This document shows, in pieces, positions 1 through 64,000 of a stretch of 64,000 bases of DNA. Location: the NCBI GenBank assembly GCA_973895155.1, contig OZ316892.1, positions 6,429,151 through 6,493,150 on the forward strand, given 5' to 3'. The stretch comes from Marsupella aquatica. Its lineage: Eukaryota; Plantae; Marchantiophyta. Within the stretch, counting starts at the first letter, position 1. Each line of letters starts with the position of its first letter. Position numbers and translations under genes: made by a program. The notes beneath the pieces were generated by a model, which made no database searches, had not been told where the DNA came from, and saw only the letters and a program-made list of their open reading frames with translations.

Positions 1-2278
1 GCCAAATTGTGCTCTGTTAACTCTGGAAACTTCAGACCACGCGTAGCAATATGTACAAGGTCCTCCTCAGGCAACCCAAGCAAATCAGCAACTCGATGAA
101 CTAACTCTTCCTTCCTCAGGTTAGAGTAGCCTCTAATACCCCGATCCTTCAACCAGTCTTTCAATTTTTTTATTTGTAACGGCTTGCAAATTAGAACGAG
201 ATGTCACAGTGTCTATGTCAATGGTAAGGGTAAATGTGACACTTGACAACTTGTCCACAAATTTCCTTACCAGATTTTTTGCCTTGTGCCATAAATCCTT
301 CTGGTTTGTAAATCCCATGTCCTTAATAATTCTATCAATGATACCTTTATCATCATGGATAACCTCTGTAATGACCACTCCTGCGTTCGTAAGAGTATCT
401 AGTACCCTTCTTGCTCCTATCTCCTCCATGTACCAAGAATTATTCTCTTCCCTTCTGCTCACAGTGGTCATCTCAAGAACCCTATTATCGTAACTATCAA
501 TGATAGAGGAAGTACCATGATACCCACTCCGAGAAGAATCCCAACGACAATCTAGATACACAACTAGTCCAGGATCTGCAAGAAAACCAAGAATATATTA
601 TGCGCGGAAAAAGTATTCTCAAAATTCATTCAATCATAGTATAATGCATACATGTCTTTCATGTTTGATCAAAACCTTTGTAACGACGATAAAAAATACA
701 ATTTTGCGGTACAAAACTTAAAAAACTGAACTAAATTATACATATATTAACTTAAATTAGTAGTTTAATTTGAAGACCTTCATGTACTGCACGTTGCTGC
801 TCAAGTCGGGTTTTTACATCCTCCCACACCTTGCTTTTGTTTACCTCCCATTGCTGCTTTACAGCATCTATCCATCCTACTTGAGGTCGTCGTCTTCCAC
901 TCTGAAAATCATGCCAATGGGTTGCAGAGGGAACATGCAAACCTAAATGCGATGTCAATGCGGCTAGAGCTGTAAATGTAAGACCAGCACATAGAGTGGA
1001 ATGATACAGCATAGGAGTAATCAATGGTGAATTCCTCCCAGACTCATTCTCACCAGTGACAAACGTCCACCCATGTCCATGTTGCCCACAACTGATCCTA
1101 ATAGACCAAACTTGTTGCAACTCACCAATACGCTCCACTGTAGGAGTCAATGCACATCCAGGTATATGACACGTAGGAAGTAGTCTCTGAACAAAAGTAT
1201 GAACTAGTTGTCGTTCAAAAAATGCTACTGTAGCCGGTCGACGAGGTGGAGACCTACGTGTAACGGGTGGATCAAAGGTAGGTGGTTCCGATTGCGAGTT
1301 TGGGACTAAGGATGGTTGTGAGGCAGATCGTTCCGGTGATTGGGAATCCAAGTTTACCACCTCCTAATTCAATACAAATATTTATATTATTAAAAGGAAT
1401 ACAAATAAAACACAAAGTGTCACAGGTGTAAAAATAGAGTGTGGTTGGAAAAACTTAATGGGTATGGATTGTAAATTGTTGCACCTCCTCCACAACCTCC
1501 TCGTGTATAGGAGCTCCTAAAGCATGAAGAACCGTTGTGTCTTCATCTCGAAACATGGCTTCATCCTCTGCATCTGATGGGTATTGCTCAACAATATGCT
1601 CCTGCAATTCCTCTTGCTCTTCCGTCAGTGCATCACTTGTTACAGACTGTTGACTCTGTAAAAAATAACCAAAGATGTAACAACATTATGGACTGGTTAT
1701 GGTTTTGGAAAATAGGACTTGCAAAAGTCCACATCAACAACCCTAAAGAAAAAATTATCCCAAAACAACACAAGCAAAACAAAGAAAAAATAATGTACCA
1801 CATAGAAATAAATTTCTTTTTACGTTGAATAAATACAGAAATAATGTAGAAGACATAACAGAATTATTTACAAACATACATCACGTAAATCCGTAAGCTG
1901 GCCCTGACTGCTGCTAGGATCCATAAAACTCGATGAAGCTCCAATGTCGGTCGCTGATGCAAGTTCATCTTGTAGCATTCTAGCAACTTGCGCTACTTGC
2001 CATCTCCTCAAATGCTCAACCCTATCTCGCACTTCATGAAACAACCACTCAATGACAGTTGAGTGTGTAGTATGTTCATCACCAAGTAAGACTCTCAATT
2101 CCTCCCAGTCATTCCACAAGTGAAGAGGGACTCGGATTGCAGGCCTTGCATCCGGTCTCCGAACCCTTTTATAGTGTATGTGATCACTAGGGTATTTTTT
2201 TCTCGGAGGGCCACCACCTTGAGGAGGGCGCTTTCGCTGGTGTGAGGGACGATGACGTGGATCATCCTCTGTACTCAT
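1..2278 (-). mobile_element. Mutator-like (MULE-type) DDE transposase gene, multi-exon, frameshifted, runs off the left edge of the window
   Basis: ORF 133-561 has LDCRWDS...G...SWYMEEIGA...IHDD...KDLWHKAKNL: two acidic catalytic positions plus a DxxH motif, as in Mutator-family transposases. Upstream exons are 752-1360 (C-x4-C...C-x2-H cluster) and 1868-2278, separated by AT-rich intron-like DNA. A frameshift at the T-run near 165-171 continues as LKDWLKDRGIRGYSNLRKEELVHRV. A homologous copy lies at 25.6-26.8 kb. Confidence 0.65.
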
Positions 2279-2919
2279 GGTGAAAAAATATAGTCTCTAC
2301 CGCATTTGACTCAAATCATCAGCTGGAAAAAAGTTGGATGTCAAACACTTAGAAGTACTAGCAAAATATCATTTAAAAACAGATAACAAACAACAATGAC
2401 CACATAGTGGTGCATTAATAATGTACAAGGTGGCTTTATGCCTCTTTATGCATGGTTCACCTCATGGCCAATGTACTCTTCTTTTCATTTTATGGGCTCC
2501 TCACAATTCTTTGTCTAAGCTCTCCTTTCATACACCGAGCACACATTCTTTGTAAACATACAGATTGTCAAAAGTAGTGGCTACTCCCTTCCTTCTAATG
2601 AACTAGTGTGCACATATTTTTTGGAAAAACACATATTGTAGAGAGCTTCCGCTACTCCCCTACCTCCTTCTTACGAGTACATATACAAGGACATATATAG
2701 TGAAACATGTACAGTAAAAAGCAAGTGACAAGCACAGACTCTTGCACCTCCGTTTGACTCCCGCGCCTCTGTTCGACTCTCACACCGTACCGCCTCTACT
2801 TCGCACCTCCTCACCTCGCCTCTCTTTCCTTCGGGGCTGCGACGACGAGCCCCTCCTCTACCTTGCCTTCATCTTCATGCACGCCACAATTTGCAAAAGC
2901 AACAGCGCTTGTTCTACGG

Positions 2920-3423
2920 TGCCGACAAAGTTTGATCCTAGGCCCTCCCGGCTGCGAGTGAGTGACATAACCAATAGAGCCGTCCAGGCTGTTCGATTGT
3001 TAGTAAACATGAAATAATATTTGAACAGGATCTAATTCATAAGTCCTTCATTAGGAGCGGGTAGCCTCGGCACTCCGCTCGCCATGTGTCCAGGTAATAT
3101 TCGTCGGCCCTAACTGCCCTCCCCTACCTCGTCACTCTTTCCTTCCAGGCGCTGCAACAATGCACCCCGCCCCCCATATTTAGAGTTCATCAAAAGGCCA
3201 AGCGTGACCTCCGGCGTCGACGAGGTTTGATCCCTGGACCTCCTGGGTGCAAGTGAGAGTGTGTTACCAGCAGAGCCGTCCAGGCTGTTCGAGTGTGAAT
3301 GCAAACAAAAGCGTATATGAACATAAGGGAGATCCTCAGTAGGCCTGCGTTGGCTTAGGATTGCCTCGGCCCTCTGTCCGCCATGTGTGGCTGCTATGGC
3401 TCATCATCCCCAACCTGCCCTCC
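2920..3423. repeat. Diverged direct repeat, two copies about 296 bp apart
   Basis: Blocks gtttgatcc...agagccgtccaggctgttcga...gcctcggc...cgccatgtgt...ctgccctcc occur at about 2920-3121 and about 3216-3423. Confidence 0.75.
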
Positions 3424-4309
3424 GTCGGGCTAATCTAAGAGCCCATCTTCTTTCCTGCCATGTGTAGGGTCAAAAGGGGAGAGGTTTGAACACACGACCT
3501 CCTCATTGGCAAGGAACAACACTACCAATGGAACAGCTCAACGTCATGCCTGAAGTGTCGGCACCAACTGGTAATAAACAAGTTTCAAAATGTAGTGACC
3601 CGGTAAGCCAGCCTGGCAGTCGCGACTGTCTAGCCGGGCTGCCCGAGGGCAATTCTGCCCGTGTGCCTTGCTTCTCCGTACATTACTCGCGTATCACTAC
3701 TTTGTTCTGTGTATAATGAGGGGCTACGGGTTACCCATAGCCTCTTATACTGGCAGCTGTGGTTTAACTGGCAAGTTCTCATCCCACCTTGTGTACACAC
3801 AAGTTTTCACAACTTGTTGTTTAGATTCAAGCGACAGGGGGCTTTATACACTTTCCGGTTTGCTTAGAGCCTTGTTTCGGGCCAAATCAGAGGCTCTTTA
3901 GAGGTTTTTGATAGTTCTAAGTTCATCTAAATACACAGATTGAACCAATTGTGCATGGTTTCTCATCTATAACATTGGGACATCATGAAGCCTATTATGA
4001 AGGCCTTTCATTGAATATTATGAATATTTGTTTGATCAATGTATGATCACTCTTGGTGTGGAGAGTTAGTGTTTGACTATTCTTGTTGATTGGATCCTCT
4101 CCACACTTGTTTCCTGTTTATGCGCCATGTTGGTTCGGTGTGGGCGCTTGATTCCATAGGAGTGATCCAGGTTTGCAACTGGACATTCTAGTGTGCTGTG
4201 TATTTCTCTCCTGGTGATGTTGGAGTGATGCCCAACACACCATGGTGAGTGCTTGTGGTGCTGACAGGGATAGATTGCCCTTAGGGTTAGCACATAGATT
4301 AGGTTAGGG

Positions 4310-6202
4310 TTGGTCACCACGGATTCTTCTGGTGCTGCTGGATTACCCGATGGACGACGGACCGGTTTCACTCGGAGTGGGGCACAGTTTCGGCCATCGG
4401 CATTGGTAGCAATCAGCAGTGTAGCTTCAGATAGTGATTCTGATGAGGACTCAGTGACCAATTCTCCTCATCATCAGGTGGTTGCACCTTTGTTGTGGGA
4501 TATGGACGAGATGTACGGGGCTACAAAGGGCCCACGACGATACTCTGGTGCAATTGGCACAATTGATCTGGATGACTTCATCCAGGAGTTTGATACGTGG
4601 TGCGATATGCAGACATTGCGTAACGTCACGTTGTTTACCCTTTTCATGGCATGGAAGGGATTATTCCAACATTTGGAGGGGCCACCCATGGATGACTACC
4701 ATGAATTTTGGAAGGCTCATTTGGTTGAGATTGAGGCATGGAGGCAGCATTGGTCGCCTAATTACGTGTCCATCACCTATGGCACTAGTGCGGCTGCCCA
4801 ACCCATTGCCATAGCTGTTGCTTCTTCTAGCAGCACTAGCCAGAGTGGCACACCATCCACCAGCAGCACTCCAGTAGCATCCACCGCTACTCCTGCCGGT
4901 GTGATTGTGACAAGAACTGGAGTTGCGCCAGTATTTAACCCTGTGGTGGAATTCTTTGAGGTACTGAAGCAGAACTATCAGGGTGTGAGAACTGATAAGT
5001 TGAAGGGTCTTCAGGAGTTCCAACGCAAGATTGGAGAGAGCCTACGTGAGGCATACACACGTATGCGCAGATTGATCACTGTCACCTAGGGAGTGACAGA
5101 GGCTCAGGCAGTCCAGTTTTGGTATGCAATTCTGGACAAAGAATTGCGACGTAGAGTAAGAGATGTCACTTTGCTTAGGGATGCAGATCCCACATTAGCA
5201 GTTGTTTTTACACTTTCTGAGCGCATTGAGCTCAATATGGTGAATGAGAAGGTGGTGACTTCCGGATTTGCCAAGGAAGCACCAAAGGCTGCATCCACAT
5301 CCACACTACAACCTACTGCACAAGAGTCTACCAGCCAGAGACATGTGCCCTCTTATGCTGGACAACAGTCAGGATGTTGGACCTGTGGTGGGGATCATGC
5401 ACAGAGAGATTGTCCAGATCATAGAGGATCAGGGGGAGCATCAGCGCCTGATCAACGACAGTGTGATCATTGTGGAGCTCCTGGACACACCAAGGATAGG
5501 TGTTTCTCACTCCATCCTGAGTTACGGAGAGGAGAATCCCGTACACATGATCAGGGAAGAGGAGGAGGAGGTAGAGGTGGTGGACGTGGTCGTGGCATGC
5601 CACATGCAGGGAGACAGGGAGGTGACGCTGCCCCTACTGTAACCATAGATCCAAAGGATGCTAAGATTGCTCAATTGGAGCAACAACTAGCTGCCATGGC
5701 TAGTTCCCAGGTGAGACCTACTTCTGGTGATGGGGCATCAACATCCTATGGACCTTCCACATCCCATGGTCCTTCCACATCTTATGGAGCTGATGGAGAC
5801 CTTGTCACCATGGGACTCATGTGTGGCACTGCACATATTGATGCATCAACAGCTTTGACACGTGGGGCAGCCAAAGCTCTTGAGCCCCGAGGAGCAGTAG
5901 TGGAGTTAGATCCACAAAGGGGGGATGCACGTCGGTAGACAAAGCTTCCTCAGTCTTTTACATTGTCAGAGATAGTTCAGACTGCCTCTATGAACCCGGT
6001 TCGGACAAACCCTGATGTGGGTAAGTTGGCAGAATCACGTAGTGATGTAGCAGGGATGACAGGTACCTTGCTGGGGGCGGCTACTGCCATGGTACGTGCC
6101 CCATTATTTTCAGTGATAGACATGCTGAACTTGGGAGTTGGTCCTGCAGAAGTGTTCAGATTGGCAGCTACACTCTGTGAGGACACTCCAGTGGTTGCTT
6201 CC
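4310..6202 (+). pseudogene. gag: Gypsy Gag with two zinc knuckles and an RGG tract; in-frame stops
   Basis: ORFs 4310-5089, 5093-5938 and 5963-6202 share one frame, broken by TAG at 5087 and 5936. Capsid-like FQRKIGESLREAYTRM, knuckles CWTCGGDHAQRDC and CDHCGAPGHTKDRC, and GRGGGGRGGGRGRG. Confidence 0.85.
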
Positions 6203-6530
6203 TGTTGAACTAAGACGTCATTCGCAACGACCATACAACCATGACTCATTCCATGCACACGTAACACAATCTCTACGTGGTTCACCTCCTCTCCAAGGCT
6301 ACGTCCACACGAACACTCAAGCTTTACTTCAAGAGTAGACGAACACACATGCTCTCCCCCTTTCTCAAGTTGCTCCGTTACAATGAGTAAGCACCACACA
6401 CCAGCGGCTTACACTAGCCCTGGTATATACAAGGTCACACACGACTAAACTAACCTCAACTAAGACCCTAACTGTGGTTAGCCTAAGTGCCATAACCTTT
6501 GAGTCACAAGACTAAGAGCAATCCTTAACA
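6203..6530 (-). repeat. 3' LTR of Copia-1 (328 bp)
   Basis: tgttgaactaag...atccttaaca. By eye it differs from 12759-13090 by about 3 substitutions and a 4-bp indel. Confidence 0.97.
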
Positions 6531-6543
6531 AACTCCCCCTTGA
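6531..6543 (-). other. Polypurine tract of Copia-1
   Basis: Minus strand reads TCAAGGGGGAGTT immediately before the 3' LTR. Confidence 0.85.
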
Positions 6544-6734
6544 CTCTAGTCTTGGGGACTGCAATTTCTGCTATCCATATGAGATCCTCAACGGGAAATT
6601 CTAGACAATCACCTAAAACCATAGGTGTCCCCCTAAAAACCATTTAAGGTTAACTAAGAGTTAACTAGAATTAAGCCGTAGCCATAACAGGATTGAGTAA
6701 CTCATATACAAAAATCACATCTTGTTAAGTTACT

Positions 6735-9700
6735 CTACTTGTGCTGCAAATGCAAAACCTGCAAAGTAGCACGGTGTCTTGAGTAACTCTCCAAAGGAAT
6801 CACTTTGGTAAAAGCATCAGCCGGGTTGAGTTTTCCATCAATCTTGACTAGCTCAAACATTTTATCAGACACTGCTTGCCTAATAAAATGGTACCTGATG
6901 TCAATGTGCTTCACCCTGCTATCCATCACTTGGTTAATAGCTAGGTGAAGCGCACTCTGGCTGTCACAATGAAGAGCCATTTTTCCATGCTCCAATCCCA
7001 TCTCAGTGACCAGCTTATCCAACCAAATTGCTTCCTTTGCTGCTTCTGCTGCTGCAACATATTCTGCTTCTGTAGTAGACTGAGATACACACTTTTGCAA
7101 GGTAGATCTCCAACTTATGCATCCTCCTCCAAGAGTAAACACATACCCAGTCGTTGACCTCCTTGTTTCCAGACAGCCTCCGTAGTCAGAATCTACATAG
7201 CCAACCAAAGATTTGGTTTTGTTTGATCTACTATCAAACAACAGACCATAGTCTATTGTGCCCTTAAGATACCTGAGAATCCATTTCACAGCCTCCCAAT
7301 GTACCTTCCCTGGATTTGACATGAATCTACTCACTTTGCCCATTGCTAGGGCTAGATCAGGCCTGGTACATGTCATCAAATACATTAGACTGCCCACTAC
7401 CTTCTCATAAGGAACCTTAGTCATCAAGCCTCTCTCCACTGGATCCGTGGGGCAGAAAGCCGATGATAACTTGAAATGTGGAGCCAAATGAATACTTACT
7501 GGCTTACAATTTTCCATGTTGAATCTTGCAAGTACCTTTTTAGCATACTTGCCTTGATTCAGCCACAATTGTCCAGTTTCAAAGTTCCTCGTAATCTCCA
7601 TACCTAAGATCCTCTTGGCTTTCCCAAGATCCTTCATTCGGAATTCAAAACTCAATTTTGCTTTGAGTTTGTCAACCTCAGTTTGATCCTTAGCCGCAAT
7701 CAACATGTCATCCACATAGAGCACTAGAATGAGCAAACCAAACACACTATTCTTGACTGATTTCGTATACACACAAGGGTCATACACCATCCTAGTGAAT
7801 CCTTGTGCAAGCATGAAATCATCAAACCGCTTGTTCCACTGTCGAGGAGCTTGCTTCAATCCATACAAGGACTTAAGTAACCTGCAAACTAAACTCTCTT
7901 GACCCTTCTTCACAAAGCCCAGTGGTTGCCTCATGAAAATTTGTTCCTCCAAGGTGTCATAGAGAAAAGCAGTAACAACATCCATTTGATCTAACACCAG
8001 ATCAAAAAACATAACAAGTTGACACAAAATTCTTATCGTGGAATACTTGGCAACTGGAGAGAAGACCTCATTGTAATCCACTCCCTTCTCCTGAGTGAAT
8101 CCTTTGGCAACAAGCCTTGCCTTGTATATCTTGTCTCCTCCATTTGAGAGTTGTCCTTCAGCTTGTAAATCCACTTGCTATCCACCACTTGTTGATCACT
8201 TGGCAGTTGCACCAGCTCCCATGTTTTGTTATCACATAAAGATTGCAACTCCCTCTGCATTGCTGCATTCCATTCATCTTTCTCGTCTGAAATGCTTGCC
8301 TCATGATATGAAGACGGTTCTCCTTCTTCCAAGATCAGTGCTCTGTCATCATCATCCGGTGCAATGTCAGCATCATCTAACCTTGATGAATCTGTCCATT
8401 GTCCATACCTTGTAGGAGCTCGAGTAGTTCACCTTGATTTTCTAGCTAATGATTCTGGTTGATCTTGTTCCGTTGGTTGATTTTGAGGTATTCCAACAAC
8501 AACCTGCTCTTCTTGTTCCATCATCGGAACCAGCTCCATTATCGGAGCACCTTCTTCAACTATGTCATAAAAACCCTCATGACCAATCTTCCCCTCAACA
8601 TGGTCCAGGATAGGAGATTTACCTTTGTCAGTACGGGAAGTCTGTGCATTCTCCCCCTCCTTTGATGATCTGGATTCATTAAAGGATACATCTCTACTGA
8701 CAAGCAATGTACAAGCTGCTGGATCCCATAGCCTGTAACCTTTCACACCTGGTTGATAACCAAGAAAAAGACACTTCTTGGAAGTAGAATCTAGTTTAGA
8801 TCGATTTTGCTTAGGTGTGAGAGCATATGCATCACTTCCAAAGACTCTCAAAACTTGATAGTCTGCGTGCCGTCCATACCTCATTTCAAACGGCATCTTG
8901 AAATTGATTGCACTTGAAGGAGAAAGATTTACCAAATAAGTTGCCGTATTTACAACTTCAGCCCAAAATTCATGCGGTAAACCTGATTGGCTCAACATAC
9001 TCCTCGATGGCTCCAATAGTGTTCGGTTTAGCCGCTCACAAACACCATTTTGTTGAGGAGTATAAACTGTTGTGAGATGACGAGTAATCCCTTGCTCTGC
9101 ACAGTACAGTTCAAATTCACTTGAACTGTACTCCCCGCCATTATCTGATCGTAGATATCTCACCTTGGATCCAGTTTGATTCTCAATTTGGGCTTTCCAC
9201 TTCTTAAAAGTGTCAAAAACTTCAGACTTTGCGTGTAGAAATGTGATCCACACATACCGTGAGTAATCATCAATAAACGTGACATAGTACAATTTTCCAA
9301 AAAATGAGGGAGTTGGGGCTGGACCCCACACATCACTATGTACATACTCAAGTATAGCTTTGGTATTGTGAGTTCCAACACCAAAGGTTCTCCTGTGCTG
9401 CTTCCCAAGCACACAGTGTTCACAAAAATCTAACTTAGTAGATTCTAAATTAGAAAGAAGTCCTTTCCTACGAAGTACCGCCAAACCTTTTTCACTCATG
9501 TGTCCCAATCTATAGTGCCACAACTGAGTCATCTCGCCTTGAGATCTAGTTACATTGGTTTCTTCACGAATCACGTTGCCCTCCAACAAGTATAGATTCC
9601 TGTGCCGCTTACCCTTCATGACAACCTTGCTTCCGGTTGACACTTGAAGAATACCATCAGCAGAATTCCACCAACATCCATTTGCTTCCAGCATTCCAAG

Positions 9701-9961
9701 AGAAATCAAGTTCTTTTTCATGTCAGGTATGTGTCTGACATTACTCACTGTTCGCACAGCTCCATCAAACATCCGAATTTTCACAGATCCAATTCCAACA
9801 ATTTGACAAGGATGATCATTCCCCATCAACACGGAACCGGTTGATATTGAGTAAGAACTAAAAAACTCTTTCATACAACAAATATGATAGGTACAGGCAC
9901 AATCTAGAATCCATTCATCACCGTTGTTACTGGATGAAATGCAAAGGGCAACATCTTGACT
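6735..9961 (-). pseudogene. pol: Copia-1 Pol (protease, integrase, RT, RNase H) with one nonsense mutation and one frameshift
   Basis: PR: WILDCACTYH. IN: WHYRLGH...CEHC, VHSDVWGP, LRSDNGGEY, QQNGVCER. RT: YKARLVAKGF, LYGLKQAPRQW, LYVDDML. RH: GYVDSDY, STTEAEY, KHIDIRYHF. In-frame TGA at 8429-8431 and a frameshift near 8145. Confidence 0.93.
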
Positions 9962-10888
9962 TCACAAGATTTCATCATCAAGCAAGTCAATCATATCAAT
10001 ATCAGTGGCTGCGTTCACTGATGGTTGATGAGTCTGCTTGACTCGACAGTCTCTTTTCATGTGGCCGGGCTTGTTACATTTCCAGCATATAATTGGTTTC
10101 CTTTCTAGAGATTTCTCTCTAGATCTGGATCTAGACTTAGACCGAGCCTTCTCCTTGCCTCTGTTCCGTGAGGGGTATGATTGTGAAAATGACATGTTTT
10201 CACTAGTCATCCGCTGTTGAGTCCTCTCGCGGTTCACATTCAACACACTGCTAGATGAAGATGGTGTCTGGGTATGACCCAATTTCTTCTGTGCATCATC
10301 TGACAGCAAAGAGCTTACCACCTCATCATATGAAATGGTTTTGAGGTCTCTATACAAGAGAACCTGCTTCAAACCTTGATACGATGGGGGTAAGGAGTTG
10401 AGAAGAAGCAATGCCTTATCTTCATCTTCCATTCCCTTGCCAAGATTTGACAAATCTACAGCTAGACTATCAAATTCATCCAAGTGATCTCGAAGCTTGC
10501 CTCCTTCTTTTAGCCTCAAGCTCATCAAGAGAGATTTCTTGTACAACCGATCTGAGGCATCCTCGCGGTAGTACATCTCTCTGAGGGCCTTGAATAAGGA
10601 TACGCAATCCTCGTAATCGTCTAGCTTCTTAATGATATGCGGCTTCAGATACAACATAACCGTATTCACAGCGATCACTTGCTCCTGCCTCCATTTCCTC
10701 AACGGGATCTCCTCCTCACTGCTAGACTCCTCCCGAGTCGAAAGCAGATGATCTAGGCCCATAGCACGAAGAATTTCCTTAACCTGTTTCTCCCATAGCA
10801 AATAATCCGTGCGCCCATCATACTTTTCCACCTCAAACTTGACACCTCCAAACTTGGATGCCATCGTTGTCCTCCCGACGTTCTCCAC
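9962..10888 (-). CDS. gag: Copia-1 Gag (probable ATG at 10864)
   Basis: KFEVEKYDGRTDYLLWEKQVK, LLLLNSLPPSY and zinc knuckle CWKCNKPGHMKRDC. Ends in a TGA that is in frame with pol. Confidence 0.9.
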   Translation of the reverse strand: MENVGRTTMASKFGGVKFEVEKYDGRTDYLLWEKQVKEILRAMGLDHLLSTREESSSEEEIPLRKWRQEQVIAVNTVMLYLKPHIIKKLDDYEDCVSLFKALREMYYREDASDRLYKKSLLMSLRLKEGGKLRDHLDEFDSLAVDLSNLGKGMEDEDKALLLLNSLPPSYQGLKQVLLYRDLKTISYDEVVSSLLSDDAQKKLGHTQTPSSSSSVLNVNRERTQQRMTSENMSFSQSYPSRNRGKEKARSKSRSRSREKSLERKPIICWKCNKPGHMKRDCRVKQTHQPSVNAATDIDMIDLLDDEIL

Positions 10889-11574
10889 ATGCTATTTCTC
10901 TGTTGCTCCCTATATCCTTTTGTCGCTTTTTCCTTCCTTCCGTCCCGTTGACTCAAATCCAAATCATGAAAAAATGTCATTTTTCACAACTTTCCAAAAA
11001 ACTTGAAACTTGTCACTGCCACGTAGCCCACCAGCCTAGCAAGCCAATGCTGAAATCCAAAATCGAAACCGAGTTCCAACGAAAAACTTTTTCACGTTTT
11101 GATCGGGGTGGGTAAAACTCAAAAAATTCTCCCCCGTTTTGACCACCTCGGGGAATAAAAAAAATTCCAAGTACCACCCGTCGTTGAAAATGAAAATCGA
11201 GTGGTGCACCGCGTTGCTAGCTTCAGTGGCTACGTCCTCGCCAAAAAAAATCCGAAAAAAGTTACCGTTCGGACCTTGGAATCTTCGACTAAAGGCCAAA
11301 AAACAGCTCTCTGTTTTTTTGGAATATTCCCCGGACTGTGCGGCAGGTCGCACAGGGGGCTGTTCCCCCTGTCTGAGCGGTTAAATTGTCGGGTCACCGG
11401 GCCCGGGATGCCGCTTAGCCAATGGGAGAAAGAGGAGAAAAAGGAAAAAATTGCCCTAAAAAGGGGTTGAATCCCTTTTCAAAAAATACAGTGTATTAAG
11501 GGCCAGGGATACGCTGGTACGCGGACGGGATACTACGCATATACATATGTGGGTGGGAGGTGGGGTACTCTGCC

Positions 11575-11880
11575 TTAATGGCTCATAGGGCAGCGTGCCC
11601 TCCTGGCCTGGCTCCCCCTCTTTAATTGCCTCACAAGGCCCTATGCAAGGGCACAAGGCCCTATGGTGGAGGGGAGGCGTGCAGAAAAGAGGAGAGGGGA
11701 GGGAGTTAATAAATAGGGCACAAGGCCCTATGTGGCTTTAATGAGGGGGGAAGGGGAGGGGAATGTCCAGGGCACAAGGCCCTATGTAGCTTTAATGAGG
11801 AGGTGGGAGGAGGGCTAGCGTAAGGGGGGAAGGGGGGTATGTCCAGGGCACAAGGCCCTATGTGACTTTTATGAAGGGGG
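11575..11880. repeat. G-rich array with five copies of (GGG)CACAAGGCCCTATG in the Copia-1 leader
   Basis: Motif at about 11632, 11649, 11716, 11770 and 11845, separated by GGGGGA/GGGAGG tracts. Confidence 0.8.
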
Positions 11881-12744
11881 GAAGGGGGGGGGAGGCACCG
11901 TATACACGTGCGAATACGGCGCTATACGCGCGCCGGGGGGGTTATCGTATGCCTGGGGGGGTGCACATGTATACACATAAGGGGTTAAAACCCCTTTAAA
12001 ACGCACAAATGTTGCCGCAAAAAAAATTGCCGTGTTACTTACTGAAAATGTCACCGTTTCACACGAGAAAAGTGCACTTCACCGACGGGAAATGTTTCCG
12101 AATTTCACCGGCGCCGTCTGCAACTCTAGCAGAGTAAAAACTTTGAGTCACGACTCCTTCACTCCGCATCAAGTGCCAATCTCGGACTCAAAATGACCAC
12201 CGCACCGCAATCTCTCCGTTGAGCCGTTGCACTTCCCGTTTCTCCCCCCAAGCCGAGTGTGACGTCGAGAAACCCGCTTCAGCCAAGGCTATGTCTCCAT
12301 AGCCATGGAAAATTTCAGAAATGTCACTTTCGCTCGTTGTGTCGCACTCGGTTCACCCTGGACAACAAACCAGATACCGAAACGACCAGCTTCCCCCGAT
12401 CTACGATTTGAGCTATAGTATGCAACGTCTCACGGACCACAAAGCTCACACCATAAAAAAAAACAATCTCAGGTCCCTCCTCCGTCGAAGAAACCGTCGA
12501 ATACGAATCTCTTTTCACAAAAAATTCCAGAACGACGAGAACTTTGATTCCTCCACTCCACAAAGTCCGATCAGTGATTTCTTCGTACCGTTAGATAGCC
12601 CTTGCCCCGATCTATCCGTTGAGCCCAACACCTCCAAGTTCCATGCGACGGAACTCCGTGAAATCCACCGACTCTAATCGCTGGAAAAACCGTCACCAAG
12701 ATGTCACGAAAATTTTGATCACCTCAACGTCACCTCCCAAGCTT

Positions 12745-12756
12745 GCTCTGATACCA
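12745..12756 (-). other. Primer-binding site (tRNA-iMet) of Copia-1
   Basis: Minus strand TGGTATCAGAGC, 2 nt inside the 5' LTR. Confidence 0.95.
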
Positions 12757-12758
12757 AT

Positions 12759-13090
12759 TGTTGAACTAAGACGTCATTCGCAACGACCATACAACCATGA
12801 CTCATTCCATGCACACGTAGTCGACACAATCTCTACGTGGTTCACCTCCTCTCCAAGGCTACTTCCACACGAACACTCAAGCTTTACTTCAAGAGTAGAC
12901 GAACACACATGCTCTCCCCCTTCCTCAAGTTGCTCCGTTACAATGAGTAAGCATCACACACCAGCGGCTTACACTAGCCCTGGTATATACAAGGTCACAC
13001 ACGACTAAACTAACCTCAACTAAGACCCTAACTGTGGTTAGCCTAAGTGCCATAACCTTTGAGTCACAAGACTAAGAGCAATCCTTAACA
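12759..13090 (-). repeat. 5' LTR of Copia-1 (332 bp)
   Basis: Near-identical to 6203-6530 and followed by the TSD CTTCC. Confidence 0.97.
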
Positions 13091-13095
13091 CTTCC

Positions 13096-13938
13096 CATGC
13101 AGAAGCAACTTGCAGTGTTGATGCAGTGAAGACCATGCCACCTACTGCTACTAGTGAGACATGGCATGCAGCAGCAGCGAGGTTGGTGGATTTACCAGCA
13201 CGCCCTGCATTTGAGAGGACTAGGTTTAAACCTAGTGTTGTATCATTGGATAATCGGAGTGGTATCTTCCGATTAGTTGGGCCTTCTGGAGCAGTATACC
13301 AGCCAGAGAGGGTGTTACTGGATACCGGTGCTCAGCACTTGATGTTGGGAAAGTCTGCCATACGTGGATTGGGATTGCGTCCAGAGGATTTGGAGGATTG
13401 TCCCTTTCCCATTCAGACTTCATTGGGGGGACCTACACCTACACAGCACATTACCAGGAGACCTCTTGATTTGAGGATTCAGGAAGGTCATACCACAGAT
13501 AGCTCACAGATACAGGCGCGAGCTATTCTAACTAAGGCAGAGTCATATGATGTGTTGGTGGGATGTACAGTGCTCTATCCCATGGGATTTATTCTTGATT
13601 TTTGGGAGGAATCAGTGTCATATAGACCTGATTGGCAGTCAGGAGATGCTCGATTGAGAAAATTGCCAGTGAGATTTAGTGGACCTATGGAAGGCCCTAA
13701 ATCCACACCATTGTCTTTGGCAGCATTCAGTGGTCTAATTGCTGGACCTGATGATTTGATTGAGGGTAATGCGCATGCAGCAGATGTTCCACCATTGGAG
13801 GAGTCTCATAAGGAGCACATCATGCAAGGATTACCTGTTGGCAGTGTTGTGCCACCAGTGTGGGGCATTGCACAGGCCTTGCTACAGACAGCAGCACGAT
13901 TGGTACATGATGCATGGCGTCATGCTTTTACACCATAG
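13096..13938 (+). pseudogene. Gypsy aspartic protease region
   Basis: VLLDTGAQHLML (D-T-G catalytic motif) and YDVLVGCTVL (retropepsin C-terminal motif). In frame with Gag once Copia-1 is removed. Confidence 0.85.
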
Positions 13939-14028
13939 TCAGGAGCAGAGCAACCTCTTGCAGATGGACCTGTGACCCTTTCACCATTGGATACCACTCT
14001 TATTGCTTGGCAGTATCCACCGGAGGGT

Positions 14029-14970
14029 ATTTGTTTGTTGGATCTTTTTGGTGGGATTAGCACTTGATTGGTTGCTGTTCTTCAGGCAGGAATTCCTGTG
14101 CGTCGTTATTTGTATGTGGAGTCAGATGAGACAACACGGAGGGTCTCATTGCGACATGTGGCTATGTTGGTGGATAGACATCCACAATTGCTGCCAGTGG
14201 ATGTTGTTCATGGTTATCAGCATGCACTACCTGCTGATATTTCATTGTTGGGGGCAGATCATCTGCATTGTGGCCCCATTGATTTGGTGATTGCTGGTTG
14301 GCCATGTCAGGGCCAATCTAGAGCTGGCATTGGGCATGGACTTCATGATCCACGCTCTGCATTGTTTTGGAAGATGTTATGGGTGTTGCGTCATCTCTAG
14401 CTACATCAGACACAGTCTCTAGCATACATTTTGGAGAATGTGCCATTGTTAGGTGATGATCGTAGTCGGATTGTTGCCAGTATTCACCAGGTGAGGTCTT
14501 GGATTGGACTTACTGTGTTATTGGATGCTGCACGTGTGGGTTCTCATGCACATCGTCCACGCTTGTGGTGGACTAATTTGATCCCATGTGAGGTGCTGAA
14601 GCGCGCATTTGACAGCATTCCACGCTCACCAGCCTTAGTGGTGGATGATATTTTGGATCCAGGGCGTCGTGCACAGGGTGTGACCCAACCTGATAGACCT
14701 CCATTGGCAATGGTCAATGCAGTTGGGCGCCCACGTTGTGCATTACCCACTCTTGTAAGCCACTCTGCTTCATATGTATTCAGAGCAGGTGGCCCTGGAC
14801 TTGTGTGGGACACAGCTCTCCAGCAGTTAGTGGAGCCTACTACTGATGAGAGAGAGCGTGCTATGGGATTTTTGACTGGCACCACTGCAGTTGCCTCTGT
14901 GTCAGAGGGTTTGTGGCGCCAGGTTCTTGGTCAAGCAATGGACTTGAATTGTTTGACTTGGATTATCAGC
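14029..14970 (+). pseudogene. DNMT3-like C5 cytosine DNA methyltransferase domain inside the Gypsy polyprotein (two in-frame stops)
   Basis: One frame gives motif I ICLLDLFGGIST*L, motif II RRYLYVESD, motif IV GPIDLVIAGWPCQ (catalytic Cys codon 14305-14307), DPRSALFW, motif VI ILENV, motif VIII DAARVGSHAHRPRLWWTNL, motif IX ERERAMGF and motif X RQVLGQAM. Stops are TGA 14065 (at a normally conserved Gly) and TAG 14398. Confidence 0.92.
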
Positions 14971-15167
14971 TTGGGAGTAGCTGAACAGTTGCGGATGCGC
15001 TCTGCTGGAATTATTGATTGTCCCTTGGTGAGCTTGCGGTCCACTGAGACAATATTGACCACAACTGGGGGCGAGCAAACGTCCATGGACCTATGGCAGG
15101 ATTGGCCAAGGCTGGACAAATTTTTGAGCAGGAAGGGACTGCTCAATCTACTGCTAAATAGCAATCA

Positions 15168-17099
15168 TTGGCTATCTTTTCTACCCTACAAAGAGATATT
15201 AGGGATTTGGTGGAGAGTTGGGAACCACAGCTTGGCCCTAAGTTAACAGGGGAGGAGAGACGTCGCATGCATCGATTTCTGAAGAGTTATTGGAATTGTT
15301 TTGCATTCAGCATGAAGGATTTGGGGACACTGAAGGGCCCTGATATTCAGATTGAATTGGCTAGTGATGCGCCAATCTTTCGTAGACCATACCGTTATAG
15401 TGACATGGAGAGAGCTCTGATTCAAAGTAGAACTCAAGATTTGTTGGAGGCTGGATTGGTGGAGATTTCATATGGGGAGTATGCATCTGCCTCAGTGATG
15501 CCAGCCAAGAAGGATGTGCATGGCAATTACATGGATAGGTGCATGTATGGTGATTACAGACCTATTAATCGCCAGACAAAATCTGATCGATATGCCATGC
15601 CCACACCTGAGGAGATCTTTGATGCTGTGGGGCATGCAAAGGTTTTCAATTCATTGGATCTGAGGGCAGGGTACCATCAGCTTCCAATTAGGCATGCTGA
15701 CAGGTTCAAGACAGCATTCTGGGGGATTGATTCTTATGGCAAAGATCGTTTGTATCAGTGGTTATTCTTACCATTTGGGTTGAAGAATGCACCAGCTGAG
15801 TTCCAGAGAGTCATGGATCAAATCCTTGCAGGTTTGGATTTTGTCAGATGTTATATTGATGATATTTTGGTCTATTCTTCTACTGTGGAAGAACATCAAC
15901 AGCACTTGCAGATTGTGTTGGAGAGATTGAGAGCACATGGGTTGAAGCTCCATCCTGGCAAGTGTAAGTTCTTCCAAGACCAGATTGAGTATTTGGGCCA
16001 CACTATATACCCAGGGGGATTGGGTGTACAGCAGACCAAAGTGGAGGCCATTACACAGATTTCTTGTCCTACTGATGTGAGTAGAGTTCGTGCATTCTTG
16101 GGATTGGCGAGCTACTACAGGAGGTATGTTAAAGGATTTAGCCAGCTTGCTAAACCTTTGACCATACTCACTAAGTTGGATCAGGAATGGATTTGGGATG
16201 ATGACCAGGAGCATGCCTTTGAGGAGTTGAAGCAAAGGTTGGCATCATCCCCTATTTTGAGAAGACCCATTTCAGGCAGACCATTTCAGCTATACACTGA
16301 TTGGAGTGGAGTAGGACTTGGAGCAGTGCTGACTCAGAAGGATGATGAGGGGAATGAGTTTGTTGTGGCTTATGCCAGTAGATCAAACAATTTAGCAGAG
16401 GCTAAGTATAGCTCTTATGAGGGAGAGTATTTGGCAGCAGTGAGGGCTGTTGCACACTTTTGTTGCTACTTGTTTGGTAACCCCTTCACCTTGATCACTG
16501 ATCATCAGCCTCTTAAGTGGTTAATGGAGTCTGACAAGCTTACAGGGAAGCTTGCACGATGGGCATTGTTGTTACAGGAGTATAATTTCCAAGTGGTGCA
16601 TAGGCCTGGAAAAGTGAACTTAGATGCAGATGGATTAAGCCGCAATCCATGTACCAGTCAGCAAGATGAGACTGGAGCTAGATGGCATGATGAGTCAAAT
16701 AAGGAGATGGTGCCAGGATGGCATGCATCTGCCTTTCTTTGTTGGGTGCCAGCATACAGTGGATCTGTGGACTCTACCTCATTGGATGGAGTGGATGATA
16801 AGTTTTCAGATGTGGATGTTGGTGAGGTAACTTCTGGACAGCAAGATATTCACAATGATGTGAGAGTGTTGGAATATCTGCGCAGTAGTTCTATTGTTGG
16901 CAGTGTTGATGCCAAGGAACGTGACAGGGTTCTACAGAGAGCCAAGAGGTTTCAATGGGAGGGAAACCATCTTTTGAGAGTACTGCATGATGGTAGGATG
17001 TTGGTGGTACCAAAACCATCACAACGAGTACATTTGGTGCGACATGCGCATGAGGAGTTGGGTCACTTTGGTGTGAAGCGCACTTATAGCTTGCTGTAG
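15168..17099 (+). CDS. pol: Gypsy reverse transcriptase, RNase H and start of the integrase zinc finger
   Basis: DYRPINRQT, SLDLRAGYHQ, LPFGLKNAPAEFQ, CYIDDILVYS, YLGH. RH: LYTDWS...YSSYEGEYLA...ITDHQPL...ADGLSR. HAHEELGHFG. An in-frame TAG at 17097 separates it from the integrase core. Confidence 0.95.
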   Translation: MAIFSTLQRDIRDLVESWEPQLGPKLTGEERRRMHRFLKSYWNCFAFSMKDLGTLKGPDIQIELASDAPIFRRPYRYSDMERALIQSRTQDLLEAGLVEISYGEYASASVMPAKKDVHGNYMDRCMYGDYRPINRQTKSDRYAMPTPEEIFDAVGHAKVFNSLDLRAGYHQLPIRHADRFKTAFWGIDSYGKDRLYQWLFLPFGLKNAPAEFQRVMDQILAGLDFVRCYIDDILVYSSTVEEHQQHLQIVLERLRAHGLKLHPGKCKFFQDQIEYLGHTIYPGGLGVQQTKVEAITQISCPTDVSRVRAFLGLASYYRRYVKGFSQLAKPLTILTKLDQEWIWDDDQEHAFEELKQRLASSPILRRPISGRPFQLYTDWSGVGLGAVLTQKDDEGNEFVVAYASRSNNLAEAKYSSYEGEYLAAVRAVAHFCCYLFGNPFTLITDHQPLKWLMESDKLTGKLARWALLLQEYNFQVVHRPGKVNLDADGLSRNPCTSQQDETGARWHDESNKEMVPGWHASAFLCWVPAYSGSVDSTSLDGVDDKFSDVDVGEVTSGQQDIHNDVRVLEYLRSSSIVGSVDAKERDRVLQRAKRFQWEGNHLLRVLHDGRMLVVPKPSQRVHLVRHAHEELGHFGVKRTYSLL

Positions 17100-17120
17100 A
17101 CACAATATTGGTGGCGTGGT

Positions 17121-18290
17121 ATGCACACTCATGTCCAGCAGTTGATAGCTAAGTGTGTGGTATGTGATAGAGTGAGAACATCATTTAATGCTCTCACTCC
17201 CCAATTACACCCGTTACCGATCATGGGTTTGGGATATCGTTGGAGTTTGGATTTTGCTGGTCCATTACCTCTTACCCAACGCCATAATCGGTATGTTTTG
17301 GTCATGGTGGAACACTTCTCCAAGTGGATTGAGCTAGTGGCGTTGCCAGATAAAGCCAGTGGAGGAGTTGCTGCTACATTTTTGGATCGTGTACTCAGTC
17401 ATTTTGGAGCACCAACTGAGGTGTTGACTGATCAGGGAACTGAGTTCCATGGAGAGTTTGAGAGTTTGTGTGAACAAGCTCTGATTGATCATCGTACTAC
17501 CTCTCGTGATCATCCTGAGGCAGATGGATTAGCTGAGAGAGTTGTGCAAACTATGAAGAGAGGATTGCGTAAGTATGGCTTGCAGGTTGGTCATCTGGGA
17601 GATTGGGATCTCCAGCTACCTTGGTTAGCTATGGGCTACCATTTCAGTCGGCAAGCATCACTTGCATCCTTCTCACCCTACTTTTTGCTCTATGGTAGAG
17701 AGCCAGATTTGCCAGTAGCTATTCGTCGTGATGCTGCACCAGTTGTGAACTTGGATGATCCTTATGTTTGCCTAGTCAAGGTGTGTTCAGAGAGAGCACG
17801 GGTATTTCAGAGAGTGATGCCCATGGCTTTTGACAACCTTGCCATTGCCCAACATTGTGATACTTTGAGGTATGCCACTATTCGTGGAGGAGGTTACCAT
17901 GCAAGCATTCGACAATTTCATCCTGATGATTATGTTTATTTGCAGCAGACAGCACCCATGACACTTGATGTGACCGCAGGCCGGACAATCTTACGTGTGC
18001 GTGAAGTGTTGCCTTCTGGTGTCCTGATGTTGGAGGGACGCGATGGTATGGTTTGGAAGGATCATGTGCGCAACTGTGCACCATGTCACCTTCCCAACAT
18101 TGATGGTACAATAGATCCAAGCTTGGCACATGTTCGTGCTGGCTTGAAATGTATGTTGTGTGGATCTGCTCAGGGAGCAACTACTATGTTGATTTGTGAT
18201 AAGTGTTCTAGAGGATGGCACATGTCATGTTTGACACCACCATTGCAGGTGATTCCTCGTGGATCATGGTTGTGTCCTCAGTGTCGGTGA
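17121..18290 (+). CDS. Gypsy integrase core with a C-terminal PHD finger
   Basis: CVVC, WSLDFAGP, LTDQGTEF and ADGLAERVV give the HHCC and DDE motifs. 18150-18284 encodes CMLC...MLICDKCSRGWHMSCLTPPL...GSWLCPQC, a complete C4HC3 PHD, followed directly by the stop. Confidence 0.93.
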   Translation: MHTHVQQLIAKCVVCDRVRTSFNALTPQLHPLPIMGLGYRWSLDFAGPLPLTQRHNRYVLVMVEHFSKWIELVALPDKASGGVAATFLDRVLSHFGAPTEVLTDQGTEFHGEFESLCEQALIDHRTTSRDHPEADGLAERVVQTMKRGLRKYGLQVGHLGDWDLQLPWLAMGYHFSRQASLASFSPYFLLYGREPDLPVAIRRDAAPVVNLDDPYVCLVKVCSERARVFQRVMPMAFDNLAIAQHCDTLRYATIRGGGYHASIRQFHPDDYVYLQQTAPMTLDVTAGRTILRVREVLPSGVLMLEGRDGMVWKDHVRNCAPCHLPNIDGTIDPSLAHVRAGLKCMLCGSAQGATTMLICDKCSRGWHMSCLTPPLQVIPRGSWLCPQCR

Positions 18291-18605
18291 AGCCGACTAG
18301 TTATCATTTGTGTTCTCTTGGCAGATATGGATTGCAGGTAGGTGATCGATGGGGCTCACTTGCACCCGACCTCCTGATCTTCACACCTAAAAAGGTGTAT
18401 ATCAACCTTGTAGAACTCATGGCTAGCTAGAGTTAGGGGACCTTACTCCCAGCTAGGGGGGCGATTGTGGGTTTTGGACATGTGTGGACATGAGTTCCAC
18501 TTGTATTCCATTCTCTTGTGTTTGTGATGTGACAGCGTGACTATGTTTGGATGTATGTGACAAGCGATGTATGTTGTGTAGCGATATGTATGCGCACGAC
18601 AGTGG

Positions 18606-19133
18606 AGAAATTGGACATCCTTTTTGCCCCCTCAAGCTTACAATTGACCGTTTGTATTCACAAACATGAGAGTGGAGAAAGGGCTTACAAAAGTAAGAAA
18701 TCTCCATACGTTTATATATAAATGTTATGAGGAAAGAAGAGCAACAAATGACGGTGTTAGGCCATTATCCACTGAGCAGATTGACATTGAAGGGTATGAT
18801 GCAACATGTATCGCCCTTAGACAAGAAGATGTCAAAGATTTTGATGCAATTGATGATGCGGATGAAGCCTTGGAAGGATTATCATTACATAAAGAGGGTG
18901 ATTTCTTGACTCGTCTTCCACCAGATACAGATGTAAGTGATGCAGGTGATTGGGAGAATGAAATAGATTTCGAGATGTATCCTACAATTGACGAGTCGCA
19001 AATCAAAGATGAAGATCATACATCATTGTATTCAGATTTTGCAACGCCTTCCCAACCAAAGGCATCTTGGGCTTATCCATCATTGAACGTTCATAATGAT
19101 GTCGACCCAAGCAGATCATACTTTGTTCAATAA
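18606..19133 (+). mobile_element. hAT transposase C-terminal (dimerisation domain) remnant with acidic tail
   Basis: In frame with ORF 18666: RNWTSF...*PFVFTNMR, resembling the hAT ERNWSxF...LVFVxxNxR motif, followed by a D/E-rich tail. It is internally deleted. Confidence 0.5.
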
Positions 19134-19949
19134 TACACTACCATACAAGGGCATCATTCAGAGGGAAGCAGATCAACTATTTTTCAACAACCATATAATG
19201 TTCAAGGTACATCTTTGGACAACACACCTGCACCATGGGAACAAGCTGCTACAATCTTCAATGAGTATGGAGGTCAGAGTGCGACGAATCCATATACATC
19301 GCACAATCCTATTGATAGTGAATTTTAAACAACATCATTATTTCAACAAACTCAGAGGAATGCTCATACGCAAAATCACGACCCAATTGCATGGGCTGTA
19401 GAGGAAGAGTGGAATCAAGTTTTGCAACAAAATTCTAACAAAAACACTATGAATTTTCTTTTCACAGCCTTGAGAAATGTTGTCATTACTATATTAGCAT
19501 GCTTTGTTACTATTGTATTGTCTTTACTGACAATAACAATGTTATCATATGTTTTTTTGCCATGAATATAAGTTTTTGAGTTTTATAAGTGTCACAATTT
19601 GCAAAATAATGTTTAATGACCAGGTATTTGTATCCATTTTTAACAATTTTTGAAATCTACCTTGTGCCTAGTTTAAACTTTATGCCTCGTGGGGTTTGTG
19701 TAAATATGTTTAGGTAGTTATACTACAAAAATGGCTAAATCATCTATAGTGTAAAATACACAAACACAGCACACGAGCTCGGCCAAAATATGACTCCATG
19801 ACAAATGATATACGATACCACTGCAATATTTTTTAACCAATTACACTGGAAAATAATTGTCCAAGATGATTTTGCAAGTGCTAGCAAAAAAAAGTCTCTA
19901 ATAGTAACTACATCAAAATCACATCAAAATCTAGAGACTACTGCTTTCA

Positions 19950-22930
19950 TATCTTTTTTCCGTTGATGTCAACAACTTCTGCTTTCAATTATGCCTGCTG
20001 TTGATGTTGTCGATGGCGATAAATAGATCGTTGCATATTTTTCTTGTCTATTGATGGTTGGTTGACTGCAACATATTCTTTCCATTCATTGAATCGACCA
20101 CTAAGGAGCAACCTATCAAATTTATCATCTGACAAATTATACTCATTGATTGTGAACTATTCAATGGGAGTGGAATCTATTTGCGTGATCGTTATACTCT
20201 CTTGTGTCATTTCTTCAATGTCTTGTTGTGTCTTCATTGATGACATCTGGTCCAACAATCCTCGTTGCTGATATTCACGTTCATGAAATGGTGCGACACC
20301 AACATTTTCTGCTCTTCTTCAACCATTTAAACAAACAAGCATGATGTCATATATGTCCGCAAGTTCCCAAAATGAAAACAGATTCAGGGCTCCATGGACA
20401 TAGGCACCAAGTACACTTGTCATCTTTTTCACGAACAAATACTATCATAGTTTCATCATTCTTCCACTTATCAAAATATTTATCAATACCTTCTGCACTA
20501 GTCTCCACATCTGGAAAATGGTGTTTATCATGTAGTATCAATGATCTGCATTTAAAAAAAATCTTATGATATTCCTTTTTTTTACTCACATATATCCCAA
20601 ATCATCATTGTTGAAATTGATTATCTCCTCGTGCAAATTTGTTATGATGAGTTTTTGAGATGCAAGCTCATTTTGAAGATCTTTAATGATTTTGTTCTTC
20701 TTTTCAAGTTCTAGCATTTGATTAGATTGACCTTCTCTATTGGCAAGTTGTTGAGTCAACTTCTTGATTTTTTCCATCTTGTCAAATAATTAAACCTTAG
20801 CTTGTACATAATTACCTCAGAATTGGTCGTCGATTCCATGGGCCTCTTCTCTAGTGATCGTATCTTTTAATCAGCCTCTTGTAGTTTTGTCTTGTATCTT
20901 TCTATGCTGCCAGATTCACAAAGCTCGACAACATATTTTGTGCAAAGATTCTTCTCAAGCAAATCTCGATCGTATCACAAGGAACTACGAAATAAATGTT
21001 GGTTTCTCCTTTGGTTGTGTATTCACCTTTTGCACCTATCCAATTTTTTTTTGTACCCTTTGTTAGAGGTCATGATTGGAACATCTTTCTTTGCATTTTT
21101 GCCTCTGTTTGTTGCAATAGCATGCACTGATTTATGCACAGAATGGGTCACCTTGCCATCGTTGTTTTCCCAACGGTAATCCACCTTGAACCATTTTAGA
21201 ATGAACTCGACAATTAAACATCAAAGAAAATGAGGATAAGCAAAACCAACTTTCTTGTTTGCCTTATTTGAAACATATTCCCAAAATCTTTGTTGCCAAT
21301 GCATGACGGCATCTCGATGTGCTGATCTTGATATGGTAAATTTGTCCTAGAACCACGATTTTGTTGTCCACATTTTTGGATCGTCAAAAAGTTTTTTCAT
21401 AAATTTGTCAAACTCTACTTTGGACATCAAAATCTCCAATTTTTTGGCGTTGATCGGCCATTCATCATGAGGAGGTTTCTCATTTTCTGTTGTGATGTTC
21501 CATTCCAATTCACACTTTCATCCTCCAACTTAGTTGGATTTGGCAAGGGGTTCTTGTCGCCCGTACCAATGTCACAAGCATTAGGTTCAAACTCATCTTT
21601 CAACCCATTTGTTGGAGATAGCGAGTTTCCATGAATATGATGGTCAAAGTGATCGTAATAAGCATCTTGAGTGTCTTGCATGTATAAATGATCATATTTC
21701 TTTTTTGGAACTTTTTCATCATCATTAGAATCTAAATTCCATTTTGTCATGTTTGCAAGATCTACAAACATAAAATCATATTTAGAACAAATTCAAATAT
21801 TCATGAAATGACATGACATAACAATATGAACAAATAAGATACATATCACTTTATAATAACCATGTGATCATAATTCCAAAGTGAAGATCACAATGGAATC
21901 GGTTATGATCATGCAAATATTGTAACGTCTCAAGTAGTGTCAACGCAATTCTCAATCGGTTCTCTAGAAAGAGTTTCTTTTCAGAAACAAACTTGAAATC
22001 AATGTTGAGGAACCTTGTGATTTTCCTTTGCTATTTAACCAGAATCCACATCTATCTATGAAGCTTCCCAAATGACTTCTATTGTAGTGATCATACACAA
22101 GTCTTGGTGGATCATCAATTTTCATTGCCAAAGCCCCAACAATTTCTTTGTAATTTAGTCCTCCCATAAGCATTTCTTGTAATTTATCTGTTCTTCTCTT
22201 TTGCTTATCTCTTTTTTTGAATTGTTTTGTCACTAGTATGACATTCATCAAAATAAGTGGACAATCTAATGCGTGACAAGTGTACACCTCCTCTTGCGCG
22301 CCTTTTATCGATTGAAATAATATTTTGCACCTGCTCAGACTTCAAAAAATGGATACTCCTCATATCCAAAAGTACACATAGTGGACGTGTTTCTTTTGTA
22401 TAACTTTTGATACTCACATCCCTAAACTGCATCACCTTGTTTGACTATTTCACGTTGTTTTCTGCTTTTTCCATTGTCAACTCTTTACTCCAAGTTGATA
22501 ACAAGTCTCTCTTGTGCTTATATATCCCAAAATTTCTAAGCATTGTAGTATAACCCAAGCTCAATTTTATCACCATCAAATCCCAAATATTGAGCTCCAA
22601 ATTCACTGTCAAATTGTCAATAAATTCAACTGATTTCTCCCACTCAACTACAAATGCGTCCTTCTGCTCTTGTGTAAAATTATTTTCATCCTCTACACTT
22701 TCACGCATACAACGAATAATCTCGTTCACAAACTTCTTGTATCTTTTCAGATCGTGGCTTGTCAAATCTGTCTCTAACGTATTCTCTTCATATTGCTTTG
22801 GTTGAGTGTAATGATGTAATACTCCTTTCCAGACCGCCACTACTGCATTAAATGAAGTCTGTTTGACCTCAACATTCCCTTCTCTTTGTTTCCTCTTCCT
22901 AGTCACTTTGCCAAGATAAAGCCCGTGCAT
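19950..22930 (-). pseudogene. Fragmented AT-rich gene with coiled coil and C-terminal RING finger, probably transposon-associated
   Basis: A run of co-oriented ORF fragments (22445-22930, 22205-22435, 21964-22287, 21427-21771, 20586-20777, 20347-20589). Reading through the stop at 20347 gives CTWC...GTCGHI*HHACLFKWLKKSRKCWC, a RING-H2-like pattern. Confidence 0.5.
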
Positions 22931-23049
22931 TGAAGGGTTGGCGCACTTGGAACCGAAGGGTAATTCAATATTTATTTATGGTCCCTTGGGTGACTTTGGG
23001 GTTGGTCATGTTAGAAAAATAAAGTTTGTTTTCTTAATGAAATATCTCA

Positions 23050-24630
23050 ACGTAGTTTTTTTTAAATTTCGGTAGGTTAATTCTTAAGTGGTGGAGAAAC
23101 TTTTGGGGGGTTTAAAACCCCATTTGAAAAGAAAGCGAGCACTTGGGGGAAACCCGTAAAGATCAACCCCGAGAGGCTGCCACATAGAATCCCAAGAACT
23201 TGGACCATGGAGCTATGGTGATATGTATTTTTCATGTTCATAGTGAAACTCTTGGTGCGGTCGTGGACATACCTCTGACGTATCTTTGTGTAGGTGTACT
23301 TGAGTGTTGCATGATTGATGATTATGAGACGTCATGTTGTTCAGTTTGATCCTACAATTGATACCAAAACTTTGGTCGGGATCAGTTGATATTTCAACAG
23401 TTTATTGTGATCGATTGATGGTTTTTACAGACACGATGGAAGTGTGAACATTGACATACGAAGTGGTGATTGAATAAGGAGATCTATGAAATGGAAACTT
23501 GCACATTTAGTCAAGAGATTGTTCACATATGACTGAACAATTTTAATTTTCATATTAGACAGTTTTTTAGGTCCCGATTTGATTATCGAGGGAAAAGTGA
23601 CTTTCAAATTGTGATTTTGGATTTTTTTAAGACGTTATTGATCATTGAAGAAAAGTTGGTGCGAGTGGTTTTGCGATGAAATACGGTGGTGAAGAAATCA
23701 ATGTGTTTTAGTGAGTTATTGCGAAAAATTCTTGGATTGAATTGAGCTCGAAAGTCCTGGCTATGGTGGTTAGGTTAAAATCAATAATTTTGTCTAAATT
23801 TTATCTCCCTCAATTCTTCATCGTTTATAGAGTTTAATATATTGATTTGAAGCGCCTTGAAGTCTAGTTTTAGAATCTGAAATTGGTTTTATTTTTTGTC
23901 AAAACCCCAAAGAGATATCTTAGATATCTCATTGGGGGGTAAATTTGTCGTGAGTATTTACTCGTGCGGGATGATGCATTGATATGAAAAAAGGATCAAG
24001 GGGAATGCCAGGGGTTTGAGGGGGCCTATGGGGCATGTGGCAGCCTCTGGGCAGCTCTTAAAATTTCCCGGAAGGCCTGTACAAGGGTTGCCAGAATTTA
24101 AGGAAAATATATTTTTCCAATAAGCTTATTTTTGTGGCGGAATTTGATTTTTGACAAATTATCCGATGTTATATCAACACAATCTTTTGCAAGGACATAC
24201 TTGAGGAAGTTGAGTAGAGGCCTGTGCAAACAATTTGTCAAATTGACTTTGCTTGCGGATTTGAGTTAATTGATTATCCTTGAGGGTTTAATTTTTACGT
24301 TTTAACCCCCTTATTTGGCAATAAGAATATCTTAACTGATATATGTTTTTGACAAATGGATTTTGGGATAAAATCCGATACCTTCTAGCGTATCTAGGAA
24401 TGCTCTTGGATTTCAATTTCAGCAACTTTTATTTTTGATCATTTTGTGATTGATGTTGTTGTGCTATCGTGTGCTGCTATACAAATTTGGGTGAAATTAA
24501 GAAGCTGCAAAGTGGATTTTGGCACTATAAGGTCCTAGGGGTGTACAATGGCTCCATCAAAAGTTACTAGTACAAAATATGAGGTGAAAAAGTTTACCAA
24601 CCACAACAATTTTATGTTATGACAAGTTTA
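23050..24630 (+). mobile_element. Degenerate Copia 5' leader and gag N-terminus remnant
   Basis: From 24548: MAPSKVTSTKYEVKKFTNHNNFML*Q, matching the Copia Gag start KxEVEKFxGxNxFxLW. The upstream DNA has motifs such as ccatggagctatgg that resemble the leaders of the other two Copia elements. Confidence 0.5.
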
Positions 24631-25639
24631 AATTTCAGTGAAGGAGGGTAAGGGTTCAATCTGGGGTATGCTCTCAGCCCACCTGAAGAGAAGACCAAAA
24701 TCTACTAGCTGACTAGGTAGATATCTTTGCATAGAGTCATATTGATATCACTGAAGTTAAACCACGCATCGGGTGTTAAAAGCGTCCGCATAACGCGGAG
24801 GCTTCATAAATCATCGTATCTTATTGACATACCGTCGCGTATCGGTTCTGCGTCTCCCCACCACTGTTGGATACACACTCGTAGCTGCACCTATAGTGGT
24901 CCGTTGGATCCAATGTAGAGCTCAATTTGTAGATCTCGTCAAGATCTACGGCTTTGAAAAACCGGCATCCAAAAATGATCAATATTAAGGGAAAAAAAAG
25001 TAAAACAATCCATTATAATCTCATTGATTAGGAGGCTTTTTGAATTTTGAATACAGCCCGAACAGCTGTTGCGGGCAGTTGTAACCTGCACTTACAAGGT
25101 GAAGATATGTGAAGTACGTATGATATTTCTTAGCACTCATTATACAACATGACTTTAGGAATCGAGGACAACTACGAGGGTTATCCTTATGGTTGGGTCC
25201 TTCGAGAAGGTGCAAGAGGCATCGAGTTCAATTCTCGCTGCATTCAAATTTTGAAAACTCAGAAGTTGCCTAGCAACTTGGTAAAATCATCAAAATTAGG
25301 TTCACTCTTGGAGCAGTCAAATCAACAATCTTACGGTTGTCACAAATAGACAAAACCTCCATACTTTGGCAGGAGAGTATATAAATTGGATGGCCTGGCC
25401 AGCGAGTTAGTAGTCTTCGCCTTCAAGGTCCGAGAATTGTTTTATTTCCCCCTCACTCATGTTAGATTTGGTACTTGTTTAGATGGCCCATTTTTTGTCA
25501 TATTATCTGGAGGGTGGCTTGGCGTTGTGTCTTTGTCCTACCTTCTTCTAGTACTCTCTTTTGTTATTTTATAATTTTACAGAGGTAATACATTTATTTT
25601 TTGATAGTATTTTGTTTGACACTTTGTCTGAGATGGAGC

Positions 25640-26790
25640 CTCCAAATCTTTCTAGTATGTAGACGGCATAAATATCCTCCCCGTAATGGTGGTCCTCCGA
25701 GACCAAAGTACCCAAGTGATGACATGGAGTACAGGAGGAGGATGAGACTAGATGCCAAGCCACCGATCCCACCGGAGCGATGGGATGAGTGAGAGGAGCT
25801 TAGATATTTATTGGAGGATGACACGAATACCACTCACGCTACTGTCATTCATTGGTTGCTTGACAAGTGCAATTATCTAAGAGATGAGTTGAAGAGACAA
25901 CGAGTGGCAGAGACAACAATTTTTGCGAGTGAAGCATTCCCAGATGAGGCCGAGAGGGAAATGACGCCTACTGCACCTGACACAGATCTATTTGACCTCA
26001 ATTCTTTCTCAGCCAACGAGTCTTTCCATGTAGGAGGTTCAATGTACTTTGTTTTTCTTTTCCATTGTACAACTTATTGCTTTTCTCTAATGTCTCCACT
26101 TCATTCTCAGTACAAAGTACCGACTTTTCCAAGTCAAACTATTGCTTTGGACCTCTAGGAGTTTTGGGATGAACAAAACCCCTCATGCTGTAAATCTTGA
26201 CCGTCAACTTTTGCATCCAATCTATAGGGATGGAGCACATTGAGGGAGTTGTTGGGGCTTATAATGAATGGCCTGAGGACATTATCCACGGGACTTTTGG
26301 TGAGAATGACATCACCTTTGGAGACAATAATCCAAATGTGGTGGCTGCTCTAGGGAGACCAGTATGCAATATTATTTAGTTACCTTACAACTTTTATCTT
26401 GTTAATTTTATTTCAGGATAAGTTTTGTTTGATACTTTGTGATGTGTTATACATTGGACATATAGCAAACTCAGAAGACTGGCATGGAGGATTTGGAGTC
26501 TCTTCCCTCGGCGGTAATGGATTCTCAAGTGAATCCTACTCGTATGATGGATCCTCAATTTTCTCATGTTGGGGTCATAAATTCCCAAATCCCTCCTTCT
26601 GCAGTGATGGACTCTCAGATTCCTCTTATTCAGGTGGAAGAATGTCAGGCTCATGTGGGGGTTCCAAATACAAGATTTTGACCTTACAAGCCTGCCACAG
26701 TTGTTAAGGCATTTGCTGCACACCTTTGTGGAGCAATTGATGTCACATATTCGACTGTCTTTTGACCCCTACAGTACACCATGTTAGAGC
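25640..26790 (+). mobile_element. Second, degenerate 5' portion of the Mutator-like transposase gene
   Basis: PPRNGGPPRPKYPSDDMEYRR...WDE*EELRYLLEDDTNTTHATVIHWL aligns with ORF 1868-2278 (PPQGGGPPRKKYPSDHIHYKR...WNDWEELRVLLGDEHTTHSTVIEWL). Near 26715, LLHTFVEQL...TPTV aligns with LVHTFVQRL...LTPTV of ORF 752-1360. Confidence 0.7.
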
Positions 26791-27210
26791 AATTATTGTC
26801 AGTGACCTCTTACATTCCACTTGTGAGGATGTATACTACATGACATACTTGTATGTGAAAGTACAAGTAAGAAATATATATTGTATATAAGACATTGAAG
26901 GACCCAATTATTTTCAGGTGAAACTTCTCCAATAGGGGTATGTACCCACTTGTTCACATCTACATGAAATAAGAAGTAGAAAAGTATTTACCAACATACG
27001 AGCCAACATATTTACCGAACATGAACCCAATTATTTTGAAGTGAATGTTCTCCAAGAGGGTTAAGACCTCTACATGAAATACAAGTAATCCAAGAGGGAT
27101 ATACATGTGTCAAGCTCCGAATAAAGTAATATAGTAACACTCTGGTTGTACCCTTCACCTGGTGATGTTCGTCCCAATGTTTTTTGTCTGGCTATGACAA
27201 GGAAGACACA

Positions 27211-27693
27211 AAGCCTGGTTCAAATCTTGGCTTGGCTGGGTGGGAGAACCCTGGGCCCTCAGTCTTAACTAATATGTGGAGGACGTGCGAACGCTCGAAG
27301 GGTAGTTTTAATTCATTTTGAACTAATAATTATAATTATTACTGATAATAAGGGAACTTTTAATGGTAAAATAGAAATAACAAAGGGTAAACACAAAAAA
27401 ATCCCAATCGCATGGGGGTCCACTTCTTTTACATGGAGAGAGGGCCCAGGGTGGGAGAATCATCAGAAGGGACGAGAACAACTTGTTGTCAAGAAATGAC
27501 AACAAGCGAGTGACGATAGAGGCAAAAGCACTTCAAACACAGAGCAAATGGAGTGTCACAAAGAGATGAAGCCTGGTTCAAATCTTGGCTTAGCTGGGTG
27601 GAGAAATCATCGGAAGGGACAAGAACCACTTTTTGTCAAAAAATGACAACAAGCGAGTGACGATAGAGGCAAAAGCACATAGCAAATGGAGTG
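27211..27693. repeat. Interleaved direct repeats
   Basis: aagcctggttcaaatcttggcttRgctgggtgg at about 27211 and 27569. gggtgg.agaatcatc...aaatgacaacaagcgagtgacgatagaggcaaaagcac...agcaaatggagtgt at about 27449 and 27596. Confidence 0.8.
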
Positions 27694-27857
27694 TGAGCTG
27701 AATCTCCTGTAATACTTCCTTCCTCTACATCCAGATAGAACGTCCGCATTAATTTGAATCCATTAAAACAGTCTAGTACCGGTCGAAGCCACATCGACCT
27801 GATTTTTGGAGACCACACCTACGGACTCATCAAATCAAAATCATCCCTCGACATTGT

Positions 27858-30501
27858 CGATGAATGTATTGGTTGGAACGGTACATGGCAGTTTTAAAAG
27901 GATATGTACATAACCGTGCAAGAGTTGAGGGAAGCATGACTACAGGATATTTTGCAGCAGAAAGTATGTTTTATTGCAACAACATATTAGCCACAATAGA
28001 TTGTACCTCTCCCCATACTTGGAAGGACGAGAGGGATGATGAGGTGGATCGTTTGACAGGGGCCACCAAAACCCGCATGTTGATACCCATGGAGTTGAAG
28101 CAACTGAGTACATTCATGTTGAGTGACAGCACTATCACGGAAGAATGAAAGAACTTCTATGAAGAGGCCAAAAGTAACAGTCGAAGGCCAAGGACCTTTC
28201 CCAAGTGTCAGGACTATATGAAGGCAAAGCTAGTTGAGGTGGATGACATGGTGGCCAAGGGAGAGAGTATATTACATTTTCCAACCATCACAGATGATGT
28301 CCGTACCATTATGCATGGTCCCTTGAGAATTGTAACATCAAGGACAGCAATGTGGACACAAGGGAGGCATTTCAGGTGATTGATCCTACATACCTTACTA
28401 ACCATCCTCTCTTAATATTTTTGTCAAACATTAGATATTAGTTATGTATACTGGAAATATATTTGTGGTGTATTATGTTAAAATTGTAATATGTTTGCAT
28501 CTATTTTTTTGTAACATGTCCATATGATTTCACTGAATTTAGGATTTCTTCCCTTGATGAGAAGAGGGGTCGTACATTTGATTGTGGAGTTCAAGGACAA
28601 TTCTCTCAAGATTCTCGCAGCAGTCGTCACGATAGAAATATTATTCAAGATGTTGTGCCACATTATGGAAAAATAGAGGAGATCCTAGTGGTATCATATG
28701 ATGCACAGTCAAAGTTTGAAGAGTATATCTTCAAGTGCAAGTGGTTCAAAGTAAACCTTGCATATAACAATCCCACTGTGGTTCAAGATGAGTGTGGATT
28801 TACACGACTCAAGACGTCTGCCACTAGTTTCCAGCCATCGCACTGGCAAACATCAAAGCCATTTACATTTCCAAGCCATGTGGAGCAATGTTTCTATATT
28901 CCATACCCCACAAACCTAGAGGAGTGGTCACTTGTCATCACGTATGTGCCACGATCTTGTTCTATTATCGGGAAAATGCCTAATGTTATGGTTGTGTCCC
29001 CCCTGATGAGGGATATGTATATTATGCGGATATATAGTGATGCCAATTCCTATCATTGGATTCATATTTATGATGATTTCTCTGTCTTCTTTGTTGGAGA
29101 TATATTCATGTGCATTTGTGAATTGATCATGTCATTTTGAAATGTCATTGATATACTCTAAACCCTAAACTCCATGCCTCCACACCTTTTGCTAGACTTT
29201 GTGTTATGATAACTCATGCTACCTGTACTCTTTCTCCTTCCTCCTTTCCTTGACATACCTCCTTTCTCCCTAAATCTCTCTTTCCTTTTCCCTCTCTTAA
29301 CCTAAACCCTGCTCCTTAGTTTCTCCCTCATATATATATAATTATATACATTCTCCCTCCTTCCCTCCGGCTCCTTTCCTTGTCCAAAACCCTTTCTCCC
29401 TCTTACCTAAACTGAACTTGTCCCGGCCTCCCTCCTTTCCTTGTCCCACCCCCTTAATCCCTCTTAAGTACCTATACCGGCCCTCCCTAACTTGTCCCTC
29501 CAACCTGCCCCATCCTTTCCTTGTCCCACCTCTCATCCTTGTACCCTAAATTCATGGCCCACCCTCCTCCTTCCCCTTCCCTCGCTTCCTTGTCCCATCC
29601 TGGACCCTTACTTTCTTCCTCTTACCTATATTAATTGGCTAACCCTCTTCCTTACTCCATCTTTTCCTTTTCCCTCCCTCCATTCCTTGTCCCACCCTGG
29701 CTTCTTAATTTCTCCCTCTTACCTTGCCTATACCTTTTTTCCTCCCTCAATTCCTTGCATCCCACGCCCTTTCTCCCTCTTACCTATATATCGGCCTTCC
29801 CTAAATTGGTCCACCCTCCTCCTTCCTCCCTCCTTTCCTTGTCCCAACCGCCCCCTTTCTCCCTCTTTCTCCCTCCTACCCTTGTCCCTCCATCGTCCCT
29901 CACTTGGCCCATCCCCTTTTTTCTCCTAAATTACCTTCAATGTCACTTATTAATTTCGTGAACCATTTTGCGAACAGGATTCCTTCGCAATACCTTCGCT
30001 AAACGTTTTCGATAAAATAATATTCGCAACTTATCCATTCCCACATCCTCGCAATCTTGCAAATTAACCTGCATCGTAAATTTGCAAACTGTATTTCATC
30101 GCAAGCATTGTTGCCTAAGTCGGCATGATATTGCGATATTAGTCTGTTCGCATAGTTGCCATACATTCATGTTCTCAAACTTGCGATAGAATGAGTCTCA
30201 AAAGTCCAAGTGAGGGCCGATGACTCGCAAAAATGTTGAGGGTATTAGGATCGCAGAGTAGTTGCGATGATAACCAATTCGCAAACGCGTCCGAATGGAG
30301 ATGATATTGCAACATGTTTGCGATTAAGTAAGCACCGCAAGCATTTGAGATGGATTCCGCATCACAAATTGGGGTTGCGGTCCTATTATTATCGCTAATT
30401 GAGATGAGTTATCAATTGCAAAGCGAGCAATGGACAGTGTCTCGCAGGGCGTTTCAGCGCGACTAAATCGCCTTTGCAAAAAGGCCGAATATGTAGTAGT
30501 G
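27858..30501 (+). mobile_element. CACTA (En/Spm) transposon, 3' part: TNP2-like transposase remnant, subterminal repeats and terminal TAGTG
   Basis: R*MYWLERYMAVLKGYVHNRARVEGSM (DUF4218-like) and YGKIEEI...FKCKWF...DECGFT...PFTFPSHVEQCFY (DUF4216-like). Many TCGCAA/TTGCGA repeats at about 29960-30480. Ends GGCCGAATATGTAGTAGTG at 30501, the reverse complement of CACTACTAC..., exactly where the Copia-2 integrase is cut. Confidence 0.88.
29200..29940. repeat. Pyrimidine-rich low-complexity tract with recurrent cctccctcctttccttgtccc motifs
   Basis: Strong C/T skew on the plus strand and repeated tttccttgtccc and ttacctata. Confidence 0.7.
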
Positions 30502-31445
30502 TCAACGATACCATTCTGTTGCGGAGTATAAACTGTGGTGAGATGGCGAGTTATCCCCTGTTCTGCACAGTACTCTTCAAATTCTATTGAAGTGTACTCC
30601 CCGTCGTTGTCTGACCTCAGACTCTTCACCCTTGTATCCAAACACTTGACCGTGTTTCCAGTCTGATTCTCCACCTGGGCCTTCCACTTCTTAAAAATGG
30701 ACAAGACATCAGACTTATGTGTCATGAAATAAATCCACACAAATCTTGAGTAATCGTCAATAAATGATACATAGTACAACTTTCCAGAGTGTGAGGGAGT
30801 CGGGGATGGACCCCACACGTCACTATGTATGTACTCAAGAACCGCTTTGGAACGATGAGTTCCAACACCAAAAGCACGACGATGTTGCTTTCCAAGAATG
30901 CAATGCTCACAGAACTCTAATTTACAAGATTGCAAATAAGAAATGAGTCCATTCTTCCGTAAGATAGCCAAACCCTTCTCACTCATGTGGTCTAGCCGTG
31001 AATGTCACAGTTGAGTCATCTCCTCGTGAGACTTGGTTATATTGGCCTCTCCACATACAGTATTGCCCTGTAACACATACAAATTCTTTTGTCTACTCCC
31101 CTTCAAAATCACTGTCTCTCTCGACCTGACTTGAAGTTCACCATCAATAACGCTCCATTGATGACCATTTGAATCCAACACACCGAGTGAAATCAGATTC
31201 TTACGCATGCGAGCATACCTGACTCCGGACACTATGCGCACAGTGCCATAAAAAATTTGAATCTTCACAGACCCAATTCCCTCAATTTGACAGGAGTGAT
31301 CATTTCCCATCAGAACTGAACCATTTGAAACAGAGTAAGAGCTGAAAACCTCACGAATGTAACAAATATGAAAAGAGCAAGCACAATCAAGAATCCACAC
31401 ATCATCTGCTCTCCTAGATGACGTGCACAGAGCACACCCCCGACT
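30502..31445 (-). pseudogene. pol: Copia-2 protease and integrase (partial)
   Basis: WILDCACSFH, RKNLISLG, CEHC, IHSDVWGP, LRSDNDGEY. TGA at 31005 replaces the Trp of LWH. Confidence 0.9.
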
Positions 31446-32488
31446 TCATAAAACATACTCACCATTGAGTAAATCAGCTTCTCCATCAGCCCTAGCCACA
31501 TTTACCGATGAAGTTTTCGCTGCCTTTCCCTTACAGTCTCGCTTGAAGTGTCCAACTTGGTTGCACTTCCAACATGTCACCTGCCTCCTTTGAGGGGATT
31601 TACCCCTGAACTTAGATCTGGATTTAGATCTAAACTGGGTTCTACGGTCCCCAGTTGGTCGCTGCATGTACTCCTCCCATGGTTAACATTGAGGGCAGCA
31701 CCAGATGATGAAGGCTGTGACGTGATGTGCATCTTCTACTAAAGATCATCACTAAGCAGAGAACTTACCACGTCATTGTATGAAATGGTATCCCTATCAC
31801 GATGCAACAACACTCGTGATAGGGACTGGTAAGATGGAGGCAATGAACTAAGAAGTTGCAGAGCCTTCGTCTCATCATTCAAAGTCTCCCCAAGGTTTTC
31901 CAAGTCAACAACCATGTCGTTGAAAGCATCCACATGGTCTTGCAACTTCGTACCGGATTTCTTCATCCTGAAACTCATAAGTTTGTAGGAAGTGTAGAGC
32001 CGGTTCGACAACTCCTTGCGGTGATACTTGCTCTGCAATTTCGCAAACAAGGACATGCAATCCTTATGTGCACCAAACTGCTTGATGATGGGAGGTATGA
32101 GATAGAGTGTAACACACCACACTCCCTGCTCCTGCATGCGGTCCCATTGTTTCTCATCAACATCGTCTTCACGAGTGCTCAGCAGTTGGCCCATCCCTGA
32201 CGCATAGAGCACTCCTTTCACCTGCTTCTCCCATAGCAAGTAGTCAGAGCGCCCATCATACTTTGTCACTTCATACTTGGGTCCCCCAAGCTTGAAAGTC
32301 CCCATCTTCTTCTTTGGCACTACCGTGAGCTCCGGTAGTAGTACTGCTTCCTCCACCACACGCCGCACCGGTGATGGTATCGGTATCACATGCTCTTCCT
32401 CCTGCTCCTCTCTCTGCCCCTCAAACCGCCGCGGTGATCCTCGTGCTTCAAGTTCCACGTCTTCGAAAAACTCCTCCGAATCACTCAT
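31446..32488 (-). pseudogene. gag: Copia-2 Gag
   Basis: KYEVTKYDGRSDYLLWEKQVK, LLSSLPPSY, CWKCNQVGHFKRDC. Tandem TAG TAG at 31736-31741 and a frameshift near 31670. Confidence 0.88.
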
Positions 32489-33878
32489 ATGAGAAAATCA
32501 CAAAAAATGTCGTTTTTTACAACTTCTCAAAAAACTCAAAACTCAACACCGCCGCGTAGCCCACAAAGCTAGGAGTCCAATACTGAAAACCGAAATCAAA
32601 ATCAAAATTTGACGAAAAAATTATTCAAATTTTGGTCGAGGTGGGTAAAACCTTGGGAAACTCCCCCGTTTTGACCACCTCAAGGAATAACCAAAATACC
32701 AAGTACAATCCATCGTCGGAATTGCGATGTGATCGGTGCGCCGCGTTGCCAACTTCAATGGCTACGACCTCCCCAAAAAAAGAACCAAAAAAGTTACCGT
32801 TTGGCGGACGAAATCTTTGTCGGACGGTCAAAAAATAGTTCTCTGGTTTTTTGGAATATTCTACGACCCTTGTACAGGCCCTGTGGGAATTTTGGAAGAA
32901 CAATCGAGGGGCTGACACGTGTCCTTGAACCCCCAAAACCCCCTACCACCCTTCGTCGTCGAAATCTGGTCGCGCGCAGAAAATACACACGGCATAATGT
33001 ACCCCTCAACACCAAACGCAAGATATATCACTCGGGTTTTGACAAAATCAAGATCTGATTTCAGATTTGGAAACTAGACTCCGAGGCGGTGAAGATCGAT
33101 ATAAGAAGCACCCAAAGCGAGGAAAGAACAAGGAAGAAAAAAGATGATAGATTTCTCTCAATTGCCATAGTCAATTTTGAATCAGTTTTTCAAAGAGAAA
33201 AAATGGTACCTTGTCAACAACGAATGTTGATGAATTGCACTTGGTGCCGTCACCAAGTCCAACAAGGTAATTGATTTTGCTTAGCCTTCCTCTTCGCATC
33301 AAAGAGCCAATCCCGGACTCAAAATAATCGTCTTGCGTCAATCTTTCCTTTGAGTCAAAACACTTGATGCTTCTCCCTCCGAGTCGATTGCCACGACAAG
33401 AAACCCCAATCAGGCAAAAGAGGACTCCATAGCCGGTCAGAAAATCAGAATGCTTCTTTTGTTCGTCCCGTCGCACACGGTACTCACTTGGTAACAAATC
33501 AGCTACCAAAACAAACAGCTCATCCCGATCTACAAGCATAGCTACAGCATGCGATGCCTCCTTCGCCGTAGAGCTCACACCGTCGGGAAAACAAACTCTG
33601 GTCCCTCCTCTGAAAAACCGTCGAACACGAATGTTGCCAACTTTCTTCACAAAATCCAGAACGACAAAAACTTAGATCTCTCTGCACCACGAGCTCCGTT
33701 CAGCAATTTCTTCACACCGTTAGAAAGCGCTTGCCCCCGATCTATCCGTTGAGCCCATAAACTCCAAGTTCCATGCGATGGAACTCCGGAAAATCCACCG
33801 ACACTCAACACTGAAAAAAACCATCACGAAATCCTGTCACGAACACACGTCACCTCCCAGGCATGCTCTGATACCAAT

Positions 33879-34223
33879 TGTTGACCATAGACGACGATCG
33901 CAACGGCAAGCCCATGAACCATCCAACGCACAATAGTTGACACAGAGAGATACATGGTTCACCTCCACATGAGGCTATGTCCACGGGAACACACAAGAGC
34001 TTTATTGCACTCTAGACCGACCGGCCATACCAAGCATCCACAGCACAAGCTCTCCCTATCTCTCAACTGGCTCCATAACAATGAGCCTGAGTTCCACCTC
34101 TCCAAGCAAACACTGCTTGGTTATGGAGTGTGCACAGTATGACTAACCTAACCAAGTCTGCAACTAAGGTTAGTCTTAACTACGGTACATTCGTAACTCT
34201 AGACCTAAGAGTAAATCCTAACA
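33879..34223 (-). repeat. 5' LTR of Copia-2 (345 bp)
   Basis: tgttgaccatag...gtaaatcctaaca, adjacent to the PBS. Shares short motifs with the Copia-1 LTR. Confidence 0.9.
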
Positions 34224-34476
34224 GAGGCTACGTTCACGGGAACACACAAGAGAGCTTTATTGAACTCTAAGTCCGTCGGCTATACCAAGTCTCCACAGTG
34301 TAAACTCTCTTCATCTCTCAAGTGGCTCCATAACAATGAGCCTAAGTTCCACTTATCCAAGCAAACACCGCTTGGCATATAGTGTGCATCCTAGTTAACC
34401 TAACCACATCTCCGACTACGGTTAGTCTAACTATGGTTACATGTCGTAACCCTAGACCTTGAGTAAATACCTAACA
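34224..34476 (-). repeat. Partial LTR of a Copia-2-related element, the apparent insertion target of Copia-2
   Basis: gaggctacgttcacgggaacacacaagag...gagtaaatacctaaca repeats 33971-34223 with many substitutions. Confidence 0.85.
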
Positions 34477-37400
34477 TTCTTCTCTCTCATCATAGCCACA
34501 TTCACACGAGCTCTACTAGTGCCGGAATACTCAACTTGGAAGAATGTCAAAGAACTAATCCTCATTCTCCAAGGTATATCCCATGACACAAAGGGCATGG
34601 TAACCTGGGTGAACATGTCATCCCTACCAGGTCACCCTCCCAAACTCACAACACAACATGTGTCACCAACGAAGTGGCAACCCAAATGTAACATGGAGTG
34701 ACAAGAGTGTATGGGAAGTTAAAACTATAGATCTCATTAGAATATGTTTAGAATAGTATCTAGTTATAACTAGCAAAGTTTTGGGGCATTTCAATTCTCT
34801 CATCCAACTTCTCATTCTCGATGGTAATAAGTTATTTTATTAAGGGTAACTATTCAATAACAAAACTTGACCAAAGTTCCAAAGTTTAAGCAAGGTCTAG
34901 AATGATGTATCAGAGACCTTATTTTTCGCATTAATTTGCTGTCTAGCTAGTTTGAGCCAATGGTTTCAATTCTTACACAATGGATTGTGAATGCATTGTA
35001 CACATTAATAATTTTGTAAGCATCTGAATACAATCCAAACTAAATGTAAGATACATTATTCTAGATTTTAGAAATAGTAAATACATGATCAATTCTAGAT
35101 TTAGAAAGTGCAGACAATATTGTATAAATTGGGGTTAACCTTTCCCCTTTGACCCGAGGAATACAAAACTTTGAATATTTTGCTATATTATGGATGCCCT
35201 GGTGATTGGATAGTCGTTTGTGCTAGTAACTTAGCAGGATATGCAATGCAACCTTTTTGGTATGTTCATCTACACCTTTCACTTGGAGAGGGAGATAGGA
35301 CTCGCTAGCTTGTTAGACTCGCAGCAAAACTCATGTTTCCTTGTAATATACACTACCTCCACCGGAACTAAAAAAGATGAAAAAAAATCAGGTTGGGTAA
35401 CCAATGCATCTGTAAGAAATGCTCTTAGTGGTCAAGAGAAACAATACATACAAAAAAAGATGAACTTGTCTTAAAAAAATAATTCCTACTTAACCAAAAT
35501 GTTACTTGGTACTCCTGGAAGCAACGCTGAAAGAGCCTTTCCGCCTCATTTATTGCAGAGTCGCCCCCATTTATTGTGGACGAAGTGTCAGACGCACAGT
35601 AAGTTTTCGAGGAAAGTACTTTACGCTTGATGGAATTGAGCGATGCAACTTGTCAATTATCAGTCAACTAGATTGTCTTCTTACGTTCCTGAGTTTCCAG
35701 TTTGGTGAGTAAGTTGTCCACAAGAGGAGGTCAGGAATTGTGTCCAAGAGATATTCTGTGGTTCATGCACACGCACGAGACGAGAGTGGACTTGGGACGA
35801 GAAACGATCGGAAGAATTATCCGCTTGTTTTCGATTTTTTGCTTATGATTTTCAGACGTGCTATTATTTGCAGTGTGCTCTCCTCTGAAACAGGGTGAAG
35901 GCGATTATGAGATCCAAAGTCGGCACTGATGAGCGTATCACTGCAAACGAAGGTCCATCGCTTGCCAAGGCAATGACTCTCACGTCTGACATTATCTTCT
36001 TCTGAGTTTGATTTTCATGCTAAAGTCGTTTGTATTTGGTTGTATCTGGTTTACAAAATAAAACGGTAGAATGGTAAGATTTTTGAGGAAGAGATCGTGT
36101 CTTAATTTGGCATTGAAGTCACATTATTATTTGGTTTCCGCACTTGACATTTATTTTACTGATGCTGATTCCTGCTGTCAGGTTTTCCTGTGTCATTGTG
36201 AGTACAACAATTTGGTGCTACTTGAGCACTAGTAACTGAAGCCAATTTAAGCAAAATGGTTGACGAGTTCGTAGGGCGAATTTGATCCGTATTCTAACAA
36301 ATTGGTGTAATCAATTCAGTAGTGAGGAGGTAATGAGGACGAAGTGAGGAAGATGTCAATCACCATGGGCGGCAGCCAACAAGCTGTCGCCCTCCAGTCA
36401 ACCCTTCTGCAGTTTACTAACTTGCTGAATTTTTGGGGCAGGCTAATGGCAAATCAAGTGCTCTCTATCTTACAAGTTCTGCCCAGAATTAACTATGGCT
36501 GAATTTGGCACACAACCAACCCATGGATGGCCTGGTTTAAAGCATTTCAAGTGTACAAGCTCTTGTCGTACTGCTTACCACTCCTATTCTAATGTATAAA
36601 CTCGTTCCTCCGCAGATGAAAAATTCTCGTGATGTTCTAGTTACCCAGGGTGCCTACTATGCTCTTCACAGTGACATTGTGGGTTCGTTACTGGGGCAAG
36701 TCTGATTAAACCTGATTTTTGACTGATAGTTGCTTAATTTCTAGATGGAACTCATTTTTATGTGCATCTTGATTTAATCCACCAAATATAAGGGAGTGCT
36801 AGTAGAACGCAAGGGGTGGGCTCAAGTTTCATCTCAGAGGGTCTGTTAAAACTTACAATGTTGTTTGTTCCCGTTTCCTTGATTGTCTACAGAGATGTGA
36901 TTGGAGTTGCAGCTGTGCTGGGACTTTCAATTCTCCTTCTGACGGGTCTGCTTTAACGTACTGGGATGATTGTCTCACTGAAAATTCAGCTTGGGATACT
37001 TTGGCGTGGTTTGCAGTGCTGGTTGGAATGGCAACCAAGTTGACTCATCTGGGTCTTGTTGGCTTTAGCGAACTTTGTTGACCAGTTTCTCTCCTTCCTT
37101 CTCCCTTGGCTGGCCGCGACATTTGAAATTCACCCGGCCTTCTACTTTGTCTCACGTTACCTGTTCGCGAGCCAGACTGGTGATGTGGGTGCCATGTGCT
37201 CTGCAATGTTGGCTACGCCAGTTGCTGCTGGAGTTCCTACTGTCGTGCAGCACACCAGTATATTTGAGGCCCTAACTCATTCCTGCAGTGGACAGGCCGC
37301 TGTCTACGATGGAGGTAACTCCATCTGTGAACTTGTAGAGGTCCTGTTCTGTTTACAGACTAGGACAAGGCCGCTGTGGATTTAATCATCATTTGATTCA

Positions 37401-38599
37401 ATGTCCAAGTCTCTCTGATGTTGTATGGCTGGTATGTTCACATGGATTGCACATGTCTGTTGACCTGTCCTGTGTTTTGCCTTCCAGACGGTATCGTTGA
37501 TCCACCTTTTTGCACTGTGGAACGTTTTGATATGGGCAGTGGTTGGTAGGGTTTGGAGGAAGTTTTGGGGTTTTAATTGATGAAGCTGATACTTGGGACA
37601 CGGCCTACGTTTCACGAAAGCGAAGTCAGTGAGGTTTTACTGTAGGTAATATTATTTCAGCCAGTTATTCAGTCGGCTCTTTTGCCCCCATGAGCCAATT
37701 ATTTCAGCCATTTATGAGCCTCTGGGGTATATCCTTGCAACGTAAGTTCGTAACATCTCAAGTCTGACGAGCTTCGAAATTTCTCGTTCATATAGGCTGC
37801 AGGTATTTTGGATGAATCCTAATATATGTCTGATCGTTTCAAAGCTCAGAAATGAATGGACAAAAGCTATATGACGTTTGTTTTGACTTCATGGAAGGTG
37901 GGATAATTTACCTTTTGCTGATTCCAACGAATGAGATGGAGTCAACTTGAATTCTACATCACAAGAAAATTTGTATTCCATCTCGTAATCCAAAGTAGGG
38001 CGAAACTGATTTACTTCTAATTGGGATATAAAGAAGGGCAACGGAGATCCTACTACATACAGCCGTCCTTGCGAACATAATAAGAGTGTTGTGGATCAAA
38101 ACTGCCCTTCCGATAAACGGAGTAGGACATCAAGGAAATTCTCTTTCAATCTTCATTCAAAACTTCAGACAGACGTGGAACAGCCCTGGTGATGACGACG
38201 ATGATGAGTCCAGAACTCGGCAGTTCAGCCAATTGATTACAAAGTGAGTCTACTAGCACAAGACAACATGACAGCCTCTCCTCTTTGGCAGTCTTGATTC
38301 ATGCGGAGGACAATCTTGAACTCGGTGCACAGGATAGGTAATTCGAAACCCGATGGTGCAGGTGAATATTGATTGAGCTGCTCTTCTTGGACTGGTTTGG
38401 CTCACCCAAACTGTTAGTCTTTAAGTCCATCCCTTCAGATCACCGCAATGAAAATGCTTCCATTCCGTAGACTTTTTTCAAACACACGAAACGTATGGGA
38501 TAGAACCAACAGTACTTCCATTTCAGTGGACCTTTCCAAACGCAACGAAGATATGGATACAAAGAGCCGTGTAACATCCATCCAATATTTCTCCTAGTC

Positions 38600-40669
38600 T
38601 CATATTTGACTAGTGCTGACCACATCAAATTGCACTCCATTCTTTTCGATTCGCTCTTGTAGATCGGTCGTACCAAAAGCACACCCCGGTGTTAGCACTC
38701 CACCTTTAGGTAAGGAGCTCCTCTGATCCAAGACAACAAGTGCTGCCTGGACCAGGCAGATGGGAGTGGTGACATATCCAATCTCAGGTCCAGAAATCCT
38801 AGTAACAATTTGCTTGTCAGGCTTTGTGGTCTTGGTGACCTTGGATGCATCACCAAATCCTGTGCCAACGAACCACTGTTGGAAAGAAGAATTTTTTACA
38901 TTCTCTTCGGTAGGTCCCTGCTTCAGAAAAGTTCCAAAAGAGAAGATTTCTGGATATTTGACGAGGAGAGAGCGACCCCACTTAAACTGTGAAAAGATGA
39001 CGAGCACAATGCCCAGGAGGAAAAATGCAACCAGGCCCGCGATAGTCTTGGAACAAATATATACCCCAAATTGAACTGGCTTAAGGCTCGCCCATTTCTG
39101 TTTCTTCGTTTCAGTAAAAGCAGGATTTGTCTCGTCTTCCAAAGTTGGCAAGCCCTCAGGGTAGTCAATTCTAGCTGCAAATGTCCGACGAACAACAATC
39201 GCATCAGCTGACGGTAGCTTCACCGCCCATGTTCTGGAATTGGGTTCGAAATGTATCGCAGGTTTCTTTATTGAAGAACCAGGAACCTGCACATTAGATC
39301 ACACAGGACTTCAGAATTTCAGCACTTACAATAATAAATTCTACTATCCCAACCATCCGTTAAGACAATCTCCGTGTGACTAGGCAGCTAGGTACGCAGT
39401 GCTGCACAATTCATCTGGTCAGAAGTTTTGCACTTGTCAGAGTAGCTCTGAGTTACGCTCACTGTGGCTTACTTAGGTTGCCTCTAGCTTCGTGGTGAGT
39501 TTACGTTCGACTCCCGCTCAAATTCTCGTTTTTCAATTCTTTTCGCAGATCAAGGTGAAGAGACACCCTCCTCTCCCAATCACTAGGCCACAGCTCGATC
39601 TCCAGGTTACTGCCAGCTCATCTAATAGGAAGTCTTCACCAGCAAGTGTGGCTGGATGCACCGTTGACAGGATTTAAAAACCAATAACCTTCAGGATTTA
39701 AACCTATTTGAGATCATACTATGAATGAACCAGGTACTATCTCAAAGTTATGCATGCGTCTAAAGCATTTCTGACTCATAGCGTCGACAATAATGTTCAA
39801 GAAAGTGACCTGGGACATCCTTGGCATCGCTGTCCAATCTGACTCGTAGCTTCAAAAGGAAAACCTTCAGCTTCAAGTACTCATTTCTCCATAGACTCTT
39901 TTAGGGTATAGTAGACAACATTTCTGAGAACTTGTTACCCATCACCAGGGGAACTCAAAACCCCATAGTAGAAGTGTTGGGACATTGATATCACCTGAGA
40001 CCTGGAACGACGAGGACGAGACTTGCGTAGCAGCTGGAGGTCCGCTTCATGTGCAACGCCGAGTACAGCCGACTCCCAAGTTCCAATATTGCCATGGAAG
40101 CGGCCAAGCTTATTCCACAGCACCAGATATGAATCACAAGATTGAGTGAGCGTGGGTGGACCGAATTGCCTTGCATTGTGGATAACGCCAAGCTCTGCAG
40201 GTATCGAGTCATATCCACATGCACTCACAACCAACGAACCTGCCTTCTTCGCTGATTCATGATAATTTGCTTCCATTCTCTCCATAAACTCTGGTTCTCC
40301 GGTGATGTCAAGGTAATCGACGCCTGCTTCCACACAGGCCTTGACCACAGGCTCCCCATATTTTCGGTAAGGCCCTACCACGTTGAGCAAAAGCCTCGTC
40401 TTCTTGACTAGGGATGCTAAGGAAGCTTGGTCCTCCACATTGGCCTCAAAGATGGAGACTTGGACAGGAGATGGTTTTCCCTCCAGCGCCCAGGTGAGAG
40501 AAGCTGAGAGTTTGGATTTGCTGCGGCCTGCAATGCCCACTTTTCTTTTCCCACCACTTCCATCGGCCGTTGGACAGTCCGTGAACTTCAGCAACTCCCT
40601 GATCACATACTTCCCTGTGAAACCGGAAGCCCCAAAAATGATCACATCCACGAGCTGATCTGCTGCCAT
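38600..40669 (-). CDS. Saccharopine dehydrogenase-like oxidoreductase (SCCPDH family), 2 exons: 40669-39995 and 39286-38600, about 453 aa
   Basis: Rossmann motif IIFGASGFTG, NVVGPYRKYGEPVV, YLDITGE, SACGYDSIPAELG and C-terminal GPEIGYVTT...GGVLTPG. Phase-0 GT-AG intron at 39994-39287. Confidence 0.93.
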
Positions 40670-41017
40670 CTGCTGAGCAGCAAGAAGTATGCTGGGGCCT
40701 CCACTTGCTTCACCAGCAGCAGAGTGAGAGTTGAAGATCAAACTTGTCACCAGTGAACAAGAACAGAATCCAATTGGTTGAACTCAAGAACAGCAGCCAA
40801 TCGAGTTGAAACGAGAACGGAAGAGAAGCGCGCTGGAGGAAAGCAATTCTTTCGTCTCCTTGCAGAACTGAACTGGTTGGTTTTGAGTGCTATGGCGTTC
40901 GATAGAAAACTGGAGACACGATGATCCCTGGCCTCCGTGCAATGCTGACACAGGATAACCATTTGCCTTTGCCACGTGGACCTTTGCACTTAATTGACTC
41001 AATATCAGGTCTAGTTT

Positions 41018-41277
41018 GTTGATTTGGTTTTCTCTCACTCTAGTGTTCTTGTTCTTGGGGATGTGATTTTTGTTGAAGTATCATGCTAATTTGGGTTTGT
41101 CTCGCGCTGGTGTTCGTGCCCTTGGGGATGTGGTTGTTGCTGAGGCGTCATGCTGATTTGGTTTTCTCTCGCGTTGGTGTTCGTGCCCTTGGGGATGTGG
41201 TTGTTGTTGAGGTGTCATGCTGATTTGGTTTTCTCTCACGCTTGTGTTCGTGCCCTTGGGGATGTGGTTGTTGTTGA
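41018..41277. repeat. 67-bp tandem repeat, about 3.9 copies
   Basis: Units start at 41018, 41085, 41152 and 41219 (gctgatttggttttctctc...cttggggatgtggttgttg...tcat). Confidence 0.92.
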
Positions 41278-44200
41278 CCCCATGAGTGGAGCCAATGTGG
41301 CGTCTGCTGCCCATGTCCAGGGTCATACTGTTGCGAGGGTTGCTTGCCTTAAAGAGGAGGCTTACACATGCGTTACTCGGGGGACCTTTTCTACCCATAT
41401 ACTGTGGAGGACTTTAGAGCTTTGCACTCGACTTTTGACCATTTCTTGCACTCTTGTGTGGTTCATTATGTCTAGCGACGGCCTTATCCACTCGTCTTTG
41501 TTATCACTGCCTTTTTTAGGCAGTGGGTGTCTATTGTGCTTCAGCGTGCACAGGCCTTCACTATCCTTCGTAGGAGAGGCAGTTGGAGTCCGGACATCTA
41601 GTCGGATTCAATTCCCTTGCTTGACACTCCTGTGCAGTTCAAGCTTGAGCTTTACCAGGCTTTTCAATTTGCCACTGGGTAGACTTTAGGGTAGTGTGTC
41701 TTTTGTTTTCCTTGCGCTGGGCTTGTGCCTGGTCTTTTTGGCTTTTGGGGCCTTTTGGCTTTCTGGCCTTTTTCTTGTTATCCCTTCGTTGGGTTTTTGG
41801 CATGTGGGTTCATGTCTCCCAATTCGGCCCCCTTGCTTTTTAGCAGTTTGGTATATATAATATCTAGTTAAGTGTGGGACTCATGATAGAGTCCAAAATC
41901 TAGTCAAGTGTGGGACTCATGATATATACCAGCTTGTAGCGTGACTCCCAAGCCAATTTTATCCAACTCACAAGTATAGTCTAAATTATGTTAAACCACA
42001 CCTGTCCATATAAGAGCCCCATTCCCTCCTTTGTTGTTAAACCAGAACTGTCCATATAAAAGCCCTGTTCCCTCCCTCGCCACTCATTCATTACCTGTGC
42101 TCAGTCCTATGGTGAAAAGTGTCTCACCATAAAAGGGGGAGCAGTTGCCAATAAAAGGTGAAGCACTCACCACCTTTTGCATCTTTTGCGGGGCTCAAGG
42201 CCATTCCTAAACCCATAGCTCCTATAATTAGGGGCAATTGTGGTTGAAATGAAAGTTTGTTACTAGAGAAATTAGGATTACTCGTGTCCAAACAACCATG
42301 TTACTCCTACTCAAAAGCATAGTCTCAATATCAGATACATATTATTATCAGAGAAATTATGGCTCCCCTTAAACCACCACTGGCCATATAAAAGGAGAAG
42401 AGAGGCCAAGACTATGCTTCATATTTACAAAAAATGGTGAAACCTTCCAGGTTTTGTCATGTACAGTGGTGCTTTAATCAAAACTTCCATGCTTGTGTGG
42501 CTACTCACAAGCACTTCCCCGTGGCTGTGTTTTGGAGACTGGCTAGTATAACACCCTTGGGCTCACCACCCTCAGGGATTACAGCCCATAACCCTCCAGG
42601 CCATGGGTTGCTAGTCCATAACTCCTTGCAGACTATGGGTTATAACCCAAAGACACCTTCCCCTTATCTTTTGGGTATAAACCGCCAAACCCCAATTTTG
42701 GATCGATGGAGGTTGTTATATATACTGGCCCTTCAAAATCAGCGCTTCACCATCCTCAATCCCTGGAGGATTATGGACTAAGGGACCACAAAGTGATAGT
42801 GAAGGCAGAGATACTCTGAAAGGTGAATTTGGGAGTGGGGTCCAGATGCACACTGCCACAGCTCCAGTTTGGGGGAAATAACTCACCATAGACTGCCAGT
42901 GGGATGCCATGCATCGCATTGGGGTGATAGTTTTGGTGGATTTGGTGGCAATATATTCAGAGTTAAAGTAGCTTTTCATGGCAGATTGGTTTAGTCCAAC
43001 AATTGCAAACTTGGTTGAGATTTTTCATCAAACTACTATTATCTAACACATGCTCTCCCTTGCTGGTTTCCCAATAACCCCGGGGTCCTCACTTCTTTTC
43101 TTCCGACCCATCACGCGCGAATAAGTATAGGGTTTTTTTATTTGGTTTAGTGAAATACTTTTAAATTTTTGTTGAAGAACATTAGGGTTAGGTTAATCCA
43201 ATTTTGAGAATTATAAGAATCATTATGGTTTTTTTGAATCAAATATGGGAACATTCCATAAAGTTAGGGGTAAAAAAGTTCCTAAAAAAAACTTTATTGA
43301 CTTAACTTTTAGGGTGTTTATTCCCCCAAAACTTTGAGCGTGATATGAGACACCCCTTGGATTGAGGCCCCCGAGCCAATAACCAAAACAATCACGACGT
43401 CTTGCGAACGTGTCCTACCAAGTTGGTATGTGAACACCTATAGTGCTGCAGTAGATAGATTGGGAGGTGATAGAAATTGGTACATGATTTGTGTTTGAAA
43501 AGAAATACATTTCTTCAGCTAATAAACTGAAAGTGATGCTTGGATGGACCCTCAACTATGCTGATGACATTTGTTTATTCTAGATTCAAATTGGTTTGAC
43601 TTGTATCCATGGGTCAGATGTACAACAAAGAGGAAGCTTGTCACAATTACATACTGCTGCCACTCTCGAGAAGCTTAATAGGAAATTGATGGCAGGTCGG
43701 AGTAGACGTGTACAGCCAGAAGGGGCCAGCTCTCTCCTCATGTATCCCCTCTCCAATTTGCAGTTCAGAATATTTTCAAAATTGACTGAATATATGTATT
43801 TAGCTGACTTTGGCATCTTGCGAATTTGTCGCTGGCCGACCAACATAAGTTTCAGAGAATACCATGCCCAGTTCATTTCTTAGGCCTCAGTATCATTTCA
43901 TCCACGAAATGGAAATACTAGTGGGGAAGGGTGTGGGGGGGGTAAATTCTCCAGACATAATTCAAGATAGAGTAGAGGTGAGAAGATGTAGCAAAAAATT
44001 CTGAGACCAGATGATGAGAAAGGCCAAGCTTCTCACATAAAATTAGAGATAGTCTTAAGTATTCTTGTTCAGATAACTTTTGCTTGAGGTCCCCATCAAA
44101 GCTCCCTCCCCCCATTTTTGAATTATACCGGGGTCCCATAAGGCAGTTTATGGGATGTACTGTCAGGCCATAACTTTGGCCTGCAGCCCAGTACTGAGAT

Positions 44201-44851
44201 GCCCTAGTAGGAGACACTGTTCCAAGGGTACTTAAACAAAATGGGCAGGAAAGGGTGGGGCAACTTATATAATTTTGCTTATAAGATAGGGGGTCAAACT
44301 CTAAAACATTGCACTTGATCCCGCACTTGATTTATGGCCCTCCATAAAGTGACCCCCCTGGGGTTTCTCTCCCTTATTTCTTCTTCTTCTCTAGGCATTA
44401 TGGTTGCATATGCCCTTCTCATTTTTGAAGTCAACATATATTTATACTGCCAAACAAGCAAAAGGGGCCCAACCTGGAGACGTGTCCCAAAGGCAAGAGG
44501 AGACAAGGGGAGACACAAACAAAAAAACCCCACAATTACCAAAGAGCCAAAAAGCATTCAATTGGTGTTTGTCCCTATCCGGACCGCTTTTGCTTTAACT
44601 GCATTGTAATGATTTACTCTTTTGCTGTTACTCCATAATTGTACTTTCCTTGTCTCTGGCTTTTCCTCCATTGACCTTTGTTTCTAAATTGGTCATATTC
44701 GGTTTCTATTCGGGTTCTATTCGGTTTCAATGGAAGGACAGCAAAAGCAACTTTGAGAGATTGTGGCCATTGTAATTCCTACATAGTCTACTCTGTACTT
44801 TATACTTTATACTTTACTGCCTTTTCTATTTGGTTGCTTTATTTTTGTTTA

Positions 44852-44891
44852 CAGGGCTGCATAGCAGGGCTGCATAGCAGGGCTGCATAGC
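44852..44891. repeat. 13-bp tandem repeat x3
   Basis: (cagggctgcatag)3. Confidence 0.9.
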
Positions 44892-45106
44892 TTCCTTCCA
44901 TTCCATTGATTGGAGTAAGTTGTCGAGAGCAGACGAAGAGAAGACGCCACTTTGCCAATTGTCTGAAGAGAGAGCTCTTGCTCTGTTTGGGTTGAAGCTT
45001 GCTCGGTGGTGGATGTGCGGAGGTGAAAGCTCCTTCTGCTTGAGGTTTCTTCGTTGCTCATTTCATGTCCCGATCCATTCATTGCTAGACTGGAATCATC
45101 CGAGTG

Positions 45107-45488
45107 TCGGAGTGCTTTTCTTCTGAATGTCTTTGCTTTGCTAGATTTGCTCTGTTGTTGCCTTCACTTGCATCAAGTTTCCCCTCGGAGTGCTTTTATT
45201 CTGAATGTCTTTGCTTTGCTAGATTTGCTCTGTTGTTGCCTTCACTTGCATCAAGTTTCCCCTCGGAGTGCTTTTCTTCTGAATGTCTTTGCTTTGCTAG
45301 ATTTGCTCTGTTGTTGCCTTCACTTGCATCAAGTTTCCCCTCGGAGTGCTTTTATTCTGAATGTCTTTGCTTTGCTAGATTTGCTCTGTTGTTGCCTTCA
45401 CTTGCATCAAGTTTCCCCTCGGAGTGCTTTTCTTCTGAATGTCTTTGCTTTGCTAGATTTGCTCTGTTGTTGCCTTCACTTGCATCAA
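45107..45488. repeat. 78-bp tandem repeat, about 4.9 near-identical copies
   Basis: Units start at 45107, 45185, 45263, 45341 and 45419. The single variable base alternates C/A/C/A/C. Confidence 0.96.
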
Positions 45489-46010
45489 TTTTTTTTTTTC
45501 CAAATTGAGACCCGCCAAGTGGGCACTTTCGCATTTAGCTGAGCTCGACAGAGAGTGTGAGACAGAGCAAATGTTTGTCTGCGAGGAGAGACAGGGAAGA
45601 GAAGTCAGGGATGAAGATGAGACGAATGCGCTGCAAAATTGCAACAATGCAGTATTCTAGTGTGTGAGAAAACAGTTGATCTGGAATATTTGTCTGTATC
45701 GTGATTAATGTCGGTCAAAAATTGAGAGCTTGGAAAATACTCCATACATTTTGCAAAAGAACTAGCTCAGAGATGGCAATGCGCGATCTAATGCGGTACG
45801 TTACCTGCTGCGACTTCTCGCTGGCTTAGGAGAGGATGAGAGGATGATATTCTCGTGATAGGACCGTCTATCGGCTCAACGACCAATCCATGTCTTTCTG
45901 CTCATGTACCATGAGCTCAAGTTCCATTTCTCACTCTTGTTTGATGACCTTTGATGAAATGTCGGCCATTTGCTCTGCAGGTTTGAGGCAGTCTGCAGAG
46001 GTAACACAAA

Positions 46011-49000
46011 ATGGCGGGCGGGCCAAAACTTACGGCGTCTTCTGAACGAGTTCACACCCGCAAATCAGCAGGACGCTCACCCAGCAGAGGAGGCAGCGGC
46101 CTTGGTACGCGTGTCGATCTAGCTCATTTGGGATAAGCATCGTTTTACTGCTAGACCTCTTGGAAAGTTTGCACTCCCAACTGTGTGGTGCCTTGCATTG
46201 TTCCTATCTTACCCGTCAGACTTTCTCAGCGTTAGCACCATTGTGATCTGGACTTTCCCAATAGTGGCACAAAATGATGTGGCATTACTGTACAATTGAT
46301 GACTGTTATGGTACTTAGTATCTCTCAATTGTTTGTTACAGTTGTCTCATAAGTTGTACTTTGCAAACCCATGAGCAAGAGTTCATCTTCCCACTCATTT
46401 TGTCCGATGTGACACAGAATTGTTGCAAAGTTTAAGTCCTTGTCGCGTCACAATAGGGAATACTCTGTTTCCGCTAAATTGCCATAACTGTGATTCATCT
46501 GCGTTTAAGGATCGAGTGGACTGACGGTACTCGTTCGTCTGCTTGGGCGTGGGCTAATAGGTCTGATAATCATCTCTGCATCATTCGCTATCGTATCTTG
46601 GATGGGCTACAGACACATCCAACCTCCTCCTCCAAAGGTCAGTGTCCCGTCCACACTGGGAAGATGTCACATGAGTGGATGAGAATGGATCAACTATTGT
46701 CAAAATTGTACTGGTCCCGGGGAAACACGTTCAGTTAAGTTAGATTGGTTTCCAGTCACTAAGTTTCGTGGCTTCAGAGCTGGTCTCGCGCACTGCGGAG
46801 CCATACAATTTTCGCAAAAAGGATTCCTGACGATACAACGGGGTTTTCCAATGGTCTACTTTACACTTCTTAAATTCATAATTTTGCTTGACGACACATT
46901 TTAGTTCGATTGGCTGGTTGTCCATCCTAACCAAGAGTTTGTAATCGAAATGGAAGATTTGTGGAACTCCAGGTGGGCCGCCTGTGACTGCCCCTCGGGT
47001 TCAACTCAGAGATGGTCGCTTTCTTGCCTACAAAGAAGCTGGCGTGCAGAAGGAGAATGCAAAGTACAATATCATAGCTGTGCACGGCTATGGCGGATCT
47101 CGACATCTTATGCTGGGAGGTTTGTCTGATGTGAATAGCTTCTTCCTCTTCCTCTTCAATTTCAAGGCAGCTTGTAGCATTGAACTACCTTCCGTCGCTT
47201 CTTTTATGTCGGTTAGATGCCCTTGCCCCTGTCTTGATGGTGCTTGGCATATTAAGATGATGATTTCTCTATCCTGGTATCAAATTGTAGATTTCCTAGA
47301 CATGATACTTTAAATCTAAATCCTCTAATGACTGTGGAAGAAGTGCTCAAAGGAGATTAGGCATACGTTGAATCCGGCCGGAAACGGGCGGAGGTTGATG
47401 TGTTCTTCTATCTGTGACTTAAGTACCACCGTAACCTCGGAAGTCCAAGTGGGGGACGTTGGATATCCTCCTTGTGCTTGTTTGCTTTGTTGACTGGTGC
47501 AGTCTTTATGAACGACAGCTTGAAGATGTCCAAATTAGTTGCTTCTCCAGAGCCTTTTCTACCGCCGTCTTCAAAGGACAAAAAGTCTTTGCACTGAGTG
47601 CTTTGGAAAAGACCAGCGTTGTTTTCAATTTGGTTTGTCACAAGAGTTGCACTTGGGGGTAGTGGGCTCCGTATTTATTGTGCCTGTGGTGAGAGGTGAG
47701 TGGCGATCAGCTAAAGGCCACTTGATGGCGATGATGCTGCAGCTTGTCAACTTTAATTGTCTACGGTGTATCCGATCTAACGAAAATGATGTTCCTTGTA
47801 ATTGCAGGAGGTCATGAAGGACCTTCGAATCTACATTGTGGCGTTTGATCGGGCTGGATATGGGCAAAGTACCCCAAATCCAAAGCGAACCATGAAGTCT
47901 GATGTGTACGATGTCCAGGTTGAATTCCTAGACCCTGGTTGTCAGAGCAACTAACAAATCCATTGTGCATCCCCTCTATCTATCGTGGCATTGCAGCTAA
48001 AATTGGTTGACTTAACAATGGATAATTGTGCTTTCTCGCTACTTTGAATTCTAGAATTAGCGAGGACTCGTTGAAGGTTTTTGACCAAGGTCCATGATGC
48101 TTCCAAAAATTATCTAGCCTTGTATTTGAAGGGTTTTTGGTAATACTGGGAAGTTAAACCGTGTTTTCCACTGCAACAGGACCTTGCAGATGCCCTGGAA
48201 TTTGGACCAACCTTCTATGTGGCAACAAATTCCATAGGAGGCTACACCGGATGGGGTCTAATCAAGTACCTTCCTCACAGGTTTGGACATCAATACTGAA
48301 TCCCATGTGATTGTGATGCATGTGGTATTACCAGCAGTAGGTACACACTTAAATGTTTACGTTGAGCTACGAGGGTTCATGAATGGACGCGGTTGGAATC
48401 TGATGTACTGTTGAGTCACTTGCTTCGATATATTAGTTCTATTGCCAATGCTCTGTATTATAGAGATTTACACAGCAATCGTAAACCTTAATGCAAAATT
48501 TATGTATATTTATAGAAGCTGTGCCTTTTTCGTTTCAAGTGATACTTATCAGCTTTCTCACCTTGCCAGGTTAGCAGGAATAGCTATGTTTGCACCAGTT
48601 ACAAATTTTTGGTGGAAAGGATTTCCACCAGAAGTGGTAAATGCTGTATTTAGTAAGCAATATATCGGTGACCGCCTGGTAGTATCGGTTGCTCATTATG
48701 CTCCTTGGCTATTGCATTGGTATATGACACAAACATGGTTTCCCACTCCATCCGTTGTGAAAGTTGAGAATGCTCAACTGGAAGAGATGGAGAGGCTGAG
48801 AATCTCTGAGTATCACACCGAAGTTCAAGCAGGGGTTATCACCAAGGTTTGAAATTTAAGCACCATTTGCTTAGTGCTTCTTTTTCACAAGACTTAAAGT
48901 TTTGTTCTATTTTACTTCTCCTTGTTACTGGCAACAATCTCTCTGGGTTAGTGATCGGTTTAGGAACAATTGAAAGCATGATTGTTAATCGTTGTACAAA

Positions 49001-49360
49001 GCGGGTTAAGGTTTAAAGTTAAGCACCTGTGTCGTGCTACTAACAACTTTTCGGTCCTTGCAGAACCTTTTGGAGTCAACCCAACAAGGTAAAGACGAGT
49101 CTCAGTTTCGGGACGTGCAGAATATGTTTGGGACGTGGGACTCTGAACCCTTTGAGTTAGAGAACCCTTTTGCATCACGGAAAGGGGCTGCTCACATTTG
49201 GCATGGAGATGATGACTACCTCGTACCAGTTGAACTGCAACGTGAGGTAGCTAGAGCAATTCCTTGGATTCGTTACCATGAGGTTCCTGAAGCGGGCCAT
49301 GGTTTGCTACGTATCCCAGGTCAGGCAGATCTAATGATCCGGGCCTTACTTCAGGAGTAG
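46011..49360 (+). CDS. Plant alpha/beta-fold hydrolase, 7 exons (46011-46104, 46561-46637, 46957-47130, 47808-47918, 48180-48280, 48570-48846, 49063-49360)
   Basis: Spliced product MAGG...RVHTRK, a hydrophobic anchor, QPPPPKICGTPGGPPVTAPRVQLRDGRFLAYKE, VHGYGG, FDRAGYGQS, nucleophile elbow NSIGG, WHGDDDYLVP (Asp) and AGH (His). All introns are GT-AG. Confidence 0.9.
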
Positions 49361-50442
49361 AAGTGAAGGAATATCACTCAATGATTTGTGACTTGACAAT
49401 TCTCTCCCAAACAGGGACCTCATGTAACAGACAATTTGTAAGTTTCGGAGGGTTTCCGTCACAGGGAGAGAATTTTGCTTCGGGAACTTGAGAAGGTATT
49501 CAACTTTGTTAGTATGACGTTCTGGAATGGGCCTGGAGCAAGAGGCAGTTAGTGGAAATGATTGAGCGATCAGATCCCAACAGCCTTGGCAATCTTGAAT
49601 GGGCTCATTTAAAAACAAGTCCACTGTGAAGCGTGTTAGTGGGCTCGGGTGGTTGTGCAGAGATGTGGCGTATCCTAGTCCTAGTTACTTTCCCAATTCA
49701 TTTCTGACATGAGAACTATTGTCCAATGTAAAGACCTCATTCCAACCTGGAACTTAAAGCCCGGATAGACCCATAGTTTGTCCATGAAACCCCCATGCAT
49801 AAATGAAAATTGAATGGACTGGGCTAAAACATAAAAATATGCATGGATAGTACTGTTTATTTTCTGTCCATAAAGTACACAGTCAATGATCAAATCATCA
49901 CTTCTTTCTAAGTATATTTCCCCTTTACTCCATATGAGTATTTGACAAAAAAAGTGGACAAGTTCTTTGTTGCATTCAAGGAGTGAGATATAGTGCAGCG
50001 GACAATGCAAGCCAGACCAGAAGCCCATTTGGTATTCTTTACATAAGTTTATTGTACAATTGTTTAGCAATATTTGTGACACCACAGCAGCACGTTCAAG
50101 TACAGTGCAGTCCCGAGATTGTACAAGGGCTTTTGTGGATGGAAACATCACCAAATACTCTCTGATGGGACAAAACAGTGATCCTAGCTAGGCTGTCACG
50201 CTGAATTGCACATGATACTTTCTCTTCGATGAGGTATTTTTTGGCGTTGGACATGAACACACACGTAGGTACTGTAGTTTCATTGGAGTAAATGATGTGA
50301 CCGATGAGCAGGTTGTAATATCAAATTTACTTGAAGAGCAGCTTGTGATATCAAATATAAAGTAAATTTGCCATTCACAGACAACCAACGCAGATAGTCG
50401 TTATCTTCGAGCAGTTGAAATAGACAGTAACAATAGATAAAA

Positions 50443-50515
50443 CGACCATACTGGGGATCGAACCCAGAATCTCCAGCTCCGTAGGCTGGCGCCTTATCCA
50501 TTGGGCCATACGGTC
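50443..50515 (-). tRNA. trnR-ACG: tRNA-Arg (anticodon ACG)
   Basis: GACCGTA...TATGGTC acceptor stem, D loop AATGGATAA, anticodon arm CCAGC-CTACGGA-GCTGG, T loop GTTCGATCC. TTTT terminator directly downstream and a TATA-like element about 30 nt upstream. Confidence 0.96.
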
Positions 50516-52056
50516 CAACACGATCGTTATTTGTAAAGTTATTTATATACTTAGTTTTTCCTTGTCTCCATAACTCGTCCCGAATTTCGGGATGTACAGA
50601 GGGAAAAGGCGGCTAAACTAAGGTGAAAAGAAAAATACTATAAATTGAAAGTGAGATCGCAAGGGTTATCTTATTTTGATAGCCATGGCCTTCCATTCTC
50701 TTATCTCCAGTACTCCATACGCCCATATGGACCACGTCAATAAAGTGAGACTCGACTCCACACGCTCAACTTTGCTTCCCATTTTAGAAGGAAGTTAAAT
50801 CTGAATTCATTTGCCTGTCCACTAGACTATGCTAATCACAGGCTCAACGTTTCTGTGTCCTAGGTGGTCTTCATGCACAAACGATCCCAGGCACGCATAA
50901 AACCCATGGCGATCAGATTACTGGCCACCTATAAATTCTGAATTACATCAGTGTAGACGGTTGGCAACTCTCATGATGAAGTAACACTGCTCCAGGTTAA
51001 TATTCAATAAAATATTTCTTGTTGTGTGTCAATTGACTCTTATATTCAATTGAGGTATGATGCCGCTTGTCTTCAAATCAGAAAATTAGTGCAGAACTAT
51101 GACAATTGGCACCATGACAATTTGGTTATGGGACAGGGACAGATGCAATGGACCAATATTGTAGGATTGATGAGAGAACAGTGCTAGAGTCACTCTATAC
51201 GTTTGTCATAGCAATCCGAGAATGTACCAGGGGAAATTGTTCGGGGAAGTCCATTGCACAGGATTTCACTTCTAGAGATGTAGGAAGAACAGGCTGACGG
51301 TTTTTATTGACCAATATCGAGGAGAAAACTTTTCTCCGATAACCCCACCATCTCGTCTTCATTTGAATTGGTCTAAAAATTTATACCCGGCCCAAGGCCC
51401 ACAGTAACCAGGCCAACAAATAGTCTGAGTGATTCTGGGTAAAAAATGAGACTAATGAATGCCCAAATTGGGCAAATTTTATTGTTCGCTAGAAGTAGTT
51501 CAGATCCTCGCCAGAAGGGGACGGCGCAAATTTACATGCTTCCTAAACTCAGGTACTGATCGATCTAATTCAGAAAATGCAAGATTTCAGATGGGTCGTC
51601 ACCCCAGGGTCTTGGGTTCGCTTACCTCTGTTTGATCTAGTCGACTTTCTTCCTCACATGACAGAACATTCTGTTAATCGTGATTTTTATCGTTGGTGAT
51701 GAGTTCCCTACCAGTTATCAAAAACTGATGCCTCAAGTGTCTACCTTAATCTCGAAGTACTCCAGCTCACTGGTACATATATAGATTCAATAAATCAATT
51801 CTGAATTTAGATTGTCAGCATAATACCAACTAGAGAAGTCTACCGATCAATCCTAGTACATGTCGATCGATCAATCTTAGTACGAACAAAATGTGATCTA
51901 ACGCTGAGACAGTATTCGCAATGTCACGTACCACACTGTTGTAGGACTCAATACAGTCAAATTGATGCATGGAGGGATTAGACTGGACCTTGGAGACAAA
52001 GGGGTCGCTCCCATCTGCAACACGAGCTTGTTCAGATCTGAATCTGGAGGGAAAAT

Positions 52057-54378
52057 TTAAGAACCGTAAAGATCGAGAGCCTTCTTAGCTTGGTTTCTAG
52101 CAGCCGTCGAGGGAGAGGACTTTAGCTCTCTGAGCATAGGCAAGGCCCCCTTTTGACGACACAATTCCCTGGTCTCCTCGCTGGCGGAAAGGTTGGCGAT
52201 TGCTCCAGCGGCGTATTCCTGAACGATGCCTGACAAAGAGCCGAGCAATTTAACGAGACTGCGCACTGCTGTGGGTGTAGTGGCGATTATTCTCGCATTC
52301 TCCTTGTCCGCAGAAAGATTATACAGCGCACCTGCCGCATTCTGATGCACGAGGGTGGAGCTGGATTGAAGCAGCCGCGCCAGTCTTGGAATAGCTGGAG
52401 ATATGGAGGAGATCTTGGTCCTGTTTCCAGGGTTGTAGGAGAGATTCATGAGCGCTCCAGCCGCCTTTTCTTGCACGAGACTGGACTTCGAATCGAGTAG
52501 CTCCACTAGACGGGTCAGTGTATCTCCCATCCTGGCCACTTCAGCCTTGTTCAGAGCGTTGGTGTTGGCAAGATTCCACAACGCACTCGCTGCATTGGCC
52601 TGGACTCCGAGAGAATCCTCAAACAGAAGCTTCGACAGCTTCTCGATCGCACCTTCCTCTTCTGCTACTCTTCCGCGATTTTGCTGATTGAACGACAAGC
52701 TCTCAAGTGCCTTGCATGCATTCTCCCGCACGCCGAAGGATCCGGAATCGAGGAGCTCAACAAGTCTTCGGAGAGCGCCATTCTCTCTGGCGACCCTCAG
52801 CTCAAACTCTTTAGGGATGGAAAAACTCCAGAGTACGTTCGCGGCGTGCTCCTGGACGGCAAGGGAAGGGGAATGCAGGAGCTTCACAAGCTGAAAGAGT
52901 ACGCCCTCTTGCACAGCTATCTCCATCAACGTTTCTGTGAACTTGGCCAGCATGTCGAGAGCTCTTAATTGGAAAGGCTCTAGCTCAGACTCCAGCGTAG
53001 CCACCCACCAGCCTGCAACTCCTGGCGATAATTCAAGTTCCTTTCTGCTGCTAACGAGTTGCAACTGCGTGCCACCTGAGACAGGGATGTCCCAAGGCTC
53101 ATATACCTCGAGAAGAAACAACAGCCTAGAGGGTACGTTCGGGAGATTCCTGGCTTGTGTTCTAATACACTCATTGACGCAGAGGTTGCAGAGAGTGGCT
53201 GCCGAACAGAACTGCAGGGTTGGACATTGTGAGCTGAAGAGCTGTACAAGCTTCTCCACAGCTCCCGGAGCGGCTTCAAACTTCTTATGGTTGCCATCGT
53301 CCACAGAGAGCTCCCTCAACGCTCCGGCAGCGTTGGACTGCACTTTTAGGGAAGAGCTATCCAGTAGCTCCAGCAGACTCTCAACAATTCCCGGGAAGAG
53401 GATTCTCATGCAGTCGACCTGGCCTTGGCTTCGAAGCAGGCACCGGAGAACCTCCAGCGCCTCGTGCTGCACTTCCCCATAGGTGGAGGCCACAATCGCC
53501 GCCAACTGCTCGAGGGCCCCAGGTGTGTCGCAGATCTTACGCCTCGTTTGATCGTTGGTCACCAAGTTCTCGAGGTTGATCATTGCCTGTGCCCGTACGG
53601 GCTGCGATGAAGAATTCAGTAACTGCACGAGCACTTCCACACCACCCACCCGGCAGAAGTGGTCGAACTCTTCCATCGACCTTAGACTCTCGATTGGATA
53701 AATCGTGCTGCCATCGAACCGCATCTTAGCTACTAGCTTGAGAGTCCTTTTGGGGCAGGGCTTAGAATCGAACCTCGTAATCTCCAATTGCAGCAGGGCG
53801 TCTTTGAGTTTTTGTAACGGCCCCTGATCTGCGTTCACCCGGTGGGTCGTGGTCGAGGAACGCAGCTTCCTCACCCGGTGAGTGGTGCTCGAGGAGCACA
53901 CTACAGGAGACGAGCTCGAGGAACGCAGCTTCTTGCTGACGCAATAACGGTGATAGAAGCTGATAGCATGCTTAGTTCTATTACGAGCAATTTGGAGGCT
54001 ATGGCTGAGAGTACGAAAATGTAAAATAGAGATGTTGGCTAGAAAGTAGTCTTCCAGGGCGTCCCTTGCTTCCTCCAATATCTTGCACATAAGCTGCACC
54101 ACGCGGAAGAAGTTACGATCAAAACGGGGATTGCCCCTGTTCACTTCCGGCAGAACTTTCGCAATTAAGGGAGTAAACGACCAAAAGTCCGCTTGAAACG
54201 TTCCCACCACACTATCTTTAAGCTTCAATTCCTCGAGCAGGGCGTCGATCTGGTAGTTGAGACTGATCAGAGCCCCTGTGACCATGACGATCGCGAAAGT
54301 ATCCGGCTCCTGCATGGCTGCAACATCCACCCAGGATCCCCACATTCTTTGAAGGCCAATTTTTTCGTCGGATCCCAT
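52057..54378 (-). CDS. Armadillo-repeat protein, 773 aa, single exon
   Basis: Many ~42-aa repeats of the form GAxxxLVxLLxSxSxxVQExAAGALxNLS. Helical N-terminal region with no recognisable U-box. Confidence 0.88.
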   Translation of the reverse strand: MGSDEKIGLQRMWGSWVDVAAMQEPDTFAIVMVTGALISLNYQIDALLEELKLKDSVVGTFQADFWSFTPLIAKVLPEVNRGNPRFDRNFFRVVQLMCKILEEARDALEDYFLANISILHFRTLSHSLQIARNRTKHAISFYHRYCVSKKLRSSSSSPVVCSSSTTHRVRKLRSSTTTHRVNADQGPLQKLKDALLQLEITRFDSKPCPKRTLKLVAKMRFDGSTIYPIESLRSMEEFDHFCRVGGVEVLVQLLNSSSQPVRAQAMINLENLVTNDQTRRKICDTPGALEQLAAIVASTYGEVQHEALEVLRCLLRSQGQVDCMRILFPGIVESLLELLDSSSLKVQSNAAGALRELSVDDGNHKKFEAAPGAVEKLVQLFSSQCPTLQFCSAATLCNLCVNECIRTQARNLPNVPSRLLFLLEVYEPWDIPVSGGTQLQLVSSRKELELSPGVAGWWVATLESELEPFQLRALDMLAKFTETLMEIAVQEGVLFQLVKLLHSPSLAVQEHAANVLWSFSIPKEFELRVARENGALRRLVELLDSGSFGVRENACKALESLSFNQQNRGRVAEEEGAIEKLSKLLFEDSLGVQANAASALWNLANTNALNKAEVARMGDTLTRLVELLDSKSSLVQEKAAGALMNLSYNPGNRTKISSISPAIPRLARLLQSSSTLVHQNAAGALYNLSADKENARIIATTPTAVRSLVKLLGSLSGIVQEYAAGAIANLSASEETRELCRQKGALPMLRELKSSPSTAARNQAKKALDLYGS

Positions 54379-57300
54379 TGTCCGGTTTTTCTTGAATGCG
54401 TAGATCCTGGGGTATCAGGTAGTAATGCTTCGTGCTCGCTGGAAATCAACATAGTCATCCAGCATCAACTTGCTTCCGACTCGAACGAACCAGAGAGCTT
54501 TGAGGTACTATCAGTAAGATGCTGCCCTCAGCCTTCCTCTTCGAGTAGCTTTTTGGGACTCAATCAAAGCAAATTGGGCTTCGAGTTAAGAAGACGAGCT
54601 GGAGGCTTTGCATCAATTTGCATGGAATGTGTAGGCCTTCGTGATTGTTTCAGTTCTCGTGCCGATGAAAACTGGGTTCCCGATCTCGTTCTTCTGGAAG
54701 TCAACACGTCAAGGTATTCCGTCAGATCGATTGGCCGGTCCATGAAAATCATCTTGTTTACCGCCCGCCTTACAACTGTAGAACCGATCGTGTACAGGTA
54801 CCATCAACAACCGTAAGATACTCAGTCCGCATTTCTGGGCGATTTACCATAGGTCTGGGTACGAATCCCGAGGACTAGATCTGGTCAACTCCATGATACA
54901 ATCCAAATTCAAAGTGCAACATATGGGGTCAAGGTGACATTCCGAAGGCTCACTCCATGCACTCTATGTTCTCAACGAGGGGGCTCGGGAGGTCCGAGGA
55001 TGGGGACTTACGTGGGGAGTAACTAGCAACTTGGCTGCACGCTAGCTCGGCGTGTAATGCTTTCTATTATCTTGCAGGACTCGACGGAAGGCATGGAACT
55101 CAAATGACTTTTGTTTTGCTAATACATGCTGCACGACGGCTTTTGTGGACTAGGACTGCTCCTGTACAGCATTCCGTGCTGGAGGAAAGCTGACCAAACT
55201 AATGATTGAACGAAATTTCACTGAACAGTCAACTAGATCTGTCACATTCTGGGTCCTGATCGATGGACTGAAAGTTGCCGATTTCAAACCTTTTCTTCCA
55301 ATGCAACGAATTTTACCCAAATTGTCCTATAAGTTGCAGAAAACGACTATCCTTAAAGTACTGGAGGGGGAACATGAACTGCTATAAAACTGCTGAAAAG
55401 AAGAAAGACTGTTGGTAAATAAAAAACGGCGGTCCATTGAATTGATCATCTGTCGATGCCTTAACAAAAATAACCGCGTAGGAAATAGCTGTAAGTCACT
55501 TTATGTTCCCTTGAGGTTCCATTAAAGTTGCGACATTCCACATATGATATCGTCTCACAATTAACTACTTTATGCCCGGAAATGCTGGTTTCCTGTTGTT
55601 GTTAGTGTCCTAGACTCCTATCAAATACGGTATCCTTTGTGTTTGAGATTGGGCGAGAAAGTTGAAGTTCATCGGAAACCGCTAACTGTACGACTAATGT
55701 GTAGAGAACCAGAGATGGACGCTACTTAAGGCTGCCAGACTCATACCACTGTCCGATCATGGGGCACCTCCAGATATCCACATCTGGTGAATAGCTATTT
55801 TCTCCGAAGCCATGTAGTTGAGGTCAAAGATCACCTTCCAAAACATTTGCCTTGAAGAGTAGGCAGGACCATTGCCGTTTGCTGGGACTGACGGCATTAG
55901 TCATGCATGTACATCACTCCAAATCATGGCTGCTCGGATTGACGGCCAATTCCACCAATCGGTCCGTGCTGTTGTAGTCATCATCCAGTATCTCCAAATT
56001 TCCATTCCAGTAGGTGCGAGTGGGACAACTCACACAAGCCAGGAGCATGGTAGCCAACCACTTGAGCGCCATCGTTCAGGTCTACGACCTTAATTTCTCC
56101 TTGCTGTGTCGTTCTCTTCCTTGGTGCGTGCAATCTACTGTATGATTTACTCCGGGACTTCCGACTGCTTATCGTGCGAGCGCATTAACCTGCCCATCAA
56201 CAGAAGATCATGTTCTCACCTGAGACAAGCTACATTACATTCAATGGCTACTATTGCATCTCACACATAGAAACAAAAGAGACCTCCCTCAGAATTCTTG
56301 TAAAGCCCCCCCTCAAGTCCTGTTTGTTGGCCCAGGTCATGAAGATCATGCTCTCACCTGGGACAAGCTACAGTCCTGTACAGTCCTGTCGACAGAGTTA
56401 TAGGGCTTGGCGTCCCTGAAATGAGCAATTTCTGTGGCTTGTAGCTATTCTTAAACAAGAAGAAATTCTAAAACTGGTTTGCTTAGAGCCGGCGAAAGAA
56501 AGTCTAGACTTCAGTGAATCAGACGACTGTTAACTCCATGAGATGCCACCTTCCATCTCACCGTTAATTACAATGGCATTATACCCGATATCCTCAATCA
56601 TGCCATCTGCTGATTTGTAAACTTACGGCTATAGCGACCGTTGCAGATGAGAATTGGACTAACTTGGTTACTTGAAAGCTTCGATTGAGGCCAGGTCGAG
56701 GTCAACTTTCAATCATTGGATATCCTAGACTAGGTTCTGGATCGCATACGGCCGGTGCACGGCACGGAGCGAAGATCGGACGAAGGCTAAAGGTAGGTTC
56801 AACCAATCTTTACTCGATAGACGGATCTATTCAGACAAGTAGACACTCGATCGATCGATATGGCCAGTACCGCTGTATGACAAACGGGACTAGTAACGTC
56901 TCTTTGATGCCGGCGCACGGCTGACGGCTCCCTCGACAACTATGACTTCATCGATGCATGTTGGACTAAAGGACGAGCTACATTACTGTAGCATATGACG
57001 CTGCCAGGCTGTTTATGGGGGGACCTCATAAAATCACGAGCCTTGTGAGCGGCGCCCTGACAAACTTTCCAGATTCCAGAGCTAGAAGAAGCCTTGAATT
57101 GAACGAATTCGGGATTTGCTTGTCGTCGACTAGCTCGCCGGATGGACACTCTCACACAGAACAGTTCGCGTGCATTACTTGCAATTGGGATTCCGGTCTG
57201 TGGTGTCTTCTTCGTCGTTTTTTAAAACAAAATTTTTGTATTTCTTATGATGGTACTGAATCTCCTTTTTTTTGGGTGTGGGGGCGGGGGAATTTGTTTT

Positions 57301-59323
57301 TGGAAAGATGCTCGGATGGACCCGCCATGATTTTTTATCACGCAACGTGGGGTGGGGTGTGGAGAGCAGCAAGGCTGTTTGGTTTTGAGACCCTAGTGCA
57401 ACCATTTGTACAAAATAAAATATTGAAAGAATCTTCTCAAGGCAATGTTACCTCGATATATATATATTTTGTGAACACCCCACCCCTTGAGATGGGGGGA
57501 GAAAATAACCCAGTTGCAAAAGACACAAAGGGACAAGTCCCTCAGGCAGACCAGACAAAATGAGCTAGGGCCCAAGACAAAGCAACCACCACACTGCCAG
57601 AATGGATAATACCCAGCAACAGCACCACACCAGAAAAACCAGCCAAAAAGGCAAAGAAGAGTGGGGGAGGGGCGCCAACTAATCAAAGCATCAGTGGCAG
57701 AAACGGACAAAAAAGTAATGAGCAATCAGCCATTACCTTCAATGTTTGAAAATGGTCCATCCCAACATTTTCTCCCCACACCTAACAGGAGAGGGCCGGC
57801 CTAAGTTTAGAGGGGAGTACCCTACGACCTAGAAAACTTATTAATCTGACTAGACAAACCCAATTGTGTGCTGAAAATTATAGGCAAGGGCTAAAGCTCC
57901 AGTCAGTCCTTTTTGGAGATGCCTATAGAAGTAGTGACTTCCAGATTGAGGAACATGAAGCTGACATGTTTACCTAATTAGTTTCCGGCCAGATAGCTCC
58001 AAAACATCTCCATCTCTAGTCAAGATTGAGAAAAAGTTCACCTGTTAAAAAGCTGGGTATATTTGTTTTTGTTTCTAACACGACAATTAGGTTGTGGAGA
58101 ACCCAGTTTATCCAGTAAGAGGAATTACTAGTCCATAGTAGAGTCTTTGTATCGTTACATCTTCATGTAGCCAAATTAGGGTTTAGTGTTTAGGGTTTCA
58201 TTTATTCAGGACGACAATGTTTCGGATCATACCTATCCAGACTCCCTTTCCAAGGAACAACTAATAGTTTATTACCTCTTGAATATACTCCCAGAATTTT
58301 TAGTTTGTAAATTGTCTGCTCGATAAATAGTCAGTGCAACAAAGCAGCAATGGCAATCTGTCAGAGGGCATTTGGCATTGGCAGGCATGATTTCTCATTT
58401 TGTCTGGAACTCATTTGGATTTGTTTTGCAGGATTTTTTTTGGCAAGAGTATTTTGCAGAGAAACTCCGCAATTGTAGTTCTTATGACATGAACTATGGT
58501 ATAGATGTATGTATATGAGAACCCCATCAAGAGATTTTAGATCTTATAGTAAATATCGTCAACACACAAGGTTACTTTAGCCCCAGTTTACGTTTGCATC
58601 TAAAGTTGGAAAGGGACACACAATTCTACTGCAGAAATCCAGCTGCAGAATCAGAGCAGCATCAGAACTCCCGACTGGCGAACCTGAGAATTATCGGTAA
58701 AAGCCTGTACAGCAGGTTTGATGCCAATTTGCATCCAACGTCTATGCGTAATTTTATTCCCCAAGAGCAAGAAGTTGGAAATAAGTTTACTTTTGCACCC
58801 GATCGAGCAATTAATAATGGTCTGCGAGGTCATCTTCTCCCGAAGAGAGAACTTACTACTCCAGTTCTGTCCAGGCGGTACTGGCTTAATTAATGAATTT
58901 TGTCTTTGTGACAGCGGTTACGCAATGGGGTGAGCGACTGAGCGGGCAGGGGGCATTGTCATTATGGTTTGATGTGCCAATCCTTGACGTCTGTGTGGTC
59001 AGGTTCGAGGTGAGCGTCTGAGGATGTATCCACCAGAAACTCCTGCTCTGCCTTCAGTCTGCGTCTGAGATGGCTTCGAAATATCTGCTCTCCATGGTCG
59101 ATCCATACCGTAGGAACGTCCGCCGACCCACAATCTTTCCATCTGATCGACAGTTCATCTGGTTTAGAGGTGAAAGAGACACTAGCCATGATTCTCGGAA
59201 TTTTAATGACTTGTGGCACGGGCGGTTCACCCAGTGTAATCTCAGAGAAATGTAACCAATTCTTGATGAAATTGCTGTATTAAATATATTTCCAGCCCTT
59301 AGCTATTTGGCTCGTTTCGAGCA

Positions 59324-59385
59324 ACAGATTTACGTAAGAGCGAGATAAGAAAGGACAGATTTACGTAAGAGCGAGATAAGAAAGG
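59324..59385. repeat. 31-bp perfect tandem duplication
   Basis: (acagatttacgtaagagcgagataagaaagg)2. Confidence 0.9.
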
Positions 59386-61342
59386 ACTTGACTTCGCTGA
59401 TTGTAGGCAGAGAGATCGACATCTTGCATGCAAGGCATGGAGAAGACACGTGAAGGACTTTCTTGACCGGCAACGACATTGACATCAGACGTGAAAATCA
59501 GGGTCAGGGCCTTAGGAGAAGTAACGGCAATTATGGCTAGAGGCACACTCATGAGCATTAATGAGTCAGAGATCTTTGAGGTCAGACCACCATATATGGC
59601 GAGCGAATGCTTCCACGAATTTCCAGCGACATAACCCTACGCCAGATTATTCCAAAGTTCCATGGTCAGAAGAACCTTGCATGTACTTACAGCTGTAAGT
59701 CCCTTGCTGGCGAGAAGCCATTAGAACTCGGCAAGTATATGATGCGAGAGTTCGTGCCGAGTCAACAAACTCGCTGATTGTCCATGGTCACAGTTATGAT
59801 GATGTTGTGGTGATAGTAAGAACGACAACATAAATGAAGTTAGACTGAAGTTTAATAGCTGGACGTGAAGTGGAGGGTCAACAAGTTAATTTGCCAAGAC
59901 GCTTATTCTGGGTTACTCGAGAACGACTCATTGCGCTTTAAGGGGTTTCAGTTGTACCAATTCTGTCTTTGAGAAATGTGGCCGTAAGCTATAGCGTAAG
60001 TATCGGGTTACTAATGATTGACCTTGAGTGCAATTTCTCCAAAATTTCCAGTATTTCCTGCATTATTTTAGGTACTGTCTGGCTTTGTTTTTGAACTGAA
60101 GTTACCAGGACCTACATCGTTTGAAAATTTTACTTCACAAAAAATTTCAATATTGTTTTCGTCAAAAGTGATGTGGGTCCATCCAGGTTGCAAGGCTCAC
60201 GGGAGTAGTCCAACCTTTGCTGCGTGTTGCTTGCCGACTTTTGGGTTTATTTGTTTTTCTATACTCGTTTTGTAATTAGAAATTGAATAACTTTTCCATC
60301 AGCGATCTAAGATTTAACTAATGACACGGATTTCCTTGCCTATATTGAACAAGCCCATTACAGAGGCTTTTGGCTGGCCTCGGTTACGTTGGAATTCAAC
60401 ATGGTTTCTGCTCTGGTCCTGAATCACTCCATTACTGTATCCGAGTACCACACTATTGCATGCCGAAAGCTCTAACCCTCATAATTAATTCACAATTGAA
60501 GAACTGAAAGGACAGAAAAATTAATTTTAACTTTCCGCAGCGAGACAGACTTACACAAACTTCATCAATTCACGGGCGTGCAGGTTGAAGCTACGTGCGA
60601 ACTAAACCCTAATTATAATTCAGTTTAAAATTGTTCGTCCCGACATTGGTCCCAATACCTTCGGCATATTGTGCTATTGTATGCTGGAAGCCCTGAAATC
60701 GGGTGCAAAAAAAGTCCCTGCAGTTCAAGATTGTAGCTACTACAGCCTTATTATTTTTCTTTTTATCATCATTGGTCCCAATACTATAAGATAAATTCAC
60801 ACTGGGCCGAAATTCTGCATCGCAACCCTAAATCTCAGTTCAGCCCCTACTTATTTGCTCCGCTCGTATTCTGTGACAGATTCGATGCCTATCCCTAGCT
60901 CCAGGAGAGTTCCTCAGGATCACATTTCGCATTAGGATCCTCACATTATTGACTATATCAACTCCTCCCGATACAGTTTCTGTACATGACAACAAGATTG
61001 TTAAATCAGGCACATGTACTACCTACTCAAACTAGTAAGACACGAACGAAATCGTGATCTTGGCCTTGTAAGCTCCTGCCGACCAGTTTAAAATTCGCAA
61101 CACGTCAGATTGGCTGAAGTTCATTAATTCTCCAGCCAGTGAACATCAGATTTTGAGATTTTGAGGAATTAACGTACAAATCCTTTGGTCAAAAGATTCT
61201 GTAGGTACAAACTTACTCCTGATATTTCTTCTGATCCACGAATACTCTACAATTACATCATTCATGTATCAGGAAACAGCGATTATCAATTAATACGTAC
61301 CCTCTTAATGATCGACTAATATGAAGGGAAATTAAGTGACAG

Positions 61343-64000
61343 CTAAAACTGGTAGTCTACCTTTGAGAGGGAAATCCACGCATCCAGCAAATCATTGGCT
61401 TTTCCAGAACGCTGAACTTCTCTAGCCAGTGCTACCCCATCTTGCAAGTTGGCGGCGACCCCACAAGCCATCAGTCCCGCTCCGGCATTCAAAATCTACA
61501 ACATAACCAACAAAAGACCGTAAGATTTTCAAATCCCGTAGAAGCTAGTACTGATCTAAATCTCACCCTATTTCGCTCTAAAGCGTCTGCGCACGGACGA
61601 AAATTGGGCAGCTCATTGATCAAGATATGCTCATAAAACAAACCATTAGAGCACAAATCGAAAAGGACCACTTTCCAGGGTAAAGGATGAGAAGCTACTG
61701 TGATCCACCAGGTCCCGCATTCATGATAATCACAGCATTGTGCCTACAGTGAAGGGCATTAAAAGATGACTGCCTCAAAGAAGAAAGACTCGAAAAAGAC
61801 TTGGAGAAGGGACATACAACAGCATTCGCGACGTGACCCTCTTTTCCAGCCAGAACATCCCGAAGAATCTTGGCATTTAGGATCGAGTCTCCTCCTTTCA
61901 GATCATTGATGGTACACCGAGGGATCCCAAAATCCACTGATTTGATTACCACTGACCAAAATGTGAGTGACCAAACATTGGGTGATCATATCGAGGAAAA
62001 ATCACATTGGGTGATCGATCATATTGATGAATCATGATGCTGCTATTTTTATCCAAAGCATGACACAAATTTAATAGCAAAGTCATCTCTCTTATTCATG
62101 TGGAGTATGTATTATCGGATGGAGAGAAAATAAAACATACAGGGGTCAAATTTGAATTGCTGAATCTTGCCGGGGCTGACTTCCAGCACCAATCCACCAC
62201 CTGTACGTCCGATCCAGTCAGCGGAAAAATCATAGATCAACTGAAAAACATGAAGAGCTTTATAACTCCAAACATATTTGTTGCAGCTGCAGTGAATTTA
62301 CCTATGGGGCTCATCTCATCAGAGCCTTCTGAATGCACCACAAGCGCTCTTTGAAGCCCAAAGTGCTGGAGTATACTGGCCATTCTCTCTACCTGAGTCA
62401 TTGACAATGGAGGAATAGCTTTCATCAAACTATCTCTAGAGACTTTCAGCAACCGCTAAAACAAGTGCAGTGAGCCAATCCAGAACCTTTGGAGCAAGGA
62501 GTCAAACAGACATTCAAATCACCTCTTCAAATGGAATTTTCTGCATAATTTATTTTTAAACAACGCTAAACCAGTGTGGGAACCGAATCCTAACGGTTCC
62601 AGGAGGATTCGAACAACCATCCACTATCAGTTTACTATCGGTTCTGATTTTGTCTTATCTTGATTGGCAAACCAAATTCTGATCTGATATGGAGCTCGAA
62701 GTTGACTGATCGCGGAGGAGTGCTAATAATTACGTTGACGCTTAGTCTTCTTTTGAAAGGTTATTTTCGGTAAAACACGATCTGGAGCTGGAAGTTAACT
62801 GAATGCTGTTAATTAATTATGTTGACGATTGGTCTTCTACTGAAAGGTTACTTTCGGTACGGTAAATAAGGATCTGGAGCTCGAAGTTGACTGAGGAGAT
62901 CTGCAGCCATACCTTGTAGACATTAATTCACAAAAATGATCACAGAGTATGACTTACAAGGTCTTTGCGATAGACGCCGACAATCGCATAAGGCACATTT
63001 GCCGGATTAAGCATTGGTCCCATGAATTTGAAAGGTGTCTTTCTTTCAGTGGCCCTTCTGACAGGCCCGCCTGAGTTCATGGCTGGGGCTCCTAGCATGA
63101 AACCAATCCCCAGCTCGTTCACACACTTATTCACTCCCTGCTCAGACAAACCGTCGTGAAGAATACTTAGTGCTAGCTATATATAGCTAAGTCAACATGT
63201 CAAGAAGCTTGCCTGCTATGTCATGTTACTTTTGACTTTAAAATGTTCAAATCTTGCTATTATTAGAACTCAACATATCCTGGAGTGCCATCTTGCTATT
63301 ACCTGAACTCAACATATCCCAAACAATAACATTGTAGCAATTGTCTACATATGAAATGCAATTTGGAATTTAAGTAGGCTATGGGGGACGAAATTATGAA
63401 GTTTGATCGATTATGCTTGAGAGCAAAGCTTGAACTCTTAGGTCACAAAATCTTGTTATGCTGAACATTTAAAAGTCAAAAATAGTAACGGAGTACGTGC
63501 GTTCAACAACCTCAGGCCCAAGATCGATAGCCACTCCAAGTTCTTCTAAAACATCCGCACTCCCACATGCCGAGGAACTGGAACGAGATCCATGCTGCAC
63601 CAATAAAAGTCCACGCATAAAAGCCCTGCAGTACGAGCGAAGCACAACCACAGAAAACCTTGCACGACCAACATGTATTACACCTGAGATCTGCTCTAAA
63701 CTTGGTGCTACAACCAATGAGAATTTGCTAAGAGTAATTACGTACCTTGGCAACTCTTGCACCCGAAGCAGCAGCAAGGATAGCAGATCCAGTTGAGATA
63801 TTGACTGTGTTCATCTGATCTCCTCCAGTTCCGACGATATCTAAACCTCCGGTCACTCCTTCGACAGGAATGCAGCGTCGGAGCATTGCATTTGCAAGAG
63901 CTGTGATCTGGACAAAGTCGTAGTAGAGGCGTACAATTGACAAACAAGAATGAGATTTGCAGTGAATTTTCAAAGCTCTCCGCACAATTGCATTGAAAGT
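61343..64000 (-). CDS. trpD: Anthranilate phosphoribosyltransferase, multi-exon; 5' part lies beyond the window and the last exon is uncertain
   Basis: Exons encode [19 protein letters not shown]...RVAK (about 63746-63907), [20 protein letters not shown] (about 63511), GIGFM...GPMLNP (about 62956-63139), [14 protein letters not shown] (about 62301-62393), DFGIPRCT...LKGGD (about 61817-61937) and ILNAGAGL...SGKA...W (about 61362-61495). Confidence 0.9.
62690..62895. repeat. Diverged ~92-bp tandem repeat (about 2.3 copies) in a trpD intron
   Basis: tggagctSgaagttRactga...ttgacg...tgaaaggttaYtttcggta recurs at about 62690, 62783 and 62875. Confidence 0.75.

Follow-up and report, generated by a model that had tools for sequence, protein, structure and literature searches.

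The window, a stretch of 64,000 nucleotides, contains a disrupted Ty3/Gypsy retrotransposon in which a DNMT3-like cytosine methyltransferase (MTase) domain lies between protease (PR) and reverse transcriptase (RT), in an otherwise ordinary Gag-PR-RT-RH-IN domain order (RH, RNase H; IN, integrase). Contig depth and loose contig ends place the element at about 3763–18601, so the extent given in the preliminary description (4310–18290) was too short. The host is a leafy liverwort: for a flanking exon that resembles saccharopine dehydrogenase, identity is 91% with Calypogeia fissa, 74% with Marchantia, 62% with Physcomitrium and mostly 50–60% with seed plants and ferns. These identities bear out the earlier suspicion of a land-plant host and lead us to reject a charophyte one.

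Table 1. Features of the disrupted element (window coordinates)
Feature	Position	Strand	Remarks
Candidate left TSD GTGG, 4 bp	3759..3762	+	uncertain; matches 18602–18605
5′ non-coding part, would include A repeat/LTR	3763..4297	+	multi-copy depth
Gag region of ORF1	4298..6202	+	two CCHC knuckles; stops 5087, 5936
Nested Ty1/Copia, secondary insertion	6203..13090	-	LTRs 6203–6530 and 12759–13090
ORF1 continued: aspartic protease and linker	13096..13935	+	stop at 13936
DNMT3-like C5-cytosine MTase, unpermuted	14029..14976	+	stops 14065, 14398
One-base indel, window copy only	15075..15085	+	shifts ORF1 tail out of frame
Family-conserved ORF1 stop, TAG-CAA-TCA (UAG-CAR-YYA)	15159..15167	+	TAG at 15159–15161; readthrough-type context, in frame with RT
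ORF2	15162..18287	+	premature stop 17097; end stop 18288
RVT_1 (RT)	15543–16007	+	Pfam
RNase H	16194–16583	+	Pfam
Integrase	17016–17516	+	Pfam (H2C2, rve)
C-terminal PHD finger	18150–18284	+	Pfam; PDB PHD matches
Polypurine tract AGCTAGGGGGGC	18451..18465	+	conserved in relatives just 5′ of repeat B
Terminal repeat B, 136 bp, ends CACGACA	18466..18601	+	element's right end

The Gag region, whose first in-frame ATG is at 4502, has no Pfam match over 4298–6202 and is labelled as such because of its position, its two CCHC knuckles and its 39–52% identity to the N-termini of Marchantia polyproteins. The protease carries the motif LLDTGA (about 13303–13452; PF13650 E 5e-4, below cut-off), and the protease/linker segment is 41–52% identical to relatives. 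The Ty1/Copia element that separates these two parts is young: its LTRs are identical at 325 of 328 aligned bases, plus one 4-bp gap, and it has a tRNA-Met-type primer binding site (PBS) and a 5-bp target site duplication (TSD), CTTCC, on both flanks (6198–6202 and 13091–13095). As noticed earlier it is nested, and it is a later insertion, since contigs of other copies pass from 6202 directly to sequence matching 13096 onward (empty site).

Since the length of 4298–6202 is divisible by three and 13096 opens a codon in the protease/MTase frame, Gag, PR and MTase form one frame once the Copia is removed and the stops are read through, as first described; RT is out of the MTase frame in the window copy, owing to the indel near 15080. 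At this position most of the contig depth in all four sequencing runs differs from the window, and a relative at 82% identity (P0004) goes on in the other frame past about 15080. With relatives in frame and other copies different at the site, a programmed frameshift here is rejected. The window copy is dead, because it has six premature stops (Table 1), two of them inside the MTase; these stops, the indel and the Copia were all gained in its later history.

At the left end, contig depth rises about 30-fold from bin 3506–3639 to bin 3774–3907, where GTGG is found, followed by TT rather than TG; the probability that 4 bp agree by chance within such a span is estimated at about 1 in 10. The right end is CA, with a depth peak and 29–45 loose contig ends at 18601. 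Self-BLAST and local alignment detected no LTR pair in the window copy, and upstream candidates for a B copy or a 5′ LTR scored within the shuffle range. Repeat B, about 67–74% identical to B of related loci, is single in the window and double (B-A-B) in complete relatives. These relatives come from 80 JGI contig loci (L001–L080), chosen by their MTase, so that MTase-free sisters would escape, and including many redundant copies; they are 65–69% identical to a fragmentary S. fallax model. A complete A-coding-B-A-B arrangement is present in L043, L054 and L073/74, and B-A or B...B in L014, L020, L024, L036, L064/65, L068, L075 and L080. TG...CA ends with a 4-bp TSD are found in L043 (AAGG), L054 (CATA), L018 (TACA) and L029 (CACA), the last two of which have a single B like the window and kept their TSDs. 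By eye, no TGG-type PBS directly follows A1 in L043 and L054. The window copy probably lost its 3′ A-B via recombination between two B repeats.

The methyltransferase and the PHD finger

The MTase is matched by PF00145 (E 4e-10, 40.1 bits; cut-off 22) and is unpermuted, as its motifs follow the order I (14035), IV (GWPCQG, 14296), VI (ENV, 14434), VIII (HRPRLWW, 14551), ERERAMG (14848) and LGQAMD (14926). The preliminary description thus had the class and the canonical order right; however, the motif strings it quoted belong, by alignment, to DNMT3A, whereas those of the window read LLDLFGGIST, GPIDLVIAGWPC, ENV, SHAHRPRLWWTNL, ERAMGF and QVLGQAM. The top PDB matches are DNMT3A/B, both by sequence and by profile, and E values (a ranking by similarity alone) run from 2e-25 for DNMT3A over 5e-16 to 7e-13 for DRM and 6e-9 for M.HhaI to 2e-6 for DNMT2. 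A structure model built from a 100-sequence alignment has a pLDDT of 94.7 and finds DNMT3A with Foldseek (E 2e-18). By sequence, profile and predicted fold, the domain is therefore classed as DNMT3-like. Alignments of 21 and 100 sequences show no variation, or almost none, at the catalytic Cys, the glutamate of ENV and the arginines of RxR. A look-up in the ESM Atlas returned nothing further than PF00145. Viral contigs searched with the MTase contained only ordinary phage C5-MTases, 28–43% identical over part of the domain, so that a phage origin is unsupported; these enzymes served as the outgroup in the MTase tree.

Downstream, Pfam confirms the RT, RH, IN and PHD domains reported earlier. 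The closest PDB fingers to the PHD are those of CHD4, ATXR5, KDM5-PHD1 and PHF21A, which read unmodified H3 tails.

The stop codon between ORF1 and ORF2

Two features overlooked in the preliminary description are the split repeats and the conserved stop context that follows the MTase. The end of the MTase is present together with the beginning of RT in 53 of the 80 loci, and 40 of these 53 junctions have an in-frame TAG or TAA followed by CAR-YYN at the homologous site, while CAR-YY follows only 14 of 841 decay stops. The 40 junctions represent eight sequence groups, with the exact CAR-YYA in six of them (8 of the 53 junctions). One locus, L024, consists of exactly two open ORFs, 1369 aa and 1047 aa, separated by TAG-CAG-TTA. 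In the largest group (30 loci, many redundant) and in L038/39, together 32 of the 40, CAA-CCC/CCT replaces CAR-YYA, usually with an ATG immediately after it, which reinitiation would fit too. In the six divergent groups and the window, the exact CAR-YYA is instead built from varied codons (CAA/CAG, TCA/TTA/CCA) with no adjacent ATG. The motif is absent from 12 of the 53 junctions, three of which have a sense codon (L027, L042, L052) while the others are decayed or shifted, and one further junction is deleted. Folding of the RNA after the ORF1 stop gave no consistent structure (z -1.2 to -4.1). In undamaged copies, ORF2 is in frame with ORF1.

CAR-YYA following UAG is the readthrough signal of TMV, with an efficiency of about 10%, and readthrough candidates have been mentioned among rice gypsy elements (available text of PMC2754532). 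From the sequence context, RT-RH-IN-PHD is likely made by readthrough, with the MTase at Gag levels.

Relatives, selection and lineage

A protein search with the MTase gave at least 54 longer matches, including at least 16 from Marchantia polymorpha, at least one from Calypogeia fissa and at least one from Sphagnum fallax; among those listed, the close matches are nearly all Gag-PR-MT proteins. Five Marchantia ORF1s are open (1278–1281 aa), mutually 95–96% identical and intact in motifs I, IV, VI and VIII. Within the host, the family is multi-copy: over 12900–18900 each run contributes 3366–18071 contigs that cover MTase and RT gaplessly, which shows presence only, as summed depth does not equal copy number.

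Purifying selection acts on the MTase of the family, as judged from Ka/Ks between pairs of window and JGI loci. Among open elements, Ka/Ks is 0.124 for L024/L026 (Ks 0.26), 0.121 for L024/L036 and 0.102 for L026/L036; between the window and L016 or L003 it is 0.15–0.17, with Ks near saturation. Overall, among pairs between subfamilies or of open elements, seven of the eight that yield a value fall within 0.10–0.19 (the eighth is 0.24, and one more pair is saturated), compared with 0.05–0.12 for RT and 0.43–0.75 for the MTase of five pairs of decayed sister copies.

The MTase occupies the same place in elements of liverworts, a moss, Closterium and Klebsormidium. In Klebsormidium, GAQ93235.1 is Gag-PR-MT and the gene next to it encodes RT-RH-IN, and KFL_009030040 has the order PR-MT-RT-RH-IN; in the algal-type relatives P0066, P0364 and P0420, MTase and RT share one ORF. 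All MTase-bearing elements, those of K. nitens among them, fall into one 99-supported clade of 53 rows in a quick RT-RH tree, and the MTase tree unites the family with the K. nitens MTases against phage MTases; the bryophyte-type rows that cluster are the same in both trees. For a few members of the RT clade the predicted protein has no MTase, so the domain may be dispensable. Among the named matches listed there is no close vascular-plant relative, an absence that is weak evidence. Because the domain order in Klebsormidium is the same and relatives have A-coding-B-A-B repeats, we assign the window family, by sequence, to the KnitGypsy-Dnmt3 lineage, here in land plants. The proposed extension of MTase-bearing retrotransposons to embryophytes is thereby upheld by the Marchantia, Calypogeia and Sphagnum relatives, and none of the objections that the preliminary description raised against itself (no PF00145 match, a one-off and unselected domain, a charophyte host) applies.

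Possible functions and known systems

On balance, we favor a model in which this KnitGypsy-Dnmt3-lineage element uses a leaky stop to pack its MTase at Gag levels, with the new cDNA likely being methylated. Most ribosomes would halt after the MTase and a minority would read through (about 10% in the TMV case), after which the protease would free the MTase within the particle. The enzyme could then methylate cytosines on double-stranded cDNA before integration, probably in CG by analogy with assayed retrotransposon enzymes of the Dnmt3 type, while the PHD would tether the integrase to unmodified H3 tails. The insertion would arrive pre-methylated and host maintenance methylation would take over, serving as camouflage or as self-limiting silencing. 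For elements of this kind, de Mendoza et al. 2018 (PMC5890265) had earlier put forward methylation of cDNA or target site. CpG depletion does not discriminate as a signature of self-methylation: the ratio is 0.29–0.39 in the window copy and 0.27–0.28 in L003, open L024 and L036 have 0.52–0.75, and the Copia, which has no MTase, shows depletion too (0.42).

An MTase made in excess with Gag might instead act on host chromatin, either at the insertion site or in trans on copies in the genome, the PHD taking an ADD-like role as in DNMT3A. The abundant ORF1 product predicted by the conserved stop and the kinship of the PHD to H3-tail readers both agree with this, but the PHD, encoded beyond the stop together with the integrase, would be cleaved from the MTase, and Gag-fused enzymes are placed in the particle, alongside the cDNA; we regard this alternative as unlikely. 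Quite unlikely, in our view, is that the domain is kept for a task without catalysis or one aimed at RNA, for instance to bind genomic RNA or cDNA in split-repeat replication, or to methylate RNA. Gag-level stoichiometry would suit a structural protein, CpG depletion is inconsistent among intact elements, and yeast DNA was not methylated by the K. nitens enzyme, an outcome that the authors themselves judge inconclusive (available text of PMC5890265); however, the near-invariance of the catalytic residues and a predicted fold that is DNMT3 rather than DNMT2 count against it.

The two other alternatives concern the architecture. With the MTase as described, ORF2 could be translated by reinitiation or from a spliced transcript, leaving the CAR-YY as a coincidence, as the prevalent CAA-CCC/CCT junctions with their ATG and the three sense codons would allow. 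This is very unlikely given the recurrence of exact CAR-YYA in divergent groups, the shared frame of ORF2 in undamaged copies, and its lack of a protease or Gag of its own for particle entry. That a single decayed element captured a host DNMT3 fragment once, without function, would fit the two stops in the window MTase and the relaxed Ka/Ks of decayed sisters; its probability is close to nil, as it is refuted by conservation of the MTase position across several species, together with Ka/Ks of about 0.12 between open elements and the agreement of the MTase and RT trees on the bryophyte-type rows. We tentatively picture an ancient green-lineage Ty3/Gypsy clade, still young in Marchantia, that might make a DNMT3-type enzyme at capsid stoichiometry via a TMV-like stop, replicate through split repeats and deliver pre-methylated cDNA to PHD-selected chromatin.

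Were this true, land-plant transposons would themselves set the marks that silence them and act as seeds of host heterochromatin, and dozens of genes for de novo methyltransferases would have been missed in bryophyte genomes. The enzyme would be present at roughly ten times the level of RT and integrase if the stop is TMV-like. The role of retrotransposon-borne DNMTs has been a question since 2018, partly because Symbiodinium and Klebsormidium are hard to manipulate; Marchantia polymorpha is a genetic model with methylation mutants, and its open, near-identical ORF1 copies make this role directly testable. The five DNA methyltransferases counted for Marchantia in the available text of PMC5784723 omit those encoded by transposons, which could switch on when silencing is lost.

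Among known systems, the closest in architecture is KnitGypsy-Dnmt3 of Klebsormidium nitens, a Gypsy element with an intronless, unpermuted Dnmt3-like domain (Ka/Ks < 0.2) and, like the window family, a DIRS-like A-coding-B-A-B repeat arrangement with Gypsy domains (available text of PMC5890265, the main text of which has no occurrence of 'PHD'). The window family is 35% (MTase) and 46–51% (RT-RH) identical to the K. nitens proteins. It differs in host, a land plant instead of an alga, and in that its MTase ends the Gag-PR ORF before the CAR-YY stop rather than belonging to the Pol ORF, although GAQ93235.1, known from the protein alone, also ends after the MTase. The closest functional precedent for a retroelement-borne cytosine MTase is SymbioDIRS-Dnmt3 of Symbiodinium, domains of which type performed de novo CG methylation in yeast; it is a tyrosine-recombinase DIRS element and SymbioLINE-Dnmt is a LINE, so that these dinoflagellate elements are not DDE-integrase Gypsies (available text of PMC5890265). 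EpiLTRs and DAM-LTRs are likewise LTR elements with methyltransferase and chromatin-reader domains, but the domains they carry are DAM and a DNMT, sister to DNMT4, with a chromodomain; the available text of that study (bioRxiv 10.64898/2026.05.21.726589) treats the Gypsy-DNMT3 of 'streptophytes' as distinct and does not contain 'land plant', 'Marchantia' or 'bryophyte'. Likewise, 'PHD', 'methyltransferase' and 'Marchantia' do not occur in the available text of the REXdb paper.

Host DNMT3 enzymes (animal DNMT3A/B; moss PpDNMT3, available text of PMC6453930) share the canonical motif order, and DNMT3A/B/C are the best sequence, profile and fold matches of the window MTase. Identity to DNMT3A is about 21%, and the window MTase lacks PWWP/ADD and a DUF3444 C-terminus, being intronless and inside a polyprotein; plant DRM is permuted and scores lower. 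As in TMV-type UAG-CAR-YYA readthrough, an in-frame stop with CAR-YYA separates a structural from a polymerase ORF, here as a prediction from sequence, and whereas gag-pol readthrough in retroelements uses a stop after Gag, that of the window family would lie after protease and MTase. A Gypsy-Dnmt3 of like architecture was thus already published for the streptophyte alga Klebsormidium; what is new is the occurrence in land plants of an element type that we found described only from this green alga.

Structure, host and identity of the methyltransferase

The Gypsy element encodes Gag, protease and a complete C5 methyltransferase (MTase) in one frame, followed by RT, RNase H, integrase and a PHD finger, as translation and Pfam searches bear out. 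It is interrupted by a nested Copia with near-identical LTRs (325/328 bases, one gap) and a CTTCC target duplication, whose empty insertion site is crossed by contigs from other copies of the element. The preliminary description had proposed this arrangement, a DNMT3-like MTase and a land-plant host; the feature is real, and that reading is correct. Two CCHC knuckles mark the Gag region, which is without a Pfam match, while the MTase exceeds the PF00145 cut-off with in-frame stops read as X. Because of six premature stops, two of which fall within the MTase, and an indel of one base near 15080 (absent from most of the depth in four runs), the window copy, judged from its sequence, cannot produce the enzyme.

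Features of the window, with evidence
Feature	Position	Strand	Evidence or remark
Left edge of element	near 3763	plus	contig depth
Gag-protease-MTase frame, interrupted by Copia	begins 4298	plus	six-frame translation
Nested Copia	6203-13090	minus	six-frame translation, repeat searches
MTase domain	14029-14976	plus	PF00145 match, translated with X at stops
RT, RNase H, integrase, PHD finger	15162-18287	plus	downstream of MTase; Pfam
Polypurine tract (PPT)	18451	plus	just before B
Single terminal repeat B	18466-18601	plus	many loose contig ends
Saccharopine dehydrogenase-like host gene	38603-40783		
Host gene, probable alpha/beta hydrolase	46945-49357		identified by motifs
ARM-repeat protein host gene	52060-54414		
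Host gene, probable anthranilate phosphoribosyltransferase	61698-64000		identified by motifs

The MTase is DNMT3-like, a label based on similarity and modelled fold. DNMT3A/B/C are its top PDB sequence matches, and a 21-sequence MTase profile ranks DNMT3A (E = 2e-25) ahead of DRM (5e-16), M.HhaI (6e-9) and DNMT2 (2e-6). With a structure model from a 100-sequence alignment (pLDDT 94.7, pTM 0.93), every match listed by Foldseek is a DNMT3 entry (best E 2e-18, TM 0.64/0.80). The motifs run in unpermuted order, and family alignments show little or no variation at the catalytic Cys, Glu and Arg residues. A flanking exon shares 91% identity with Calypogeia fissa (Marchantia 74%, Physcomitrium 62%), by which the host is a leafy liverwort and therefore a land plant.

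Other repeats share the window. The nested Copia has a long leader with a G-rich 54-76 bp repeat (11693-11891), and an older, decayed Copia at 30327-34476 is 71-81% identical to it. DUF4218/DUF4216 fragments, which are typical of CACTA-type transposons, lie at 27864-29137. Open frames at 136-2296 (minus) and 25687-25870, partly duplicated in inverted orientation and lacking Pfam matches, are possibly a decayed DNA transposon. Tandem repeats lie at 41017-41277 and 45107-45492 (units ~67 bp and ~78 bp).

Terminal repeats and family

Repeat and local alignment searches of the window found no LTR pair for the Gypsy element. Two complete relatives on metagenome contigs (L043, L054) have the layout A-coding-B-A-B, where A and B are terminal repeat segments; they start with TG, end in CA and are flanked by 4-bp target site duplications (TSDs). 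Two others (L018, L029) are A-coding-B with the TSD intact, as expected from B-B recombination. The window copy fits this class, with a candidate, insecure GTGG duplication at its left edge. Since the PPT lies ahead of B instead of A, and inspection of L043 and L054 by eye found no TGG-type tRNA primer-binding site directly after A1, the structure suggests a replication route different from that of standard LTR elements. The B1-A2 junction is a near-palindrome, GACA-nn-TGTC (L043:10325-10375, L014:14679, L024:8654, L036:8233, L080:4893), resembling two integrase attachment sites joined together.

At least 54 longer proteins match the MTase (including 16 from Marchantia and one each from Calypogeia and Sphagnum fallax), and 224 representatives fall at E <= 1e-30. 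Close matches are Gag-protease-MTase proteins (ORF1) of ~1250-1450 aa, ending ~80-170 residues past the MTase; five from Marchantia (1278-1281 aa) are mutually 95-96% identical with motifs intact. Deeper named relatives among the matches listed are Klebsormidium, Closterium, Coleochaete, Tetraselmis and Scenedesmus. A quick MTase tree (57 rows) groups the window with Calypogeia, Marchantia and related contigs (support 99). In an RT-RNase H quick tree of 65 rows, hand-picked from the matches and with the outgroup not on one side of a branch, the window and Marchantia fall together (99), within a clade of 53 rows (99) to which every MTase-bearing element belongs, those of K. nitens included. The MTase is under purifying selection, with Ka/Ks of 0.10-0.12 between open elements and 0.15-0.24 in comparisons with the window, where Ks nears saturation; decayed sister copies give 0.43-0.75.

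In a sister clade (P0064, P0094 [Scenedesmus], L060:1877-2818 and ~50 more proteins) the same MTase sits after RNase H and before integrase (RT-RH-MT-IN-PHD), which shows that it has moved within one RT clade; in a Tetraselmis element it lies upstream of RT. A Coleochaete scutata transcript (P0352) encodes an RT-RH-IN-PHD ORF from the RT clade of the window element, hence a charophyte transcribes this lineage. An ORF2 (RT-to-PHD) protein of the window element's family, P0526, is deposited under 'uncultured Synechococcales cyanobacterium', which probably reflects contamination during binning.

A conserved stop and a proposed cycle

A metagenome contig scan yielded 80 related loci, many redundant, 53 of which span the MTase end and RT start. 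At 40 of these junctions an in-frame TAG/TAA is followed by CAR-YYN, 61-72 codons upstream of the RT anchor; 12 lack the motif (three with a sense codon, others decayed or shifted) and one further junction is deleted. The 40 form eight groups, six with exact CAR-YYA, and CAR-YY follows just 14/841 decay stops. The window reads TAG-CAA-TCA at 15159, and L024:976-8226 consists of just two open ORFs, of 1369 and 1047 aa, with TAG-CAG-TTA between them. UAG with CAR-YYA is the TMV readthrough signal, with ~10% efficiency according to the accessible text of PMC2754532. By this analogy, we infer that the ORF1 stop is read through into ORF2, which would keep the MTase at Gag levels. The largest junction group has CAA-CCC with an ATG behind, and production of ORF2 by reinitiation remains a rival to readthrough.

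Under readthrough, Gag-protease-MTase would most likely be the main product and the full polyprotein the minor one, with the MTase presumably released by the protease inside the particle. The PHD finger, whose nearest structures are CHD4, ATXR5, KDM5 and PHF21A, a type preferring the H3 tail, may guide the integrase. New cDNA would be methylated, probably at CG, for which SymbioDIRS-Dnmt3 in yeast is the precedent in the accessible text of de Mendoza 2018 (PMC5890265). Against this scheme stand the lack of activity of the K. nitens enzyme when placed in yeast, a result that its authors call inconclusive in the same text, and a CpG depletion that does not hold consistently among open elements and is present also in the Copia.

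Comparison with known elements

As far as their accessible texts go, de Mendoza 2018 (PMC5890265) describes Gypsy-Dnmt3 in K. nitens only; Sarre 2025 and a 2026 DAM preprint (bioRxiv 10.64898/2026.05.21.726589) point back to streptophytes and name no land-plant elements; and REXdb, Schmid 2018 (PMC5784723), Yaari 2019, the Mpmet preprint, the Apopellia genome and a TE review contain no such element. Our literature search, mostly outside subscription papers, found no land-plant report (a prior mention is possible), no naming of the Marchantia genes of this family and no pairing of CARYYA with retrotransposons; a look-up by sequence likewise turned up nothing. Nearby Gypsy relatives P0443, P0445 and P0446 combine PF05869 (adenine methylase) with PHD, like the DAM-LTRs in the accessible text of the 2026 preprint. 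The element matters chiefly because its Marchantia relatives offer a way to test what transposon-borne DNMTs do.

Descent, repeat structure and selection place the window element in the KnitGypsy-Dnmt3 lineage (the K. nitens Gypsy element with a Dnmt3 domain), and it probably works like that element. The A-coding-B-A-B layout of complete relatives fits the DIRS-like repeats with Gypsy domains given in the KnitGypsy-Dnmt3 legend (PMC5890265, accessible part). The window element differs from KnitGypsy-Dnmt3 in that its host is a land plant and its MTase is kept with Gag, ahead of a conserved stop of leaky type.
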